From assembly GCA_031416075.1 (NCBI GenBank), contig JANOSY010000088.1:22376-86375 (forward strand): a stretch of 64,000 nucleotides of DNA, given 5' to 3'. Below are positions 1 to 64,000 of the stretch, one piece after another (the first letter of the stretch is position 1; each line of letters begins with the position of its first letter). The notes under the pieces are model-generated. The model made no database searches and was not told the DNA's origin. It saw nothing but the letters and a program-made list of their open reading frames with translations. The translations under genes were made by a program, and so were the position numbers. This stretch comes from Candidatus Tenderia sp. (GTDB taxonomy: Bacteria > Pseudomonadota > Gammaproteobacteria > Tenderiales > Tenderiaceae).

Positions 1-25
1 ACAAAACTCATCATGCCTTTAAATA

Positions 26-664
26 TCAACCTCTGGACTCCAACACGGAGTCAATCAATCCATACTCCACAGCCTGCTGCCCACTCATGAAGTTATCACG
101 ATCAGTATCATTCTGGATTTTCTCCATGGACTGTCCGGTATGTTTCGCCAGAATTGTATTCAAGCGGTCACGCACAGCCAAGATCTCTCTGGCATGAATA
201 TCAATGTCAGTCGCCTGTCCTTGGAACCCACCCAACGGCTGATGAATCATCATACGTGAGTGTGGCAGACAATAGCGTTTTCCTGCGGCACCACCGGCCA
301 ACAACAGTGCGCCCATGCTGGCAGCCTGACCGATACACATGGTACTGACATGTGGTTTGATAAACTGCATGGTGTCGTAAATCGCCAGACCGGCAGTCAC
401 GGCACCGCCTGGGGAGTTAATATAGAGGTGAATATCCTTGTCAGGATTTTCGGATTCCAGAAACAGCAGCTGAGCAACCACTAGATTAGCCATGTAATCT
501 TCCACAGGCCCCACCAGAAAGATAACTCGCTCTTTCAGTAGCCGTGAATAGATATCATACGCGCGTTCACCACGGGCGGTCTGCTCAACCACCATCGGTA
601 CCAAGCCAGATGCGGTAATCAGTGAGGCACTACCGGCCACCATTTTATCGGTCATTTGCTGCAT
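26..664 (-). CDS. clpP: ATP-dependent Clp protease proteolytic subunit
   Basis: [45 protein letters not shown] motifs; downstream of tig; start chosen at MQQM (uncertain). Confidence 0.97.
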
Positions 665-765
665 TCCCTTTACTCCGAAAGACCACATTTAAACCATCCA
701 GCCTCGTACATCAGCGAAGATCTTCATCCGTTTTCTCAGAAAATCGAGGTCGACTGGCTCCAAAT

Positions 766-2064
766 TTACCTAGCCTGCATCACTTCGTCAAAGCCAGCTG
801 CTACATCTTCAACTTTAACTACAGAGGCAATCCAATCAATAACCTGATCCTCAAGCACCAGCGCCTCAACGCCCGCAAGACGGGAGCGATCTTCGTAATA
901 CCAAGCAACAACCGCAGCCGCATCATCATAACTGGAGGCTAACGTCTCGATCCGCGCACGCACTTTGTCTGCATCGGCACGAAACGCCTTTTCCCTAATC
1001 ACTTCGCCCATCAACAGACCTAAGGCCACACGGCGGCGCGCCTGTTCCATGTATGCGGTGCGTATTTCATCCGTAACAGGCTGATTCCCCTCGATTCCCA
1101 TGCTCTGACGAGTCTGGCTGGCCATCTGCTCAATCTCACTCTCAACCAACGCTGATGGCAGGTCGACCGGATTGGCAGCAAAGAGCTTATCAAGAACCTG
1201 ACTTTTAACCTGGCTGGCTATTTTCTGCTCCAGTTCACGGCTCATGCTATCACGCACATCTGCACGCAATGCATCAACACCCCCTTCTGATACCCCGAGA
1301 GTTTTGAGGAAATCAGGGTCATTCAAATCAGGTAGTTTAGGACCGTTAACCTTTTGTACCGTCACATCAAAAGTCACGGGCTGGCCTGCCAATGCCTCAT
1401 TCTGATACTGCTCGGGGAAGGTGACACTCACTTCGCGCTGCTCACCTGCGCTGACACCAATCAGCTGCTCCTCAAAGCCTGGAATAAACCGCTTGGAGCC
1501 GAGGATCAGTGGATAACCTTGTGCCTCGCCCCCCGCAAACGGCTCACCATTCAGTTTGCCCAGAAAATCAATCACAACTTGGTCACCCTCTGCGGCAGCG
1601 CGCTGCACCTCTTCCCAGTTGGCACGCTGCTTACGCAGCTTCTCAACCATTTCATCAATCTCTTTTTCACCCACTGCAACCGCCGGCTTTTGAATAACCA
1701 TATCCGCTGGTACCACCACCTTCACCTCAGGGTAGACCTCAAATGTGGCAGTAAATGCAAATACATCTTCACTGGCGGCAGCCAGTTCAATCTTTGGTGT
1801 GCCCGCAGGACGCAAATTCTCTTTTTGAACCGCCTGATAAAAGCTGTTCTGAACCATGTCCGCCTGAACTTCTTGCCGCACCTGTGCGCCATAGCGCTTC
1901 ACCACAACAGTCAGCGGCACCTTGCCGGGGCGAAAACCGTCCAGGCGGACCCGCCCAGCCATGCTTTTAAGGCGCTGCTGCACCTCTTGTTCAACTCCGC
2001 CAGCGGGAAGTTCCACTGTCATGCGGCGCTCTAAACCTTCAGTCGATGTTACAGATATTTGCAT
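766..2064 (-). CDS. tig: Trigger factor
   Basis: GFRPGKVP ribosome-binding signature, FKBP-like FIPGFEEQL; GAGG SD before ATG at 2064. Confidence 0.97.
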   Translation of the reverse strand: MQISVTSTEGLERRMTVELPAGGVEQEVQQRLKSMAGRVRLDGFRPGKVPLTVVVKRYGAQVRQEVQADMVQNSFYQAVQKENLRPAGTPKIELAAASEDVFAFTATFEVYPEVKVVVPADMVIQKPAVAVGEKEIDEMVEKLRKQRANWEEVQRAAAEGDQVVIDFLGKLNGEPFAGGEAQGYPLILGSKRFIPGFEEQLIGVSAGEQREVSVTFPEQYQNEALAGQPVTFDVTVQKVNGPKLPDLNDPDFLKTLGVSEGGVDALRADVRDSMSRELEQKIASQVKSQVLDKLFAANPVDLPSALVESEIEQMASQTRQSMGIEGNQPVTDEIRTAYMEQARRRVALGLLMGEVIREKAFRADADKVRARIETLASSYDDAAAVVAWYYEDRSRLAGVEALVLEDQVIDWIASVVKVEDVAAGFDEVMQAR

Positions 2065-2193
2065 GTTAACTTCCTCAGTGACGCCAAGGCGGCGAATCAA
2101 CGGAACACAACACCCGTAGAGGGGAAGTGGTAACCGTACAGGGGTTTTTCAATGCTGGCGCCCCAGCTATTATGAACAGAAATTTATATTTTA

Positions 2194-2278
2194 TGGTGCG
2201 AAAGGAGAGACTCGAACTCTCACAGGTTGCCCCGCTGGAACCTAAATCCAGTGCGTCTACCAATTCCGCCACTTTCGC
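2194..2278 (-). tRNA. tRNA-Leu(UAG)
   Basis: Reverse complement GCGAAAGTGGCGGAATTGGTAGACGC...TTTAGGT...GTTCGAGTC...CGCACCA; long variable arm, 85 nt. Confidence 0.95.
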
Positions 2279-2436
2279 AAAGTCAAAACATTAAGCAGGA
2301 AATGCGGCTATTATACAGCGACTTGCCCGCATCAGTAACCCCATGAAGTTACTTTTAATACAATCATTCTAAAAATATTTATGATTTAAAGCGGAAGTAC
2401 TGGGGTAAGACCCAAAAACAGAGGATGAACATAAAA

Positions 2437-2512
2437 TGGTGGGCCGTGAAGGACTTGAACCTTCGACCAAGTGATTAAGAGTCACCTGCTCTACCAACTG
2501 AGCTAACGGCCC
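2437..2512 (-). tRNA. tRNA-Lys(CUU)
   Basis: GGGCCGTTAGCTCAGTTGGTAGAGC; anticodon loop CT-CTT-AA; CCA end. Confidence 0.95.
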
Positions 2513-2527
2513 TAAAGCTTAGGAATA

Positions 2528-2604
2528 TGGGGTGAACGATGGGGCTCGAACCCACGACAACCGGAATCACAATCCGGGACTCTACCAACTGAGCTACGCT
2601 CACC
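2528..2604 (-). tRNA. tRNA-His(GUG)
   Basis: GGTGAGCGTAGCTCAGTTGG; loop TT-GTG-AT; extra G-1; CCA end. Confidence 0.95.
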
Positions 2605-2642
2605 ATAACGCAATAACTTACACTGTTTGGACGCTAGTGATA

Positions 2643-2719
2643 TGGTGCGCCCGGCAGGACTCGAACCTGCTACCCTCGGCTTAGAAGGCCGATGCTCTAT
2701 CCAGATGAGCTACGGGCGC
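2643..2719 (-). tRNA. tRNA-Arg(UCU)
   Basis: GCGCCCGTAGCTCATCTGGATAGAGC; loop CT-TCT-AA; CCA end. Confidence 0.95.
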
Positions 2720-2781
2720 ATGGATCACGACTCTACCACTGCATTCAACTAGGCCATTCATTCACAGTAGAAGCTGAAAAA

Positions 2782-2858
2782 TGGTCGGGGTAGGGGGATT
2801 CGAACTCCCGACATCCTGCTCCCAAAGCAGGCGCGCTACCAGGCTGCGCTATACCCCG
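2782..2858 (-). tRNA. tRNA-Pro(UGG)
   Basis: CGGGGTATAGCGCAGCCTGGTAGCGCG; loop TT-TGG-GA; CCA end. Confidence 0.95.
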
Positions 2859-2945
2859 ATGTTTACAATCCCGCCGTGCATGACTGCTAGCGGCTAGGAG
2901 GACGGCATATTACTCGTTGATTTTACTGTCGTCAATGCCCTGTTT

Positions 2946-4079
2946 TTAAATTGATGGTTTAAGAAAGCGCCAGACCAGTATCCAGGCTAAAAAACTTGTG
3001 GCTGCCGCTAGGCTATAGGTGGCCGTAGAGCCAACACCTTCCCATAGATAACCGCTGGCCAGACTACCCGCCGCACCTCCCGCGCCGAAACTGATGCTGC
3101 TATAGAGTGCTTGGCCACGCCCCTGGTGCTGGCCGGTAAAAAAACGGTGGATCAAGTGGATGATAACCGCATGATAGATGCCAAAACTCGCGGCGTGCAG
3201 CAACTGGGCGAATAACACCACCGCCAACCACTCAACACCCCACGCCACCAGTAGCCAACGCGCTGTTGTAAGTACAAGACTGACCATCAGCAACAGGCGG
3301 GCACCGTAACGCGGCAGCAGTTTGTGCATCACCAGGAAGACGCCAATTTCAGCCACAACACCCAACGCCCAGAGCTGGCCTATCAAGCCACGACCATAAC
3401 CGTGCTCTTCAAGGTAGATGGTATAGAAGGTGTAGTACGGACCGTGGCTTGCTTGGGACAGAAAACAGACCACCAGGATCGCCAGCACTTCAGGTCTCAA
3501 TAATACTGCAGTGATCGACTGATGGCTGCGCGCGGGCACACGCACCGGCTCTCTTGGCACCCATAACGTGGCAATCCAGGCGCCCAACAACATTATTAAG
3601 ATGGCCTTGGGGATGATGTCAGGGCGATGGGTTTCGAGTAGTGCACCTACGCCTGCCACCGAGAAGATAAACCCCACCGACCCCCACAGCCGGATAGAAC
3701 CGTAACGGTGGCTCTCCTCCCCCAGCAGGCTCATGGTGGTAGCCTCAAACTGAGGCAGCGCCGCATTCCAAAAGAAGCTGAATAGCGCCATAACCATCAC
3801 CATCCACCAGTATCCCTGACCTAGGAAGACACCACCAAAGGTGATCAATGCCATGAGCACCCCTAAGCGCACAATCAGCACCTTTTGGCCCGAGCGGTCT
3901 GCAACCCAGCCCCAGATATTGGGGGCGATGATTTTGGTGGCCATGATGACCGCCATCAGCTCGCCGATATCAGAGGCACCAAACCCTAGCGACTTAAGGT
4001 ACAGCGACCAATACGGGACCAACACCCCCACAGAGGCAAAAAAGAAGAGATAGAAGTTGGAGAGCCGCCAATAGGGCAT
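2946..4079 (-). CDS. MFS transporter (MFS_1-like)
   Basis: About 12 hydrophobic segments, WGWVADRSG loop motif, YGSIRLWGSVGF. Confidence 0.85.
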   Translation of the reverse strand: MPYWRLSNFYLFFFASVGVLVPYWSLYLKSLGFGASDIGELMAVIMATKIIAPNIWGWVADRSGQKVLIVRLGVLMALITFGGVFLGQGYWWMVMVMALFSFFWNAALPQFEATTMSLLGEESHRYGSIRLWGSVGFIFSVAGVGALLETHRPDIIPKAILIMLLGAWIATLWVPREPVRVPARSHQSITAVLLRPEVLAILVVCFLSQASHGPYYTFYTIYLEEHGYGRGLIGQLWALGVVAEIGVFLVMHKLLPRYGARLLLMVSLVLTTARWLLVAWGVEWLAVVLFAQLLHAASFGIYHAVIIHLIHRFFTGQHQGRGQALYSSISFGAGGAAGSLASGYLWEGVGSTATYSLAAATSFLAWILVWRFLKPSI

Positions 4080-4141
4080 TAGCGCCTCACAGATAGCGTG
4101 GTATAGATCGAACAGCCCAGCGGCTGTTCACGAGGACACCC

Positions 4142-5239
4142 TCAAGGGTGTGCAGGGATAATGGGGGTTGCGGAGAGCACATCCATATTCTGAGCGCGAT
4201 GTCGCAGCAGATGGTCCATCAGCACCAGCGCCAGCATCGCCTCAGCGATCGGTGTCGCCCGAATGCCCACGCAGGGGTCATGACGCCCCTCAGTACTCAC
4301 CTCGACCGCCTCGCCCTTTACGTTCACACTCCGCCCCGACAACCGCATGCTAGAGGTTGGCTTGAGCGCGATGCTCACCACAATGTCCTGGCCGCTGGAG
4401 ATCCCCCCCAAAACCCCGCCGGCATTGTTGCTCAGAAAACCTTCCGGGGTGATCTCATCCCGATGTTCGGTCCCCTTCTGCTCGATACAGCCAAACCCCG
4501 CGCCGATCTCCACCCCCTTGACTGCATTGATGCTCATCATGGCGTGGGCAATTTCCGCATCCAGGCGGTCAAAGATCGGCTCCCCCAGCCCTGGGATCAT
4601 GCCGGTGGCGACCACATTGATCCGCGCACCGATGGAGTTACCCTCTTTACGCAGCGCATCCATATACCGTTCCATCTCTGCCACCTTGTTGACATCCGGA
4701 GAGAAGAAGGGGTTTTTCTCCACCTCATTCCAGTCGAAGGTTTCTGTTTTAATCGGTCCGAGCTGGGCCAGATAACCACGCACCTCAATACCATGGCGCT
4801 GTTGCAGAAATTTTTTGGCAATCGCCCCGGCAGCCACCCGCATCGCCGTCTCACGCGCCGAGGAGCGGCCACCACCGCGATAGTCACGCATCCCGTACTT
4901 CTGCTGATAGGTGTAATCGGCATGTCCAGGGCGGAAGCTGTCCATGATGTTGCTGTAGTCCTTGGAGCGCTGATCGGTATTTTCGATCATCAACCCAATG
5001 GGGGTACCGGTTGTTTTACCCTCGAACACCCCGGAAAGAATTTTCACCAAATCACCTTCACGGCGCTGAGTGGTATGGCGCGACGTGCCCGGTTTGCGCC
5101 GGTCAAGATCGTGCTGCAGATCCGCTTCGCTCAGCGCCAGTCCCGGCGGACAACCATCCACTATCGCCCCCAGGGCGGGGCCGTGGCTCTCACCAAAGGT
5201 GGTGACTGTAAAGAGTTTTCCGTAGCTATTGCCTGACAT
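4142..5239 (-). CDS. aroC: Chorismate synthase
   Basis: [31 protein letters not shown] motifs. Confidence 0.98.
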
Positions 5240-5278
5240 GGTGGGTATACCCTAACAATTTGGTGGATAAAGCAGTGG

Positions 5279-6661
5279 TTAAATAACCTTGGAAAACCGT
5301 TGTGTCTGGTCCTGCCGCAGATATTTATCAAATACCATACAGAGATTACGAATCAGAAAGCGGCCCGCGGGCTGGACCCGAATAGCAGTCTCATCAAAAC
5401 TGATCAGGCCATCCTCAGCCAGCTGCTCAAGCGCGCCCCGCTCAACTGCAAAATAGTCATCAAAATTAATGCTGTACTTAGTCGCAACCGCCTGTTTATC
5501 CAGTTTGAAGTTACACATTAGCTCAGTGATGATGTCGCGACGCAGCCGGTCATCCACATCCAGCTCAACACCACGAAACAGCGGCAGGTGGTCGGCATCA
5601 ATGGCGGCGCAATACTCATCCATCGTCCGTCTGTTTTGCGAATAGCTGCTGCCCACCTTACCAATGGAGGTCACGCCCAGACCAATCAGGTCACAATCAG
5701 CATGGGTGGAGTAACCCTGAAAGTTGCGGTAGAGCTGCCCTTGACGCTGCGCCTCTGCCAACTCATCCCTCGGCTTGGCAAAGTGATCCATACCAATATA
5801 TACATACCCGGCCTGCTGCAGACGTTCATTGGTCATCTGCAGGATCTCGAGTTTCTGCTGTGACGACGGCAGCTGATCCTCTTTGATCCGGCGCTGTGGC
5901 GGGAACATCTCGGGCAGGTGGGCGTAATTAAAGACCGAGAGGCGGTCAGGGTCGACCGCCAAGATACGATCAAGGGTTTTACTAAAGCTCCCGACTGTCT
6001 GGAACGGCAGGCCGTAGATCAGATCGATACTGGTCGACTTGAACCCCGCCTGACGCGCCTGATCCAGCACCGCCATGGTCTCGGCCTCACTCTGAATCCG
6101 GTTAACCGCTTTTTGCACCTGCGGATCAAAATCCTGTACCCCCAGACTCATGCGATTAAAACCGAGCTCACGCAGCAGCTTGATACTGTCAGAGGTCACC
6201 TCACGTGGGTCGATCTCGATGGAGTATTCGCCGCTGTCGTCATCGCGCAGATTGAAATATTTGCGGGTCTGCGCCATCAGCTCGCGCATCTGCTCCGGGC
6301 TGATAAAGGTCGGGGTGCCGCCGCCCCAGTGCAGCTGGTCCACCATGCGCGAGCTGTCGAACAGTTCGGACTGCATCGCCAGCTCTTTATATACACGGTC
6401 AAGGTAAGGCTGCGCCTTGCTGCGATCTTTGGTCGCAATCTTGCTGCAGGCACAATAGAAACAGACCGTATCGCAAAAGGGGATGTGAAAATAGAGTGAG
6501 AGTGGCTGTCCAGCGTCATTGGTAGCCCCGGCAATGCGGCGATACTCAGACTCGCCAAACCCCTCATGGAACTGCACCGCCGTTGGATAGGAGGTGTAGC
6601 GCGGACCAGACTTGTCATAGCGGTTGATCAATTCAAGATCAAAAACAAGGGATTGGTCCAC
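5279..6661 (-). CDS. hemN: Oxygen-independent coproporphyrinogen III oxidase (radical SAM)
   Basis: GPRYTSYPTA, HIPFCDTVCFYCAC (CxxxCxxC), RNFQGYST. Confidence 0.96.
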   Translation of the reverse strand: MDQSLVFDLELINRYDKSGPRYTSYPTAVQFHEGFGESEYRRIAGATNDAGQPLSLYFHIPFCDTVCFYCACSKIATKDRSKAQPYLDRVYKELAMQSELFDSSRMVDQLHWGGGTPTFISPEQMRELMAQTRKYFNLRDDDSGEYSIEIDPREVTSDSIKLLRELGFNRMSLGVQDFDPQVQKAVNRIQSEAETMAVLDQARQAGFKSTSIDLIYGLPFQTVGSFSKTLDRILAVDPDRLSVFNYAHLPEMFPPQRRIKEDQLPSSQQKLEILQMTNERLQQAGYVYIGMDHFAKPRDELAEAQRQGQLYRNFQGYSTHADCDLIGLGVTSIGKVGSSYSQNRRTMDEYCAAIDADHLPLFRGVELDVDDRLRRDIITELMCNFKLDKQAVATKYSINFDDYFAVERGALEQLAEDGLISFDETAIRVQPAGRFLIRNLCMVFDKYLRQDQTQRFSKVI

Positions 6662-6723
6662 GGCACACTCCAGTCAATACAGATGTCGGGACATTATAGG
6701 GGCATAGGGCGATGATTAAAACG

Positions 6724-7653
6724 TTATAACGCCGCCCGGAAGCGCATTTGATACTCGATCAGGGTTGCCGCACTCAGCATAAAGACCCCCTGGCCGCCAC
6801 GTTCAAACTCCAGCCAGACAAACGGCACCTCAGAAAAACGCTCCACCAGTGCCGCCTCACTGTTGCCCACCTCTACTATCAATACCCCGTTTTCTGTCAG
6901 AAAATCGGGGGCCTGAGCTAACATTCGCAAAACAATCTCCAGGCCATCGTCACCGGCGGCAAGCCCCAGCGTCGGCTCACAACGGAACTCATCAGCCATG
7001 GCCGCCAAATCTTCGGCATCAACATAAGGGGGGTTTGAAACAATCAGGTCGTAACGTCGCCCGGCCAGACCATCAAACAGGTTCGACTCAATCAACTCGA
7101 CCTGCTCGCTGGCATCGTGGCGCTCAACGTTGATCTGGGCCACTGCCAGCGCGTCGGCGGAGATATCGGCCGCATCCACCGTCGCCCATGGAAAGGCCAT
7201 GGCGCAGGCGATGGCAATACAACCACTACCCGTACAGAGGTCAAGCACTGCCGCCACCTGATCTGCCTCTACCCAGGGGGAAAACTGCCGCTCAATCAGC
7301 TCAGCAATAGGCGAGCGTGGTACCAATACCCGCTCATCCACATAAAACGGCAATTCGGCAAACCAGGCCTCGTGGGTCAGGTAGGGGGCGGGCAGGCGTT
7401 CATCGATACGGCGGCGCAGCAGTGCCACCACCGCATGTTTTTCACTGTCTGTCAGGCGACCACGCAACAGCTCCACCGGCACCCCGGGTTTAAGATACAG
7501 GGCATGCAACACCAGGTAGAGCGCCTCATCCACCGCATTATCGGTACCGTGACCAAAAAAGAGTCCTGCTTCGTTAAAGCAGCTAGCACCCCAGCGAGCA
7601 AAATCGACCACCGTCTGCAGCTGCATGCAGCCCACTTCACTTTTGTTACTCAC
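6724..7653 (-). CDS. prmB: 50S ribosomal protein L3 glutamine methyltransferase
   Basis: [39 protein letters not shown]; GTG start after GAGGTG SD. Confidence 0.93.
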
Positions 7654-7672
7654 GGTACACCTCTTGAAAAAA

Positions 7673-8371
7673 TCAGTCTGGCAGATAGGCAGAGAAGAGT
7701 GGTCGCAGCTCCTTGAGCAGGCCATCCAGCCGCAAGGGGAACATTCCGGAGAGCATCCCCCACTCCATCATGCACTGGGCTAACAACTCACCTTCGCCGG
7801 AAGCCTTCAGGCGCGACACCAGTGCGGTATTGACGATCTCCAGATTCTGGTAAATCTCAACCACCCCCTCAAGATCAAACCGCGCCTCCTGGCCACTCTC
7901 CTGGCGGAAGGTCTGTGCCAGCAGGTACGAAGAGGCGGCACGATACATGGTTTCAGCCTCACTTGCCAACGGCATGTGAAAACGGGCCAGCGGGCGGAAA
8001 AAAGCGGCATGTGGGCAGTCGCTGGTGGCCAGTAACAGGCCAATAAAAGAGCCTATCGCCTTCTGCACGGTGGTGGAGAGTGCCACCACTCGCCCTGACA
8101 TCAACACCTTCAGTGTCACCGAGTCCAGCATGTCCAGATCACGACTCTGTTCCGCCAGCTTTGCCAGATTCAGCGCTGCCGGGCAGTAGGGGGATTTGTC
8201 ACTGCTCAATGGACAGTTTTTACACTGATGGTTTTGCAGCGCCGCCCACTGCGGCGGTTTGCTCGGCACCCAACCCACGGGTACCAGAGAGTCCGCACGA
8301 AGATGGAGCTCGAACTGCCGCTCGGCACCATCTGCAAACGTGAGTCGATAGTTGATTTTATTAATCTTCAC
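7673..8371 (-). CDS. Conserved hypothetical protein (DUF6901-like, Cys-rich N-terminus)
   Basis: [16 protein letters not shown]...YCPAA and [19 protein letters not shown] motifs; family from recall. Confidence 0.65.
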
Positions 8372-8405
8372 GGCAATACCACACTCCAGCCCAGGGTTAC
8401 CCGCA

Positions 8406-9515
8406 CTATTTCAACAACGTCACTGCTTCAACATAGGGATAGCCCAGATTCTCGGCCACCGCCCGGTTTGTCACCTGGCCACGGTAGAGATTAAGGCCGC
8501 TCCGCAAACCACTATTATTCACCAGCGCCCGCTCCCCTTCCGCCGCCAGCTGCATGGCATAAGGCAGGGTGGCGTTGGTCAGAGCCAGGGTCGCAGTACG
8601 GGCGCAGGCACCGGGCATATTGGTGACGCAGTAGTGAACCACCCCTTCGTCGATATACATAGGCGCAGAGTGGCTGGTTGGACGCGAGGTTTCGATACAG
8701 CCTCCCTGGTCAATCGCAACATCCACAATCACCGCCCCCTGCTGCATCTTTTTCACCAGCGCCCGCGATACCAGCTTGGGGGCAGCATGGCCGGGGATCA
8801 ACACCGCACCGATCAACAAATCGGCCTGTGGCAACAGCTCTTCCAGCGCATAAGATTCCGAGTAGCGGGTTTTAAGCGCCGGGCCAAACAGGTCATCGAG
8901 CTGCCGCAACCGCTGCAAGCTGCGGTCAAGCACCGTCACATCGGCCCCCAGCCCCAGCGCCATTTTGGCCGCCTCGGTGCCCACCACACCGCCACCAATG
9001 ATCACCACTTTGCCCCGCGCCACGCCCGGCACACCGCCGAGCAACACCCCCCGTCCGCCATTGATCATCTGCAGACCGGCGGCACCTGCCTGAATGGCGA
9101 TACGCCCCGCCACCTCACTCATCGGAATCAACAGGGGTAACTGGCCGTTGGCATCGGTGACCGTTTCATAGGCAATGGCCACCACTTTGCGCTCAAGCAG
9201 ATGGCGAGTCTGTTCAGGATCCGGGGCAAGGTGCAGGTAGGTGAAGAGCAGCTGCCCTTCGTGCAGCATGGCAAACTCACTGGCTTGTGGCTCTTTAACC
9301 TTCACCACCATGGGGCAGCTGTAAACCTCTGCCGCTGTGGCAACAATCGTCGCCCCCGCATGGCGGTAATGGTCATCCACAAAGCTGATCACCTGACCAG
9401 CACCGCTCTGTACCCACAGCTCATGGCCAGCGGCCACCAGTGCCTTAACCCCAGCGGGTGTCACCCCCACACGAAACTCGTGATCTTTTATCTCTTTTGG
9501 GACACCTATTTTCAT
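8406..9515 (-). CDS. ald: Alanine dehydrogenase
   Basis: MKIGVPKEIK, VVKVKEP, FTYLHLA, PMSEVAGR, GGGVVG, DVAIDQGGC. Confidence 0.96.
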   Translation of the reverse strand: MKIGVPKEIKDHEFRVGVTPAGVKALVAAGHELWVQSGAGQVISFVDDHYRHAGATIVATAAEVYSCPMVVKVKEPQASEFAMLHEGQLLFTYLHLAPDPEQTRHLLERKVVAIAYETVTDANGQLPLLIPMSEVAGRIAIQAGAAGLQMINGGRGVLLGGVPGVARGKVVIIGGGVVGTEAAKMALGLGADVTVLDRSLQRLRQLDDLFGPALKTRYSESYALEELLPQADLLIGAVLIPGHAAPKLVSRALVKKMQQGAVIVDVAIDQGGCIETSRPTSHSAPMYIDEGVVHYCVTNMPGACARTATLALTNATLPYAMQLAAEGERALVNNSGLRSGLNLYRGQVTNRAVAENLGYPYVEAVTLLK

Positions 9516-9922
9516 TGGCCGACTTTGGCGCTCCAGGCACGCAGCACCGATTGCGCCAGCGTCATTGGATCAAAGGGCTTGGCAATCACTTCAATGGCAC
9601 CCAGGGATTTAAAGTGCGCCACCTCTTGTGGCTGCACCTTGGCGGTCATAAAGATCACCGGCACCTGTGCCAATTCGGGGAGTTTACGCAGTTCTGTCAG
9701 CGTGGTTGGGCCATCCATGCCGGGCATCATCACATCCAAAAGCAGCAACTGCGGGGCAAAGGCCACCGCATTGGCCACCGCCTCTGCGCCCGCACTAAAG
9801 ACTGCCAGCTCAAATCCACCCACCGCCTCCAAAGCAATCTTGGCGATTGCCTGAATATCCGGTTCATCCTCTACATACAAAATCCGTTTCAGTTCAGATT
9901 GACTCAATTGTAACCCCTCCAT
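9512..9922 (-). CDS. Single-domain response regulator (CheY-like receiver)
   Basis: ILYVEDE, LLDVMMPGMDG, FMTA, AKPF. Confidence 0.9.
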   Translation of the reverse strand: MEGLQLSQSELKRILYVEDEPDIQAIAKIALEAVGGFELAVFSAGAEAVANAVAFAPQLLLLDVMMPGMDGPTTLTELRKLPELAQVPVIFMTAKVQPQEVAHFKSLGAIEVIAKPFDPMTLAQSVLRAWSAKVGQ

Positions 9923-9942
9923 GAATGGCTGTTATTTTAAGC

Positions 9943-11031
9943 TTACCGGTAAATTTCACCCTTATCAGGCTCAGCATACTCCGCATTGATCGCCAGGATC
10001 TCAGGGAGCTTCTCCATAAACAGTTCAATAAGCCGTGGCTGAAAATGGTGGCCAGACTCCTTTTGCATATATGCCACCGCCTCTTCGACCGGCCAGGCAT
10101 GTTTGTATGGCCGTACTGAGGTCAAGGCATCAAAAACATCTGCCACCGCCACAATTCGCCCCACCAGCGGAATCTGCTCACCACTAAAGCCGCTAGGGTA
10201 ACCACTGCCATCCCATTTTTCATGGTGTGTCAGGGCAATCTCGCTCGCCATCGCCATCATCTCTGAATCATCCCCGGAGAGGATATCCGCCCCGATACGT
10301 GCGTGGCCCTGCATAATCGTCCACTCTTCCGCATTGAGCTTGCCCGGTTTTAATAGAATCTGATCAGGGATACCAATTTTGCCGATGTCATGCATGGGGC
10401 TGGCGTTCAGCAGCAGCTCACACTGCTCTTCATCCAGCCCAAACGCCCGCCCCAGCAGCGCAGATATCTTGCTCATCCGCAAAATGTGCATCCCAGTCTC
10501 ATTATCACGATACTCGGCCGCCCGCCCCAGCCTGCGGACCACCTGCAGACGGGAGTCCTGCAGCTGCAACGTACGCTCCAGCACCCGTTCTTCGAGCTGC
10601 ATGTTCTGTTGTTGCAAACATTTATGTGCCAGGCGCATCTCCAGCAGATTACGGACCCGCATCGCCAGCTCAAAACGGTCAAACGGTTTTGTCACATAGT
10701 CACGAGCACCGCCCTGCAGCGCCCGGACTCTAAATTCCTGAGAGGACTGGGCGGTCAGCATTAAAATGGGGGCAAGGTTGTCGCCATGTTTAGCCTTCAG
10801 TCGCGCCATCACATCAAAACCATCCAGGTGCGGCATATTGATGTCGAGCAGCAACAGATCGACGTGATGCTGCTGGTAGAGCCGCTCCACCTCGCGTGAA
10901 TCTCCAGTGGCAACCACATTGGTATACCCCTCCGCAGCCAGAATGCTGTTGAGCAGACAGATATTAACCGGCTCATCATCCACCACCAGAATCGACGCTG
11001 ACTTTGTGTCCATATCAACCAGCTGCATCAC
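9943..11031 (-). CDS. Response regulator with HD-GYP cyclic-dinucleotide phosphodiesterase domain (RpfG-like)
   Basis: Receiver domain plus MHDIGKIGIP and HHEKWDGSGYP. Confidence 0.92.
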   Translation of the reverse strand: MMQLVDMDTKSASILVVDDEPVNICLLNSILAAEGYTNVVATGDSREVERLYQQHHVDLLLLDINMPHLDGFDVMARLKAKHGDNLAPILMLTAQSSQEFRVRALQGGARDYVTKPFDRFELAMRVRNLLEMRLAHKCLQQQNMQLEERVLERTLQLQDSRLQVVRRLGRAAEYRDNETGMHILRMSKISALLGRAFGLDEEQCELLLNASPMHDIGKIGIPDQILLKPGKLNAEEWTIMQGHARIGADILSGDDSEMMAMASEIALTHHEKWDGSGYPSGFSGEQIPLVGRIVAVADVFDALTSVRPYKHAWPVEEAVAYMQKESGHHFQPRLIELFMEKLPEILAINAEYAEPDKGEIYR

Positions 11032-11151
11032 CTCACCCTATTTAATCAAATTCATCTATACCACCTACACACTCTCAACCCAGAAGAGTATCGACAGGGA
11101 TCAACAAAATATTACCCGCACCCTCACCACAACCCCCACTCAGACGGCGGT

Positions 11152-11625
11152 TTATTTGCGGCGTTGACGAAAAAAGCCGGTCAACAACATCGAGCACTCT
11201 TGTTCGAGCACCCCCCCCAGCAGTTCGGCCTGATGGTTGTATTGCCCCGAATTCAATACGCTAAAGCGGCTGCCCGCTGCCCCCCCTTTAGGATCATAAG
11301 CGCCAAATACTACCCGCGCCACCCGTGCATGAATAATCGCACCGGCACACATGGTGCATGGCTCGAGGGTAACATAGAGGGTAGTATCGATCAGACGATA
11401 GTTGGAGAGCGCCTGACCGGCGGCGCGTAACGCCTGCATCTCGGCATGGGCAGAAGGGTCGCTGTTGATGATCGGGCGGTTCCACCCCTCGGCGATCAGC
11501 TGGCCATGCCTGACCAGCAGCGCCCCCACCGGCACCTCGCCTTCACGTCCGGCCTGCTCGGCAAGACGCAGCGCACGGCGCATCCAGTAGTGGTCCGGCG
11601 ATTCAAGCGTGAGGACGTCAGCCAT
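11152..11625 (-). CDS. tadA: tRNA adenosine(34) deaminase
   Basis: GEVPVGA, DPSAHAE, LYVTLEPCTMC. Confidence 0.95.
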   Translation of the reverse strand: MADVLTLESPDHYWMRRALRLAEQAGREGEVPVGALLVRHGQLIAEGWNRPIINSDPSAHAEMQALRAAGQALSNYRLIDTTLYVTLEPCTMCAGAIIHARVARVVFGAYDPKGGAAGSRFSVLNSGQYNHQAELLGGVLEQECSMLLTGFFRQRRK

Positions 11626-11953
11626 TAGAAACAGCTCCAATAACATTCCGGGCGGCCCGCACCAACTCATCCAACCCCTGTTTGTAACCCTTCATCTGCT
11701 GGACAAACGGCTCGTCAGGCACGGCATCAAGGGCGGCATCAAGGGCCTGGTTCACTGCCAGACGGGATGGCTCAATCCGCTCCCCTTTCAGCAGACGCAT
11801 CACACAACCAGCAATGTGGCTATCGTACGCCACCAGACCAGACTTCAGCCCGGCGGTGGCCACTGTCGCCCCGCTCGGAAAGGGGCGCTGCTGATGTATT
11901 CCAAACAGCCGCTCAAGCTCGCTCATATCTGCATCTGCGCTAGAGGTCGCCAT
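11618..11953 (-). CDS. Putative immunity protein
   Basis: 111-aa helical ORF overlapping the stop of the upstream toxin-like gene; RPFP...YDSHIAG motif; call is positional. Confidence 0.55.
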   Translation of the reverse strand: MATSSADADMSELERLFGIHQQRPFPSGATVATAGLKSGLVAYDSHIAGCVMRLLKGERIEPSRLAVNQALDAALDAVPDEPFVQQMKGYKQGLDELVRAARNVIGAVSNG

Positions 11954-14391
11954 CAGCTGTACCAGAACGAGTAGATGGCACCGGTTGGGGTGAAGGTGCC
12001 CCCCGGTGGACCCTGGATTTTTCTGCTGCTACGCCCCTCCTCATCTGTCCAGGCAAAATCACCGCCACCGCCCCAACAGGCCTGGGCATCCTGGGTATAC
12101 TGCTCAACACTCTGTCCGGCCCCATGTTTGTTGTGATGGTAGAAGATGCTCTCCATGGCATTGGTAAATGAACCTTGGCTCCAGCCCCCCTTGGAGAGGT
12201 GGGCACCCACAAGAACCGGCAGATTTTTACCCGGATGGGCCTGAATCAACCCCTTCAACACATCAATGCCATCACCATTACCCAAGTTCAATTGGTGATA
12301 GGCCGCAAGTACGGCGGTCGGGGTGGTGCTGCTATTGCTTACCATACTCCGAATCACTGCATCAGAGGCCAGACCCAACAAGGTGATCATGTCGGCCACC
12401 ACATACCCCTTTGTCACCAGCCACTCCTCAAGCACATGTGCAGTAAAACCATCAGGGCGCGCAAGCAGGATTCTAAGCTGGGTAGAGTCGGCCTTGGTAT
12501 ACAGCTTCAACAGGGTTGCCGGATTGGGTTCATTAAAATCAACACGATCCAGCAGGAATACCAGATCGTCAGTGCTCCCTTTTTTGAGGAGTTTGGTGAG
12601 CTGTGCCTGGCTGACCTTGTCGCCAATCAGGCCGAGCAACGCCTCACTATCCTCAAGATTGCCTGCGCCGTGGGTAAGCGCCCAGGCGCTCATCTCCACG
12701 CCATGGGCATTACAGAAAGTAGTTAATTTTTTGACCGATACCTGTCCGACGGTGACGGCACGGTGCAACGCATCCAGGGCGTCGCCAAAAGGGAGCTGTG
12801 TATTCAAAAAATTGATGATCTCCGCTCCCTCTGCTGGCGCGGCGGCCATAGCGCTGGCCACCTTCAGGAGCTGGGGTGTCGCAACCCTGGCCGTAAGCTG
12901 ATAACTGGCCACACTACGCGCTATCAGGGGGTCACAACCGGCCTGAATGGCAATCTCCAGCGCCTGTTGCAAGGTGGCAATGCCCGTGGCTACAGAGGTG
13001 AGTCCTATGGCCCACTGCGCCCGATCCCGCTGGTCAAGCCCTGTCAACTGCGCACTGGTTTGCAACGCCGCCAGGGCCTCGGCAACCGGCTCCCGGCCAC
13101 TAGCCAGCTGTAACGTCCAGCCCGCAAGTTCAACCCCGAGGCTGACACTCCAGCTGACCATAAACCCGCTCATCTCATCATGGCGCTGCTTTTTAAGGCC
13201 CGGTTTCTGGCCATCGGCACCGGTAATCTTCGTCTCCTCCAGCAGAATATTCGCCTGCCCCTGAGTCCGGCCATCACTGTCAATTCTCCAGCCATTGACG
13301 CGGTCATCGTACGCCCCCTTCTTCTCCTTTTTTCCACGTACAGGCTTGCTGCCCGGATCAGCGGGAAGTCCGCTCTCCAGCCGCAGCTTCTCGGTCTGGG
13401 CATCCTGCTTGATCTTGTCCACCCCCTCCTGCGCGAGGGTATCGGACTGGCTTTCAGACCACCCCTCCAGCGCAAGGTCATAACCCCAAGTAGCCAACGT
13501 GGTCATACGCCCCGCAGCCGCGCTGATATCAAATCCCTCTTCACTCAGCACCTGCTCAGAGACCACATCCGCCTTTGGATTGGCGCTGTAACTCGTCAGA
13601 TACAGGGCAACATTAGCAGCGCTGGCAGCACTATTATGGACCAGTGGACAGGCACGATTCACAAGTGCGGCGGCACCACCGCCCGCCACCTGCAGCAGCT
13701 GTCCGAGTGCAACAAGCTGTGGCACCGCCTGATCAACCCCGCCACACCGCGTACCCAACAGCAGTACCAGCTCCGCCAATGACGGACTATTGTTGGCCGC
13801 AGTCAGGGCCGTGAGCGCGGGCTGAAGCGCGGCATGTGCAGGCACGGCCGCCACGGAGAGCTGCCCGCCAAGCTGGATGAGATTACGGATGTTGGCACCG
13901 AGGGTATCGCCATCGGTGCTGGGGGCGGTCAGGCAGTCGTTATCCAGCTGGGTTCGCAGGGCATTCCAGTTGCTCACCGCCGGGTTGCCCAACTCCAGCA
14001 GCAGGCGGGCGGGCCAATGTTGTTGTAGTGTACTGAAGTCAGTACTGGCCTGCTGCACAGCCACTTGACCTAGAATAGTGGTTTTTCGATTGGCAACGAT
14101 CATCTGGGCGCGGGTCAAGTCGAGCGGGGTGCCACGACGCTGAAGGGGGGCCTCCCGTAGCTGCAAGGCGCTGCCAAAGGTACGGGAGAGCTGCTGGCGC
14201 TGGGCCACCATGCCAGGGCTGGCATGAATACTGGCGGCCAACCGACGCTGGGCAGTGGCGGCGGGGCGATTATCAACAAACAGGGGGTTCGCTGATGGTA
14301 CACGGGCATCCTCAGGCTCAGATGCCGGATGGCGGTTCTGCCGCTCTGTTGATCTCTGTCCTGAATCCCGCATCCTGCGCCCACCATTCAT
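11953..14391 (-). CDS. Putative polymorphic toxin / contractile-injection-system effector-like protein with C-terminal nuclease-like tip
   Basis: N-terminal FVDNRPAATAQRRL...SPGMVAQR leader; C-terminal WSQGSF..S..YHHNKHG...Y...A...GG.FT..G.I.SFWY resembling Rhs toxin tips. Confidence 0.55.
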   Translation of the reverse strand: MNGGRRMRDSGQRSTERQNRHPASEPEDARVPSANPLFVDNRPAATAQRRLAASIHASPGMVAQRQQLSRTFGSALQLREAPLQRRGTPLDLTRAQMIVANRKTTILGQVAVQQASTDFSTLQQHWPARLLLELGNPAVSNWNALRTQLDNDCLTAPSTDGDTLGANIRNLIQLGGQLSVAAVPAHAALQPALTALTAANNSPSLAELVLLLGTRCGGVDQAVPQLVALGQLLQVAGGGAAALVNRACPLVHNSAASAANVALYLTSYSANPKADVVSEQVLSEEGFDISAAAGRMTTLATWGYDLALEGWSESQSDTLAQEGVDKIKQDAQTEKLRLESGLPADPGSKPVRGKKEKKGAYDDRVNGWRIDSDGRTQGQANILLEETKITGADGQKPGLKKQRHDEMSGFMVSWSVSLGVELAGWTLQLASGREPVAEALAALQTSAQLTGLDQRDRAQWAIGLTSVATGIATLQQALEIAIQAGCDPLIARSVASYQLTARVATPQLLKVASAMAAAPAEGAEIINFLNTQLPFGDALDALHRAVTVGQVSVKKLTTFCNAHGVEMSAWALTHGAGNLEDSEALLGLIGDKVSQAQLTKLLKKGSTDDLVFLLDRVDFNEPNPATLLKLYTKADSTQLRILLARPDGFTAHVLEEWLVTKGYVVADMITLLGLASDAVIRSMVSNSSTTPTAVLAAYHQLNLGNGDGIDVLKGLIQAHPGKNLPVLVGAHLSKGGWSQGSFTNAMESIFYHHNKHGAGQSVEQYTQDAQACWGGGGDFAWTDEEGRSSRKIQGPPGGTFTPTGAIYSFWYS

Positions 14392-14460
14392 TACCGTGAA
14401 GAGATATCAAATCTCCGCTATACGTTAGTCACCACATCAGGGCGACAGATCAGCACCCGT

Positions 14461-16032
14461 TCACTCCCACTCGATGGTGCCGGGCGGTTTACCGGTAATG
14501 TCATAGACAACCCGTGAGATACCGGCCACTTCGTTCACAATACGGCGCGATACATGGTCGAGAAAAACGTAGGGCAGATGAGCCCAGCGGGCAGTCATAA
14601 AATCGACGGTCTCAACGGCACGCAGTGCCACCACATATTCGTAACGACGACCGTCCCCGGTAACACCAACGGATTTGACTGGCAGAAAGACCGCAAACGC
14701 CTGGGATGTTTTGTCGTACAGCTCATGTTTACGCAGCTCTTCGATGAAGATGTGGTCCGCCAGACGCAGAATATCCGCGTACTGCTTTTTCACTTCACCC
14801 AGGATGCGCACCCCCAGACCGGGACCAGGGAATGGGTGACGATAGACCATCTCGTAGGGCAGTCCCAGCTCAACACCCAGCTTCCGCACCTCATCCTTAA
14901 ACAGCTCACGCAGCGGTTCCAGCAGCTTGAGCTTCATATTCTCCGGCAGACCGCCCACGTTATGGTGCGATTTGATGACATGGGCCTTGCCATTTTTAGA
15001 ACCCGCCGACTCAATCACATCGGGGTAGATGGTCCCTTGCGCCAGCCACTTGGCTGAGGTGAGTTTGTGCGACTCTTCATCAAAGATCTCCACAAACAGG
15101 TTGCCGATCACTTTACGTTTCTTCTCGGGATCACTGACACCCGCCAGGGCATCCAGAAAACGCTGCTCCGCATCAACACGGATCACCTTGACGCCCATAT
15201 GCTGGGCGAAGGTCGCCATCACCTGATCCCCTTCGTTGTAGCGCAACAGGCCATTATCCACAAAGACACAGACCAGCTGTTTGCCAATCGCCTTGTGCAG
15301 CAGCGCCGCCACTACCGAGGAGTCAACACCACCAGAAAGCCCCAGGATCACCCCATCACTACCGACCTGCTCACGAATAGAGGTGATAGCCGCCTCCGCG
15401 ATATTGTCCGAGGTCCAGCTAGCACCACAGCCACAGATCTCATGCACAAAACGCTCGAGGATGCGCTGCCCCTGACGGGTATGGGTCACCTCGGGGTGAA
15501 ACTGGACGCCGTAAAAATGACGCGCCTCATCGGCCATGCCGGAGATGGGGGCAGATTCAGTGGAGGCCATCAGTCTAAAGCCCGGCGGAATCACCACCAC
15601 ACGGTCGCCATGGCTCATCCAGACATCAAGAATGCCGTGCCCCTCATCCGTCGACTGGTCTTCAATATCATTTAACAGCGCCGTATGGCCAAAGGCACGC
15701 ACTTCGGCGTAGCCGTACTCGTGGTGATCCGCATTTTCAACCCGCCCCCCCAGCTGCACCGCCATGGTCTGCATCCCGTAACAGATGCCAAAAACCGGCA
15801 CCCCCAGCTCAAATACCAACGCCGGTGCGGTCGGGGCATCGGTCGCTACGGTGCTCTCCGGTCCACCGGAGAGGATGATTCCCTTGGGGGCAAAGGCACG
15901 AATATCGGCCTCAGCCATATCCCACGGATGCAATTCACAATAGACCCCCGCTTCACGCACACGGCGACCAATCAGCTGGGTGTACTGAGAACCAAAATCG
16001 AGAATCAAAATACGATCAGAGTGGATATTCAT
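14461..16032 (-). CDS. guaA: GMP synthase (glutamine-hydrolysing)
   Basis: [41 protein letters not shown]. Confidence 0.98.
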
Positions 16033-16111
16033 GTCAGATATGCTTCGCTGAAAAGGGGTCTGTTACAGCAGGTGCAACGCATAGCGCGCCACACCTGCCC
16101 CACGTGTGGAA

Positions 16112-17587
<1,476 letters not shown>

Positions 17588-17710
17588 TTAAAAGAGCGAA
17601 ATTATACGTCGCCAATGCCCTTTTGGTAAAGAGTGGGGCCCTGACCTTCGTGCCTACCCATGTTTACCCCCTAAAAAGCCACTCAGTCACCACTACCGCA
17701 AGAACAAATA

Positions 17711-17723
17711 GTCACATTGTGAC
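17711..17723. promoter_or_regulatory. Perfect palindrome GTCACA-T-TGTGAC, candidate enhancer-binding-protein site
   Basis: 13-bp palindrome about 290 bp upstream of the sigma54 motif; TGACAC repeated near 17815-17830. Confidence 0.45.
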
Positions 17724-17749
17724 AATTTTTGGCGCTCGCAATAAAAATA

Positions 17750-17762
17750 CAACTGGTTGATT
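17750..17762 (-). promoter_or_regulatory. IHF-binding consensus site
   Basis: Reverse complement AATCAACCAGTTG matches WATCAANNNNTTR; near-match GATCAATCAGTTA at about 17874-17886. Confidence 0.5.
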
Positions 17763-18009
17763 TTATTTATTTTTATAAAACAGTGGCAGCTATCTCAAAA
17801 AAACAAAACAAATGTGACACTTCATGACACCTTTGTGGCTCTTTTCAACATCAAACACCTTTAATTCACTGAAGATCAATCAGTTATCTAACGCATTAAC
17901 ATTAAAAAAAATTAATAATCTTATCCCGCCTCAAAGCAAAGCTGCAGCCGATACAAAAAACCGTCCTATCTCATTGATTTTATATTTATTTACAACAAAA
18001 ACCACAAAA

Positions 18010-18025
18010 TGGCTCATATATTGCT
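18010..18025 (+). promoter_or_regulatory. sigma54 (-24/-12) promoter of the DUF11 operon
   Basis: TGGCTC-ATATA-TTGCT matches TGGCAC-N5-TTGCW with exact spacing. Confidence 0.65.
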
Positions 18026-18137
18026 TTATATAGATTGAGTAAAAACAGTCGGAACAGCACCCATGTCATCCCCAGCAGTAGAACGCCAGAAACAGATATC
18101 CATGACACAGGAAAAACAACCTCAAGGAGCACTACAC

Positions 18138-18620
18138 ATGAAGATAGGCAATCTCATCACCCTACTACTGCTGGCACTGTCAGGCATCGGAGCAGCATTG
18201 GCCGACGGCGGCATTGAACTCACCATGGTCGCTCAGGAGCAGATCATCAGCCAGGATGCCAATGGCAAACAGGTAATCACCCTAACCAACCCCGCCTCTG
18301 TTGTGCCCGGCGACACCATTGTCTACACCACCCACTACCGCAACAAGGGCAAAGTAATTGCGGAAAACGTGGTGATCACCAATCCCATCCCCAGCGACAC
18401 CGCCTATATCACCCACAGCGCTTCCCAGGCAAATGCCAGCGTCAGTTACTCCGTGGATGGTGGCAAGCAGTTTGATACTCCGGCCAACCTGACCATCACC
18501 GGCAGCGACGGCAAACCACGCCCCGCCACCGCCAATGACTACAGCCATATTCGCTGGACCCTGAAAAGCATCGCGCCCGACGCCAGTGGCAGTGTCAATT
18601 TTCACGCCCTGGTGCGCTAA
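18138..18620 (+). CDS. Small secreted DUF11-like protein (putative periplasmic chaperone)
   Basis: AAGGAG SD, signal peptide ending ALA, VVPGDTIVYTTHYRNKG..AENVVITNPIP DUF11 pattern. Confidence 0.75.
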   Translation: MKIGNLITLLLLALSGIGAALADGGIELTMVAQEQIISQDANGKQVITLTNPASVVPGDTIVYTTHYRNKGKVIAENVVITNPIPSDTAYITHSASQANASVSYSVDGGKQFDTPANLTITGSDGKPRPATANDYSHIRWTLKSIAPDASGSVNFHALVR

Positions 18621-18837
18621 GCCAAACAGACAATGAGGCATTTAAACATGGACCGCAACCCACCCACCAACAGCGCCTGCCGGGCGTTTTGTGACATTAA
18701 GATCCTGGCCCGAATCCGCGGATCACCGCACTGACGACCACCATTGTTTCAATCTGACACGCAATAGAAGTTATCAGATGGGCGCGCGGGAAGTGCGCCA
18801 ACCGAATCAGGGAAGATCCAGACAGGAGATTACGAGG

Positions 18838-19899
18838 ATGAATAAAATACAAACTAACCACAAAAGGCTCAGCATCGGCGTTGCCGGTTTGATGATTATG
18901 GCCGCATCACCACACGCCCTGGCGTTAACCGCCTCCGGCACCAACATCAGCAACAGTGCAACTGTCAATTATAATGTCTCGTCCACCCCACAGACCGCCA
19001 TCACCAGCAATACTGAAACATTTATGGTCGACGCCAAGGTGGATCTGACCGTTGCCGGCACAGGGGGCAATATCAACGTCACCCCCGGCACCACCGCACA
19101 GGTGTTGAAATTCACCGTCACCAATACTGGCAACGAGGCGTTTGACTACGCCTTAAGCGCTGTGGCAGGGACCTTGAACTTCACCCCCACCAACGTCGCC
19201 ATCTACGTGGATGATGGCGATGGTATCCGTAATGGCGCTGATACATTGACCAGCACCATCACCAATCTGGCAGCAGGCCTCGGCAAGGTGGTCTTTATCC
19301 AGGCCGACATCCCCGCCGGTGCCACCAATACCCAGACGGCCAGCTACAACCTGAAGGCAGTGGCTGCCCTGGCCAGTGCGGCCGGGCCCATTCCTGCGGA
19401 AGCGGCTAACGTCAAAACCACCAAGCAGTATGTCTATGCCGACGGTGCTGGCAGTGCCCCAGGGGATGCCACACGGGACAAGACCCACTCCACCAGTCTG
19501 ACCTACACGGCGGTCACCTCATCCCTGACCATCAGCAAAGCATCCGCCGTGGTCTGGGATCCGGTCAATCTCGGTGTCAGCCCGCTGCATATCCCCGGCG
19601 CAGTGGTGGAATACACCATCACCATCAGTAACGGTGCCGGTGGCGCTCAGGCCGATGCCATTGTGCTCACCGATACCCTGGCAGCCAATCTGACCATCCC
19701 CCCTACCAGCAATAACTTTGCTGCTGGCAGGTCGATGCAGATCACCTCACCCAACCTTTACTCGGGTGCGGCAACGGCCCTGACTGACGCCAGTGATGCG
19801 GATCAGGGGACGGTGGCCGGGCAGCTGGTGACCGTCAACGGCATTGTGTTGACGGCCGGACAGTCGGCAACCGTCAAAATCAGGGCTGAAATTCAGTAA
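18838..19899 (+). CDS. Secreted DUF11-domain protein (putative major fimbrial shaft subunit)
   Basis: Strong SD, signal peptide ending HALA, N-terminal GTNISNSATVNY, C-terminal LTISK...IPGAVVEYTITISN...VLTDTL domain. Confidence 0.8.
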   Translation: MNKIQTNHKRLSIGVAGLMIMAASPHALALTASGTNISNSATVNYNVSSTPQTAITSNTETFMVDAKVDLTVAGTGGNINVTPGTTAQVLKFTVTNTGNEAFDYALSAVAGTLNFTPTNVAIYVDDGDGIRNGADTLTSTITNLAAGLGKVVFIQADIPAGATNTQTASYNLKAVAALASAAGPIPAEAANVKTTKQYVYADGAGSAPGDATRDKTHSTSLTYTAVTSSLTISKASAVVWDPVNLGVSPLHIPGAVVEYTITISNGAGGAQADAIVLTDTLAANLTIPPTSNNFAAGRSMQITSPNLYSGAATALTDASDADQGTVAGQLVTVNGIVLTAGQSATVKIRAEIQ

Positions 19900-19904
19900 C
19901 GCTG

Positions 19905-22900
19905 ATGTCCTGCACTGTTGTAAGGGCAATCACAGCTCTCTGTCCCGGCCCACTGGCCGGGCAGCGGGCCCCCTTACACCTTTATATAACAACCCTTCTT
20001 GGATTCCTGGTACTGCTCTGGTCAACCACGACCCTGGCCGTCCCCCCTGGCACCATCATCAGCAACGTTGCCAGCATCAATTACACCATTGGCGGCCTAC
20101 CCGGTCTGCCACTCAGCTCCAACATCGATCAATTTACCGTGGTCGCCGCCGCCAATACGGTGGATGGCACCATGAGTGTGGCCGCGCCAGGCGGTAATCT
20201 ATATGCCGGTTCGCCCCGCGCCACCACCATCACCCTTAACAATACCGGCACCACCCTGCTGAACAATCAACAACTTACCATTACCGCACCGCTTAACAGC
20301 CAAGTAACACTGACCGGCAGTGGGGTCACGCTGGCCGCTTCCATGAGCAGCAGCACTACCACCACCTACATTTTTAACGTGGCAGATCTACCGGTTGCTG
20401 GCAGTCAGGACCTCCAGCTGGTACTGACCGCAGCCCCCACCGCTGTCAGCCGCCCCCAGACATTCACCGTTGCACACAGTGTTGATGGCACAACACTCCA
20501 GCAGCAATCCCTGACACTGAGCGCCTTGCCACGCACGGCGGCCAGACTGGAGATTCTGCAACACTCCCTCAGTAACAGGGCACTCTCGGCCATCGTCAAT
20601 TCCACGCTGATCCGGGGGGAGAGCGGTACCTTTACCCCCATTGCGCCGCCGACACTGCCGGAGGCACCAGACCGGCTAGTGACCGACAGCCCCATCACAC
20701 TGGAGCCTGCCAACGTATTCAGTAATATCCAGACGCTTTTTATCCGGGTCACCGATCTGGATCAAAATCTCGACAGTACGGTTCAGGAGAGTCTCGACAT
20801 CACCATCAAGCTGCCCGATCGAGACGACTATGTCACGCTGCGAATCCTCGAAACCGGCATCGCAACCGGCATCTTCAGCGGTTACGTCACCTTTGAAAAA
20901 AACAGCGCCACCAGCAGTGGCGCGCTACCGGTCAAAAGCAATTCCAAGCTGCTGGTCAGCTATACCGATACGATCGATGGTGACGACAGTGTCGCCGAGA
21001 CCGTGCTGATCGACCCCTACGGCGTGGTATTTGACAGCGCCACCGGCCAGCCACTGGATGGTTACACCGTACAGATGGTCAACACCGATACCGGCCTGCC
21101 CGCCACGGTCTATGGCGATGACGGTGTCAGCAGCTACCCCGCCACCGTGATCACCGGCAGCCCGGTGACCGACAGCAGTGGCAACCTCTACAGCTACAAT
21201 ACCGGCGAGTACCGTTTTCCACTGGCCCCAGCGGGTAATTACAGACTGGTCGTCACCTCACCCAGCAGTGCCCAGTATCGCTGGCCCTCAACCCAGTCAA
21301 CCGAACAACTCCATAACCTCTCCCGCAGCAACCTTGCCATCACCCTCGGCTCGCGGGGTGAGCGCTTCCCGCTGCTGCCAGGACCACCGCTGCATATTGA
21401 TATTCCTGTGGATCCGCTCACCACCCAGCTCTACCTCCAGCGCAGTGCCAACCGCGAGAGTGTCGCGACGGGTGACCTGATCCGCTACAGCGTCCAGGTT
21501 GAGAACAGCACCGCCACCACCCTCAACGATGTGGTGCTGACCGAGTCCCTGCCCCACGGTTTCCGCCTGGAGCCAGGCTCCATCAACATGGACAACAACC
21601 CGCAACAACCCGCCACCATTGAGCCACAAGGTACAACCTTCACCCTGAATCTCGGTGCCATGATCGCCGGTGAGCGCCGCCAGATCCGCTACGTCAGCGC
21701 CGTGGGTGCAGCACGCCAAGGACTGGCCAGCAGCAGTAGCCACGCCCGCGCCAACAGCGGTGCCGCCAACTCCAACCACGCCAGACACGATGCCATGGTG
21801 TTTGATGAGTTGATGCGTGGCCGCGCCCTGCTGCTCGGGCAGGTCATTATCAACCCCACCGACAACGACCCCACCCCCGCCAGCGGCTTAAAAGGGGTGC
21901 GTATCTATATGGAAGATGGCCGTTACGCCATCAGCGATGAACGGGGCATGTTCCATTTTGACAACCTCACCCCCGGCAACCATCTAGTACAGCTCGATAC
22001 CGCCACCCTGCCAGACCACTATTCGCTGGTGATGGGCGACCAGGACACACGCAACGCCCACAGCCCCAGCTCGCAATTTATCGACCTGCAGGGCGGCACA
22101 CTCTGGCGTACAGAGTTCCACGTTGCCCGCAAGCCCACCCCCACGGGGGCGCTATCACTGCAACTCAGCAACACCGCACCCGACAGCCAAGGCAACATCC
22201 CCTATCAGGTAACGCTGGAGAACCGGGGTGTCAGCGCCAGCAACCTGCGGTTAACACTCATGATCCCCGCCACCACCCACTACCAGCCCGGCAGCAGCCA
22301 CGTTGGCGGCCACCCCGTTGGCGATCCTGATATTGTCGGCAACGTGCTCATTTATCGCCTGAACAACGACCACCCAAGCGGTGGCTGGCAACGTCAGCTC
22401 CACCTCACCCTGCAGGGCGACACTGGCAATAGTGCCAGTGGTGACAGCCGCGAATTGACCACCAAGGCGTCACTCCAGTTTGATACCCCCGCCCAGCAGA
22501 ACCAGCGCCTGCCACTGCTGCAACATACCTTTACACTCACCACGGAACAGGTCAAACAGGGGGAACAGAAGGTCCTGGCCGAAAGCCTCACCCTCGACAA
22601 CTTCAACGGCAGCAGCAATGACCTCAGCGAGGAGCATAAAACAGTCGTGCAACAGCTGGCAGAACGCTGGGCCGGCCAGGATATCCACATCCACGCCATC
22701 GGCCACAGCGACAGCCGGGACATTATTCAGAAGGAGAAGGAGGACCAGCGCCTGTTTGCCAACAACCAGATCCTCTCTGAATATCGCGCCCATGAGGTCG
22801 CTAACCAGCTCCGCCAGCAGCTCTCCCTGCCAGCCAACCGCATCTCCTTTGAAAGCAAAGGGGAGGACGAACCTGTCGCCAGTAATGCCACATCGGCGGG

Positions 22901-25900
22901 TCGAGCGACCAACCGCCGGGTAGAGCTTCATATATATAGCGTGATCAGCACCACAACCCCACATATCCACGGTACTGCCACCACCAGTGAGCGTCTGAGC
23001 AGTACCATCACCGGCCTTACACCCGGTGAACAGCCAATAACCACCGCGACCGTTACCACAACCACGGAGTACAACAGCCAGTGGCTCGCCAGCCAGACCG
23101 CCAGTATTGAGTGGCTGCTGCCCCAGGAGCGACCCGCGCTCCCCACCACCAACATCGCCATCAAACACCACAGCGACCAGAACGTCACCCTCACCCTCAA
23201 TGGCCAGCCCGTGGCCGCCATGAACTTCAACGGCACCCTCAACAACAGCCATGGTGCTGCCGTCAGCCACTGGGCCGGGGTTGATCTGAACGAGGGCGAC
23301 AACCTCTTTCATGCCACCATCAGCAATGCCCAAGGTGAGTTTATTCAACAACTTAACCGCAACCTGCACTACTCCAGCGCCCCCGTGCGGGCAGAGATTG
23401 TGCCAACGCTCTCCACCCTCATTGCCGATAGCATCACCCCGCCGGTCATCGCCGTACGCCTGTATGACAAAGACAGCCACCCCATCCACGCCGGCATGGA
23501 GATTGAGTACCAAATCAGCCCACCGCACCAGCCCGCCCAAGAGAGTTTTAATACCGACAACATGGTTGCCGCCCCTGGCAGACGCCACTACGCCACCTCC
23601 GACAATGATGGTCTCATCCTGATCAAACTCGCCGCCACCAACAGCACCGATGATCTACGTCTGCAGCTGCCCCTGGCCCACAACCGGACCGTAGAGTTAA
23701 AGAGCCGTCTCCAGGCCAAGGCCCGCGACTGGATACTGGTGGGGCTTGCCGAAGGGGAGGCCGGTTTTAACAGCCTGAGTGGCAATATGGAGGCGCTCGA
23801 CGGCAACGCCGCCCAGGATCATCTCTACCAGGACCAACGTATCGCCTTCTTTGCCAAAGGCCAGGTGCTGGGTAAATGGCTGCTGACCCTGGCCTACGAC
23901 TCCGATAAAGCACAACCACAAAAACAGGGGAACGATCCAGCGCTGTTCCAGGCCATCGACCCCGGCAGCTACTACACCGTCTATGGTGATGCCGGTCAAA
24001 ACGGTTTTGATGCCGCCAGCAGCAAAAAGCTCTACCTCAAGCTGGAGCGCAACGCCTTCTACCTGCTCTTTGGCGACTACCAGACCCAGCTCAGCGAGAC
24101 CCGTCTGGCCCGCTACGACCGCACCCTGACCGGCATAAAGTCCCGTTATCAGAATGAACAATACAACCTCATGCTCTTTATCAGCGAAAACAGCCAATCC
24201 TTTGCCAAGGATGAGCTGCGCGGCCAGGGCAGCACCGGCCCCTACCCGCTGTCACGCAGCAACGTCGCCCTCAACAGCGAAAAGGTAGTGCTGGAGGTGC
24301 GCGACCGTTTCCGCAGCGAACAGATTGTCAGCAGCACACTGCTGGCGCGCCACAGCGACTACGACATCAACTATCTGGAGGGCAACATCACCTTCCGCGA
24401 GCCGGTATTCAGCACCGATGCCAACCTCAATCCGCAATACATCGTCATCAAATATGAGTCCTACACCGGCGACAGCCAGACCACCATCGGTGGCCGGGCC
24501 GAGGTGAAGGTCAACGACCAGCTCAAGATCGGCGTTACCCAAGTGAGTGAAGGGCGCGCTACAGGTGATGCCCTGCTCGGGGCCGCCGATCTGCAATACA
24601 AGTTCAACGATGCCACCACCCTGCGCCTTGAGACGGCCCGCAGCCTGATTGCCGACGAAGGCAGCGGCAACGCCTATCTTGCCGAAGTTGAACACCAGAC
24701 CGTCAACAGCAGTAGCAAACTCTATCTGCTGGATAACGACACCCATTTTGGTCTGGGACAAACCAACGCCAGCGAAAATGGCATGTACAAACAAGGGGTT
24801 GAGACACAGCTGCGAGCCAGCGACAATATCAACATCAAAGGCCAGCTCTACCGCCAGGAGAGCAGCCTCAGCCACGCCAGCCGTGACCTGGCCGAGGCAC
24901 AGGGCGAGATCAGCCGCGGCACTACCCGGCTGCGCGCCGGCCTGCGTGAGGTGCAGGATCAGCGCGGCGACAACAGCCAGCAGCAGTCGGAACAGCTCAC
25001 CACCGGCATCAGTCAACAGCTGCTGGACAGTAAGGTGACCCTGCGGGCCGACCGCGAGATCAACCTCAACAATGGCAATGACAGCATCGACTTCCCCGAC
25101 AAAACCCGGCTTGGGGCCGACTACCACATCACCCAGAAGATCAGCCTGTTTGCCGAACAGGAGGTGGCCAACAGCGACCTCCGCGATACCCGCCAGCGCC
25201 GTCTTGGTATCAAATCAAACCCCTGGAACGGCGCGGAGATTTACAGCGGCCTGAGCCACTCCAGCAGTGATAACGGCACTGCAACCAGCGCCAATGTCGC
25301 CGCCCGCCAGCGCTGGCAGCTCAACCCACAGTGGAGCGTTGATGCCGGTATCGAGCAGTCCCAAACCCTAAGCCAGAATCTGAACCAGAACCAAAGCAGC
25401 GGCCCAACCCTCAGCCCACCTGCCGCCACGCCGTTCAACCTCAACAGCGGATTTGCCATCGGCAGCAACGAAGATTTCAGCGCCGCCTCCTTGGGTGTCA
25501 CCTATAGCGACAAAGGGTGGCTCTGGAGCAGCCGTGTCGAGTCGCGCACCGGTGATCTGAGTGACCGTCGCCGCCTTGCCACCTCAGTACAGACATCACC
25601 ACACAACGACCTCTCCATGCTCGCCTCCCTCAACCTGCTCACCAGCAGCAGCGCCCAGGGTGAACAGCAGGATAGCTCAACGGTGCAGCTCGGGGCCGCC
25701 TACCGCCCCAGCAATAGCCGCTGGCTGCTGCTGGATAAACTGACCCTGAAAAAAGAGCGCCATAACAACAGCACCCTCGACAGCAGCGGCTGGCGCATCA
25801 TCAACCTGTTCAATGCCAATTACCGAGAAGGGCGCTGGCAGACATCGCTGCAATACGGTGCCAAGAGTGTTAAAGAGACCATCGACGGCAACGAACATAA

Positions 25901-26201
25901 CCAGTTTGTTGACCTCAGCGGCATCGAGAGCCGTTATGATCTAACGCCAGAGTGGGACATCGGCCTGCATGGCAACATCCTGCACGCCTGGCAGCTCAAC
26001 CAATATAACTACAACAGTGGTGTCTCGGTAGGCCACACCGTGGCCAAAAACATCTGGCTGAGCCTTGGCTACAACTTCAACGGCTTCCGCGACAGCGACT
26101 TTTCGCGCAGCAGCTATACCAGTCAGGGGCTGTTCCTCCGTTTCCGGATGAAATTTGACCAAACCACCGTGAAAGAGGCGATCCAGTGGGCCAGCCAATG
26201 A
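19905..26201 (+). CDS. Giant outer-membrane protein with DUF11, OmpA-like peptidoglycan-binding and C-terminal beta-barrel regions (putative anchor/assembly platform)
   Basis: Signal peptide; GHSDS...NQILSEYRA...PVASN...GRATNRRVEL OmpA motif; alternating amphipathic strands in the last ~800 aa ending GLFLRFRMKF; start uncertain. Confidence 0.8.
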   Translation: MSCTVVRAITALCPGPLAGQRAPLHLYITTLLGFLVLLWSTTTLAVPPGTIISNVASINYTIGGLPGLPLSSNIDQFTVVAAANTVDGTMSVAAPGGNLYAGSPRATTITLNNTGTTLLNNQQLTITAPLNSQVTLTGSGVTLAASMSSSTTTTYIFNVADLPVAGSQDLQLVLTAAPTAVSRPQTFTVAHSVDGTTLQQQSLTLSALPRTAARLEILQHSLSNRALSAIVNSTLIRGESGTFTPIAPPTLPEAPDRLVTDSPITLEPANVFSNIQTLFIRVTDLDQNLDSTVQESLDITIKLPDRDDYVTLRILETGIATGIFSGYVTFEKNSATSSGALPVKSNSKLLVSYTDTIDGDDSVAETVLIDPYGVVFDSATGQPLDGYTVQMVNTDTGLPATVYGDDGVSSYPATVITGSPVTDSSGNLYSYNTGEYRFPLAPAGNYRLVVTSPSSAQYRWPSTQSTEQLHNLSRSNLAITLGSRGERFPLLPGPPLHIDIPVDPLTTQLYLQRSANRESVATGDLIRYSVQVENSTATTLNDVVLTESLPHGFRLEPGSINMDNNPQQPATIEPQGTTFTLNLGAMIAGERRQIRYVSAVGAARQGLASSSSHARANSGAANSNHARHDAMVFDELMRGRALLLGQVIINPTDNDPTPASGLKGVRIYMEDGRYAISDERGMFHFDNLTPGNHLVQLDTATLPDHYSLVMGDQDTRNAHSPSSQFIDLQGGTLWRTEFHVARKPTPTGALSLQLSNTAPDSQGNIPYQVTLENRGVSASNLRLTLMIPATTHYQPGSSHVGGHPVGDPDIVGNVLIYRLNNDHPSGGWQRQLHLTLQGDTGNSASGDSRELTTKASLQFDTPAQQNQRLPLLQHTFTLTTEQVKQGEQKVLAESLTLDNFNGSSNDLSEEHKTVVQQLAERWAGQDIHIHAIGHSDSRDIIQKEKEDQRLFANNQILSEYRAHEVANQLRQQLSLPANRISFESKGEDEPVASNATSAGRATNRRVELHIYSVISTTTPHIHGTATTSERLSSTITGLTPGEQPITTATVTTTTEYNSQWLASQTASIEWLLPQERPALPTTNIAIKHHSDQNVTLTLNGQPVAAMNFNGTLNNSHGAAVSHWAGVDLNEGDNLFHATISNAQGEFIQQLNRNLHYSSAPVRAEIVPTLSTLIADSITPPVIAVRLYDKDSHPIHAGMEIEYQISPPHQPAQESFNTDNMVAAPGRRHYATSDNDGLILIKLAATNSTDDLRLQLPLAHNRTVELKSRLQAKARDWILVGLAEGEAGFNSLSGNMEALDGNAAQDHLYQDQRIAFFAKGQVLGKWLLTLAYDSDKAQPQKQGNDPALFQAIDPGSYYTVYGDAGQNGFDAASSKKLYLKLERNAFYLLFGDYQTQLSETRLARYDRTLTGIKSRYQNEQYNLMLFISENSQSFAKDELRGQGSTGPYPLSRSNVALNSEKVVLEVRDRFRSEQIVSSTLLARHSDYDINYLEGNITFREPVFSTDANLNPQYIVIKYESYTGDSQTTIGGRAEVKVNDQLKIGVTQVSEGRATGDALLGAADLQYKFNDATTLRLETARSLIADEGSGNAYLAEVEHQTVNSSSKLYLLDNDTHFGLGQTNASENGMYKQGVETQLRASDNINIKGQLYRQESSLSHASRDLAEAQGEISRGTTRLRAGLREVQDQRGDNSQQQSEQLTTGISQQLLDSKVTLRADREINLNNGNDSIDFPDKTRLGADYHITQKISLFAEQEVANSDLRDTRQRRLGIKSNPWNGAEIYSGLSHSSSDNGTATSANVAARQRWQLNPQWSVDAGIEQSQTLSQNLNQNQSSGPTLSPPAATPFNLNSGFAIGSNEDFSAASLGVTYSDKGWLWSSRVESRTGDLSDRRRLATSVQTSPHNDLSMLASLNLLTSSSAQGEQQDSSTVQLGAAYRPSNSRWLLLDKLTLKKERHNNSTLDSSGWRIINLFNANYREGRWQTSLQYGAKSVKETIDGNEHNQFVDLSGIESRYDLTPEWDIGLHGNILHAWQLNQYNYNSGVSVGHTVAKNIWLSLGYNFNGFRDSDFSRSSYTSQGLFLRFRMKFDQTTVKEAIQWASQ

Positions 26202-26220
26202 CAACCGCCACAACATCAAC

Positions 26221-29200
26221 ATGGACAGTACGATGAGATACGGACGTTTTATTCAGCTCTGCCTGCTGGCCACCCTGCTGCTGGTGGTACTTTTGCCTCG
26301 TCCAGGGGTAGCGGCCATCACCGCCACCACCCTATTTGAAGGGTCAACGGATGGCGATGCCAGCGCTTATACTGGACCCTCACTCAGCCCGTCGGCCAAC
26401 AACCTGATTCTCGTCTGGATAACCAATACCCGCTCCTCCTCCCCCACCGTGCCCACCTTTACCGGTAACGGCCTCACCTGGGTGCAGGTCGCCACCGTCA
26501 CCTGGGGCAGCAGCGGCTCCCCCACCGCACGTACCACCCTGTTCCGGGCCATGGGATCCTCCCCCGCTACCGGGATCAACAGCATCGATTTTGCCGGCAA
26601 TACCCAGACCGGCGTGGCGATGTCAATGATCCAGTTCAACAACGTCGACATCACCGGCAGCAACGGTGCCAACGCCCTGGTTCAGAGTGTCACCGGCAGA
26701 ACTGATAGCGCCTCCTCCACCGCCGGGCTGAGCCTCACCCTGGCAGCGCTGGGCAATGTTGCCAACGCCTCTGTGGGCGGCTTTTCCAACTTTATCAACT
26801 CCGCCACCTCCATCTCCCCAGGGTCCGGCTACACCGCCTCGTCCGGCACCACCTATCTGGCCCCCAGCATCAGCCTGCGCGCCGAGTGGAAGAGTGCGGG
26901 CAGCACCATCGTCAACGTCACACAGAGCGGTACCTCCCACATTGGCGGGATCGCCGTCGAACTCAAGGCCGACCTCTGTGCCGGCAATGTGGTCACCACC
27001 ATCGCCAACAGTGGTGATGGCTCCCTGCGTGAATGTATCATCAAGGCCAACCTCAACCCCGGCACCACCATCACCTTCAACATTACCGCTGCGGCCAACC
27101 AATCTTCCGGTGCCAACTCATGGTGGCGTATCACCCCCACCACCGCGCTACCCACCATCACCGCTGCCAATACGGTGATTGATGCCACCACCCAGACCAG
27201 TAATCGTGGCAATACCAATACCCTCGGCCCGGAAGTTGAACTCAACGGTGCCACCGTCGGTGCCGGGGGGTGGGACGGTTTTGGTGTGGCTTCGCCAGCC
27301 ACCGGAGTCATCATCCGCGGGTTCATCATCAATCAGTGGTCAGGGTCAGGTATCTCACTCTGGAGCGGCAGCGGCACCATCAGGGGCAACTACATCGGTA
27401 CCAACTACGCCGGTACCAGTGCCCTGGCCAATACCAGCTACGGCCTCTACCTCAATACCAATGGCAATACCGTCGGTGGCACCAGTGCTGCGGACCGTAA
27501 CGTCATTGCCGGTAACGGCGGGCCTGGCATCTACATTGTGAGCAACAGCAATACCGTGCAGGGCAACTACATCGGCGTCAACGCCAGTGCTGGGGCGATA
27601 GTTGCCAATAGTGGCCACGGCGTACAGATACTCTCCGGTGCCACCGGCAATACCATTGGGGGCACAGCGGCGGGGGCAGGCAATGTGATTGCTGGCAACG
27701 GCGCTGATGGCATCAACCATAGTTCAACAGGCAGCAATACCGTACAAGGCAACTACATCGGTACCAACGCCAGCAGCGCGACACTCTCTAATGGTGGCAA
27801 TGGCATTGCCATCTCTGCCGGCACACTCAATGTGGGCAACGCCTCTGAATCCCAATCAAACATTATTGGCCCCAACAGTGGTGCGGGCATCAACCTGGCG
27901 GGCGGAACAGTGAATCTGGCAGGCAGTGTCACCGTGCGTGGCAACATGGCCCTGGCCAGCGGCACACTCGCCATGGGCAGCGCCACACTCAACCTCTCCG
28001 GTAACTGGAGCCGTACCAGCACCACCGTCACAACCGGCACCTCCACCGTGGTGCTCAACGGCACTGCCCTGCAGAGCCTGACCATGAACGGCAGTAACTT
28101 CAATAATCTGACCATCACCAACGGCAGTGTTGCAGGTATCAGTTTTAATGATGGTTTTAACGCCGCCAACATCACCAATACCACCCCCGCCTCCCGGCTG
28201 ACCTTTAAGGCGGGCGCAACCTACACCCTCTCCGGCACCCTGACACTGGTCGGCAGCAGTGGCAACCAGATCATTCTGCTCAGCGACTCCCCCGGCACCC
28301 GCTTTACCCTGAACCCAACTGCTGGCGCGCAGAGTGTCAACTATGTCAACGTCAAGGATTCACAGGCCTCAACCAACAACATCACCGCCGATAACTCCAC
28401 CAACAGTGGTGGCAATGATGATGCCGAGGCCGCACCACGCTGGGTCTTTAATGCCCCCGATACCACGCCGCCCGCCAGGATCATCGACCTGACGGTCACC
28501 TCCTCCACCACCTCATCCATCACCCTGAACTGGACTTCACCGGGAGATGACAATAACAGTGGCACGGCTACCAGCTATGACCTGCGTTACTCCACCTCGC
28601 CCATCACGGCGGGCAACTGGGCCAGCGCCACACAGGCCGTTGGCGAACCAACACCCTTGGTGGCCGGTAGCAGCCAATCATTTAGCGTGACCGGCCTGGC
28701 CGCTGCCACCACCTACTACTTTGTAATGACCACCAGCGATGAGGTCCCCAATACCTCCGCCCTATCTGACTCAGCGGTTGGCACCACCGGCGGCGGTGGT
28801 GGCGGCAATGTGAGCTACTACGCCAAACGCAGTAACAGTGTCTCCATCGCCTCCGGCATCACCAGCAACAGCGGCTCCTGCGGCACAGATCCAACCGCCT
28901 ACTACATTGAAGAGCTGTCAAAAAACATCAGCGACATGTGTGTCACAGCAAATGCCTACCGCTGGGAGCAGTTGACGGCCGGCAGCTACTCGGACCACTA
29001 CTTCAACACCGCCTATGTGGCCAATACCACCGTTACCGGCGTCTCTTATCAGGTCACCATCCGCGACAGCGGAACAGTAGGTTTCCAGCTTTTTTATGTC
29101 ACCTCCGGCGGTACCAAAACCTATCTTGGCACTGAAGTCACCCAGGTAAACAGTGGCATAGAAACCAATAACTACATCCTTAACCTCTCCGGCCAGTCTG

Positions 29201-31839
29201 GCACCATCCCCACCGGGGCAAAACTTGGGTTTCGTACCCGTGGTATCTCTGTCAGCCCCAGCTTCAGGATCTATGTGGGTAATCTGGATGGCAGGACACC
29301 CAGCAACCTCTCCGGTCATCTAATCGTCAACGAGGCCGTGGGCAGCAGCGATACCACCGCCCCGGCCAGTGTCACGCTCTCTACCGGTACCATCACCAAC
29401 AACTCCGTGCTGCTGAACTGGGTATCACCGGGGGATGATGGCAATACCGGCACCGCCCAGATCTACGACATCCGTTACTCCACCGCCGCCATCACGGCGG
29501 GCAACTGGGCCAGCGCCACCCAGGTAGGCGGGGAACCAACACCTCTGGTGGCGGGCACTGCCCAGACCTATACCGTGACCGGGCTGGCCCCCAATACCCT
29601 CTACTACTTTGCCATCAAAACCGGCGACGAGACACCCAACTGGTCAGCGGTCTCCAACTCCCCCAGCGCCACCACCTACGATCCACCGGTGGGTGGCTTT
29701 AGTGTCGATAATGTGATCCCCGCCACCCAGATCAGCCAGTCCACCAACGGTTCAGGCATCATCACCATCAACTGGAAGGGGCGCGACAATCAGGCCAATA
29801 ACGTCACACTCAAAACCTTTCAGTACAGCGTGGACGGTGGGGCTAGCTGGAACGCCCCCACCAACGGCGACGCCTCCGCCGCACTCTCCGCCACCTGGAG
29901 CAACAACGGCGGCAGTGGCTGGACCACCGCCACCACCTTGGCTGCCGCTCCTGTCAACAGCTTCACCTTCAATACCAAACATGCCAATGTCTCGGGGTTA
30001 AACGGGGTGGACCAGAACGATGTACGGGTCCGGTTTCTATTACGTGATGCCACTATGGATAGCCAGAGCTATGTCACCTCGACCGATTTTCGTATCGATG
30101 CCCTTGCCCCTACCGCGACCATTGGCAGCGCCATTTACGATGCTGCCAACGACCTGCTGACCATCACCGGCACCAACTTCACCACCATTGCGGCGGCCAG
30201 CACCGACATCAAAGCCTATGTCGACTGGAGCAAATTTGTCTGGGACATCAACGGCGACAACGCCACCACCACCGACATCAGCTTTGTGCTGGGTGACATC
30301 ACCAGCCTGATCATCACCGACGATACCACCATCACCCTGCAGTTCAGTGCCGCCAAAGGGATCGCCATCGAAGCCACCGCCGGCTACAGCACCACAGGCG
30401 GGGTCGACACCCTCGATGTTGCCGCCGGTTTTGCCCGAGACGACTACGGCAATGCCGCCACCACCGATGCGGTGGCCAACGGGCCACTCGTTACCACCTC
30501 GGTCTCAGGGATACTCTACGATACCGACCGCACCACCAGCCTCGGTTTTGGCATGACGGTACGGCTACTCATCAACGGCGCCAGCATGGGCTCCACCACC
30601 ACCGACGGCAGTGGTCGCTATACCTTCTGGAATAACGTCAGTGCCGGCAATGCCATTCTGGTCTACATCGACAATGGTGCCAGCACCGCCATCAGCGCCA
30701 CCGTTACCGCCAACGCCAGCCTCTCGGACTTTGATCTCTACGCCAGCCATCTGGTGGCCCGCCACGATAATGGGGGCGCACTCAGCAACGCCAACCTGGG
30801 AAGTGCCAAGGGGGCGTATGTCGACACCGATATTGTTTACTCCGTCACCGGCAGCGCGTTAACCGTCAGTGGCAGCGCCACCCGGCTACACATCCCGGCG
30901 GGCAAAAGTTTTACCCCGGAGGGCAACGTCACCACCCCGGCCATGAGTAATCTTGGCACCTTTGTCGGCGGCAGTGGTGCCATTACCATCAATGGCAACC
31001 TGAGTAACAGCGGCAGTTATACCGCCAGCAGCGCCACCACCACTGTTGCTGCTGACTTCAGCAACAGCGGTACCTTTACAGCCGCAGGCGGTACCGTGCT
31101 GCTTAACGGTATCAATCAAAACATCACGGGGACCACTACCTTCTTCAACCTGACCAAAACCGTGGCCACCGCCGACACCCTATTTTTCAGCGTCGGCTCC
31201 ACCACCACCGTCACGGGTAGCGCCACCCTGCAGGGGGCATCGGGCCAGCCACTGAGTCTGCTCTCGATCACCCCCGGCAGCCGCTGGAACTTCAACATCG
31301 GCAGCAGCGCCACTAAGTCCTTCAGTTTTCTGAATGTGATCGACAGTGACGCCTCAGGCTCTGCCGCTGCCAAAAAACCGCTCATCGCCCAACCCAGCAA
31401 CTCTACCGACAGCGGCAACAATGTGGACTGGTTTGGCCTGCCCTCCATCTCGGTGATCAAATCCAGTACCCTGATATCCGACCCCGTTAACGGCACCACC
31501 AGCCCGCTGCATATCCCGGGGGCAATCCTTAACTATCAGATCCTCACCACCAACTCTGGCAACGGCTCACCCGATACCAATACCGTGGTGGTAACCGATG
31601 CACTGGACTCCAGCAAGCTTGAGTTTGATGTCACCACCGGCATCACCTTTACCGCCAATACCTCGGGACTGACACTGGGCACAGTGAGTTATGCCCATAC
31701 CGCCACCCCCACCACCTATACCTACACCCCCACCGGCCCCTACGACGCCAATGTGGCGGGCATCAAGATCACCACCAGCGGTACGTTTGCCAGCGCCGGT
31801 GCCAGCTTTACCCTCAACTTCCGCGTCCGCATAAAATAG
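26221..31839 (+). CDS. Large secreted adhesin (CSLREA-like motif, beta-helix repeats, two FN3 domains, C-terminal DUF11-like domain); putative fimbrial tip
   Basis: Signal peptide; DGSLRECI; GNYIGTN/GNVIAGNG repeats; FN3 LNW.SPGDD...YYF; C-terminal SVIK...HIPGA domain. Confidence 0.8.
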   Translation: MDSTMRYGRFIQLCLLATLLLVVLLPRPGVAAITATTLFEGSTDGDASAYTGPSLSPSANNLILVWITNTRSSSPTVPTFTGNGLTWVQVATVTWGSSGSPTARTTLFRAMGSSPATGINSIDFAGNTQTGVAMSMIQFNNVDITGSNGANALVQSVTGRTDSASSTAGLSLTLAALGNVANASVGGFSNFINSATSISPGSGYTASSGTTYLAPSISLRAEWKSAGSTIVNVTQSGTSHIGGIAVELKADLCAGNVVTTIANSGDGSLRECIIKANLNPGTTITFNITAAANQSSGANSWWRITPTTALPTITAANTVIDATTQTSNRGNTNTLGPEVELNGATVGAGGWDGFGVASPATGVIIRGFIINQWSGSGISLWSGSGTIRGNYIGTNYAGTSALANTSYGLYLNTNGNTVGGTSAADRNVIAGNGGPGIYIVSNSNTVQGNYIGVNASAGAIVANSGHGVQILSGATGNTIGGTAAGAGNVIAGNGADGINHSSTGSNTVQGNYIGTNASSATLSNGGNGIAISAGTLNVGNASESQSNIIGPNSGAGINLAGGTVNLAGSVTVRGNMALASGTLAMGSATLNLSGNWSRTSTTVTTGTSTVVLNGTALQSLTMNGSNFNNLTITNGSVAGISFNDGFNAANITNTTPASRLTFKAGATYTLSGTLTLVGSSGNQIILLSDSPGTRFTLNPTAGAQSVNYVNVKDSQASTNNITADNSTNSGGNDDAEAAPRWVFNAPDTTPPARIIDLTVTSSTTSSITLNWTSPGDDNNSGTATSYDLRYSTSPITAGNWASATQAVGEPTPLVAGSSQSFSVTGLAAATTYYFVMTTSDEVPNTSALSDSAVGTTGGGGGGNVSYYAKRSNSVSIASGITSNSGSCGTDPTAYYIEELSKNISDMCVTANAYRWEQLTAGSYSDHYFNTAYVANTTVTGVSYQVTIRDSGTVGFQLFYVTSGGTKTYLGTEVTQVNSGIETNNYILNLSGQSGTIPTGAKLGFRTRGISVSPSFRIYVGNLDGRTPSNLSGHLIVNEAVGSSDTTAPASVTLSTGTITNNSVLLNWVSPGDDGNTGTAQIYDIRYSTAAITAGNWASATQVGGEPTPLVAGTAQTYTVTGLAPNTLYYFAIKTGDETPNWSAVSNSPSATTYDPPVGGFSVDNVIPATQISQSTNGSGIITINWKGRDNQANNVTLKTFQYSVDGGASWNAPTNGDASAALSATWSNNGGSGWTTATTLAAAPVNSFTFNTKHANVSGLNGVDQNDVRVRFLLRDATMDSQSYVTSTDFRIDALAPTATIGSAIYDAANDLLTITGTNFTTIAAASTDIKAYVDWSKFVWDINGDNATTTDISFVLGDITSLIITDDTTITLQFSAAKGIAIEATAGYSTTGGVDTLDVAAGFARDDYGNAATTDAVANGPLVTTSVSGILYDTDRTTSLGFGMTVRLLINGASMGSTTTDGSGRYTFWNNVSAGNAILVYIDNGASTAISATVTANASLSDFDLYASHLVARHDNGGALSNANLGSAKGAYVDTDIVYSVTGSALTVSGSATRLHIPAGKSFTPEGNVTTPAMSNLGTFVGGSGAITINGNLSNSGSYTASSATTTVAADFSNSGTFTAAGGTVLLNGINQNITGTTTFFNLTKTVATADTLFFSVGSTTTVTGSATLQGASGQPLSLLSITPGSRWNFNIGSSATKSFSFLNVIDSDASGSAAAKKPLIAQPSNSTDSGNNVDWFGLPSISVIKSSTLISDPVNGTTSPLHIPGAILNYQILTTNSGNGSPDTNTVVVTDALDSSKLEFDVTTGITFTANTSGLTLGTVSYAHTATPTTYTYTPTGPYDANVAGIKITTSGTFASAGASFTLNFRVRIK
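28459..29680 (+). repeat. Two near-identical FN3 modules (about 28459-28790 and 29350-29680)
   Basis: Shared YST..ITAGNWASATQ.GEPTPLVAG and DNA identity CCATCACGGCGGGCAACTGGGCCAGCGCCAC. Confidence 0.8.
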
Positions 31840-31927
31840 CCCAGATGTACATTGGGGTGGTGTCCTGAAACCGAGGCACCGCCCATGGTATGCTCTCTTC
31901 CCTTGCAACAACCCTGACCCTCTCACC

Positions 31928-33289
31928 ATGAACCATGAGATCAAACTGCCGGAACGTGATGTGCTCACCGTCTCCCGCCTGGTGCGTGAAACACGCGCCG
32001 TGCTGGAGGGAAGTTTTCCGCTGCTCTGGCTGGAGGGCGAGATCTCCAACTACTCGCGCCCCGCCTCCGGCCACCTGTACTTCTCCTTGAAGGATGAGGC
32101 GGCGCAGGTGCGTTGTGCCATGTTCCGCACCCGCAACCTGCAACTCCGTTTTGCCCCCACCAACGGCATGCAGGTGATGGTACGGGCGCGTATCACTATG
32201 TATGAACCACGCGGCGAGTTTCAGATTGTAGTGGAGCAGATGGAAGAGGGCGGCCTGGGTCTGCTGCAACGCAACTTCGAGGCACTGAAAACCCGTCTCG
32301 GTCAGGAGGGGCTGTTCGACACCGCCCACAAAAGGCCACTGCCGACGATGCCGCAACGGCTGGGGGTAATCACCTCCGCCACCGGGGCCGCCATTCGCGA
32401 CATCATCAGCGTGCTGAAACGGCGCTATCCGGCGCTGCCGGTGCTGATCTACCCCGTACCGGTGCAGGGCGAGTCAGCGGGTCGTGAGATCGCGGCGGCA
32501 ATCAAACTCGCCAACCAACGCAAGGAGTGCGATGTGCTGATCGTCGGCCGCGGCGGCGGCTCGCTGGAGGATCTCTGGGCCTTTAATGAAGAGGTGGTGG
32601 CACGGGCTATCTACACCAGCGCCATCCCCATCATCTCCGCCGTCGGCCATGAGGTTGACTTCACTATCGCCGACTTTGTGGCCGACCTACGCGCCGCTAC
32701 CCCTTCCGCCGCCGCTGAACTGGTAACGCCGGATATGGCTGAGCTGAAACAGCGCCTGATGCAACAACAGCAACGTCTGCACAATCGCATCCGCGCCACA
32801 CTGCAACAGTCACAACAACGGCTCAGCTGGTTAAGCAAACGGCTACAACAACAACACCCAGGGCAACAGCTCCAGCAAAAAGGACAAAGACTTGATGAGT
32901 TGGAGCAACGTCTGTTGCAGGGCATCAACATGCAGCTGCGGCATCGGGGCCACCAGCTCCAGCAACTCACCACACGCCTACACCACAACTCACCACGCCA
33001 CCGTCTGCAACAGCTAAAAACTCACCATAAACAGCTACAACAGCGGCTCCACCGCGCCTGGCAGTCAACGCTGAACAACAAAAAACAGCAGCTCGCCGCC
33101 ACCAGCCGCGCGCTCAACAACATCAGTCCGCTGGCAACACTGGAGCGGGGTTATGCCATCGTGCAACAGCTGCCTAAACGGCAAGTAGTTCGTGATGCAA
33201 CGGTGATGCAGCCGGGTGATAAAATTCAGGCTCGCTTGTCCAAAGGGGTGTTGCTCTGCACCGTTGATGAAATTAAACAAGAGGTTTAA
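31928..33289 (+). CDS. xseA: Exodeoxyribonuclease VII large subunit
   Basis: GEISN...SGHLYFSLKD, RGGGSLEDLWAFNEE, SAVGHEVD, TPSAAAE. Confidence 0.96.
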   Translation: MNHEIKLPERDVLTVSRLVRETRAVLEGSFPLLWLEGEISNYSRPASGHLYFSLKDEAAQVRCAMFRTRNLQLRFAPTNGMQVMVRARITMYEPRGEFQIVVEQMEEGGLGLLQRNFEALKTRLGQEGLFDTAHKRPLPTMPQRLGVITSATGAAIRDIISVLKRRYPALPVLIYPVPVQGESAGREIAAAIKLANQRKECDVLIVGRGGGSLEDLWAFNEEVVARAIYTSAIPIISAVGHEVDFTIADFVADLRAATPSAAAELVTPDMAELKQRLMQQQQRLHNRIRATLQQSQQRLSWLSKRLQQQHPGQQLQQKGQRLDELEQRLLQGINMQLRHRGHQLQQLTTRLHHNSPRHRLQQLKTHHKQLQQRLHRAWQSTLNNKKQQLAATSRALNNISPLATLERGYAIVQQLPKRQVVRDATVMQPGDKIQARLSKGVLLCTVDEIKQEV

Positions 33290-34148
33290 TCCGTTGTTAT
33301 CTACCTACAAAAATCTAGCCATACTGGCATTGGCACTGCTCTTTTCACACGGCAGCTTGGCCGTCGAACTTCCATTGCAGCAGCTTGTGCCAGGCGGCGT
33401 TGCTCTATTACCCATCGCCAATGCCACAGACAAACAGCCACAAGCCGAATACAACGGCAAACCGGTGATGGTGATCAACAGTCAGGGGCGGTGGTATGCA
33501 GTGGTGGGCATCCCACTTGATGCTGCCATCGGGCAACAACAGATCACCGTGACGCTGGCCGACGGCAGCGATGTCACCCAGACGTTCACCGTCAGCGACA
33601 AGGCTTACGAGACCCAGCGCCTCATCATTGCAGACAAACGCAAGGTCGAGCCCAACGAGGAGGAGATGCAACGCATCACTCAGGAGAAGGTGGAGACGGA
33701 CAAGGCGCTGGCCCACTGGGGCGATGCACTGCTGACCGACAACCTGCAACTCGACCTACCGGTAGAGGGGCGGCTCAGCAGCGCCTTCGGCCTGCGCCGC
33801 TTTTTTAATGACCAACCACGCGCACCCCACAGCGGTCTCGACATTGCCGCACCAGAGGGAACACCAATCAAGGCCCCTGCCAACGGTCGTGTAATTTTGA
33901 GCGGTGATTTCTTTTTTAACGGCAATGGCATCTACATCGACCACGGCCAGGGATTAGTCACCATGTACTGCCACATGAGCCGCATCGACGTAAAAGAGGG
34001 GCAAGAACTAAAGCGGGGCGAAATCATCGGCGCGGTGGGCATGACCGGCCGCGCCACCGGGCCACACCTGCACTGGGGGGTTAGCCTCAACGACGCACGG
34101 GTCAACCCATCACTATTTGTACCCGCACTGATGAACAGAGTCCCATAA
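33267..34148 (+). CDS. M23 family peptidoglycan DD-metalloendopeptidase
   Basis: HSGLD, YCHMS, ATGPHLHW motifs; start uncertain (33267 or TTG 33294). Confidence 0.9.
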   Translation: MKLNKRFNPLLSTYKNLAILALALLFSHGSLAVELPLQQLVPGGVALLPIANATDKQPQAEYNGKPVMVINSQGRWYAVVGIPLDAAIGQQQITVTLADGSDVTQTFTVSDKAYETQRLIIADKRKVEPNEEEMQRITQEKVETDKALAHWGDALLTDNLQLDLPVEGRLSSAFGLRRFFNDQPRAPHSGLDIAAPEGTPIKAPANGRVILSGDFFFNGNGIYIDHGQGLVTMYCHMSRIDVKEGQELKRGEIIGAVGMTGRATGPHLHWGVSLNDARVNPSLFVPALMNRVP

Positions 34149-34186
34149 ATAGCGGGTCACAGAAGACTATCAAGGAGGCCATCACC

Positions 34187-34573
34187 ATGAACAAGATTAT
34201 TGCCACGGCTGTACTACTCATCATCCTTACGGGCTGCAGCCAAATGCCCACCACCACACATACCGGTGGCCAGATCAACCACGTTGTGCTGATCTGGCTC
34301 AAAGATGCCGGAAACCCAGAGCAGCGTCACCAGATTATCGAAGCAACCCGCACACTGGAACAGCTACCTGGCATTATCTCTGTGCATGTTGGCGCGGTCA
34401 TACCCAGTGACCGCAAAGTTGTGGATGATAGCTTTGACATCGGCGTGCATATGCTCTTCAGCGACCGTCAGAGCATGGAACATTATGGTAACCATCCCGA
34501 ACATCAACGCATTCTCAACCAGATTGTCATGCCACTGACAGAGCGCATACTCATTTATGACTTTGCACAATGA
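34187..34573 (+). CDS. Dabb-family (stress-responsive A/B barrel) lipoprotein
   Basis: AAGGAGG SD, lipobox LTGC, HVVLIWLK...Y..HPEH...IYDF. Confidence 0.8.
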   Translation: MNKIIATAVLLIILTGCSQMPTTTHTGGQINHVVLIWLKDAGNPEQRHQIIEATRTLEQLPGIISVHVGAVIPSDRKVVDDSFDIGVHMLFSDRQSMEHYGNHPEHQRILNQIVMPLTERILIYDFAQ

Positions 34574-35132
34574 TCTGACAAACCCCCATCACCATAGTAA
34601 CAATATCAACAACATGCCCTCCGCTTGTTACCGTTAATAGTTAATATAAAAACCACTTTAAAATATGGCTTTTATAATTAATGAGTATTTCAAACCACTA
34701 CGACAAATAAAATAAATTTTATAAATCATAAATACCGCAAAACAATTACCCATCACACCTGTGAAACCTCACTCAAATACCTTTATTTAACACCTGTTTT
34801 TTTCAATTAAAACAAGAACATTAATGCACTTTTATTGTTTATTTATAACGCTAAAACAACATAAATAACCATATTAAAAAAGACTTTATTAATACCCATA
34901 TATGAAAAAAATATCACTCAACACAAACTCAATATGTTTAGCACAAAATAACTTAATGAAAATTTAAGTTTTACGGTGTAGGATAAATTTCACCCTCAGC
35001 GACATAACCAGTTATTTCTTGGAATGTTGCACTCTCGGGATCACGAGAAGAGCAGAGGGGGGAGTACTGATATTTGAATGGTTCAAATATTAGAGGACTA
35101 TGATTTAAATCACATTTACTAAGGAGATTATT

Positions 35133-35255
35133 ATGGGTGGCGGCGGCGGTATGGGCGGTGGCGGTATGGGCGGTGGCGGCGGCGGTGGTATGGGCGGCGG
35201 CGGCGGTGGCGGCATGGGCGGCGGTGGCGGCGGTGGCGGTGGCGGCGGTATGTAG
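35133..35255 (+). CDS. 40-aa Gly/Met-only micro-ORF (M-G5-M-G4-M-G7-M-G7-M-G11-M)
   Basis: TAAGGAG SD just upstream of ATG; only ATG/GGC/GGT codons up to TAG; paralog at 35668. Confidence 0.6.
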   Translation: MGGGGGMGGGGMGGGGGGGMGGGGGGGMGGGGGGGGGGGM

Positions 35256-35332
35256 CTCCCGGCTCACTATGCACCCTCTCTCTCATGTGAGGGGCTCATA
35301 GCACAGTTGTAATGGCATATTGCCATGCGATG

Positions 35333-35364
35333 AAATGGGGGGGCATTATGTCCCCCTATTTTTT
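35333..35364 (+). terminator. Intrinsic terminator after micro-ORF 1
   Basis: GGGGGGGCA-TTA-TGTCCCCCT hairpin followed by T-run. Confidence 0.75.
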
Positions 35365-35667
35365 ATGCCAAAAAACAACACCTACCCCCTATCCTCGCCC
35401 TCCATATCCCGTGTGCTCAATAGCTTAATTACACACAAAAAATAAATCATTTTTCCTGTGCGGAATATATTTTCTATTTCCCAACAAATTTAAGGGAAGG
35501 TTAACATACCCGATGTAGTATCGATAACACCTTAAACGTTGTGCCTGCTTTTTGGCTTAACGACTTCTCTGAAACTATGACGAGATAATAAGGCAGTACC
35601 GGTCTTTGAGTTATCAACGACCCAATATAAATATCAATTACTTTTAAATAAAACTAAGGAGTTAATC

Positions 35668-35736
35668 ATGGGTGGAATGAACGGTGGTCGTGGTGGTATG
35701 GGTGGCGGCGGTGGCGGTGGTGGCGGCGGCATGTAA
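35668..35736 (+). CDS. 22-aa Gly/Met-rich micro-ORF (MGGMNGGRGGM-G10-M)
   Basis: TAAGGAG SD, ATGGGTGG start identical to paralog, ends ATG-TAA. Confidence 0.6.
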   Translation: MGGMNGGRGGMGGGGGGGGGGM

Positions 35737-35809
35737 TATGCCCGCGTCACGCACTCCCTCTCACTATTGAGAGGCATGTTGCGTACCGCTATGGCTAACG
35801 CCATACAAT

Positions 35810-35844
35810 AAAAATGGGAGGGCATGTCTGCCTCCCATTTTTTT
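35810..35844. terminator. Intrinsic, probably bidirectional terminator between micro-ORF 2 and the ABC gene
   Basis: AAAAATGGGAGGGCA-TGTC-TGCCTCCCATTTTTTT. Confidence 0.8.
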
Positions 35845-35928
35845 CGTCAATAATTCCCTGGCCTACGCCATTACTCGATACTCAAATAACCCACCGCCTT
35901 ACCCTTCATCTCTCAAAAATTTCTTTTA

Positions 35929-37704
35929 TTATGCCTCGTTATCAGACTGCCACAGCACTGAAACCTTATATTCTGGATGGGATATATAGAGTTCATCATG
36001 TGTACCTACTGTAATTGAGCCATTGCCATTAAAATAGAAGACTCTGTCGGCATTGCGAATAGACGAATAACGATGGGCGATAACAAAAGTCGTGCGACCT
36101 GTACGTAATGTATCCAGGGCAGCCACTACCTCTTTCTCTGATTGGCTATCCAATGCTGAAGTTGCCTCATCCATAATTAAAAATGGAGCATCCATTAACA
36201 TCGCCTGTGCAATTGCAATACGTTGATACTGTCCACCTGATAGCTCAACACCGCCGGATCCTACGCGAGTATCAAGCCCATCACTCAACGCTGTAATAAA
36301 TTGCCATGCGCCACTCACTTCACAGGCGTGTACCATCTGCGACTCAGTGGCATCCGGCTTCACTAATAGTAAGTTGGTGCGAATCGTATCGTGCATGATG
36401 AACGGGGTTTGCCAAATGATTGAGAATTGCTCACGTAATGAGGCGATAGTTACAGTGCGAATATCCACCCCATCAATTGTAATACGGCCTTGCTGAGGGT
36501 CATGAAAACGCATCAGCAGCCGGGCAAGTGTTGATTTTCCAGCACCGCTTGCTCCAACCAGGGCGACTGTTTCTCCGGCGCGCACTTCAAGATTGACACC
36601 TTGTAAGAGCAGCTCCCCTCCCGTGTAGGCAAAATCTACACTCTCAAAACGAATACCTCCCTCAGTCACAACTAATGGCTCTGCATCAACAATATCCTGG
36701 GTCTCAGGTTTTAGATCAAATATCGCCAAAACACGCTGCGCAGCCCCAAAATCACCTTGTAACTGCATTGGTGCTTGTGCAAACCCACGCACCGGCACCG
36801 AGAGATACCCCAAGTAGAGTAGGAAACTGACCATCGCCCCTATACCAAAACCGTGACTCTCTATCCGATCGATCCCGACGAACACTATCACGATCCCACA
36901 AAAATAGATCATGGCCGCCAGTGTGACCGTGAACCCTTGGTCCAACCAGCGCATCTTCATGCCCCAGTAACGTGCCTGTTCGTAACACTCACCATGCCTA
37001 GCCGCCATGCGTGTCTCGCCCCGGACTGAGCTTATGCCACGCAGATTGCTTAAGACCTGTTCTTCAAAGGCTAATAGTTTGCCCGCTTCATGAAAAAATC
37101 GTTGCGATGCCTTACGCTTGCGCGGGCCGAATAACCCCTGATGTATGACAAACAGTGGCACAAACATTAACGCCACCAGGGCCATATACCAATCGATCCA
37201 AAACAACATGCCACAATAAAAAAATAGGGTTAACAGGTGAGAAACAAGAAAGAAGGGGACTTCGAGTACCATGTTCTGCACACTGTCCACATCACTGCTA
37301 AGGCGGGCAAGCACGTCCCCCTTCTGTAGATGTGCAGCACCGGGCGCAGAGACATCAAACAGATGACGCAGGGCAGCTTGACGCAGCCGCCCCACAAAAC
37401 GAAGCCCCAACCAGTTAGCCATCAGGGTGGAGGAGAAGTGAAATCCCTGGTTGATGACAACAACCAGTATCAACCAGAGCAGCACCGATTTAACCTGATC
37501 AAAACGCCCGGCCTGTAAGTGGTCAAACGGTAACCCTATCAGCCAGACCATGGCGGTATTGGTCACGGTTAACCCTACAATAGTCCCTATGACCAAACTG
37601 ACAAACACCACATCGGCACGTGCGTATGGCAAAAAATGGCGGAAGACTTGCCAGAATTGGGACCTTTGCACGACAGTTTCGCCCTGCTGAGGGGTATCAC
37701 TCAT
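35929..37704 (-). CDS. ABC exporter, fused TMD+NBD (MsbA/multidrug-like)
   Basis: Six-TM N-terminus, GASGAGKST Walker A, LSGGQ, MDEATSALD; overlaps the AsnB-like gene by 4 nt. Confidence 0.93.
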   Translation of the reverse strand: MSDTPQQGETVVQRSQFWQVFRHFLPYARADVVFVSLVIGTIVGLTVTNTAMVWLIGLPFDHLQAGRFDQVKSVLLWLILVVVINQGFHFSSTLMANWLGLRFVGRLRQAALRHLFDVSAPGAAHLQKGDVLARLSSDVDSVQNMVLEVPFFLVSHLLTLFFYCGMLFWIDWYMALVALMFVPLFVIHQGLFGPRKRKASQRFFHEAGKLLAFEEQVLSNLRGISSVRGETRMAARHGECYEQARYWGMKMRWLDQGFTVTLAAMIYFCGIVIVFVGIDRIESHGFGIGAMVSFLLYLGYLSVPVRGFAQAPMQLQGDFGAAQRVLAIFDLKPETQDIVDAEPLVVTEGGIRFESVDFAYTGGELLLQGVNLEVRAGETVALVGASGAGKSTLARLLMRFHDPQQGRITIDGVDIRTVTIASLREQFSIIWQTPFIMHDTIRTNLLLVKPDATESQMVHACEVSGAWQFITALSDGLDTRVGSGGVELSGGQYQRIAIAQAMLMDAPFLIMDEATSALDSQSEKEVVAALDTLRTGRTTFVIAHRYSSIRNADRVFYFNGNGSITVGTHDELYISHPEYKVSVLWQSDNEA

Positions 37705-39719
37705 ATGTGTGAATCAGTAAAACAGCGCGCCGTTTTGTTGATAAACAGGTCGTACAGAATCTGCACCGTCAGGATCGAAAACAGCACCCACTCCTGCCTC
37801 ATTGCCCGGTAATAGGCATTGCCATCAGGGGGTGTGGGCAGGTTCACCAACTCATCCAACAGCGCAGTCACCACTTGAGGATTAAAGATGCCCGCCTGTT
37901 GAATCTTCTCTTCAGAGAGAAATTGCGACAACCGGTCTGCATTTTTTGGCGTAAAAAACCATTCACGAATAGGGGTGTAAAAGGCACGTTTTTTATACGA
38001 AGTGGGATGTTCTGGTAACTTTGGCAACATTAACTTACGCAAAATATACTTCTCATCCAGGCCATTCAGCTTGAGTGCTGGTGGCACCTTTGCCGCTAAC
38101 TCCACCAGTTTGTGATCCAGAAATGGGACCCGCGCCTCCACACCGTTAGCCATGGCCAGTCGATCTGCCCGCCACAATATCCAACCTGGCAGACGGGTCT
38201 TTATCTCCAGATACAGGGACTGGTTGAGTGGATGCAACCCTTCCAGCCTGGGCTTTAAGGTGGTGATCAACTCTGCCATCTGCTGATCGTGGTCGGCGGA
38301 CTGCTCCAGAAAATCATCGCTGAAGATCCCTTCACTCCCTTCACGAAGGATTTGCCAGAAGTCATACCAGACGGGATAACAACCAAATTGCGCCACCACC
38401 TTCTGCTGCTGCTGCGACTCATGTAAACGAGCCAGCATCTGCAGATAATCAGGGGCAAAATCATTGCCAAAATCATCTAAATAGTAACGCAGCCGCTCCT
38501 CCTGCCCCCCCTTCTCATTACCCCACTGACGGATGTAATCCTGGCGGAAGCAGTCATACCCCCCCAATATTTCATCTGCACCTTCACCGGTATACACCAC
38601 TTTAAACTGATTTTTACGCACCAGCTCCGACAACATCAGCAGCGGGATATCCAGCGCCATACGTTGTGGCTGCTCGACGCTGTACATCGCCTCCACCAAC
38701 ACATCCAGATAATCATCACTGCGCTGGTCATCCATATACAGGTCATGCAGCTCAACACCGATGTGGTCGGCAATACTGCTAGTAATTGGATACTCGTCAT
38801 TAGCACTATTGGAAAAGCGGATAGTAAATGCCTTTACACTCTGCTCCGCAGACTGCTGCAACCAATAGGTGGTAGTGGCCGAGTCAACACCGCCGGAAAG
38901 ATAGGAGCCAATAGGTACCTCGCCAATCATGTGTGAGCGCACAGCGTCCTGCAAAACACCATCAAACTCTGCCAACCACTGCTCTTCACTGCGATCCTCA
39001 TACTCACCCTCTCGGGGAAACTCCAGATCCCAATAACAGTCAATTTGCGGCTGCTTACCTGCCACCAGTGTCATGGTATGGCCGGGGGCCAACTCAACCA
39101 CCCCGGCAAAGAGCGTATGTGGCGCAATATTAAATTGATAGGAGAAAAAATTCCGTACCGATTGGGGATTAAAGGCGGGAGTGATCTGCCCCGATGCAAA
39201 CAGCGATTTCACTTCTGAGGCACCATACAGGGTCGTGCCGTCCCAATGGTAAACCAGCGGTTTGATACCCAACCGGTCCCTGGCCACAAATAGTTCGTTA
39301 GTTAATGAGTCATGAATAGCAAACGCAAACATTCCCCGCAGGCGCGGCACACACTGCGCGCCATCGCGCTGGAACAGATGGAGAATCACCTCCGTATCCG
39401 ATTGCGTCTGAAACAGAACGCCCTCCTGCTCCAGTTCAGCCCGCAACACCTTGTAATTATAGATTTCACCGTTATAAACAATGGCATAACGATCATCAAT
39501 GCTTAACATCGGCTGGGCACCGCCACGAATATCAACGATACTCAAACGGGTATGGCCTAACGCCACACCACCACGCACCAAATGGTTCTGTGCATCGGGT
39601 CCCCGATGTATCAGCGCATGCACCATGCGCCCTATTATTAATTCACTCGACTCACTCTGCGCCAACGGCTCAGCGGATTGATGATGGCCAGCACGATAGA
39701 TGAAACAGATCCCACACAT
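37701..39719 (-). CDS. Asparagine synthase (glutamine-hydrolysing)-family amidotransferase
   Basis: N-terminal MCGI, HRGPD, NGEIYN, RDRLGIKPL, LSGGVDS, GEGADE, EARVPFLD. Confidence 0.9.
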   Translation of the reverse strand: MCGICFIYRAGHHQSAEPLAQSESSELIIGRMVHALIHRGPDAQNHLVRGGVALGHTRLSIVDIRGGAQPMLSIDDRYAIVYNGEIYNYKVLRAELEQEGVLFQTQSDTEVILHLFQRDGAQCVPRLRGMFAFAIHDSLTNELFVARDRLGIKPLVYHWDGTTLYGASEVKSLFASGQITPAFNPQSVRNFFSYQFNIAPHTLFAGVVELAPGHTMTLVAGKQPQIDCYWDLEFPREGEYEDRSEEQWLAEFDGVLQDAVRSHMIGEVPIGSYLSGGVDSATTTYWLQQSAEQSVKAFTIRFSNSANDEYPITSSIADHIGVELHDLYMDDQRSDDYLDVLVEAMYSVEQPQRMALDIPLLMLSELVRKNQFKVVYTGEGADEILGGYDCFRQDYIRQWGNEKGGQEERLRYYLDDFGNDFAPDYLQMLARLHESQQQQKVVAQFGCYPVWYDFWQILREGSEGIFSDDFLEQSADHDQQMAELITTLKPRLEGLHPLNQSLYLEIKTRLPGWILWRADRLAMANGVEARVPFLDHKLVELAAKVPPALKLNGLDEKYILRKLMLPKLPEHPTSYKKRAFYTPIREWFFTPKNADRLSQFLSEEKIQQAGIFNPQVVTALLDELVNLPTPPDGNAYYRAMRQEWVLFSILTVQILYDLFINKTARCFTDSHI

Positions 39720-39790
39720 CACAGACTCTCACGTAAACAATCCCTGCACACAACGCCGGTCAGCAACAACCGGAACCCGCCTGATACCAT

Positions 39791-39815
39791 AAAAAAAGGG
39801 GCCAATGGCCCCTTT
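39791..39815 (-). terminator. Intrinsic terminator of pnp
   Basis: Minus strand AAAGGGGCCA-T-TGGCCCCTTTTTTT. Confidence 0.8.
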
Positions 39816-39843
39816 CTTATATCAAACCCACGTTAAGAGGTAC

Positions 39844-41934
39844 TTAAACCTCTTCCGTGACGGCCTTGATGCTTAAACGGATACGACCCTGCTTATCCAC
39901 CTCAAGCACTTTAACCTTAACCACTTCACCTTCGGTAAGCTTATCAGCCACATTCTCCACACGCTCATTGGAAATCTGTGAGATGTGAACCAAGCCATCC
40001 TTGCCCGGAAGGATGGTGACAAAAGCACCAAAGTCCATCAACTTGGCCACTTTACCATCGTAAATCTTGCCGACCTCAACATCAGCAACCAACTCAAGAA
40101 TCCGCTGCTTCGCCGCCTCACCCGCCGCCCGGTCAACCGAGGCGACCTTAACGGTGCCATCATCATCCAGATCAATCGATGTGCCTGTCTCTTCGGTCAG
40201 TGCACGAATAGTTGCGCCCCCTTTACCAATAACATCGCGGATACGGTCCGGATTAATCTTGAAGGTGATAATCCGTGGTGCATATTCAGACAACTCTTCA
40301 CGAGGTGCAGTGATCGCTTTATCCATTTCACCCAGAATAAACAGACGGCCATCTTTTGCCTGAGAGAGTGCTGCCTGCATGATCTCACGGGTAATCCCGT
40401 CAATCTTGATATCCATCTGCAACGCAGTGATACCTGATGACGTACCGGCGACCTTAAAGTCCATATCACCCAGATGATCTTCATCACCCAGAATATCGCT
40501 CAACACGGCAAAACGGTCACCCTCTTTAATCAGCCCCATCGCAATACCCGCTACCGGCGCTTTTAAAGGGATACCCGCATCCATCATCGCCAAACTACTG
40601 CCACAGACAGAGGCCATTGAACTGGAGCCGTTGGATTCAGTAATCTCAGAGACCACACGAACAACGTAAGGGTAGTTTGCCATATCAGGCATCACCGCTT
40701 GAACACCACGTTTGGCCAGACGGCCATGGCCGATCTCACGACGTTTAGGGCTACCCACCATGCCGGTTTCACCAACACTGTAAGGGGGGAAGTTGTAGTG
40801 GAACATAAACGGGTCTTTACGCTCACCTTCGATGGCATCGATCATCTGCGCATCTTTGCCAGTACCGAGGGTGGTCACCACCAGCGCCTGTGTTTCACCA
40901 CGGGTAAAGAGTGCTGAACCATGTGTACGTGGCAACACACCCACACGAATGGTGATCGGACGAACAGTTTTGGTATCACGTCCATCGATACGCGGCTGAC
41001 CATCAATAACACGGCCACGCACCACCTTGCTCTCAAGCACGCCAATCATCTCACCTACGTCAGCCGCGCTCCACTCAGGTGTCTCACCACCACACAACGT
41101 AGTAACCGCCTGACTGCGAATATCATCCAGCGCCGCATACCGATCCTGCTTTACCTTAATCTGATAGGCTTCGTTCAACTGTGTCGCAACAACACCGCTC
41201 ACCGCGGACTCCAGCGCGCTGTTCTTGACAGGCGACTGCCACACCCAAGCCTCAACACCCACTTCATCGCACAGCTCACGAATAGCCTTGATCACAACAC
41301 ACATCTGTTCATGACCAAACATCACCGAATCCAACATCACCTGTTCTGACAGCTCATGGGCTTCAGACTCCACCATCAATACCGCACCCTCAGTACCGGC
41401 AACCACCAGATCCAACTGCGAGGCCACCAGCTGAGACTTGCTCGGATTCAGCAAAAACTCACCATCGACATAACCAACACGGGCAGCACCGATCGGTCCC
41501 TTGAAAGGAACACCTGCCAGCATCAATGCCGCTGAAGCACCGATCAGCGAGGGAATATCAGGATCAATTTCAGCATCCAGTGAGACAACGGTGGCAACAA
41601 TCTGGACTTCATTAGTGAAGCCGTCGGGAAACAGTGGACGTATCGGGCGATCAATCAGACGAGAAGTCAGTGTCTCTTTTTCCGTAGGACGCCCTTCGCG
41701 CTTAAAAAACCCGCCAGGAATCTTACCCGCTGCGTAGGTTCTCTCTTGATAGTTGACAGTTAGTGGAAAGAAGTCACGCCCCGGAACAACCTCTTTACGT
41801 GCAACGGCAGTCACCAGAACGGTCGTATCTCCCATGCTGCACATCACAGCACCACTAGCCTGTCTGGCAATCTCACCAGTCTCTATCGTGACAGTGTGAT
41901 TACCATACTGAAAAACCTTTTTAATGGGTTTCAT
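39844..41934 (-). CDS. pnp: Polyribonucleotide nucleotidyltransferase
   Basis: [40 protein letters not shown] and S1 domains. Confidence 0.98.
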
Positions 41935-42092
41935 TAACTATCCTTAAAATTTCTTATGGGGTATTTAACAAAGATCCAAAAATGATCGGATTCTGGATCA
42001 ACGCACTGCGGGCATAGCAACAGAAACAGACCGCCCCGCACATCCTTCGATGTTACGCAGGGCAGTCTGTTTAATCCAGCTCGGCATTCCGC

Positions 42093-42362
42093 TTAGCGGC
42101 GCAGACCAAGACGGGTGATCAATTCACGGTAACGATCCTGATCTTTCTTTTTCAGGTAGTCGAGCAACTTACGACGCTGACTAACCATTCTCAAAAGACC
42201 CTGACGTGAGTGATGGTCATGAGAGTGTTTCTTAAAATGACCAGAAAGCTGATCGATACGAGCGCTCAACAGCGCAACCTGAACTTCAGGAGATCCAGTA
42301 TCCCCTGTGGCACGCTGAAAATCACCAACGACTTTCTGCTTAGCTTCTGCATTCAAAGACAT
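42093..42362 (-). CDS. rpsO: 30S ribosomal protein S15
   Basis: [27 protein letters not shown]. Confidence 0.97.
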
Positions 42363-42481
42363 GTTATCTCCCAAATAGACACTACTAACTCAATAAGCGG
42401 CGTATTTTACAACCGCATCAAGCCCGGTACAAGCACGGAATTGGCCAATTCTCCTCTTAAAAGGCAGATTAGGCAATAATC

Positions 42482-43399
42482 CTAGCAATTCACCAGACGT
42501 TTTGGAGCAACCCTGCCATCATCCAGGATGTGGCCGATCCCCAGAAATCCATCTTTATGACCATACAACCTAACCAACCCTGTCATCGGTGCCTTCGGCA
42601 CCAGCACAGCTTGGCCTCGTTTGACATAAAATGCCATGTCATCGGTCAGTGCGATCGATGGCCACTGCGATAAGGCGCTATCCATCGGCAGCAAACGTCT
42701 ATCAACACTATCAAACCCAGCAGCTTCAATCGCATCAGCCAACTGCTCAAGAGTCATGCACTGATCAAGCTGATGGCCACTCACCTGGGTACGGCGTAGC
42801 ACTGTTACGTGTGCACCACACCCCAAAAGCTCACCAATATCTTCGGACAGTGTACGAATGTAGGTCCCTTTCGAACACCTGACATGCAGATCAATTTCAT
42901 CGCTACTTTGGCGCAGTAGATCAATTTGATAAATAGTCACTTGCCGCGGCTGACGCTCCACCTCCAACCCTTGGTGGGCCAGTTTGTAAAGCGGCTGGCC
43001 ATTCACCTTAAGCGCTGAGTGCATGGGCGGTACCTGCTGAATAATACCCGTCAACTGCTCCAGCACTTTACGCAATGTCTGTTCGCTGATATATGGCACG
43101 GGGCGGGTCTCAATGACCTCTCCCTCAATATCCGCAGTATTGGTCTTTTGCCCTAACTTGAGGGTGACAAAATAACTCTTGTCAGACTCCAGCAGATATC
43201 CCGAGACCTTTGTCGCCTCGCCCAAACAGATGGGCAATACACCGGTGGCAATAGGGTCAAGGCTGCCCGTATGGCCCGCTTTATTGGCATTAAACAGTCG
43301 TTTGACCTTCTGCAGCGCCACGTTGGAAGTCATGCCCGCCGGTTTGTCGAGCAAAAAAATGCCATGGATATCTCTACCCGGTATGCGCCGTTTTTGCAC
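42482..43399 (-). CDS. truB: tRNA pseudouridine(55) synthase
   Basis: KAGHTGSLDP, CSKGTYIRTL. Confidence 0.97.
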   Translation of the reverse strand: MQKRRIPGRDIHGIFLLDKPAGMTSNVALQKVKRLFNANKAGHTGSLDPIATGVLPICLGEATKVSGYLLESDKSYFVTLKLGQKTNTADIEGEVIETRPVPYISEQTLRKVLEQLTGIIQQVPPMHSALKVNGQPLYKLAHQGLEVERQPRQVTIYQIDLLRQSSDEIDLHVRCSKGTYIRTLSEDIGELLGCGAHVTVLRRTQVSGHQLDQCMTLEQLADAIEAAGFDSVDRRLLPMDSALSQWPSIALTDDMAFYVKRGQAVLVPKAPMTGLVRLYGHKDGFLGIGHILDDGRVAPKRLVNC

Positions 43400-43420
43400 C
43401 CGTGCTAGACCGCGAACAGA

Positions 43421-43786
43421 CTATTTTTCGCCACGATCAGAAGCCAATGCGGCATTGATCAAGGCGTTGATATTGGCACCATTTTCCACGGAAGCGTCAT
43501 AGACAAATACCAGCTGCGGTGTAATCCGCAATTTCATCCGTTTGCCCAACTCACGACGCAGAAAACCTGCCGCATGATTCAGTGCCGCCAAGACATCCTC
43601 CACGCCATTGTCCGCATTAAACATGGTGATGTAGACCTTGGCATGGGCCATATCACGGGTCACATCCACGCCGGAGACTGTCACCAGTCCCACACGTGGA
43701 TCGTTGAGCTGAAACTGAATCAGATCCGCCAACTCACGCTGTATTTGTGAGCCAACCCGCTGGCTACGACTAAATTCTTTGGCCAT
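43421..43786 (-). CDS. rbfA: Ribosome-binding factor A
   Basis: RSQRV..QIQRELA, DPR, AAGFLR; operon position. Confidence 0.96.
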   Translation of the reverse strand: MAKEFSRSQRVGSQIQRELADLIQFQLNDPRVGLVTVSGVDVTRDMAHAKVYITMFNADNGVEDVLAALNHAAGFLRRELGKRMKLRITPQLVFVYDASVENGANINALINAALASDRGEK

Positions 43787-43806
43787 GACGCTCTACCGTA
43801 GTGAAA

Positions 43807-46362
43807 TCAAGTGATGAACTTGGCAACTTCGGTACGCTCGTAGACCTCAATCTGGTCTCCTGGGCGTACATCGTTGTAGTCCTTAACGCCGATACCACAT
43901 TCGGTACCAGAGCGCACTTCACCCACATCATCCTTAAAGCGACGCAGCGACTCAAGCGCACCTTCATAGATAACCACATTGTCACGCAATACGCGGATCG
44001 GATTATTACGTTTGACCACACCATCAATAACCAGACAGCCAGCAATGGCACCGATCTTGGGTGAGCGGAAGACATCACGAACCTCTGCCAGCCCCACAAT
44101 CACTTCACGAATTTCTGGTGACAACATACCGGACAGCGCATGTTTAACGTCATCGATAATGTCGTAGATTACGCTGTAGTAACGTATATCAATACCCGTC
44201 TCTTGGCAGATGCGTTTGGCAGCGCTGTCAGCACGGACATTAAAGCCCATGACAATCGCCTGCGATGCAGCCGCCAGATTGACATCAGATTCGGTAATAC
44301 CACCCACGCCGCTAGCCAGAATTTTAACCCTGACTTCATCGGTAGAAAGTTTGGTCAGTGCATCACGCAACGCCTCGGCACTACCCTGTACGTCGGTCTT
44401 GATCACCAGGTTAAGGGCGCTGATCTTGCCATCTTCCATTTGTGAGAAGACATCTTCAAGCTTGGAGGCCTGCTGGCGAGCCAGTTTCACATCACGGAAC
44501 TTGCCTTGACGGAACAGGGCAATTTCACGTGCCTTACGCTCATCCGAAATAACAGCTGCGTTGTCACCCGCATCCGGCGTACCGGAAAGACCCAACACCT
44601 GCACTGGAATTGAAGGGCCGGCAGAATCGACCGGCAGACCATTCTCATCAAACAGGGCGCGAACACGACCATACTCCTTACCCACCAGCAATACGTCACC
44701 CTTGTTCAGCGTGCCGCTCTGCACCAATACTGTTGCCACAGCACCGCGCCCTTTATCCAGGCTCGATTCAACAACAATACCTGTGGCATGGCCATCTTTG
44801 ACCGCTTTCAGCTCCATCACTTCCGCTTGCAACAGAATAGCTTCGAGCAGCTGATCAATACCGGCACCGGTCTTGGCGGAGACGTGAACAAACATCGAAT
44901 CACCACCCCACTCTTCAGGAATCACCCCTTGAGCAACCAGCTCCTGCTTAACACGATCAGGATCAGCGTCAGGCTTATCAATCTTATTCACCGCCACCAG
45001 CAACGGCACTTCTGCTGCACGGGCATGCTGAATCGCTTCAATCGTCTGTGGCATCACGCCATCATCCGCCGCCACGACCAAAATAACGATATCGGTAGCC
45101 TGGGCACCACGGGCACGCATCGCCGTAAAGGCGGCATGGCCCGGAGTATCAAGGAAAGTGACCATACCGCGATCAGTCTCTACATGATAGGCACCGATAT
45201 GCTGGGTAATACCACCCGCCTCACCCGCTGCCACTTTGGCACGACGAATGTGGTCGAGCAGTGACGTCTTACCATGGTCAACATGACCCATGATGGTGAC
45301 AACCGGGGCGCGACTGATCAGCTCACCCTTATGACCGGTCTGCACTTCAAGCAGCTCAGCCTCAAGTGCGTCTTCACGCATCAGCTTAGGTGTATGACCC
45401 ATCTCTTCCACTACAATGGCAGCGGTATCCTGGTCGATCACCTGATTGATGGTCACCATGGTGCCCATCTTCATCATCACCTTGATGACTTCAGCAGCCT
45501 TGACCGACATCTTCTGCGCCAGCTCGGCCACAGTAATGGTCTCAGGGATGGCAACTTCATGAGTCACGGGTGCCTGAGGCTTCTGGAAACCATGTGGCCC
45601 CGCAGCAACCACCACGCGACCGCGGCTTGGCGAGTGCGATTTTTTCTTACGGCGGCCAGCCTTGTCGGCGGAGACATGCAACTCTTCACGATCAAAGCCA
45701 CCTTTTTTGCCTTTACCACCAAACGGCTCATCAGCAACGCCTTTGCCACGCTTTTTAGGCTTTTTGTCCTTACCGGCATCACTAACAACCACGGCTTCCG
45801 GTGTCACCGGTGGTGCCACCGGGCGCACAGTTGCCTCGGCTGCCGCCTGCTGAATCATCTGTTCAGCGGCCCGCCTTGCGGCAATCTCCATGTCGGCACG
45901 ACGCTGATCTTCCAAGGCCTGCAATCGCATGGCCTCTTCTGCCGCCTGACGTGCGACCTCCTCGGCACGCGCCTCATTAAGCTCAGGACTCTCTGGCACA
46001 ACCTCTTCTTCCGGAGACTCTTCTTCAGATTCATTGGCAACATCAGTGGGACGCTTAACGTAAGTGCGGCGCTTACGCACCTCAACGCTCACGGTTTTGG
46101 CGCGCCCCTGGGTCCCTGACTGCTTAAGCTCACTGACAGTCTTGCGTTTCAAGGTGATCTTCTTGGGAGATGCCGCCTCCTCAGCGATTTCAACCGCATC
46201 GCCCCCTCTACGCAGATGCTTGAGCAGCTGCATCTTGTCCTCATCACTGATGGTAGCGTCGGCGCTCGGTACCGGCACGCCCGCTTCATCAAGCTGGACA
46301 AGCAAGCGATCGACTGGAATGCCAACCGCATCTGCCAACTGCTTTACTGTTACTTCTGACAT
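43807..46362 (-). CDS. infB: Translation initiation factor IF-2
   Basis: [24 protein letters not shown]. Confidence 0.98.
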
Positions 46363-46407
46363 TGCTGCCTACCCCTCTTACTCAAGTGCTCTTAATCCTT
46401 GGTGCTA

Positions 46408-47892
46408 TTACGCAAACCAAGGGGCACGAGCGGTCATAATCAATTGACTGGCACGCTCTTCATCCAAGCCAACCACATCACCCAGTTCATCCAGCGACTG
46501 TTCCGCCAGATCTTCCATAGTGATTACACCCTTGGCTGCCAACGCATAGGCCAGGGACTCATCCATACCTTCCATATCCAAGAGATCCTTGGCAGGCTGC
46601 TTGTGGGCATGTTTCTCTTCACCAGCGATTGCCTTGGTCAGCAATACATCACGGGCGCGATTACGCAGCTCTTCCACCATCTCTTCGTCAAACTCTTCAA
46701 TCTGCAGCATCTCCTGCACAGGCACATAAGCCACCTCTTCAATCGAGCTGAACCCCTCCTGCACCAGAATAGAAGCAACCTCTTCATCCACATCGAGCTG
46801 CTCTTTAAACAGATTGAGCACAGCCACTGACTCTTGTTCGCTCTTTTTCTCAGCATCGGTTTCAGTCATCACATTCAACTCCCAACCAGTCAACTGACTG
46901 GCAAGGCGCACATTTTGACCGCCACGACCGATGGCTTGCGACAGGTTCTCTTCTGAGACGGCAACATCCATGGTGTGACTCTCTTCATCAACAACAATAG
47001 AGACAACCTCAGCCGGTGACATCGCATTAATCACAAACTGCGCCACATTATCATCATACAAAATAATGTCGACACGCTCACCGCCCAGCTCATTGGAGAC
47101 CGCCTGCACACGCGAACCACGCATGCCCACACAGGCACCCACTGGATCGATACGCTGATCGTTACTCTTGACGGCAATTTTGGCACGCACACCTGGATCA
47201 CGGGCTGCGGCCCTGATCTCAATCAACCCTTCACCCGCCTCCGGCACCTCAAGCTTAAACAGCTCAATTAGCAGCTCAGGGGCCGTACGACTGATAAACA
47301 GCTGTGGACCACGTGGCTCGGAACGGACGTCGCGCAGATAACCACGCACGCGATCACCCGTGCGTAACGATTCACGTGGAATCATATCTTCACGGGCGAT
47401 CAGCGCTTCAACATTACCACCCAGATCCAGGATGACACTGCCACGATCGTTACGTTTGACAATCCCCATCACCAGCTCGCCGATGCGCCCTTTATAGGCG
47501 TCCACCACCTGCATTCTTTCAGCCTCGCGCACCTTCTGCACGATCACCTGCTTGGCAGTCTGGGCAGAAATACGACCAAACTCAACCGACTCAAGTGGCT
47601 CTTCTATATAGTCACCGGCATTGACATTAGGATTCTTGACCCGCGCATCTGCCAGCATGATCTGGTAATCAGTTGACTCAAACGCCTCCTCATCCTCCAG
47701 CACCAACCAGCGACGAAAGGTCTCGTTATTCCCAGTATCACGGTTGATAGTGACCCGCACATCAACCTCGTCTTCATAACGTTTTTTGGTGGCTGTTGCC
47801 AACGCAGCCTCTATCGCCCCAAAAATGATGCCTTTATCGACACCCTTTTCGTTAGATACAGCCTCTACTACCAATAAGATCTCTTTGCTCAT
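46408..47892 (-). CDS. nusA: Transcription termination/antitermination factor NusA
   Basis: [41 protein letters not shown]. Confidence 0.98.
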
Positions 47893-47927
47893 AGCTCAGC
47901 CTCTATTCAGCACTGCCTTGCAAATCC

Positions 47928-48389
47928 TCAGAGTTCAGGCACAAGACGTGCCTTCTCCACATCATCAAACGAAAACTGCTTAGTCTCACCTTCAAACTCA
48001 ACGGTGATCAGACCAGACGCAATTCCCAATAATTTGGCGGTCATCTTACGACGCCCATCAAGCGGTGTCGCCAGCTGCACCTTAATCTCACGGCCGGTAA
48101 ACCGCTCATAATCTTTTTCACTAAACAACAGACGATCCAGACCAGGCGACGAAACTTCCAGCGAATAACGTCCAGCAATGGGGTCTTCCACATCAAACAC
48201 AGCACTGACCTGGCGACTCACCTTCTCACAATCACTGACCGTTACACCGCCATCAGGGTTGTCTATATATATCCGCAACAACGAATGGTGTCCCTGCGGC
48301 AGGTGCTCGACACCTGCAAGCTCATACCCCAGCCCCGCCACAACGGGTCCAATCAGATTCAACAACTTTACTGGGGCCTGTCGGGCCAT
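47928..48389 (-). CDS. rimP: Ribosome maturation factor RimP
   Basis: LRIYID, DCEKVSRQ, YSLEVSSPGLDR. Confidence 0.96.
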   Translation of the reverse strand: MARQAPVKLLNLIGPVVAGLGYELAGVEHLPQGHHSLLRIYIDNPDGGVTVSDCEKVSRQVSAVFDVEDPIAGRYSLEVSSPGLDRLLFSEKDYERFTGREIKVQLATPLDGRRKMTAKLLGIASGLITVEFEGETKQFSFDDVEKARLVPEL

Positions 48390-48406
48390 GAGGTCCACCT
48401 TAAAAC

Positions 48407-48431
48407 AAAAAATGGGCCGTGAGCCCATTTT
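48407..48431 (-). promoter_or_regulatory. rimP leader hairpin
   Basis: Minus strand AAAATGGGC-TCACG-GCCCATTTTTT immediately upstream of rimP, as in the gammaproteobacterial rimP leader. Confidence 0.7.
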
Positions 48432-48457
48432 CAAAATCCAGAAAATTCGCGCCTAAC

Positions 48458-48481
48458 AAAAAGGCCCACCTTCGGGGCCTT
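48458..48481 (-). terminator. Terminator-like hairpin downstream of tRNA-fMet
   Basis: Minus strand AAGGCCC-CGAAGGT-GGGCCTTTTT. Confidence 0.6.
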
Positions 48482-48665
48482 GGCAGCAAGCAGACAACTA
48501 CGCCAGAGCAGATGCCGCCTACCTCGATCACGCACCCTTCTGGTGCCAGACCTTAACAAAAAGAACGGCCAATATCAATACTTCATACCCGGCCAAGCGG
48601 GCATAACAACAGACCTGAAACAGAACAGCCGACATCTAGGTCGGCTGTATAATTTCAACTAAATT

Positions 48666-48742
<77 letters not shown>

Positions 48743-48901
48743 TCGGCGAAGAGCATATTACTGATTTCATTAGGCAATAGCAAGAAGAATAATGATTTAA
48801 AGCACTATTAAACATCATCGCGTAATAGAACGGCCTGCTTGAATTGTGCAACCATCAATCATCACCTCTCCTCAGGCACATCTCATCATAGAAGTACCAC
48901 A

Positions 48902-49846
48902 TCACTGCCGCTCTTTCCAGGAGGCTGGCAATGAACTGATAGTCAGCTCGCGCCCCTCTGAAAGTAGGTACTCCGCAAATACCTTGGCCACCACAGAAGG
49001 TTTTTTACCCAAGGGGTAACAGAGATACCACTCGTCATCGATAGGGAAGCCCTCTACGTCCAGCACCACTAGCTCCCCCGTATTAATTTCATGCACTAAC
49101 GCATAAATGGAGAGCATCGAAATACCCAGCTCACCAATCACTGCCTGCTTGATCGCCTCATTACTTCCCAGCGCCATGCTGACCTTAAAAGCAAAGTCAC
49201 GACTGCGTCCGAGACGGTCCATCGTCAGGAAAGTACCGCAGCCAGGCTCCCGTGCCAGGAAGTTTTCATCCGCCAGGGCCTTAAGCGGTATATTCTTTTT
49301 TCCTGCCAGCGGGTGGTTTGGAGAGGCAAGAATCACCAGCGGGTTGGTCAAAAAGGGGATGGCATGAATACCAGGGTCAGACGGCGTCTGGCCAACAATA
49401 TAGATGTCGTCCAAGTTCTCCGCCAACCGCTCCAGGATGTGCTGACGATTATTCACAACCAGCGACACATTAATGCCAGGGTATTTTTTATGAAAATCTC
49501 CCAGAATGCGCGGTGCAAAATACTCTGTTGTTGTCACCCCGGAGATGCGCAGATCACCCTGCTTGACACCTTTGATATCTGAAACCGTCATCTGGAACTC
49601 ATCCAACGCAGTAAACAGCGACTTGCAGGTTTTAAGCAGCTCCCCCCCTACCGCCGTTAGCGCAATTCGCTTCCCCACCTGCTCGAACAGTGACATACCA
49701 ACAATACCGGTTAGTTTTTTCATCTGCATGGAGAGTGTTGGCTGAGTAAGGTGCAGCTCTTCAGCCGCCACCGTAAAAGAACCGTTTCGCGCTATCGATT
49801 CAAATACTTGCAACTGACGAAACGTGGCATTACGAATTTTGATCAT
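48902..49846 (-). CDS. LysR-type transcriptional regulator, CbbR-like
   Basis: TFRQLQVF...SFT.AAEELHLTQP..SMQ.KKL...LFEQVGK; REPGCGT, GSNEAIKQAV typical of the CbbR subfamily. Confidence 0.85.
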   Translation of the reverse strand: MIKIRNATFRQLQVFESIARNGSFTVAAEELHLTQPTLSMQMKKLTGIVGMSLFEQVGKRIALTAVGGELLKTCKSLFTALDEFQMTVSDIKGVKQGDLRISGVTTTEYFAPRILGDFHKKYPGINVSLVVNNRQHILERLAENLDDIYIVGQTPSDPGIHAIPFLTNPLVILASPNHPLAGKKNIPLKALADENFLAREPGCGTFLTMDRLGRSRDFAFKVSMALGSNEAIKQAVIGELGISMLSIYALVHEINTGELVVLDVEGFPIDDEWYLCYPLGKKPSVVAKVFAEYLLSEGRELTISSLPASWKERQ

Positions 49847-49865
49847 GTTATAAAAACCCTACTAA

Positions 49866-49932
49866 ATAGACTATAATCTATGCTGATTATAAGATATTTT
49901 TATTATCATTGATACAAGAAGCCGTTCATAAT
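49866..49932 (+). promoter_or_regulatory. LysR box (ATAG-N8-CTAT) plus -10 CATAAT for sRNA candidate 1
   Basis: Box 49866-49881, -10 49927-49932; same layout repeated at 50137. Confidence 0.65.
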
Positions 49933-49939
49933 CCACTCC

Positions 49940-50039
49940 AGGTTGATGACATAGTCAACTCTCCTTAGTGCGTACGGGGCCTGCCTTCCTCCCCCCCTCC
50001 CCCCCCAATAGGGCAGCCCACCCCGTACGCGCCTTTTTT
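49940..50039 (+). ncRNA. Candidate sRNA 1 with C-rich loop
   Basis: GGTTGA/TCAACT hairpin, 12-bp GTGCGTACGGGG/CCCCGTACGCGC stem enclosing CCTCCCCCCCTCCCC, then T6. Confidence 0.65.
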
Positions 50040-50136
50040 ATTCAATGATACCCGCTTTGAAATCAAAAACATAAAACAGTCAAGCACCCTGCTTCAGACT
50101 ATCTGAAATAGTGCTCTGCCACGCACCTATTGTCTT

Positions 50137-50203
50137 ATAGGTAAACATCTATCATGTTAATAAGAAATCAGTGCTAGTCATTATAGTGACTATAGGAGAT
50201 ACT
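50137..50203 (+). promoter_or_regulatory. LysR box (ATAG-N8-CTAT) plus -10 GATACT for sRNA candidate 2
   Basis: Box 50137-50152, -10 50198-50203; 61-nt offset identical to copy 1. Confidence 0.65.
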
Positions 50204-50208
50204 GCTAC

Positions 50209-50302
50209 AAAGTTGAGCTGATCACTCAACTTTGTGTGTATGGGGACTTGCCTTTCCCCTCCCCTCCCCCTAAAAGGTGAAGGCTCCATACACACTGTTT
50301 TT
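50209..50302 (+). ncRNA. Candidate sRNA 2 with C-rich loop (paralog of sRNA 1)
   Basis: AAAGTTGAG/CTCAACTTT hairpin, GTGTGTATGGGG/CTCCATACACAC stem enclosing CCCCTCCCCTCCCCC, then T-run. Confidence 0.65.
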
Positions 50303-50450
50303 AATCTCTATTTTCCCTCACATCTACCAGCTCATCCCCAGTCATTAAAGATGCTTCTGCTACAACACCAACTGCAGATTTATAATCCAACCTGATAATA
50401 GCGCCATGTAGCGGTCTTTCACATTGGTCGGCTGACAATTTTTAGTCAAT

Positions 50451-50478
50451 AAAAAGGCAGGGATCACCTGCCTTTTTT
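50451..50478 (-). terminator. Intrinsic (bidirectional-looking) terminator after sspB
   Basis: AAAAAGGCAGG-GATCA-CCTGCCTTTTTT. Confidence 0.8.
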
Positions 50479-50482
50479 GTCT

Positions 50483-50899
50483 CTATTTTACTACCCGCAG
50501 ACTGGGGCGCCCTTTGGGTGGCTGAGGCGGCTCATCACCACCGCCTGATGGCGGCGCGCTGTCTGGGGCGTCACTCTCATCCACCTCCTCCTCAGAAAAG
50601 ACCATGCCACGCCCGTTTTCTTTGGCATAGATGGCCAGCACTGCCAGGGGTGGCAGACTCACATCCATGGATACACCGCTAAAACGGGCGCTGAACATCA
50701 CCCACTCATTGGTCAACTCCAGGCCACGCACCGCCTGAGGATTAATATTCAGGATTATTTTGCCATCTTCAATGTATTGGGTGGGCACGGTCACGTTTGC
50801 CATCCCGGCATTCACTAACATGTAGGGGGTTAAACCACTGTCAACTATCCAGTCGTAAATGGCACGGATTAGATAAGGGCGTGAAGAGTTCAAGGTCAA
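50483..50899 (-). CDS. sspB: ClpXP adaptor SspB
   Basis: RPYLIRAIYDWIVD, FSARFSG, AIYAKENGRGM, C-terminal RPSLRVVK. Confidence 0.95.
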   Translation of the reverse strand: MTLNSSRPYLIRAIYDWIVDSGLTPYMLVNAGMANVTVPTQYIEDGKIILNINPQAVRGLELTNEWVMFSARFSGVSMDVSLPPLAVLAIYAKENGRGMVFSEEEVDESDAPDSAPPSGGGDEPPQPPKGRPSLRVVK

Positions 50900-50914
50900 A
50901 ATCCTTTATAACAG

Positions 50915-51541
50915 TCAGGAACGAATGGCACGTTCAGCGGCACTCAGGCTGGCTCCAAAACCGGGGCGTCTGAAAATACGGCTAGCATAGGCAGTCAGTG
51001 CCTTGGCGGGCGCTGGCAATTCAATGCCGTAGAGTGGCAAACGCCAGAGTAATGGGGCCAGACTACAGTCAACCATACTGAATTCATTGCTCATAAAAAA
51101 TGGCTTTTCATCAAAAATCGGGGCAATGGAGATCAAGCCATCTCGCAATATAGTGCGAGCCTCCTCTGCTTTGATCTTGTTTGTCCCGGTCAGCGCATCC
51201 AGCTGGGTGTACCAATCACGTTCAATCCGGTAGAGAAACAGGCGGCTCTGGGCCCGGCCAATGGGGTCGATGGGCATTAGCGGCGGGTGTGGGTAGCGCT
51301 CATCCAGGTACTCCATGATGATCCGCGACTCGTAGATCACCAGATCACGATCCACCAGGGTGGGCAGGGAGTTATAGGGGTTCAGCCCCAACAGATCCTC
51401 TGGCAGGTTGCCATCATTAACAGCAACCACTTCTGCGGTAATGTTTTTTTCCGTCATCACCAGGCGCGCCCGATGACTATAAGGGCAAAGATCACACGAG
51501 TAGATGATCATGACCGGTCGACGGCTGGAAGAGACTGCCAT
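50915..51541 (-). CDS. sspA: Stringent starvation protein A (GST-like)
   Basis: NPYNSLPTLVDRDL.IYESRIIMEYLDERYPHPPLMP. Confidence 0.95.
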   Translation of the reverse strand: MAVSSSRRPVMIIYSCDLCPYSHRARLVMTEKNITAEVVAVNDGNLPEDLLGLNPYNSLPTLVDRDLVIYESRIIMEYLDERYPHPPLMPIDPIGRAQSRLFLYRIERDWYTQLDALTGTNKIKAEEARTILRDGLISIAPIFDEKPFFMSNEFSMVDCSLAPLLWRLPLYGIELPAPAKALTAYASRIFRRPGFGASLSAAERAIRS

Positions 51542-51759
51542 GCTTAAACTCCCTGAACTCAACTGATATCAACGTGTATATCTACACCACTACCACAACC
51601 AATCAGTGGCTGGAGTCTTTAGCCGACCATTATACCCAGCTGACAGACGCTTTGTCAGAACGGCACGTTGTTATCGTTGATATCAGCGTTTTCGGGACAA
51701 CCAAAACCACCAAATAATAAAAAACAGGGTCAGTAATGCAATCAGGTTGACCAATACAC

Positions 51760-53994
51760 TCACGATCGCACCCCTTTGGGTCTGAACCAGCGCAGCCGGT
51801 TGGCATTGCTCACCACGGTGAGTGATGACATCGCCATTGCCGCCCCGGCGAGCATCGGGTTAAGCAGCAATCCGGTAATGGGGAAGAGCAGACCCGCAGC
51901 AATGGGAATCCCCAGCGTATTATAGATAAAGGCCCCCCAAAGATTTTGTTTGATATTGCTCACTGTCGCCCGTGAAATTTCAATGGCATCAACCACCCCA
52001 TGTAACGAACTACGCATGAGGGTGATATCGGCGCTCTCGATGGCAATATCGGTGCCACTCCCGATAGCAAACCCGACATCGGCCTGGGCCAGTGCCGGGG
52101 CGTCATTAATGCCATCCCCTACCATTGCCACCACTTCGCCACGCTGCTGAAGTTCAACCACCTTGGCGGCTTTATCACCGGGCAATACCTCGGCAAAGAA
52201 CTCATCAACACCGACTTGCTGTGCAACCGTTGCCGCCGTGAGGCGGTTATCGCCCGTTAACATCACCACCTTAAGCCCGGCGCGATGGAAGCGGGCGATG
52301 GCGGCTGCGGAGTCCTCTTTAACAGGATCAGCCACGGCCACAATCCCGAGCAATACCCCATCCACCGCCAGATACATGGGTGTCTGCCCTGTCTGAGCCA
52401 GTGCATTGGCACGCTCTAACTGCCCCTCTACGGCAACATGCTGGCCTGCCAGCAGACGGCGATTGCCAAACAGTACATTCTTGCCCTCTATCTCGCCCTG
52501 TACACCGTGGCCTGCGATAGCGGAAAAATGGCTGACGTCCTTCAGGGACAGGTGACGGTCGTGGGCGGCGGCAACAATCGCCTCTGCCAGCGGGTGTTCT
52601 GACCCCGACTCCAAGGAAGCGGCGAGTTGTAATAGCCCATCCTCATCGCCGGTGACGGGGGTCAAAGCGGTGACAGCGGGCCGCCCGGCGGTGATCGTCC
52701 CGGTTTTGTCGAGGATAATAACAGTCAGCTGGCCGGCCCGTTGCAGTGCCTCACCATTGCGGATCAACACCCCATACTCCGCCGCCTTGCCCACACCCAC
52801 CATGATTGAGATGGGGGTTGCCAGCCCCAAGGCACAGGGACAGGCAATAATCAGCACGGTCATGGTGGTTAGCAGTACGTAGGCCGATTTGGGTTCCGGC
52901 CCAAAATTAAACCACACCATAAACGTGAGTACCGCAATGATCAGCACCGTTGGCACAAAGACCGCAGCCACCTTGTCGACCAGACGACCGATCGCCGGTT
53001 TGCTGTTTTGCGCCTGCCGGACCATGTCGATAATCCGGGCCAGCGCCGTGGTGCTGCCAATACGTGTCGCCTGAAACAGAAAAGAACCCGTGCGGTTCAT
53101 GGTACCGCCGGTGACGCCGTCCCCTACCCTTTTTTCGACTGGCAGTGGCTCACCGGTGAGCATAGCCTCATCAACCGCGGAATGGCCCTCAATGATCACC
53201 CCATCAACGGCGACCTTCTCACCGGGGCGCACTCGCAAGGTTTCACCCAGCCCGACCTGTGCAATCGGCACATCAAGCTCCACACCATTACGTACCACCC
53301 GTGCGGTTTTGGGTTGCAGGCCGATCAACCGTTTAATGGCCTCGGAGGTCTTGCCACGGGCACGCAGCTCCAACGCAGAGCCCAGGTTTATCAAGGCGAT
53401 GATGATGATCGCCGCCTCAAAATAGACATGCTGCGCCTGTTCCGGCACCAGCGACGGCACGAGTGTAATCAACATGGAGAATAACCAGGCGCTGCCCGTG
53501 CCTAGGGCGATGAGGGTATCCATGTTGGCATGATGGTTTTTAAACGACTTCCAGGCACCGGTAAAAAAACGCCCACCGGCATACACCAATACCATCAGGC
53601 TCACCACGCCCACTACCAGCCAGAAGAACCGACCACCGCCGTGCAACATCGGCATCGCGCCAAACCAGTCCAGCAGCATCAGCGGTGCGCCGATGGAACC
53701 GGCAACCACAGCCTTTTTCAGCAGTGAATGGTACTCAGCATGTTCTGCTGCCGCCCGCTCCTCAGCCTCATCACCAGTCCCTTTCAGTTCGGCGGCCTCG
53801 TACCCGGCAGCCACCACTGCATCTATCAGTGTTGCCGCCGCCACATCACCACCCACCTCCGCCGTATGTTCAGCAAAGTTGACCGCTGCAACAGTCACTC
53901 CCGGCACCTGTTGCAACACCGTCTCTACGGCTGAAACACAACCGGCACAACTCATTCCACCGATAGAAAGGTTAATGCTTTTTGGTGCCGCCAT
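51760..53994 (-). CDS. copA: Cu(I)-translocating P1B-type ATPase
   Basis: GMSCAGC metal-binding domain, CPCALGL, DKTGT, SEHP, GDGIND, YN and MAMSS. Confidence 0.92.
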
Positions 53995-54000
53995 TGGCCA

Positions 54001-54393
54001 CTACACCAGTGTGTCACGCACAGAGAGCAGTTTGTCACGCACGGAGCTGGCCAACGCCTCAATAGCGGGGTTTTTCACCAGGTTAAGTACCGCTACTGGG
54101 TCCATAAAGGCAACAGTAATGGCACCACTCTCCTCTTCGCGCACCACCACATTACACGGCAACAACAGGCCAATGTCAGGGTCAACTGTAATTGCCTGAT
54201 GGGCTAGCTGTGGGTTACAAGCACCCAAAATGCGGTAGGGGCGCTGGTCGATATTGAGCTTTTTTTTCATGGTGGCCTGTACATCGATGTCGGTAAGCAC
54301 ACCAAACCCCTCATTCTGCAGCTCGGCGGTGACTTTCTCGATTACCGTATTAAAATCACCTTTCACCTGTACACTAAAACTGTACTTAGCCAT
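54001..54393 (-). CDS. DUF302-family protein
   Basis: GFGVLTDID, YRILGACNP, IGLLLPCNV. Confidence 0.85.
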   Translation of the reverse strand: MAKYSFSVQVKGDFNTVIEKVTAELQNEGFGVLTDIDVQATMKKKLNIDQRPYRILGACNPQLAHQAITVDPDIGLLLPCNVVVREEESGAITVAFMDPVAVLNLVKNPAIEALASSVRDKLLSVRDTLV

Positions 54394-54422
54394 TCGTCAT
54401 CTCCTTGTTTAAATTAGGTTAT

Positions 54423-54884
54423 TTATCGGTTGTTCTGCTGTATTTCATGCCAGGCAACGTAGACCTCATCCGACCACAGGGATTGAAGCCAGACGATCAA
54501 CGCCTCCACCTCTGAATCACTCAATGTATCACGCCAGGCTGGCATCTTACCTTGACCGGCGGGACTCCCTTTGAGGATCATCTGTTTCAGTTCTGCTGTG
54601 GAGTGGTGCCAGGCATGACCACTGCCATCCAGTGGCGGCGGTAGAAACATGCCTTCGGTATCACGGTGACGCCAATCTTCCGCCCCGATGCCATTTTGAC
54701 CATGGCATTGGATACAGTGCTGACGATAGAGTGAATCTCCCAGTGCCACCTGCTGCGGGTCATGGTGACGCTGGAGTGCCGGCCCCGTGAACGAAGAGAT
54801 GCTGCGGCCCAGGCCGGGGGCGTGAGAGTCACATCCGGCCAGTGCCAGTACCGTTATCAGTAGTATTAGTGCGTTTCTATTCAT
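54423..54884 (-). CDS. c-type cytochrome lipoprotein
   Basis: Lipobox LAGC, CIQCHG heme motif, PPLDGSGHAWHH, MPAW. Confidence 0.85.
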   Translation of the reverse strand: MNRNALILLITVLALAGCDSHAPGLGRSISSFTGPALQRHHDPQQVALGDSLYRQHCIQCHGQNGIGAEDWRHRDTEGMFLPPPLDGSGHAWHHSTAELKQMILKGSPAGQGKMPAWRDTLSDSEVEALIVWLQSLWSDEVYVAWHEIQQNNR

Positions 54885-55076
54885 GTTGATCTCTATACAT
54901 ACTCCATAATTCTGCAATAGCAATAGGCTTTTTATTAATCAGGGTGTTAAACCCACCGTCACCAGAGCACCCGCAATAGCACGGCGGTTCAAAACAGAGG
55001 TTATATTTACACACGCCGGGTCGATACAGAGGGTAACGTTCGCGTCAGCACAAGGATATTTCAAACGGAGCACGGC

Positions 55077-55346
55077 ATGGGTTACGAATCTATTAAGAAC
55101 TATTACGAAACACTGGTGGTTTTTGAGCTCCAGGCCCAACTCAGCACCAATGAGGGCAGTGAAGACTTTGATTATATTGAGGATGTTGCCTGTGTTGCGC
55201 TGAACAAACTGCCACCGCGTTATGTGCGCCACCATGTCGATCTCATCTATTACCTCACTGACGAGGAGAAGACGAAGATGGAAAGTGCCGTGCGCATCGC
55301 TGTCAGCGACGCCCTGGCGTTTGTCACCAAACATCGGCAGCGCTGA
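55077..55346 (+). CDS. ComFB-family protein
   Basis: NYYE..V...DVACVALNKLPPRYVRH motif. Confidence 0.8.
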   Translation: MGYESIKNYYETLVVFELQAQLSTNEGSEDFDYIEDVACVALNKLPPRYVRHHVDLIYYLTDEEKTKMESAVRIAVSDALAFVTKHRQR

Positions 55347-55379
55347 AGAAAGGTTGCGGCCACGCCCCCTGTAAAAGGC

Positions 55380-56687
55380 CTATTCAGCCGGATCGGTGGT
55401 ATGTGGATCAAGCAGACTCTGACGCAACTGCCCCAACATGGAGAGCAGCTGAATATTGGCACCGGACTGGTCCAGACGGTTATTCAGTCGGCCAATCTGG
55501 GCGCGATAATGCTCCCCCCGTGCACTGATCAGATCTATCAACGTGCGCCGTGCCGCCGAGAACTGTAAATCGTAGGCCTTAACCACCGTGTGGCTCGCCT
55601 CCACCCACTCCTCCAGGCGTGGCGCAACAACACGTAACTCCTGCCAGTTGGCCCACAATCGCGCCACCTCACTCTGAAGCCTCAACAACTCGGTATCGAC
55701 CGCTGCCTGCGCCGCTAGCTTGCGCTGCACCGCCTCACGTTTACGGCTATAACTCGCGCCCCCCAACGGTAACTGGTAACGCAGCTGAAACTGGGTGGCG
55801 CGGTCAGTCGCGGTGACGGGGGTGGGGTCAATATTGGAACTTAAGGTTTGTCGCACCTCAAAATCAAGGCTGGGATAGAGTCCGGCGGCAGCAATCCCCA
55901 CCTCATCACCCCGAGCAACGGCCCGCTGCTGTGCGGCGCGAATGCGGCGATTATCTGTTAATACCTGTTCCAGCAATTGCTCTTGACTTAAGTTATCGAA
56001 AACAAAGGCCATTGCTGGTTCAATCAACAGCTCCGGTTCTGCTCCCACCAGCAATCGGTAAAACTGTTCGACGCCCCCTAGCTGCCCACGTAGCTGCGAC
56101 TGCTGTAATTCAGCCTGCATCAAGCTGTTACGGGCGTACTCCACATCCGCGACAGGGATTTTACCCAGCGTGGCGCGAAGGCCAATCTCCTCATTCAAAC
56201 GGCGATGTTCGACCAGATACGCATCACCCAACGCCAGCAATCCTCTGAGACGTAATACTTCTAGATAGATTTGAGATACCTGCAGTGCCACGCGCTCATG
56301 GGACTCATCCAGATCAGCAATACTCGCCCCACGCTCATGCTGAGCAACCGACACCGTTTGCCAATCTGCCAGTCCCCGAAACAGGTTCCAACGCACAAAA
56401 ACCTCGTTACGGCGGGTAGTGCGCTCCAGAGGTTGGCCAAATTGAATGTCACGGGCATCAGCCGCCACTGACTCCAGACCAACTATGGGGTAATAATTAG
56501 AGCGCGCCTGGATGATGCGCTCACTGGAGGCACTCAGCAGTGCCTGGCTACTGCGAATATCCGGGTGCTGCTGCAGTACTCGCTCCACCACTTCAGGCAG
56601 CGTGGCTGCGCTGCTCGAAGGCGGTAAAACCATCAGCAACAACACTATCCACCACCGGGGCAAACACATCGCTGGCAATGCCTTCAT
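55380..56687 (-). CDS. TolC-family outer membrane protein (LapE/AggA-like)
   Basis: Signal peptide, ARSNYYP, WNLFRG, QFSAARRTLIDL; operon with T1SS genes. Confidence 0.88.
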   Translation of the reverse strand: MKALPAMCLPRWWIVLLLMVLPPSSSAATLPEVVERVLQQHPDIRSSQALLSASSERIIQARSNYYPIVGLESVAADARDIQFGQPLERTTRRNEVFVRWNLFRGLADWQTVSVAQHERGASIADLDESHERVALQVSQIYLEVLRLRGLLALGDAYLVEHRRLNEEIGLRATLGKIPVADVEYARNSLMQAELQQSQLRGQLGGVEQFYRLLVGAEPELLIEPAMAFVFDNLSQEQLLEQVLTDNRRIRAAQQRAVARGDEVGIAAAGLYPSLDFEVRQTLSSNIDPTPVTATDRATQFQLRYQLPLGGASYSRKREAVQRKLAAQAAVDTELLRLQSEVARLWANWQELRVVAPRLEEWVEASHTVVKAYDLQFSAARRTLIDLISARGEHYRAQIGRLNNRLDQSGANIQLLSMLGQLRQSLLDPHTTDPAE

Positions 56688-57994
56688 CGCTCCCGCAACC
56701 CTTTATCCAACGTCTTCATCACGGGTTTAAGCAGATAATCAAGGACTGTTCTTTTGCCGGTGTGGATGCTGGTATCTGCAGACATACCGGATGATATGGT
56801 CAACCGCTCCTCAGGCTCGCCAAGGTAGTTACGATCGGTTTCAATATAGACCTCAAAGTAGGCCTCCTCCCGCTCATCCACCAGCGCATCGGCCCCGACA
56901 CGGAGTACCTTCCCCGTCAGGGAGCCAAAGATTGATGAGTCATACGCAGTGATGCGGACATTCACTACCTGCTCCGGACGGATAAAGGCGATATCTGCCG
57001 GTTTCACCCGTGCCGCGATCAACAATCTGTCGTTAACCGGCACCAGCTCCATAATGGTCTCACCGGCTTTGGCCACCCCACCCTCAGTGCTGATGATCAG
57101 GCGGTTGACGACCCCATCCATCGGTGACCGCAACTCACGTCGGTTCACCCGGTCTTGCTGGGCGGTGAGTTTTTCCGTCAGGGTGAGTGAATCCGCCGAC
57201 AGATCACTGAGTTCACGATTGCTCTCGGCACGATGTCGTGCCTCAACCTCTACCAACCGTGAACGGGTCTCCGCCAGCGCTGCATTGCTACGCTCCACGG
57301 CAATGCGGGCCGATTCAAGCTCTCCCTTTAACCGGCTGGACTCTTGACGCGCACGTAAGACATCCGTGGCCGCTCCCGCCTTCTGGGCCAGCAGCTGCTG
57401 CTCCATCGCCAGATTCTCATCCGCCAAGGTTAAGAGTGTTGTTAATGAGTCAACCCTAGATTGTGACTCCGCCAGCTCCTTATGGCGCTGGCGAATCTGA
57501 TCCTGCACAACGGCCACCGATGCCGCCAGCTCCCGACGTCGAGAGTTCCACAACTTTTTCTGCTGCGCCGTCAGCGCGGGTGCCTGCTGCTGCAACTGCT
57601 GGTTAAATACCAGCTCACCACCACTGAGTTCCGCATTCAGACGGGCCATAGCCGTCTGAATCGCATGCTGCGCCTTTGTCCCCTCACCCAGGTCCGCGTT
57701 GTACTGCAGATTTTCCACATACGCCAGTAAATCACCGCGCTTCACCGCCTGCCCTTCACGCACGGCAATGTCCCGGATAATCCCCCCTTCCATGCTCTGA
57801 ATTGTCTGTACCCGGCTACTGGGAACCACTTTACCCATCGCATTCACCGAAATATCCAGTCTGGCAACACTCATCCATAAAAACACCAGCACCATAAACA
57901 GGGCCAGCACCGCAAGCAAGATATAGGCAGCCTTGCGCGGTCCACGATCCATGTCGGGATCAGACAGAAATGGGGTTGAACTCATGTCGCTCAC
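56684..57994 (-). CDS. HlyD-family T1SS periplasmic adaptor (LapC-like)
   Basis: GKVVPSSRVQTIQSMEGG, LRSPMDGVV, TVLDYLLKP. Confidence 0.92.
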   Translation of the reverse strand: MSDMSSTPFLSDPDMDRGPRKAAYILLAVLALFMVLVFLWMSVARLDISVNAMGKVVPSSRVQTIQSMEGGIIRDIAVREGQAVKRGDLLAYVENLQYNADLGEGTKAQHAIQTAMARLNAELSGGELVFNQQLQQQAPALTAQQKKLWNSRRRELAASVAVVQDQIRQRHKELAESQSRVDSLTTLLTLADENLAMEQQLLAQKAGAATDVLRARQESSRLKGELESARIAVERSNAALAETRSRLVEVEARHRAESNRELSDLSADSLTLTEKLTAQQDRVNRRELRSPMDGVVNRLIISTEGGVAKAGETIMELVPVNDRLLIAARVKPADIAFIRPEQVVNVRITAYDSSIFGSLTGKVLRVGADALVDEREEAYFEVYIETDRNYLGEPEERLTISSGMSADTSIHTGKRTVLDYLLKPVMKTLDKGLRER

Positions 57995-60102
57995 GAGGTA
58001 CCCCCCGATTGCAGACGGCGCAGCACCTCATCACGCGGACCATCCAGCAGTACCCGTCCCTGATCAATCACCACCAGCCGATCCACCAGCGGCAACAACA
58101 CCGAACGGTGGGTTACAAGCAACATCGTTGTATCCTTAAATTCACGCAGATGGGCAATCAGCTGATTTTCGGTCGCTGGATCCATCATGCTGCTCGGCTC
58201 ATCCAGCAGCAACATTTTAGGCCGCTGCACCAGGGCACGGGCAATCGCAACGGCCTGGCGCTGGCCGCCGGAAAGACGCTCACCACGTTCACCCACCTCA
58301 CTGCCCAATCCATCAGGCAGCTGCGCCAATGTCTCTTCCAGGCAGGCGCTACGTACCGCCTGCAACAGATCCGCATCACTGACATTGGCAGAGCCGAGCA
58401 AAATGTTTTCACGAATGGTGCCATGAAACAGAATGATGTCCTGTGGCACATAACCGATCTGGCGACGCAAACTGAGCGGTTCCATCTGGTTGACCGCCAC
58501 CTTATCCACCAGTACCGTCCCCTGCTCTGGGGTATAGATATTTAACAACAACTTCAGTAACGTGCTTTTCCCTGAACCGATCCGGCCAATAAAACCGACC
58601 TTCTCACCGGGATTGATTTTCAGGTTCAGCCCCTTAAGCAGCGGCGGCAAGTTGGGGTAACCAAACGCAACATCACGCAGCTCGATCGCCCCCCGCATTG
58701 CGGGCATCTGCAGACTACCGGCCTGATCGTCAGTGGGTGCTTCCATCACCTTATCCAGGGCATGCAGCGCAATTTTGGTCTGCTCCCAGCGGATGATAAG
58801 ACCGGCCACCTGCGCGGCTGGCGCAATTGCGCGCGAGGCGAGCATGGAAACAGCAATCAACTGCCCAAGTGTCATCTCCTGTGTTGCGACCAACATTGCG
58901 CCAAACATCACCAGCAGAATCATATTCAACGCCGTCAACATGGCTGACAGGTTGGAACCCAGCGCAGTAATCTCACGCATCCGCAGTCCGTTGCCCGCCA
59001 TCTGCACCGTCAACATCTCCCAGCGGCGGCGCGCCCACGCCTCTGCTCCCAACCCCTTAACCGTATCCAACCCATTCATCACTTCAAATAGATGGGCAGT
59101 ACGTTGAGAACTCTCCTTCATATTTTCGTTGAGCACCCGTGACAGTGGTCGGCGCAAGAGCCAGGTCAACCCTAACATGAGGGGGATAATCACCAGCGGC
59201 ACCAGCACCAACCACCCGCCAATCAGCGCTATCACTGCCAAAAACAGGAACATAAAAGGCAGATCGCCCACCAGCGTCAAGGTAGTCGAGGTAAAAAAAT
59301 CACGGACCGTCTCAAAATCACGCACCACATTGGCCAGAACACCACCAGAGGCCGGACGGCTGGCAGCGCGCATCCGCAAGGTATGGGCAAATATATGAGA
59401 AGAGAGCGCCACATCCGCCTTACGTGCGGCCGCTTCCAGCAGGTAACTGCGCAGTAACTTAACCACCATATCAACGCCAATCACCACCACCACGGCAGTG
59501 GTCAATACCCAAAGGCTATCGAGTGCATTATTAGGCACTACCCGGTCGTAAACCGCCATGGTGTAAAAAGGGACAACAATGGCCAACAGGTTAATGGCCA
59601 CCGTACCCAACAGTGCCCACAGGTAAATGGTGCGGTTGGCCTGAAACACATCCCAGAACCAACGGCGGCGCTGCGGCAAATGGTAGAGCAGGCTACGGGC
59701 ATCAAAGTGGAATGCTGGCCGCGCAAAATACCAGTGACCAGGATAGTCTTTAAGAAACTGCTCCAATGGCAACCAATGGCTACCATCGATACCCGGCAAA
59801 GAAAGCTCCACCCGCTCACCCTCACGGGCAAGCACAACAGCGGCATCTCCCTCAGAGGTCAATACCAGAGCAGGCAACATTGACCCTTTGATATGAGCTG
59901 GCACCACTTTCGATAAAGTTAAGGCCAGTCCGGCACGTGCCGCACACTCAACCATCTCGACAGACGTAACAACACCTGCTGGCAAAGGCACGCCCGCCAC
60001 CAACTGCTCAGCATCAACACTGCGACCAAAGTAACGTGCTAAAAAGAGTATCCGGTCAAGCACCACATCTGCCGGACTAGTAGGGTTTAACGTTGATGAC
60101 AT
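57991..60102 (-). CDS. Type I secretion permease/ATPase (LapB-like, C39-like N-terminus)
   Basis: VYDRVVPN, GRIGSGKST, LSGGQRQ, LLDEPSS. Confidence 0.93.
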   Translation of the reverse strand: MSSTLNPTSPADVVLDRILFLARYFGRSVDAEQLVAGVPLPAGVVTSVEMVECAARAGLALTLSKVVPAHIKGSMLPALVLTSEGDAAVVLAREGERVELSLPGIDGSHWLPLEQFLKDYPGHWYFARPAFHFDARSLLYHLPQRRRWFWDVFQANRTIYLWALLGTVAINLLAIVVPFYTMAVYDRVVPNNALDSLWVLTTAVVVVIGVDMVVKLLRSYLLEAAARKADVALSSHIFAHTLRMRAASRPASGGVLANVVRDFETVRDFFTSTTLTLVGDLPFMFLFLAVIALIGGWLVLVPLVIIPLMLGLTWLLRRPLSRVLNENMKESSQRTAHLFEVMNGLDTVKGLGAEAWARRRWEMLTVQMAGNGLRMREITALGSNLSAMLTALNMILLVMFGAMLVATQEMTLGQLIAVSMLASRAIAPAAQVAGLIIRWEQTKIALHALDKVMEAPTDDQAGSLQMPAMRGAIELRDVAFGYPNLPPLLKGLNLKINPGEKVGFIGRIGSGKSTLLKLLLNIYTPEQGTVLVDKVAVNQMEPLSLRRQIGYVPQDIILFHGTIRENILLGSANVSDADLLQAVRSACLEETLAQLPDGLGSEVGERGERLSGGQRQAVAIARALVQRPKMLLLDEPSSMMDPATENQLIAHLREFKDTTMLLVTHRSVLLPLVDRLVVIDQGRVLLDGPRDEVLRRLQSGGTS

Positions 60103-60180
60103 ACGAAATTATGCGAGCCTTTATTCATTAGCAGCAAACCAATACACAGTCACTGGTGGCTGCTTCAACCAAAAATCTAA

Positions 60181-60220
60181 ACCAAAAGGTGAAAGCAGCG
60201 ACTGAACACTGCCTTCACCT
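60181..60220 (-). terminator. Terminator after the adhesin gene
   Basis: Minus strand AGGTGAAGGCAG...CTGCTTTCACCTTTT. Confidence 0.65.
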
Positions 60221-60269
60221 AAATGGCTACAACAACTTACAGACTACACGTATCAGGCTCAAGATATGA

Positions 60270-63200
60270 TCAGGCCGCTGCCTGATCATAAAGATCAGCC
60301 ATCTGCTTCATCACATCCAGCGCTGCACTCTCTGTCGCCATGCTGCTATCAGTTGACTGGCTCTGTTCAGCAACTGCGGCAACAGGAGCCGCAACATTAT
60401 CAAGCAGACTATCAAGATTGATCTCATTGCTGAGCAGGTCATCAATATTTGGCAGCTCCACGCCCGCAGCAGCGGCATCGACTGCCGAGACTCTGAAGTA
60501 GAGATCAGTCATATCGACCACGCTACCGTCGGCCAAGGTGGCATCACTACGCTCCAGATGCAGATTACCACTGTTATCCAGGAACGGCAGATCGATATAG
60601 GCCACTGTCAGGCTACTGACACCAGCCTCACCGAGAGTGAGCAACTCACCCGCGTCGGTCTGGTGGTTGCCGTTGGCATCCTGCCAGATCTTGAGGCTGG
60701 CAAAGTCGTCATCTTTGGCATCCACCACACCGTCGCCATTACTATCAAAACTGGCGAGTTTGGCGAAACCGTCACCCTTCTTGTTACCACCAAACAGCTC
60801 GGCAATGCTATCGATCTTACCGTTGCCGCTGGTATCGATGGCTAGGAAGCCGTCATCGCCGGAGAGCCAGCCGGACTGGATGGCATTGCCATTGCCCAGC
60901 AGGTCGAAACTGCCTGTTGCGTTACTGCGAGAGACTGTATGGATACCGTCGCCGTTCAGGTCGATGACGATCGGGGTGATGCCAGCATCCCTTGTCATGT
61001 CATTTTGCCCTGACACTAGCGTGAACTGGCTGGTTAGGGTCACGTTCGTCTTCGCCACCGCGTCGCCAGCAACATCAGAATCAATCGCGTCATTCGCGCC
61101 CTGGTCTTTCTTGGACCACATCCAGCCATTCATGTTAGCTCCGGCGTACGACACGTTCGCCTTGTCGAAGCGCAACTGGTAAGTACCAGCATTCAGGTTA
61201 GTGAAACTATAATTGCCGGACGAATTGGTAGTGGTCGTCGCCACGGTCGCCCCGTTGCCGTCCAACAACGCCACCTTGACGCCACCAATACCGGATTCAC
61301 CCACATCCTGAATATTGTCGTGATCCTTATCTTCCCAGACGAGGTTGCCGACGGAAGATTTTGTCGGTGTCGTCACCACAGGTTCGCAGGCAGTGGTTTT
61401 GGCAGACAACTGATCAATCTTGAAGTAGTCATTCGACTCGTCAGGTTTGGCGGCGATGATCAGCACATTGCCTTCGACATTGCCACTGTTAAAGTCTGCC
61501 CAGCGGGCCGAGGTCAGCGTGGTACTGTTGATCTCGGTGAATCCCATGCTGCTCAGGACTGCATCGCTCAAGGTCAGATGGTTGGAGAACGGCGTGGTGA
61601 CCGTGCCGATCCAGACCTTGATATCGCTGTCGCCGATTACATACCCAAGATAGGCCTTGTCGACCACTACCTCTTGCGAGAACTCAAACAGGACGTAATT
61701 GTTACGGCCGGAGTTATCCACTGTGTGAGCGTTGTTGCTGCTGCCCGATCCTTCGCCGCTGTCGGTCACGCCCAGGCCACCGCCATAGCTGCCGAGCCAC
61801 GCCTTAGACCAGTTACCGCTGCCGTCGCGGCTGAAGGCGCTGGCATTGACGGAGACACCGTTAGAGCTATAGGTACGGATATTGCCGTCAGTACCGTCCG
61901 TAGAGGAGCTGCCGTTAAAGTCGTAGCTAAGGGCCACGATTGGGGCAACAAGACCCGCATCCCAGGAGAGGTCGTTTTCACCCGCCGTCAGCATGGTCAA
62001 CACGCTCTTACCACTGCTATCCACATCGGAATCGATAGCGTCATTGCTGCCCTGATCTTTGGCAGTAAAGCTGTAGCCCGCCGGTGCAACAACCTTGATT
62101 GCATAGTCACCGGGAAGCAGATTACTGAACAGATAGTTGCCGTTGGCATCAGTGACCGTGCTGGCGGCCACAGCGCCACTCGCGTTCAACAGTTTCACCG
62201 TAACGCCACTCGCCCCTTTTTCACCCGTATCCTGCAGACCGTTGCCGTTGCAATCAATCCAGACACGATCACCAATACTCTGCTTGTTATCAGGCACTGT
62301 GTAGTTTGCCGCATCTTTATCAGTCACCTTCACACCGGTAATGATATCGGTTCCAACCACTGTGCCGATGTTGGTATGCAACCCTGCCGTTGCCGCCTCT
62401 TTGGCGGTGTAGGTCCAGGTTTCATTAAGATCAAGCAGATTGTTGCCATTGGTATCGCCGCCGACAAATGTCAGCGACGATATCCTGTCGTCTGTCACAG
62501 TGATATTGCCCAGCGCGACAGTACCCACATTTTTCACCACATACGTAAAGATCGCCTCGCCCACCAGCGGAATGAAAAGCCCAGGTGCAGTATCTGCGTC
62601 CAGGTTTTCAGTCTCAATTACCGTGGAACCACCAGGAGTAGAACCCCCTTTGTCGCACTCTGAATCATCTTCGTCTGAATCATCTTCGTCTGAATCATCT
62701 CCGCCTGAATAATTCCCGTCTGAATCATCTCCGCCTGAATAATTTCCGTCTGAATGTGAGGATTCATCCTCCGATTCATGCTCTTTCCACTCGTCAGACG
62801 TCTGGGGACATTCGTCCCCTTTTGGAGTCTCAACCGTATACCGACCACGCACATACTTCTCAATATCAATTGCAGCATTAGATACGATGCCGGCATCAAT
62901 GGTCCGATTATTCTCACCGGAAGTGAGTGTGACAACCTGACTCAAACCCGTTGTTACATTTACATCCGAATCAGAAGAGTCGCTACCCACATCAGCTGTA
63001 GTGAAGCTTGTTCCCGTCGGCTTACTAAACTGCACCTGATACTCAACGCCCGGCGTCAGAGCGGCAAACTGGTAACCTCCATCTGTCCCTGTGATCGTCG
63101 TAGCTGTAGTGTTGTCAGTAGTGGTACTGATCAAGCCATCTGCCCCACCGCCGATCAAAGTAACGATCTGACCACTGAGACCTACTTCACCACTGTCCAG

Positions 63201-64000
63201 CACACCATTAGCATTACTGTCGATCCAAACACGATCACCGAGACTGGCGTTGTTCACCACCACGGCAACAAGCCCAGCATCGAGGCTGAGGGTGTTTTCA
63301 CCCGAGACGAGGGTGACGGCGGCGCTCAGGCCGCTGTCGTTGACGTCGCTGTCGCTGGCGTCGTTGCCCTGGTCCTGCTGGGTGAAGGTGTAGCCCGCCG
63401 GTTTGACGATTTCGATGCGGTAGCTGCCGGGAGCCAGGTCGGTGAACCGGTAGTAGCCGGGGTTGCCCGCGCTGTCGTTGGCGGTGGTGGTGGTCTTGAG
63501 GGTGGCACCTGTGCTGTCGAGCAGATTGACGGTGACGCCGTTGTGGCCGCTGGGGCCGTCGTTCTGCTGGCCGTCGCTGTTGCTGTCGAGCCAGACGTAG
63601 TCGCCGAGGCTGGCGCTTTTGTACATGCCGGCGTCGATGCTGGTGTTGGTTTCGCCGGCCACGACGCTGTAGCAGCCGGTGTAGCCGGTGCTGCTGTTGG
63701 CGTCGCTGTCGAGCAGGTCGTCGCTGCCGATGTTGGCGCTGCTGAGCAGGGAGCCGTCGCTGGCGATGAAGCGGACGATGTAGTCGCCCGGCATGAGGTT
63801 GCTGAAGCTGTAGCTGCCGATCGGGGCGCTGCCCGTGCCGTCGGCGGTGGTGGTGCTGTCCACCAGGGTGCCGGGGAGGCCGTTGACGCAGGTGTAGAGT
63901 TCGACGGTGACGCCGGCCTTGCCCACTTCGTTGCTCTCTTGCAGGCCGTTGCCGTTGGCATCAACCCAGACGCTGTCGCCGATGCGGGCGGTGTTGGGGG
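60270..64000 (-). CDS. Large T1SS-secreted adhesin with SdrD B-like repeats (5'-truncated by the window edge)
   Basis: Repeats of S.GD.VW.D.N.NG.QD...GVTV.L...Y.F..L.PG.Y...DSD...DAG; reading frame stays open upstream of 63926 to 64000 (NTARIGDSVWVDANGNG). Confidence 0.9.
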   Translation of the reverse strand, partial: PNTARIGDSVWVDANGNGLQESNEVGKAGVTVELYTCVNGLPGTLVDSTTTADGTGSAPIGSYSFSNLMPGDYIVRFIASDGSLLSSANIGSDDLLDSDANSSTGYTGCYSVVAGETNTSIDAGMYKSASLGDYVWLDSNSDGQQNDGPSGHNGVTVNLLDSTGATLKTTTTANDSAGNPGYYRFTDLAPGSYRIEIVKPAGYTFTQQDQGNDASDSDVNDSGLSAAVTLVSGENTLSLDAGLVAVVVNNASLGDRVWIDSNANGVLDSGEVGLSGQIVTLIGGGADGLISTTTDNTTATTITGTDGGYQFAALTPGVEYQVQFSKPTGTSFTTADVGSDSSDSDVNVTTGLSQVVTLTSGENNRTIDAGIVSNAAIDIEKYVRGRYTVETPKGDECPQTSDEWKEHESEDESSHSDGNYSGGDDSDGNYSGGDDSDEDDSDEDDSECDKGGSTPGGSTVIETENLDADTAPGLFIPLVGEAIFTYVVKNVGTVALGNITVTDDRISSLTFVGGDTNGNNLLDLNETWTYTAKEAATAGLHTNIGTVVGTDIITGVKVTDKDAANYTVPDNKQSIGDRVWIDCNGNGLQDTGEKGASGVTVKLLNASGAVAASTVTDANGNYLFSNLLPGDYAIKVVAPAGYSFTAKDQGSNDAIDSDVDSSGKSVLTMLTAGENDLSWDAGLVAPIVALSYDFNGSSSTDGTDGNIRTYSSNGVSVNASAFSRDGSGNWSKAWLGSYGGGLGVTDSGEGSGSSNNAHTVDNSGRNNYVLFEFSQEVVVDKAYLGYVIGDSDIKVWIGTVTTPFSNHLTLSDAVLSSMGFTEINSTTLTSARWADFNSGNVEGNVLIIAAKPDESNDYFKIDQLSAKTTACEPVVTTPTKSSVGNLVWEDKDHDNIQDVGESGIGGVKVALLDGNGATVATTTTNSSGNYSFTNLNAGTYQLRFDKANVSYAGANMNGWMWSKKDQGANDAIDSDVAGDAVAKTNVTLTSQFTLVSGQNDMTRDAGITPIVIDLNGDGIHTVSRSNATGSFDLLGNGNAIQSGWLSGDDGFLAIDTSGNGKIDSIAELFGGNKKGDGFAKLASFDSNGDGVVDAKDDDFASLKIWQDANGNHQTDAGELLTLGEAGVSSLTVAYIDLPFLDNSGNLHLERSDATLADGSVVDMTDLYFRVSAVDAAAAGVELPNIDDLLSNEINLDSLLDNVAAPVAAVAEQSQSTDSSMATESAALDVMKQMADLYDQAAA
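62659..62755. repeat. 15-bp-period tandem repeat encoding an acidic D/S/G tract
   Basis: TCTGAATCATCT(T/C)CG units at 62659, 62674, 62689, 62719 alternating with CCTGAATAATT(C/T)CCG. Confidence 0.85.

What the first reader, a model, noticed from the sequence alone, without database searches (positions are those of the whole stretch)
18138..31839. Four-gene operon with split DUF11 domains: candidate covalent donor-strand fimbria (natural SpyTag/SpyCatcher-like polymer) in a Gram-negative bacterium
Seen: two proteins end in the same C-terminal domain. The shaft has LTISKASAVVWDPVNLGVSPLHIPGAVVEYTITISN..VLTDTL..TVKIRAEIQ* and the adhesin has ISVIKSSTLISDPVNGTTSPLHIPGAILNYQILTTN..VVTDAL..TLNFRVRIK*. 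Two proteins begin, right after the signal peptide, with the same segment: shaft ASGTNISNSATVNY..ITSNTETFMV and outer-membrane protein PPGTIISNVASINY..LSSNIDQFTV. Known (from recall): complete DUF11/CnaA-type isopeptide domains have a first-strand Lys, a V-T-D-x-L Asp and a late G-T-I-x-N-x-A-x-V strand carrying the Asn. The C-terminal domains here stop just before that strand, and the N-terminal segments look like that strand. Inference: the anchor (donor only, with OmpA domain and barrel) starts a chain of shaft subunits (acceptor + donor) capped by a tip adhesin (acceptor only), joined by intermolecular Lys-Asn isopeptide bonds. No PapC/PapD-type genes or sortase are present.
Basis: partly seen in the sequence, partly recalled or inferred. 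Interest (0 to 1): 0.92.

Follow-up and report, generated by a model that had tools for sequence, protein, structure and literature searches.

The report
Split-domain covalent fibre operon
A freshwater-sediment bacterium carries four genes that look built to snap together, head to tail and probably by self-forming covalent bonds, into a surface fibre tied to a giant outer-membrane barrel, a kind of pilus not yet described for Gram-negative bacteria.

Summary
Window 18138-31839 holds four co-directional genes between guaB/guaA and xseA. They encode a 160-aa DUF11-like protein, a 353-aa "shaft", a 2098-aa outer-membrane "anchor" and a 1872-aa "tip".

The shaft and tip end in a DUF11/CLIPPER-type domain that keeps the Lys and Asp of the isopeptide triad. 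It stops exactly before the strand that carries the Asn. The shaft and anchor begin, right after the signal peptide, with that missing two-strand segment.

- In 120 shaft homologues Lys234 and Asp279 are invariant, and Asn39 is present in 118.
- The donor/acceptor distribution holds in the 9 operons fetched from other genomes, 10 with the window.
- A three-copy model gives a linear head-to-tail chain (ipSAE 0.52, best control 0.00).

New here:
- Gene 1 is an acceptor-like domain that has lost Lys (0/51) and Asp (Asn in 50/51). It is a candidate strand chaperone or cap.
- The anchor ends in a barrel of about 38 strands, from a family with 3504 representatives.

Against: the monomer model apparently docks the strand in cis. 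No bond, fibre, export route or expression has been shown. No description was found in five literature searches.

The parts
18138..18620 (+). Small secreted DUF11-like protein (160 aa). It is an acceptor-like domain that ends at the same strand as the truncated domains but lacks the Lys (Met30) and the Asp (Asn82, codon 18381-18383). Candidate donor-strand chaperone or non-covalent cap.
   Evidence: PF01345 34.6 bits and TIGR01451 44.5 bits. In 51 homologues, Lys 0/51 at the Lys column, Asn 50/51 at the Asp column, and 48/51 end at the same column. A clear homologue is present in 9 of 10 operons.
18838..19899 (+). Shaft subunit (353 aa): signal peptide, donor segment, middle Ig-like domain, truncated acceptor domain.
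   Evidence: AF2 model pLDDT 92.1.
18925..19029 (+). Shaft donor segment (residues 30-64, two strands). Asn39 codon is 18952-18954.
   Evidence: Asn39 in 118/120 homologues; the other two lack the aligned N-terminal segment. Aligns to the last two strands of a complete DUF11 domain. Touches residues 230-285 and 346-353 of the neighbouring copy in the trimer model.
19522..19896 (+). Shaft acceptor domain (residues 229-353). Lys234 codon is 19537-19539; Asp279 codon is 19672-19674. Ends before the Asn strand.
   Evidence: Lys234 120/120, Asp279 120/120, 116/120 end at the same column. TIGR01451 27 bits against cut-off 24.
19905..26201 (+). Anchor (2098 aa): donor segment, array of Ig-like domains, OmpA-like domain, two Ig-like domains, giant beta-barrel.
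20040..20144 (+). Anchor donor segment (residues 46-80). Asn54 codon is 20064-20066. The protein has no vacant acceptor domain.
   Evidence: Donor Asn in 10/10 anchors. A strict donor motif lies in the first 130 aa of 88/128 long family representatives, against 2.9 expected. The internal DUF11 domains of the anchors are complete.
22602..22916 (+). OmpA-like peptidoglycan-binding domain (residues 900-1004).
   Evidence: PF00691 40.3 bits against cut-off 27.2. Absent from the 3 shorter anchors scanned (L033, L035, L041) and placed elsewhere in L039.
23733..26159 (+). Predicted giant beta-barrel (residues 1277-2085, about 38 strands, with a small insert).
   Evidence: AF2 with 45 sequences, pLDDT 83.6 and pTM 0.76. 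Foldseek finds only large barrels (SlpA, MtrB, SprA, LptD, TonB-dependent receptors, FimD) at TM 0.21 or less.
26221..31839 (+). Tip protein (1872 aa): signal peptide, unassigned N-terminal domains, two fn3 domains, C-terminal acceptor domain, no donor segment.
31444..31836 (+). Tip acceptor domain (residues 1742-1872). Lys1747 codon is 31459-31461; Asp1793 codon is 31597-31599. Ends at the same strand as the shaft.
   Evidence: BLASTP E 4e-10. Profile E 1.8e-19 over positions 246-373 only. Alignment; coordinates.

Best explanation
The operon encodes a sortase- and usher-independent surface fibre built by donor-strand complementation of a split CnaA-like (DUF11/CLIPPER) isopeptide domain.

Each acceptor domain, at the C-terminus of the shaft and the tip, lacks its last two strands. 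Those strands are supplied in trans by the mature N-terminus of the next subunit (shaft or anchor). This brings the donor Asn next to the acceptor Lys and catalytic Asp, so that a Lys-Asn isopeptide bond forms by itself and locks the joint.

The chain reads: tip (acceptor only), then n shafts (donor plus acceptor), then anchor (donor only). The anchor is a very large outer-membrane barrel, here with an OmpA-like peptidoglycan-binding domain, and it ties the fibre to the envelope.

The small first gene product is an acceptor-like domain without Lys and Asp. It most likely holds donor strands non-covalently, as a chaperone that prevents premature or cis locking, or else as a cap.

Shown by computation: the split, its distribution among the proteins, residue conservation, and a head-to-tail model. 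Inferred: the covalent bond, the fibre, its surface location, passage through the barrel, the order of assembly and the role of gene 1.
For: 1. Split domain.
- The acceptors end at one column in 116/120 shaft homologues.
- The donor segment aligns to the last two strands of a complete DUF11 domain of the same genome, followed by the next domain.
- Nine of 10 anchors carry an internal complete domain with Lys, Asp and the G-x-A-x-N-x-A strand contiguous. This shows what the unsplit form looks like.

2. Triad.
- Lys234 120/120, Asp279 120/120, Asn39 118/120 at 35-86% identity. The two sequences without Asn39 lack the aligned N-terminal segment.
- The order matches the DUF11 triad of 9IFR (PMC12617251).
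- The small paralogue keeps the fold signature but has Lys 0/51 and Asn 50/51 in place of Asp. So Lys and Asp are not needed for folding.

3. Distribution in 10 operons.
- Donor segment in 10/10 shafts, 10/10 anchors and 8/8 second shaft-like paralogues, always once and at the mature N-terminus. Found in 0/7 tips and 0/10 small proteins (the positives trained the model, so the negatives are the informative result).
- The donor Asn itself is present in 10/10, 10/10 and 7/8.
- Lys and Asp are kept in the acceptors of shafts, paralogues and tips wherever the 140-aa window reaches the Lys strand.

4. Genome-wide, the shaft profile hits the anchor only with its donor part and the tip only with its acceptor part.

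5. ESMFold2 with three copies.
- ipSAE 0.52 against best control 0.00. The mark was reached by 20 of 30 solved one-chain pairs and by 1 of 23 single chains. Runs agree in at least 93% of contacts; partner pLDDT is at least 86.
- The counts hold only roughly, because my own alignment and three copies were used.
- The interface lists give a linear chain: copy 1 donates to copy 3, and copy 3 donates to copy 2. Residue 41 touches 234, 259, 261, 277 and 279. Residues 30-31 meet 352-353. Invariant Asp65 and Asn99 meet 250-253.

6. No sortase, usher or PapD family in a genome that is 99.98% complete. No LPxTG in 0/120 shaft homologues.

7. The anchor family is large (3504 representatives at E<=1e-3). 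88 of 128 long members start with the strict donor motif, against 2.9 expected.
Against: - The AF2 monomer gives the donor segment a pLDDT of 96-98, so it is apparently docked in cis. Cis completion is therefore judged feasible by that model, and would give closed monomers.
- No coordinates were returned by either predictor. The Lys-Asn distance and the cis geometry were not measured, and the head-to-tail reading rests on interface lists.
- Co-variation in an alignment cannot tell cis from trans. The trimer job lies outside the tool's calibration.
- The shaft itself does not reach any Pfam threshold. It passes only TIGR01451, 27 bits against cut-off 24.
- No fused 'Rosetta-stone' form was found, though that search is weak.
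- The OmpA-like domain sits in the middle of the anchor. This suggests the anchor's N-terminal half starts in the periplasm.
- How an 1872-aa tip and folded shafts cross the outer membrane is unexplained. The operon has no secretion genes.
- No solved relative was found by sequence. There are no experimental data of any kind.
Confidence: 0.6

Rival explanations
1. Circular permutation. The shaft's N-terminal strands complete its own C-terminal domain and form an intramolecular isopeptide. The shaft is then a closed two-domain monomer. Trans complementation, if any, occurs only between the anchor N-terminus and the tip C-domain, giving a 1:1 covalent tether of an adhesin to an outer-membrane protein.
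For: - The AF2 monomer has pLDDT 96-98 over residues 31-60.
- Self-complemented monomers are known for type 1 pilin FimA (PMC6615685, seen as a search listing and abstract only). A 'closed' monomer is also modelled for haloarchaeal TafA (PMC11821415, passages).
Against: - In the three-copy model the strands go in trans in a linear chain.
- In that model the donor subunit's middle domain stacks on the A-B-loop end of the acceptor (residues 241-253). The acceptor's own middle domain joins at residue 230, at the other end of strand A, through a linker of about 4 residues. The same interface therefore cannot be made in cis (inference and the strand list).
- Invariant Asp65, Asn99 and Pro253 lie at that end-on interface.
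- Donor-only anchors and acceptor-only tips need trans complementation anyway.
- A closed shaft would leave the conserved, abundant shaft and paralogue genes without a role in the operon.
Confidence: 0.15
2. A donor-strand fibre without a covalent lock. The strands complement in trans as in chaperone-usher or TasA fibres, and Lys, Asp and Asn are conserved for packing or hydrogen bonding only.
For: - DUF11 domains without isopeptide residues exist (PMC12617251).
- The window anchor's internal domain has R/E/S at the triad positions.
- One paralogue (L039) has Ser in place of the donor Asn.
Against: - All three residues are near-invariant over 120 sequences at 35-86% identity.
- The small paralogue folds without them.
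- They sit at the positions of a solved isopeptide triad.
- In the model, residue 41 lies against 234 and 279.
Confidence: 0.1
3. Not a fibre. The anchor is an envelope tether or porin-like sheath of the SlpA or MtrB type. The DUF11 proteins would be periplasmic or surface-layer components that decorate it, with no polymerisation.
For: - The best Foldseek hits of the barrel are Deinococcus SlpA and MtrB.
- An OmpA-like domain is present.
- The operon has no secretion genes.
Against: - All TM-scores are 0.21 or less.
- The OmpA domain is absent from 3 of the 5 anchors scanned, the window's included.
- This reading does not explain the exact split of a domain, nor the donor/acceptor logic kept in 10 operons.
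- The tip has fn3 and other adhesin-like extracellular-type domains.
Confidence: 0.1

Closest known systems
Clostridium perfringens BsaA (TasA family) 'exchange and lock' fibres (bioRxiv 10.1101/2024.11.04.621531; abstract and passages read)
   Same: An N-terminal strand of one subunit inserts into the sheet of the next. An autocatalytic Asn-Lys isopeptide with an acidic catalyst (N35-E56-K74) locks it. Mutants of each residue lose oligomers. No sortase is involved.
   Different: - Different fold: TasA/camelysin-like, not CnaA-like DUF11.
- Found in a Gram-positive bacterium.
- Glu, not Asp, as catalyst.
- No outer-membrane anchor, no acceptor-only tip or donor-only anchor logic, no dead-acceptor paralogue.
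- No TasA-type family was found in the four proteins here.
Sulfolobus acidocaldarius thread, Saci_0406 (PMC9715654; passages read)
   Same: A head-to-tail fibre with donor-strand complementation plus a proposed intermolecular isopeptide. No sortase. A putative cap gene lies next door.
   Different: - Archaeal.
- The bond runs from Asn57 to the N-terminal amino group of subunit n+2, not Lys-Asn between neighbours.
- Different fold, no Pfam domain, no outer membrane.
Chaperone-usher pili (type 1, P pili)
   Same: [quoted passage not shown]
- The tip adhesin has an acceptor only.
- A terminator or anchor subunit lies at the base.
- A periplasmic helper and an outer-membrane barrel are encoded in the same operon (established knowledge; summarised in PMC11821415).
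   Different: - No Usher (PF00577) or PapD_N (PF00345) in the genome.
- The joint is probably covalent.
- The candidate helper offers a groove to the strand instead of a strand to the groove.
- The barrel and the terminal donor are one polypeptide.
- The barrel has about 38 strands rather than 24 (the usher's strand number is recalled).
DUF11/CLIPPER and other CnaA-like intramolecular isopeptide domains (PMC12617251; PDB 9IFR)
   Same: Same domain family by TIGR01451/PF01345 and related families. Same Lys-Asp-Asn order of the triad.
   Different: Described only as intramolecular and within one chain, in stalks of long adhesins. Here the Asn strand is on another polypeptide. The survey does not report split forms in the passages I read.
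Sortase-assembled pili of Gram-positive bacteria
   Same: Covalent Ig-like pilin polymers with a tip adhesin and a basal subunit. The pilins contain CnaA/CnaB isopeptide domains (PMC13721041, passages).
   Different: No sortase in the genome. No LPxTG. Here the inter-subunit bond would be autocatalytic and inside a reconstituted domain, not a Thr-Lys transpeptidation.
SpyTag/SpyCatcher, SnoopTag and isopeptag (engineered split isopeptide domains; recalled, no call)
   Same: A strand split off an isopeptide domain reconstitutes it and bonds spontaneously.
   Different: Those are man-made splits of CnaB-type or pilin domains with tags of about 13 residues. Here the split would be natural, in a CnaA-like domain, with a two-strand donor of about 35 residues, and used for polymerisation.

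Membership tests
DUF11 / CLIPPER repeat (PF01345, TIGR01451) | Match to the family model above its curated cut-off | tested here: met
   - Small protein: PF01345 34.6 bits (cut-off 24.6) and TIGR01451 44.5 (cut-off 24).
- Shaft: TIGR01451 26.8-27 (cut-off 24), but no Pfam hit.
- Anchor: PF01345 26.9, TIGR01451 44.6.
- Of 120 shaft homologues, 85 match TIGR01451 and 22 match PF01345 at E<=0.01.
- The tip C-domain matches no library model. It is linked only through the shaft.
DUF11 / CLIPPER repeat (PF01345, TIGR01451) | A complete domain with Lys, Asp and Asn on one chain (intramolecular isopeptide) | tested here: not met
   The shaft and tip C-domains end before the Asn strand. Complete domains with all three residues occur inside 9/10 anchors, for comparison.
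Isopeptide-forming fimbrial domain TIGR04226 (RrgB_K2N_iso_D2) | Match above cut-off (30 bits) | tested here: not met
   Shaft 18.2-18.6 bits, E about 0.003, covering model positions 20-104 of 123. 16 of 120 homologues match at E<=0.01, best 8.2e-6.
Chaperone-usher pili | Usher (PF00577) and PapD-like chaperone (PF00345) | tested here: not met
   0 matches in the own genome, 99.98% complete. The controls ring in E. coli.
Sortase-assembled pili | Sortase (PF04203) and a C-terminal LPxTG sorting signal | tested here: not met
   0 sortase matches in the genome. No LPxTG in the shaft, tip or small protein, and in 0/120 shaft homologues.
TasA/BsaA 'exchange and lock' fibres | TasA/camelysin-type fold with a SipW-type signal peptidase in the operon | tested here: not met
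   No such family among the Pfam or NCBIfam hits of the four proteins or the flanking genes.
TasA/BsaA 'exchange and lock' fibres | An N-terminal donor strand carrying Asn, with the acceptor carrying Lys and an acidic catalyst, all conserved | tested here: met
   Asn39 118/120, Lys234 120/120, Asp279 120/120. This is a likeness in mechanism, not membership.
Type V pili (Bacteroidota) | Lipoprotein precursors, with proteolytic removal of an N-terminal strand before strand exchange | tested here: not met
   No lipobox in the four N-termini. Proteolytic maturation cannot be tested with these tools.
OmpA-like peptidoglycan-binding outer-membrane proteins | OmpA domain (PF00691) above cut-off | tested here: met
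   40.3 bits against 27.2 at anchor residues 900-1004. It is optional in the family.
Covalent (isopeptide-linked) polymer | An SDS-stable ladder with loss of NH3 per joint | not testable with these tools
   Needs protein chemistry.

The most novel reading that the evidence does not exclude
This is the type example of a widespread, unrecognised class of pili of diderm bacteria. Its barrel family has thousands of cluster representatives. The shaft, small-protein and barrel relatives carry labels from Pseudomonadota, 'Deltaproteobacteria', Nitrospiria, cyanobacteria and Acidobacteriota.

In this reading, subunits are natural split-CLIPPER 'tag/catcher' modules that polymerise by donor-strand exchange and lock by autocatalytic Lys-Asn bonds. 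An isopeptide-dead decoy domain acts as a reversed chaperone: it offers a groove to the strand. A barrel of about 38 strands, fused to the terminating donor strand, serves as both translocon and covalent anchor.
Probability: 0.4. Interest if true: 0.92.

Novelty: new variant of a known kind. Interest (0 to 1): 0.85.

Why it matters
Covalent pili are textbook features of Gram-positive bacteria and depend on sortases. Gram-negative pili are held together non-covalently. A 2026 review of bacterial surfaces lists chaperone-usher, type IV, sortase and curli routes only (PMC13721041, the three isopeptide passages read).

A self-locking fibre in diderm bacteria would add an assembly route. It would also give natural, orthogonal tag/catcher pairs from a different fold, and explain a very large family of unannotated giant outer-membrane proteins (3504 representatives). 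The question of how folded Ig-like chains cross the outer membrane without an usher would become testable. The dead-acceptor paralogue is a ready-made hypothesis for how premature covalent locking is avoided.

Tried and rejected
**Context search.** I used the genome search with the same alignment instead and cut 20-kb regions.

**Fused forms.** A search for longer, fused forms of the shaft found none. The tool itself calls that weak, and it also missed the tips, so it says little.

**Solved relatives.** Sequence searches of the PDB with the shaft profile and with the shaft C-domain found nothing at E<=1 and E<=10.

**Foldseek of the shaft monomer.** It gave only generic tandem-Ig matches (integrin legs, CfaB fusions, antigen I/II) at TM<=0.31 and rmsd above 11 A. 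This does not help decide cis against trans.

**Coordinates.** No tool returned them (/data held no model files). Lys-Asn distances and the cis arrangement of the monomer could not be measured.

**Promoter and terminator scans.** They gave nothing above shuffles worth using.

**Names.** The listing of cluster members gave almost no names.

**Sequencing runs.** No RNA holder was listed for the locus. DNA holders are freshwater sediment, sediment and drinking-water metagenomes, and the best one may be the source sample.

**Literature.** Five searches found no description of a split DUF11 fibre or of this operon.

**Considered and rejected:**
- The anchor's N-terminal strand is completed by the anchor's own internal DUF11 domain. 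Those domains are complete with their own Asn strand in 9/10 anchors, and in the window's anchor they are complete but lack the triad.
- The small protein is a fibre subunit. It has no donor segment and no Lys or Asp.

Full report
**What is there.** Window 18138-31839 carries four genes on the + strand:
- a 160-aa secreted DUF11-like protein (18138-18620)
- a 353-aa "shaft" (18838-19899; the start is fixed by homologues)
- a 2098-aa "anchor" (19905-26201)
- a 1872-aa "tip" (26221-31839)

Upstream, on the other strand, lie guaB and guaA. Downstream lie xseA and an M23 peptidase. The four genes therefore form a self-contained insert with no further dedicated machinery beside them. All four proteins begin with Sec-type signal peptides and none has a lipobox. 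The genome is a 3.49-Mb, 95-contig assembly, 99.98% complete. Its DNA is seen in freshwater-sediment and drinking-water metagenome runs.

- The shaft and tip C-termini are 32% identical over 131 residues (E 4e-10).
- The shaft and anchor N-termini are 33% identical over 70 residues (E 9e-6).
- A profile of 26 shaft homologues, run over the whole genome, hits the tip only with profile positions 246-373 (E 1.8e-19) and the anchor only with positions 21-105 (E 1.4e-4).

**It is a split domain.**
- The C-terminal domain is DUF11/CLIPPER-like (TIGR01451 27 bits, cut-off 24).
- Among 120 shaft homologues, 85 match TIGR01451 and 22 match PF01345. Smaller numbers match other CnaA-like families: DUF7619 17, DUF7927 7, DUF7507 6, DUF7933 3, DUF7617 1. 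The isopeptide survey lists these as isopeptide domains (PMC12617251, passages).
- 116 of the 120 end at one and the same alignment column.
- A 495-aa protein elsewhere in this genome has two complete DUF11 domains. Shaft residues 11-193 align to it (E 1.3e-5) so that the shaft's mature N-terminal segment falls on the last two strands of its first domain, and the shaft's middle domain falls on its second domain. The anchor N-terminus aligns the same way (E 0.003).
- Nine of the ten anchors carry an internal complete domain in which Lys, Asp and a G-x-A-x-N-x-A strand follow each other on one chain. That is the unsplit state.

The subunit boundary therefore cuts a tandem array inside a domain, in the loop before the Asn strand.

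**Conservation.**
- In 120 shaft homologues (35-86% identical to the query), Lys234 and Asp279 are invariant. Asn39 is present in 118. The other two lack the aligned N-terminal segment.
- The order Lys, Asp, Asn is that of the solved DUF11 triad (Lys715, Asp748, Asn806 of 9IFR).
- That paper notes that triad positions are not universally kept in DUF11. Their invariance here is therefore informative.

**Distribution of donors and acceptors.**
- The shaft profile finds the system in 14 of 401 sampled genomes of the phylum, the own genome included.
- I cut nine loci. With the window that gives 10 operons. Eight of the nine fetched loci carry a paralogue of about 330 aa, a small gene of about 160 aa, a shaft of about 355 aa and an anchor of 1640-2250 aa in that order. 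The ninth (L041) lacks the paralogue, and so does the window.
- Tips are variable. Six of the nine loci carry one, either after the anchor or before the paralogue.
- A model of the donor segment finds exactly one copy, at the mature N-terminus, in 10/10 shafts, 10/10 anchors and 8/8 paralogues. It finds none in 7 tips or 10 small proteins. The positives trained the model, so the negatives are the result.
- The donor Asn is present in 10/10 shafts, 10/10 anchors and 7/8 paralogues.
- Shafts, paralogues and tips keep Lys and Asp in the acceptor wherever the 140-aa window reaches the Lys strand.
- An acceptor model also hits anchors, but at their internal complete domains. The anchors offer no vacant acceptor for their own N-terminal strand.

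Donor-only and acceptor-only proteins cannot be completed in cis. This is the strongest argument for complementation between chains.

**Models.**
- AlphaFold2 of the shaft with 120 sequences gives pLDDT 92.1 and pTM 0.76. Residues 31-60 reach 96-98. In a monomer, therefore, the strand is apparently placed on the protein's own C-domain.
- ESMFold2 with three mature copies gives ipSAE 0.52 against a best control of 0.00. The mark was reached by 20 of 30 solved one-chain pairs and 1 of 23 single chains. Runs agree in at least 93% of contacts and partner pLDDT is at least 86. The tool warns that its counts hold only roughly for three copies and my own alignment.
- The interface lists describe a linear chain:
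  - Copy 1 touches only with residues 30-67, 98-99 and 190-213.
  - Copy 2 touches only with residues 230-285 and 346-353.
  - Copy 3 touches with both sets.
  - Residue 41 lies against 234, 259, 261, 277 and 279.
  - The N-terminus (30-31) meets the neighbour's C-terminus (352-353), as expected if a loop was cut.
  - Invariant Asp65 and Asn99 meet the invariant Pro253 region.
- From these lists I infer the geometry. The donor subunit's middle domain stacks on the A-B-loop end of the acceptor. The acceptor's own middle domain is joined at residue 230, at the other end of strand A, by about four residues. The same interface therefore cannot form in cis.
- I could not check this on coordinates. 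Self-complemented monomers beside polymers are known for FimA (PMC6615685, listing only) and are modelled for TafA (PMC11821415). The monomer model weakens the fibre reading but does not refute it.

**The first gene.**
- The small protein matches DUF11 and ends at the same strand as the truncated acceptors.
- In 51 homologues, the column of the shaft Lys never holds Lys (0/51). The column of the Asp holds Asn in 50/51, within a conserved T-N-P-I-P motif. 48 of 51 end at the same column.
- A clear homologue is present in 9 of the 10 operons. It belongs to several Atlas clusters of 58-308 members.
- An acceptor-like groove that cannot bond is what a releasable holder of donor strands would look like. 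I propose a chaperone that keeps the strand from locking in cis or too early. A non-covalent cap is the alternative.

**The anchor.**
- Its last 1079 residues have 3504 cluster representatives at E<=1e-3, and 1364 at E<=1e-30.
- Of the 128 listed representatives of 1500 aa or more, 88 carry a strict donor motif in the first 130 residues, against 2.9 expected from other windows of the same proteins. Many of the rest show a relaxed motif or look truncated.
- AlphaFold2 with 45 sequences (pLDDT 83.6, pTM 0.76) predicts two Ig-like domains followed by about 38 long beta strands with a small insert.
- Foldseek finds only big barrels, all at TM<=0.21: Deinococcus SlpA, MtrB, the type 9 translocon SprA, LptD, TonB-dependent receptors and FimD.
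- The OmpA-like domain is missing from three shorter anchors and sits elsewhere in a fourth. It is a separate gene in an Acinetobacter haemolyticus plasmid operon. The OmpA domain is therefore an optional periplasmic add-on. This suggests the N-terminal array of the anchor starts out in the periplasm.
- One consistent picture has base growth, as in usher pili. The tip goes out first, shafts add at the periplasmic end, and the anchor's own strand terminates and ties the fibre, which passes through the wide barrel. Growth outward from a surface-exposed anchor strand, with the tip as terminator, is equally allowed by the donor/acceptor logic. Nothing here decides between them, and the export of an 1872-aa tip is unexplained.

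**Comparison with what is known.**
- The mechanism resembles C. perfringens BsaA, where donor-strand exchange is locked by an autocatalytic Asn-Lys bond with Glu as catalyst, shown by mutants. It also resembles the Sulfolobus thread. Both have other folds and no outer membrane.
- The architecture (acceptor-only tip, donor-only terminator, helper and barrel in one operon) resembles chaperone-usher pili. But the usher, PapD and sortase families are absent from the genome, and there is no LPxTG.
- The domain is that of intramolecular CLIPPER domains, used here between chains.
- Five literature searches and the isopeptide passages of a 2026 review gave no description of such a system. Supplements were closed.

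**Verdict.** I rate it a new variant of a known kind: a covalently locked donor-strand fibre, but in a new fold, in diderm bacteria, with new accessory parts. Confidence in the trans, covalent fibre is 0.6. Interest is 0.85.

Noticed in passing
L033-L040 (e.g. L033 2170-3183): Relatives carry a second shaft-like paralogue of about 330 aa upstream of the small gene, with a donor segment, Lys and Asp. The window lacks it. In L039 the paralogue has Ser in place of the donor Asn.
   Followed up: partly
L004 313-1800 (own genome, another contig): A 495-aa secreted protein with two complete DUF11 domains that keep the Asp and the Asn strand but have no first-strand Lys. It was used here as the 'unsplit' reference.
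   Followed up: partly
window 19582-19596 and 31504-31518 (approx.): The shaft and tip of this genome share S-P-L-H-I-P-G-A where most other genomes have N-P-K-x-I-P-G-A. In the trimer model these residues touch Asp65, Lys67 and Asn99 of the next subunit. This may be co-adaptation of both acceptors to one donor subunit, or shared ancestry.
   Followed up: no
window 21425-21850 (anchor residues about 508-640): The anchor's internal DUF11 domain has R/E/S at the triad positions, whereas 9 other anchors keep K/D/N. So an intramolecular isopeptide was apparently lost in this lineage.
   Followed up: partly
L042 (Acinetobacter haemolyticus plasmid CP085288.1, 193462-203531): A related operon on a mobilizable plasmid. 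It has a 2008-aa barrel protein annotated only as DUF11, a separate OmpA-family gene, a NEW3-domain protein and further DUF11 proteins.
   Followed up: no
plasmid hits H4, H7, H8, H11, H13, H14: Proteins annotated 'TonB-dependent receptor' in Devosia, Pseudochrobactrum, Pelagibacterium, Phyllobacterium, Nitratireductor and Roseovarius match only the first 320 or so residues of the barrel query. They may be a shorter related barrel family, or mis-annotated.
   Followed up: no
window 11953-14391 (-): An 812-aa ORF with no Pfam family at E<=0.001.
   Followed up: no
window 34001-36000: G+C drops to 0.449, against 0.56-0.60 in the operon and 0.58 just upstream.
   Followed up: no
window 26221-28500 (tip residues 1-760): The tip N-terminal 750 residues match no Pfam family. 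They contain glycine/asparagine-rich repeats (G-N-Y-I-G-T-N...) that look like a parallel beta-helix (by eye only). The ligand is unknown.
   Followed up: no

Follow-up and report, generated by a model that had tools for sequence, protein, structure and literature searches.

The window, a 64,000-nt stretch of genomic DNA, carries two unannotated micro-ORFs, A1 and A2, that face the gene for an MsbA-type ABC exporter (part C), next to which lies the gene for an AsnB-like glutamine amidotransferase (part B); a further component, a fused MFS/spermidine-synthase-like protein (part D), is encoded elsewhere in the same genome (Table 1). A first-pass annotation had reported the two Gly/Met micro-genes, and their coordinates, lengths, compositions and Met-stop ends were confirmed by translation. 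A1 consists of 22 GGC, 12 GGT and 6 ATG codons followed by the stop TAG, and the A2 peptide reads MGGMNGGRGGM-G10-M. Each ORF is preceded by TTTAAAT and then by a Shine-Dalgarno sequence (SD), as first described, and neither peptide matched a family in Pfam or NCBIfam.

The two genes had also been described as duplicated transcription units, and the duplication indeed reaches from a -10-like hexamer through the hairpins and terminator of the 3' UTR. A promoter scan returned 3 sites vs 4.6 expected and did not pick the hexamers as part of a full sigma-70 promoter, so promoters are not established. The 3' UTRs of units 1 and 2 fold better than their shuffles (z = -3.4 and -5.5, respectively), and across eight genus copies 10 of 31 pairs have changed on both sides, a number matched by none of 500 shuffles, the structure having been derived from those same eight sequences. 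When the 5' UTRs of seven genus copies were aligned, two weak helices (-4.5 kcal/mol) were all that emerged, and no riboswitch is claimed. No Rfam family was found in the window region (four weak chance matches) or in 12 related loci.

The ORFs were reported as GC-rich islands in very AT-rich DNA. Their G+C contents (79% and 65%, respectively) bear out the first part, but the surrounding DNA is AT-rich only upstream (30% G+C), with 40% between the genes and 46% after them. Six-frame scanning of the genome yielded 74,403 Met-started segments of 10-150 aa, of which 11 contained at least 45% Gly, and A1 and A2 are the only stand-alone, SD-led Gly/Met genes among these 11. Of the other nine, one is the GroEL tail and one the tail of a secreted protein, and the rest are internal or have no clear SD. 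Dinucleotide shuffling of the intergenic region, repeated 300 times, never produced a comparable ORF.

Table 1. Features of the micro-ORF locus and its partner genes. Coordinates refer to the window except for part D.
Feature	Coordinates	Strand	Remarks
Possible -10 element, unit 1	34979-34984	+	TAGGAT, about 150 nt before the start codon; putative, aligns with like hexamers in genus copies
Shine-Dalgarno of A1	35120-35126	+	TAAGGAG, 6 nt before ATG
Peptide gene A1	35133-35255	+	40 aa, Gly34 Met6, C-terminal Met
3' UTR, unit 1	35256-35366	+	Two hairpins and an intrinsic terminator (35337-35356 plus T run)
Possible -10 element, unit 2	35516-35521	+	TAGTAT, spacing as in unit 1; putative
Shine-Dalgarno of A2	35655-35661	+	TAAGGAG, 6 nt before ATG
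Peptide gene A2	35668-35736	+	22 aa, Gly/Met with one Asn and one Arg; Met-TAA end
3' UTR, unit 2	35737-35844	+	Two hairpins and an intrinsic terminator (about 35810-35844)
Part C, MsbA-type ABC exporter	35929-37704	-	591 aa; convergent on the peptide genes; most constant partner
Part B, AsnB-like glutamine amidotransferase	37701-39719	-	Distinct subfamily; overlaps the exporter start by 4 nt
Part D, fused MFS/spermidine-synthase-like protein	G000:C9:23198-26284	-	About 1030 aa; outside the window, on another contig

Homologous micro-ORFs and evidence for coding

Homologous micro-ORFs were found in genomes G001 and G002 (two each), G004, G003 (cut by a contig end), G008 and G013; A1 has a 43-aa orthologue in G001, and orthologues of A2 occur in G001, G004 and, cut by the same contig end, G003. 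Filtering of 206 loci gave 61 distinct candidates, of which one poly-G run with N (L122) and one later recognised as an Asp/Arg variant (L256) were dropped, leaving 59 peptides, all from Gammaproteobacteria, for the counts that follow. These are 18-68 aa long (median 37) and are composed of 73% Gly and 17% Met, and Asp, Glu, Lys, His and aromatic residues are absent from all 59. Every peptide starts with Met-Gly, 46 end in Met and 45 in GGM, and most Met pairs are separated by 2-5 Gly. Internal ATGs are in frame 334 times vs 2 out of frame, the stops are TAA, TAG and TGA in 51, 7 and 1 cases, respectively, and 60 of the 61 candidates have a GGAG 6-10 nt ahead of the ATG. Variants carry in-frame Ala/Pro inserts, Gln or Arg, and Gly codons vary synonymously. 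No leader or follower recognition sequence was found in the 59 peptides, which are of low complexity throughout from their Met-Gly start; two Asp/Arg variants and a Pro-rich one begin with a short non-Gly stretch. Upstream of the 59 ORFs, motifs for sigma-54, FNR and CRP were found 3, 0 and 0 times, respectively.

Because SD spacing, frame, stop and synonymous Gly codons are kept over 59 homologues, these comparisons support the view that the micro-ORFs are coding genes, predicted to be translated, under selection on the peptide and not on a DNA repeat. The coding frame proposed from Gly third-position variation in the window is supported by this conservation. Low-complexity GGC/GGT repeats in which several assemblies break, with a conserved RNA structure 3' of the ORF, might also suggest a non-coding RNA, a microsatellite or an assembly artefact that resembles an ORF; such an origin is extremely improbable, since frame, SD distance, stop and in-frame Ala/Pro/Gln/Arg inserts persist across 59 copies, no Rfam family matches, and the ORF itself folds no better than shuffles (z = -1.0).

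The first-pass annotation had listed Gly/Met translation sensors among possible roles, and the ORFs could accordingly be read as leader peptides acting in cis, which would respond to a lack of Gly- or Met-tRNA and so control the terminator. A short ORF rich in two amino acids and followed by hairpins and a terminator has the expected form, and in two loci (L028 and L030) B lies 70-120 nt further downstream in the same orientation. We regard this reading as very improbable, because all of the hairpins come after the stop, the peptides differ threefold in length and the constant partner is a peptide exporter; moreover, in the window and most loci it is the convergent exporter gene, and not a same-strand gene, that follows the terminator, so that there is nothing downstream to control.

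An SD-led pattern search matched 17 of 401 genomes, and true micro-ORFs were kept in six; the 11 dropped comprised four GroEL tails, five tracts inside larger proteins, one non-Gly ORF and one N-broken poly-G run. A C-terminal pattern gave no match in G003, G161, G245 or G147. The carriers are Gammaproteobacteria of at least six families that are known from metagenomes and are mostly uncultured, and no cultured carrier was among those found. The source genome has matches to RuBisCO and to alternative complex III.

The exporter and two enzyme subfamilies that accompany the peptides

Part C contains only the Pfam domains ABC_membrane and ABC_tran, from residue 38 on. It has no C39 peptidase domain and the peptides have no double-glycine leader, and a double-glycine bacteriocin system was rejected on this domain content. 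Its scores fall below every named NCBIfam exporter cut-off (e.g. MsbA, 355 vs 602). With a subfamily profile built from 26 relatives and matches taken at E <= 1e-150, C was found in 11 of 400 genomes of the class, and a Gly-rich micro-ORF is present in all 11 (cut by a contig end in G003 and broken by N in G064). The micro-ORFs are of the ordinary Gly/Met type in eight of these genomes (G000, G003, G064, G272, G296, G327, G417 and G161), Arg-rich in G008, and of an Asp/Arg-rich type directly after the exporter in G018 and G245. Independently, five of the six genomes with true micro-ORFs from the SD-led pattern search fall within the 11, and in the remaining one, G286, pieces of the exporter gene lie where contigs end, one piece being beside the micro-ORF. 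From this observed association we infer that C is a dedicated exporter of the micropeptides; because it is MsbA-like, a lipid-linked or other non-peptide cargo is possible.

Part B has the Pfam domains GATase_7 and Asn_synthase and scores 436 against TIGR01536 (cut-off 267). It keeps the MCG start that provides an N-terminal Cys, the SGGxDS motif and the Glu/Tyr pair of the synthetase site, and the N-terminal Cys glutaminase domain is kept in 18 of 18 aligned B proteins (16 directly and 2 from an upstream GTG). An invariant EQPQR takes the place of the segment with which E. coli AsnB binds aspartate, and for this reason, together with a PRK09431 score of 286 vs 499, a housekeeping asparagine synthetase B was rejected. 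Subfamily members are 51-86% identical to the B protein of the window and ordinary homologues near 33%. The best fold match to the B model (pLDDT 80) is the hydroxyamidotransferase TsnB9 (TM 0.72). At E <= 1e-150 the subfamily comprises 289 proteins that currently carry the annotation asparagine synthase, though ordinary homologues may be among them. Homologues of B also appear twice under the label Kaarinaea lacus, a cyanobacterium; these likely come from a co-cultured contaminant and were not taken for a wider range.

B occurs in 7 of the 400 class genomes, in five families, and all seven are within the 11 that have C; B adjoins C only in this genus, yet this distribution shows that it did not join the system recently. 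A micro-ORF is present in 5 of 11 B subfamily loci vs 0 of 69 loci of ordinary AsnB homologues. For the six B loci with no micro-ORF nearby, five genomes were searched (that of L029 lay outside this search), and all five have SD-led Gly/Met ORFs elsewhere. The peptide C-terminus also tracks B: it is Met in 15 of 16 genomes with B vs 1 of 6 with no B match (G286), in a tally that is post hoc, that counts genomes that are kin and in which four of the six genomes with no B match are fragmented. The peptides of the other five such genomes end in Arg, Asp or Pro. The exception on the other side, G327, has two copies of B, yet its peptides end in Ala and Gly.

B might be a ligase and not an amidase, closing the peptide head to tail from its N-terminal Gly to its C-terminal Met, joining a Gly/Met polymer or coupling the peptide to an amine-bearing lipid that is flipped by the MsbA-type protein. 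This fits the Met-Gly start of all 59 peptides, which would give a free Gly amine once Met is removed, the resemblance of C to MsbA, and the fact that lasso cyclases and beta-lactam synthetases are AsnB homologues. The glutaminase domain kept throughout the aligned B proteins and a lasso cyclase model score of 200 vs a cut-off of 525 argue against a ligase, which we rate as a decidedly unlikely alternative to an amidase.

Part D gave a model (pLDDT 87) with an MFS fold over residues 1-426 (Z 29.0, rmsd 3.6, 369 aligned) and an aminopropyltransferase fold over residues 452-763 (Z 26.8, rmsd 2.9, 282 aligned), followed by a helical tail; the fold search with the whole model barely probed this C-terminal helical part. 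A search of the ESM Atlas returned only spermidine-synthase-family clusters. There are 13 hydrophobic segments with a positive-inside pattern, and these together with the Lys/Arg distribution probably place the catalytic domain outside the cytoplasm, facing the periplasm. The aspartates of SpeE have roles in polyamine synthesis. Asp 101, 170 and 173 of Thermotoga maritima SpeE align to G542, Q610 and H613 of D, which are kept so in the subfamily; a true aminopropyltransferase SpeE was therefore rejected. These replacements argue against polyamine synthesis and would allow SAM itself as the substrate with an acceptor that needs no base, e.g. a thioether. D exceeds the NF037959 cut-off (135 vs 40 bits) and shows both folds of that family, but it belongs to a longer subfamily tied to Gly/Met micro-ORFs, whose members are 47-70% identical to each other and about 27% to typical NF037959 members. 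No substrate of the fused MFS/spermidine-synthase family was found in a literature search.

Many micro-ORFs are divergent from a D gene; in this genome D lies beside rnf genes. Strong D matches were found in 8 of the 400 class genomes, all within the 11 with C. A micro-ORF is present in 33 of 77 metagenome D loci (28 of the 58 with at least 1 kb upstream) vs 0 of 18 loci of distant MFS/spermidine-synthase genes, and is not nearby in the other 44. In a quick tree of D, which is not a finished search, loci with micro-ORFs occur in all four main branches, and one well-supported branch of 14 has none nearby. A phylum sample of 301 genomes gave, outside the own genome of D, only distant MFS/spermidine-synthase genes, and of 20 plasmid records with D-like matches those listed are below 29% identity. 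An operon resembling alternative complex III follows D in 15 loci.

All four components, A, B, C and D, are together in one locus in 5 of 80 metagenome loci (L161, L162, L163, L164 and L167). Among the 11 genomes with C, a B match is missing in four and a strong D match in three, and B and D occur together in six. Hypergeometric P values for co-occurrence are 1e-11 to 1e-14 by genome and 9e-10 by family, and are overstated because the genomes are kin. We take C and the peptide as the core of the system, with B and D as widespread accessories. The first-pass annotation had the peptides standing alone with no leader; the absence of a leader holds, but the convergent ABC exporter, the AsnB-like gene and the third partner on another contig belong to the same system.

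Possible mechanism and purpose

Since an exporter of their own and, in many cases, two modifying enzymes accompany the peptides, these are probably secreted and chemically tailored. The reading that we favour, and consider reasonably probable from gene content and conservation, is that leaderless ribosomal peptides are carried out by a dedicated exporter and serve as substrates for tailoring enzymes that are optional. A precursor of a modified peptide was among the roles first suggested, and the genomic context, in which an exporter and two enzyme subfamilies co-occur with the peptides, backs it. At some loci (G161, G272 and G042) genes for a 2OG-Fe(II) oxygenase, a SEC-C protein and a formyltransferase are also present, and these would fit a tailoring logic.

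Each micro-gene, with the anatomy observed here, would be expressed as a separate, highly translated unit with a structured, terminator-ended 3' UTR. Met aminopeptidase would remove Met1 and so expose an N-terminal Gly. B would then adenylate the C-terminal Met, the sole carboxylate of the Gly/Met peptides, and amidate it with glutamine-derived ammonia; a head-to-tail ring closure or a nitrile are alternative outcomes. C would carry the peptide across the inner membrane. More speculatively, D, in which the MFS part is joined via the 13th helix to the spermidine-synthase fold, might supply SAM and put a methyl or aminoalkyl group on the exported peptide, for which the simplest acceptor would be a Met sulfur or the new amide.

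Alternatively, C might export the peptide unmodified, with B and D serving a related envelope task (e.g. on a lipid, or on the Gly/Met tracts of larger secreted proteins). Some carriers have no B or no D, and Gly/Met tracts on secreted proteins and on split multicopper oxidases occur in the same genomes. We hold this to be unlikely, given that B lies directly behind the micro-ORF in seven loci (L028, L030, L161-L164 and L167) and D directly in front of it in many, that C-terminal Met tracks B in the tally above, and that oxygenase and formyltransferase genes stand beside some variants. Split multicopper oxidases with such tracts, or copper genes, were found near only 6-7 of 107 loci, which weighs against the favoured explanation; the first multicopper oxidase subunit had no match in this genome, and the secreted protein with a Gly/Met tract had no usable ESM Atlas match.

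The system, in which tailoring is predicted from sequence, resembles a RiPP or microcin cluster (peptide, tailoring enzymes and exporter) and is a candidate RiPP. In RiPP clusters with an AsnB-like enzyme, such as TsrC of thiostrepton, ScdTA and PesC of nitrilobacillin (PMC13060819), and with AsnO of N-acetylglutaminylglutamine amide, small peptide genes, often two, likewise lie by an AsnB-like enzyme with an intact glutaminase and a transporter, and the C-terminal carboxylate is a plausible acceptor. According to the same source, PesC adenylates and amidates a peptide C-terminus in vitro with no need of a leader, and TsrC and ScdTA are C-terminal amidases among the AsnB-like enzymes (PMC13060819). 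About 300 uncharacterised AsnB-like RiPP candidates in the PesC network (PMC13060819, Figure S23) could include B. The present system differs from these clusters in having no leader, protease or other class-defining enzyme, in its free-length Gly/Met chain, in its partner D and in that B is optional. Lasso clusters, e.g. that of microcin J25, also combine a peptide, an AsnB homologue and a peptidase-free ABC exporter, with an N-terminal Gly after processing, whereas here there is no leader and the glutaminase is intact. In the neighbour clusters of 107 loci, about 45 neighbours of which were scanned with Pfam, no recurring candidate for a B2 leader peptidase or a B1 RRE was found. A lasso peptide was rejected on the missing leader, on the absence from all 59 peptides of an Asp/Glu to serve as the acceptor at core position 7-9, and on an NF033535 score of 200 bits vs a cut-off of 525.

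The purpose of the peptides is the weakest step of this explanation. Copper-binding Met motifs have a spacing like the 2-5 Gly between Met residues seen here. As a single best guess, offered tentatively, the peptides may form an extracytoplasmic polyglycine-II scaffold in which Met sulfur binds a soft metal such as Cu(I); a structural coat is possible, if doubtful, an oxidant sink is improbable, and a signal or antagonist is conceivable. SilE and PcoE are Met-rich metal sponges. Like them, and like MrpX of Azospira suillum, a periplasmic Met-rich HOCl scavenger recycled by YedY (PMC4436054), the product here would be small, Met-rich and outside the cytoplasm, but it has no signal peptide, and yedY/msrP, sigma factor and cop/sil genes are not conserved among the recurring neighbours. 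The Gly/Met C-terminal tail of GroEL and scallop abductin, both named in PMC12571646, are alike in composition and in the GGM ending; Gly/Met chains favour polyproline II with Met exposed (PMC12571646), and a polyproline II or polyglycine-II form with Met outward is likely for the peptides. They differ from these in that the tract makes up the entire gene product and has an exporter to itself, being neither a tail nor an animal structural protein.

A bolder and fairly improbable version is that these are leaderless Gly/Met polymers finished outside the cytoplasm: B would cap them, C would export them, the MFS part of D would export SAM, and the periplasmic transferase would alkylate Met sulfur, so that a neutral polyglycine chain becomes a sulfonium polymer with regularly placed charges. 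The Arg- and Asp/Arg-rich variants of lineages with no D would then be encoded mimics, and secreted proteins and multicopper oxidases would bear their GGM tracts as tags that this machinery recognises. A role of D in adding charge is a weak suggestion drawn from the Arg- or Asp/Arg-rich peptides of G008, G013 and G018, which have no strong D match; against it, G286 and G296 have neutral peptides with no strong D match, and G245 has D together with an Asp/Arg peptide. If the sulfonium polymer were real, it would be the first substrate found for the fused MFS/spermidine-synthase family.

A literature search that covered few subscription papers turned up no account of free-standing Gly/Met micro-genes or of the present set of genes, and the system is apparently undescribed, while the theme of peptide, enzyme and exporter is already known. 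Gene callers miss such genes and low-complexity filters mask them, so a whole class is invisible. A leader-independent C-terminal amidase for a GGM tag would be a useful tool. The fused MFS/spermidine-synthase proteins are widespread, and their predicted periplasmic SAM chemistry has so far lacked an explanation; the peptides are now a candidate substrate both for them and for the AsnB-like subfamily, two orphan enzyme groups. Two unannotated low-complexity ORFs have thus led to a defined, testable system in at least six families of mostly uncultured Gammaproteobacteria.

Peptide variants and secreted Gly/Met-tract proteins

The Gly/Asp/Arg-rich micro-ORFs of two other genomes of the class are a second peptide type; they have a short hydrophobic N-terminus and lie immediately 3' of the MsbA-type exporter. 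Micro-ORFs or exporter paralogues are also adjoined by a 2OG-Fe(II) oxygenase with a SEC-C motif and an uncharacterised SEC-C protein, joined in the G161 neighbourhood by a formyltransferase. The peptide of G161 carries a Pro-rich tail that hydroxylation might target.

A family of secreted, cysteine-containing proteins, encoded in the source genome (G000) and with relatives elsewhere, carries Gly and Met in three tracts and again in its tail; it had no match in Pfam, NCBIfam or Atlas. In G008 its gene adjoins the exporter. The last residue of the tail is Met in G000 and Arg in G013 and G069, the Arg ending in G013 echoing the micropeptide type of that genome. Of 107 loci, 6-7 have split multicopper oxidases close to the peptide system; in these oxidases the second subunit bears Gly/Met tracts.

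Coordinates and loci of features
Feature	Location	Strand	Remark
Very large secreted proteins	window 18778-31839	+	cluster
Dabb-domain lipoprotein	window 34187-34573	+	upstream of peptide genes
Type I secretion genes (presumed)	window 55380-63794	-	downstream of a large repetitive protein
Secreted Cys-containing Gly/Met-tract protein	G000:C37:5659-6507	+
Its relatives	L018:3464-4483; L007:1129-2130; L123:924-1898
Split two-gene multicopper oxidases	L028:4605-6920; L161:123-2198; L303:1922-4111; L268:8466-10687
Gly/Asp/Arg-rich 50-aa micro-ORFs	L299:8511; L300:3601	-	G018, G245
Oxygenase/SEC-C/formyltransferase neighbours	L267:10985-13973; L301:9800-12007; L111:333-1537
D-uspA-alternative complex III-like order	L143, L144, L147, L180, L267, L270 and others
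D branch without micro-ORF	L185, L188, L189, L194, L195, L199, L203, L208, L224, L225, L229, L236

Neighbouring genes

Downstream of D, the fused MFS/spermidine-synthase-like protein, 15 of 107 loci carry uspA together with an alternative complex III-like operon for cytochrome c, a molybdopterin protein, an Fe-S protein and NrfD. For one branch of D genes no micro-ORF was found nearby; its neighbours are putative transaldolase-like and other sugar-pathway genes, and uncharacterised lipoproteins also adjoin.

Within the window, the secreted-protein cluster (2098 aa, DUF11 and OmpA domains; 1872 aa, fibronectin III domains) is likely an adhesin or surface system. The type I secretion genes, presumably outer-membrane, HlyD-like and ABC components, have a large repetitive protein upstream. 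Pairing of the Dabb-domain lipoprotein with the peptide genes is not kept in relatives.

AsnB-like amidotransferases and a possible co-cultured source

A Crp-family regulator adjoins the AsnB-like amidotransferase (B) in 7 of the 107 loci. Two proteins of the B subfamily, P0091 and P0093, come from records labelled Kaarinaea lacus, a cyanobacterium; they may stem from a carrier present in co-culture, which it could be possible to isolate.
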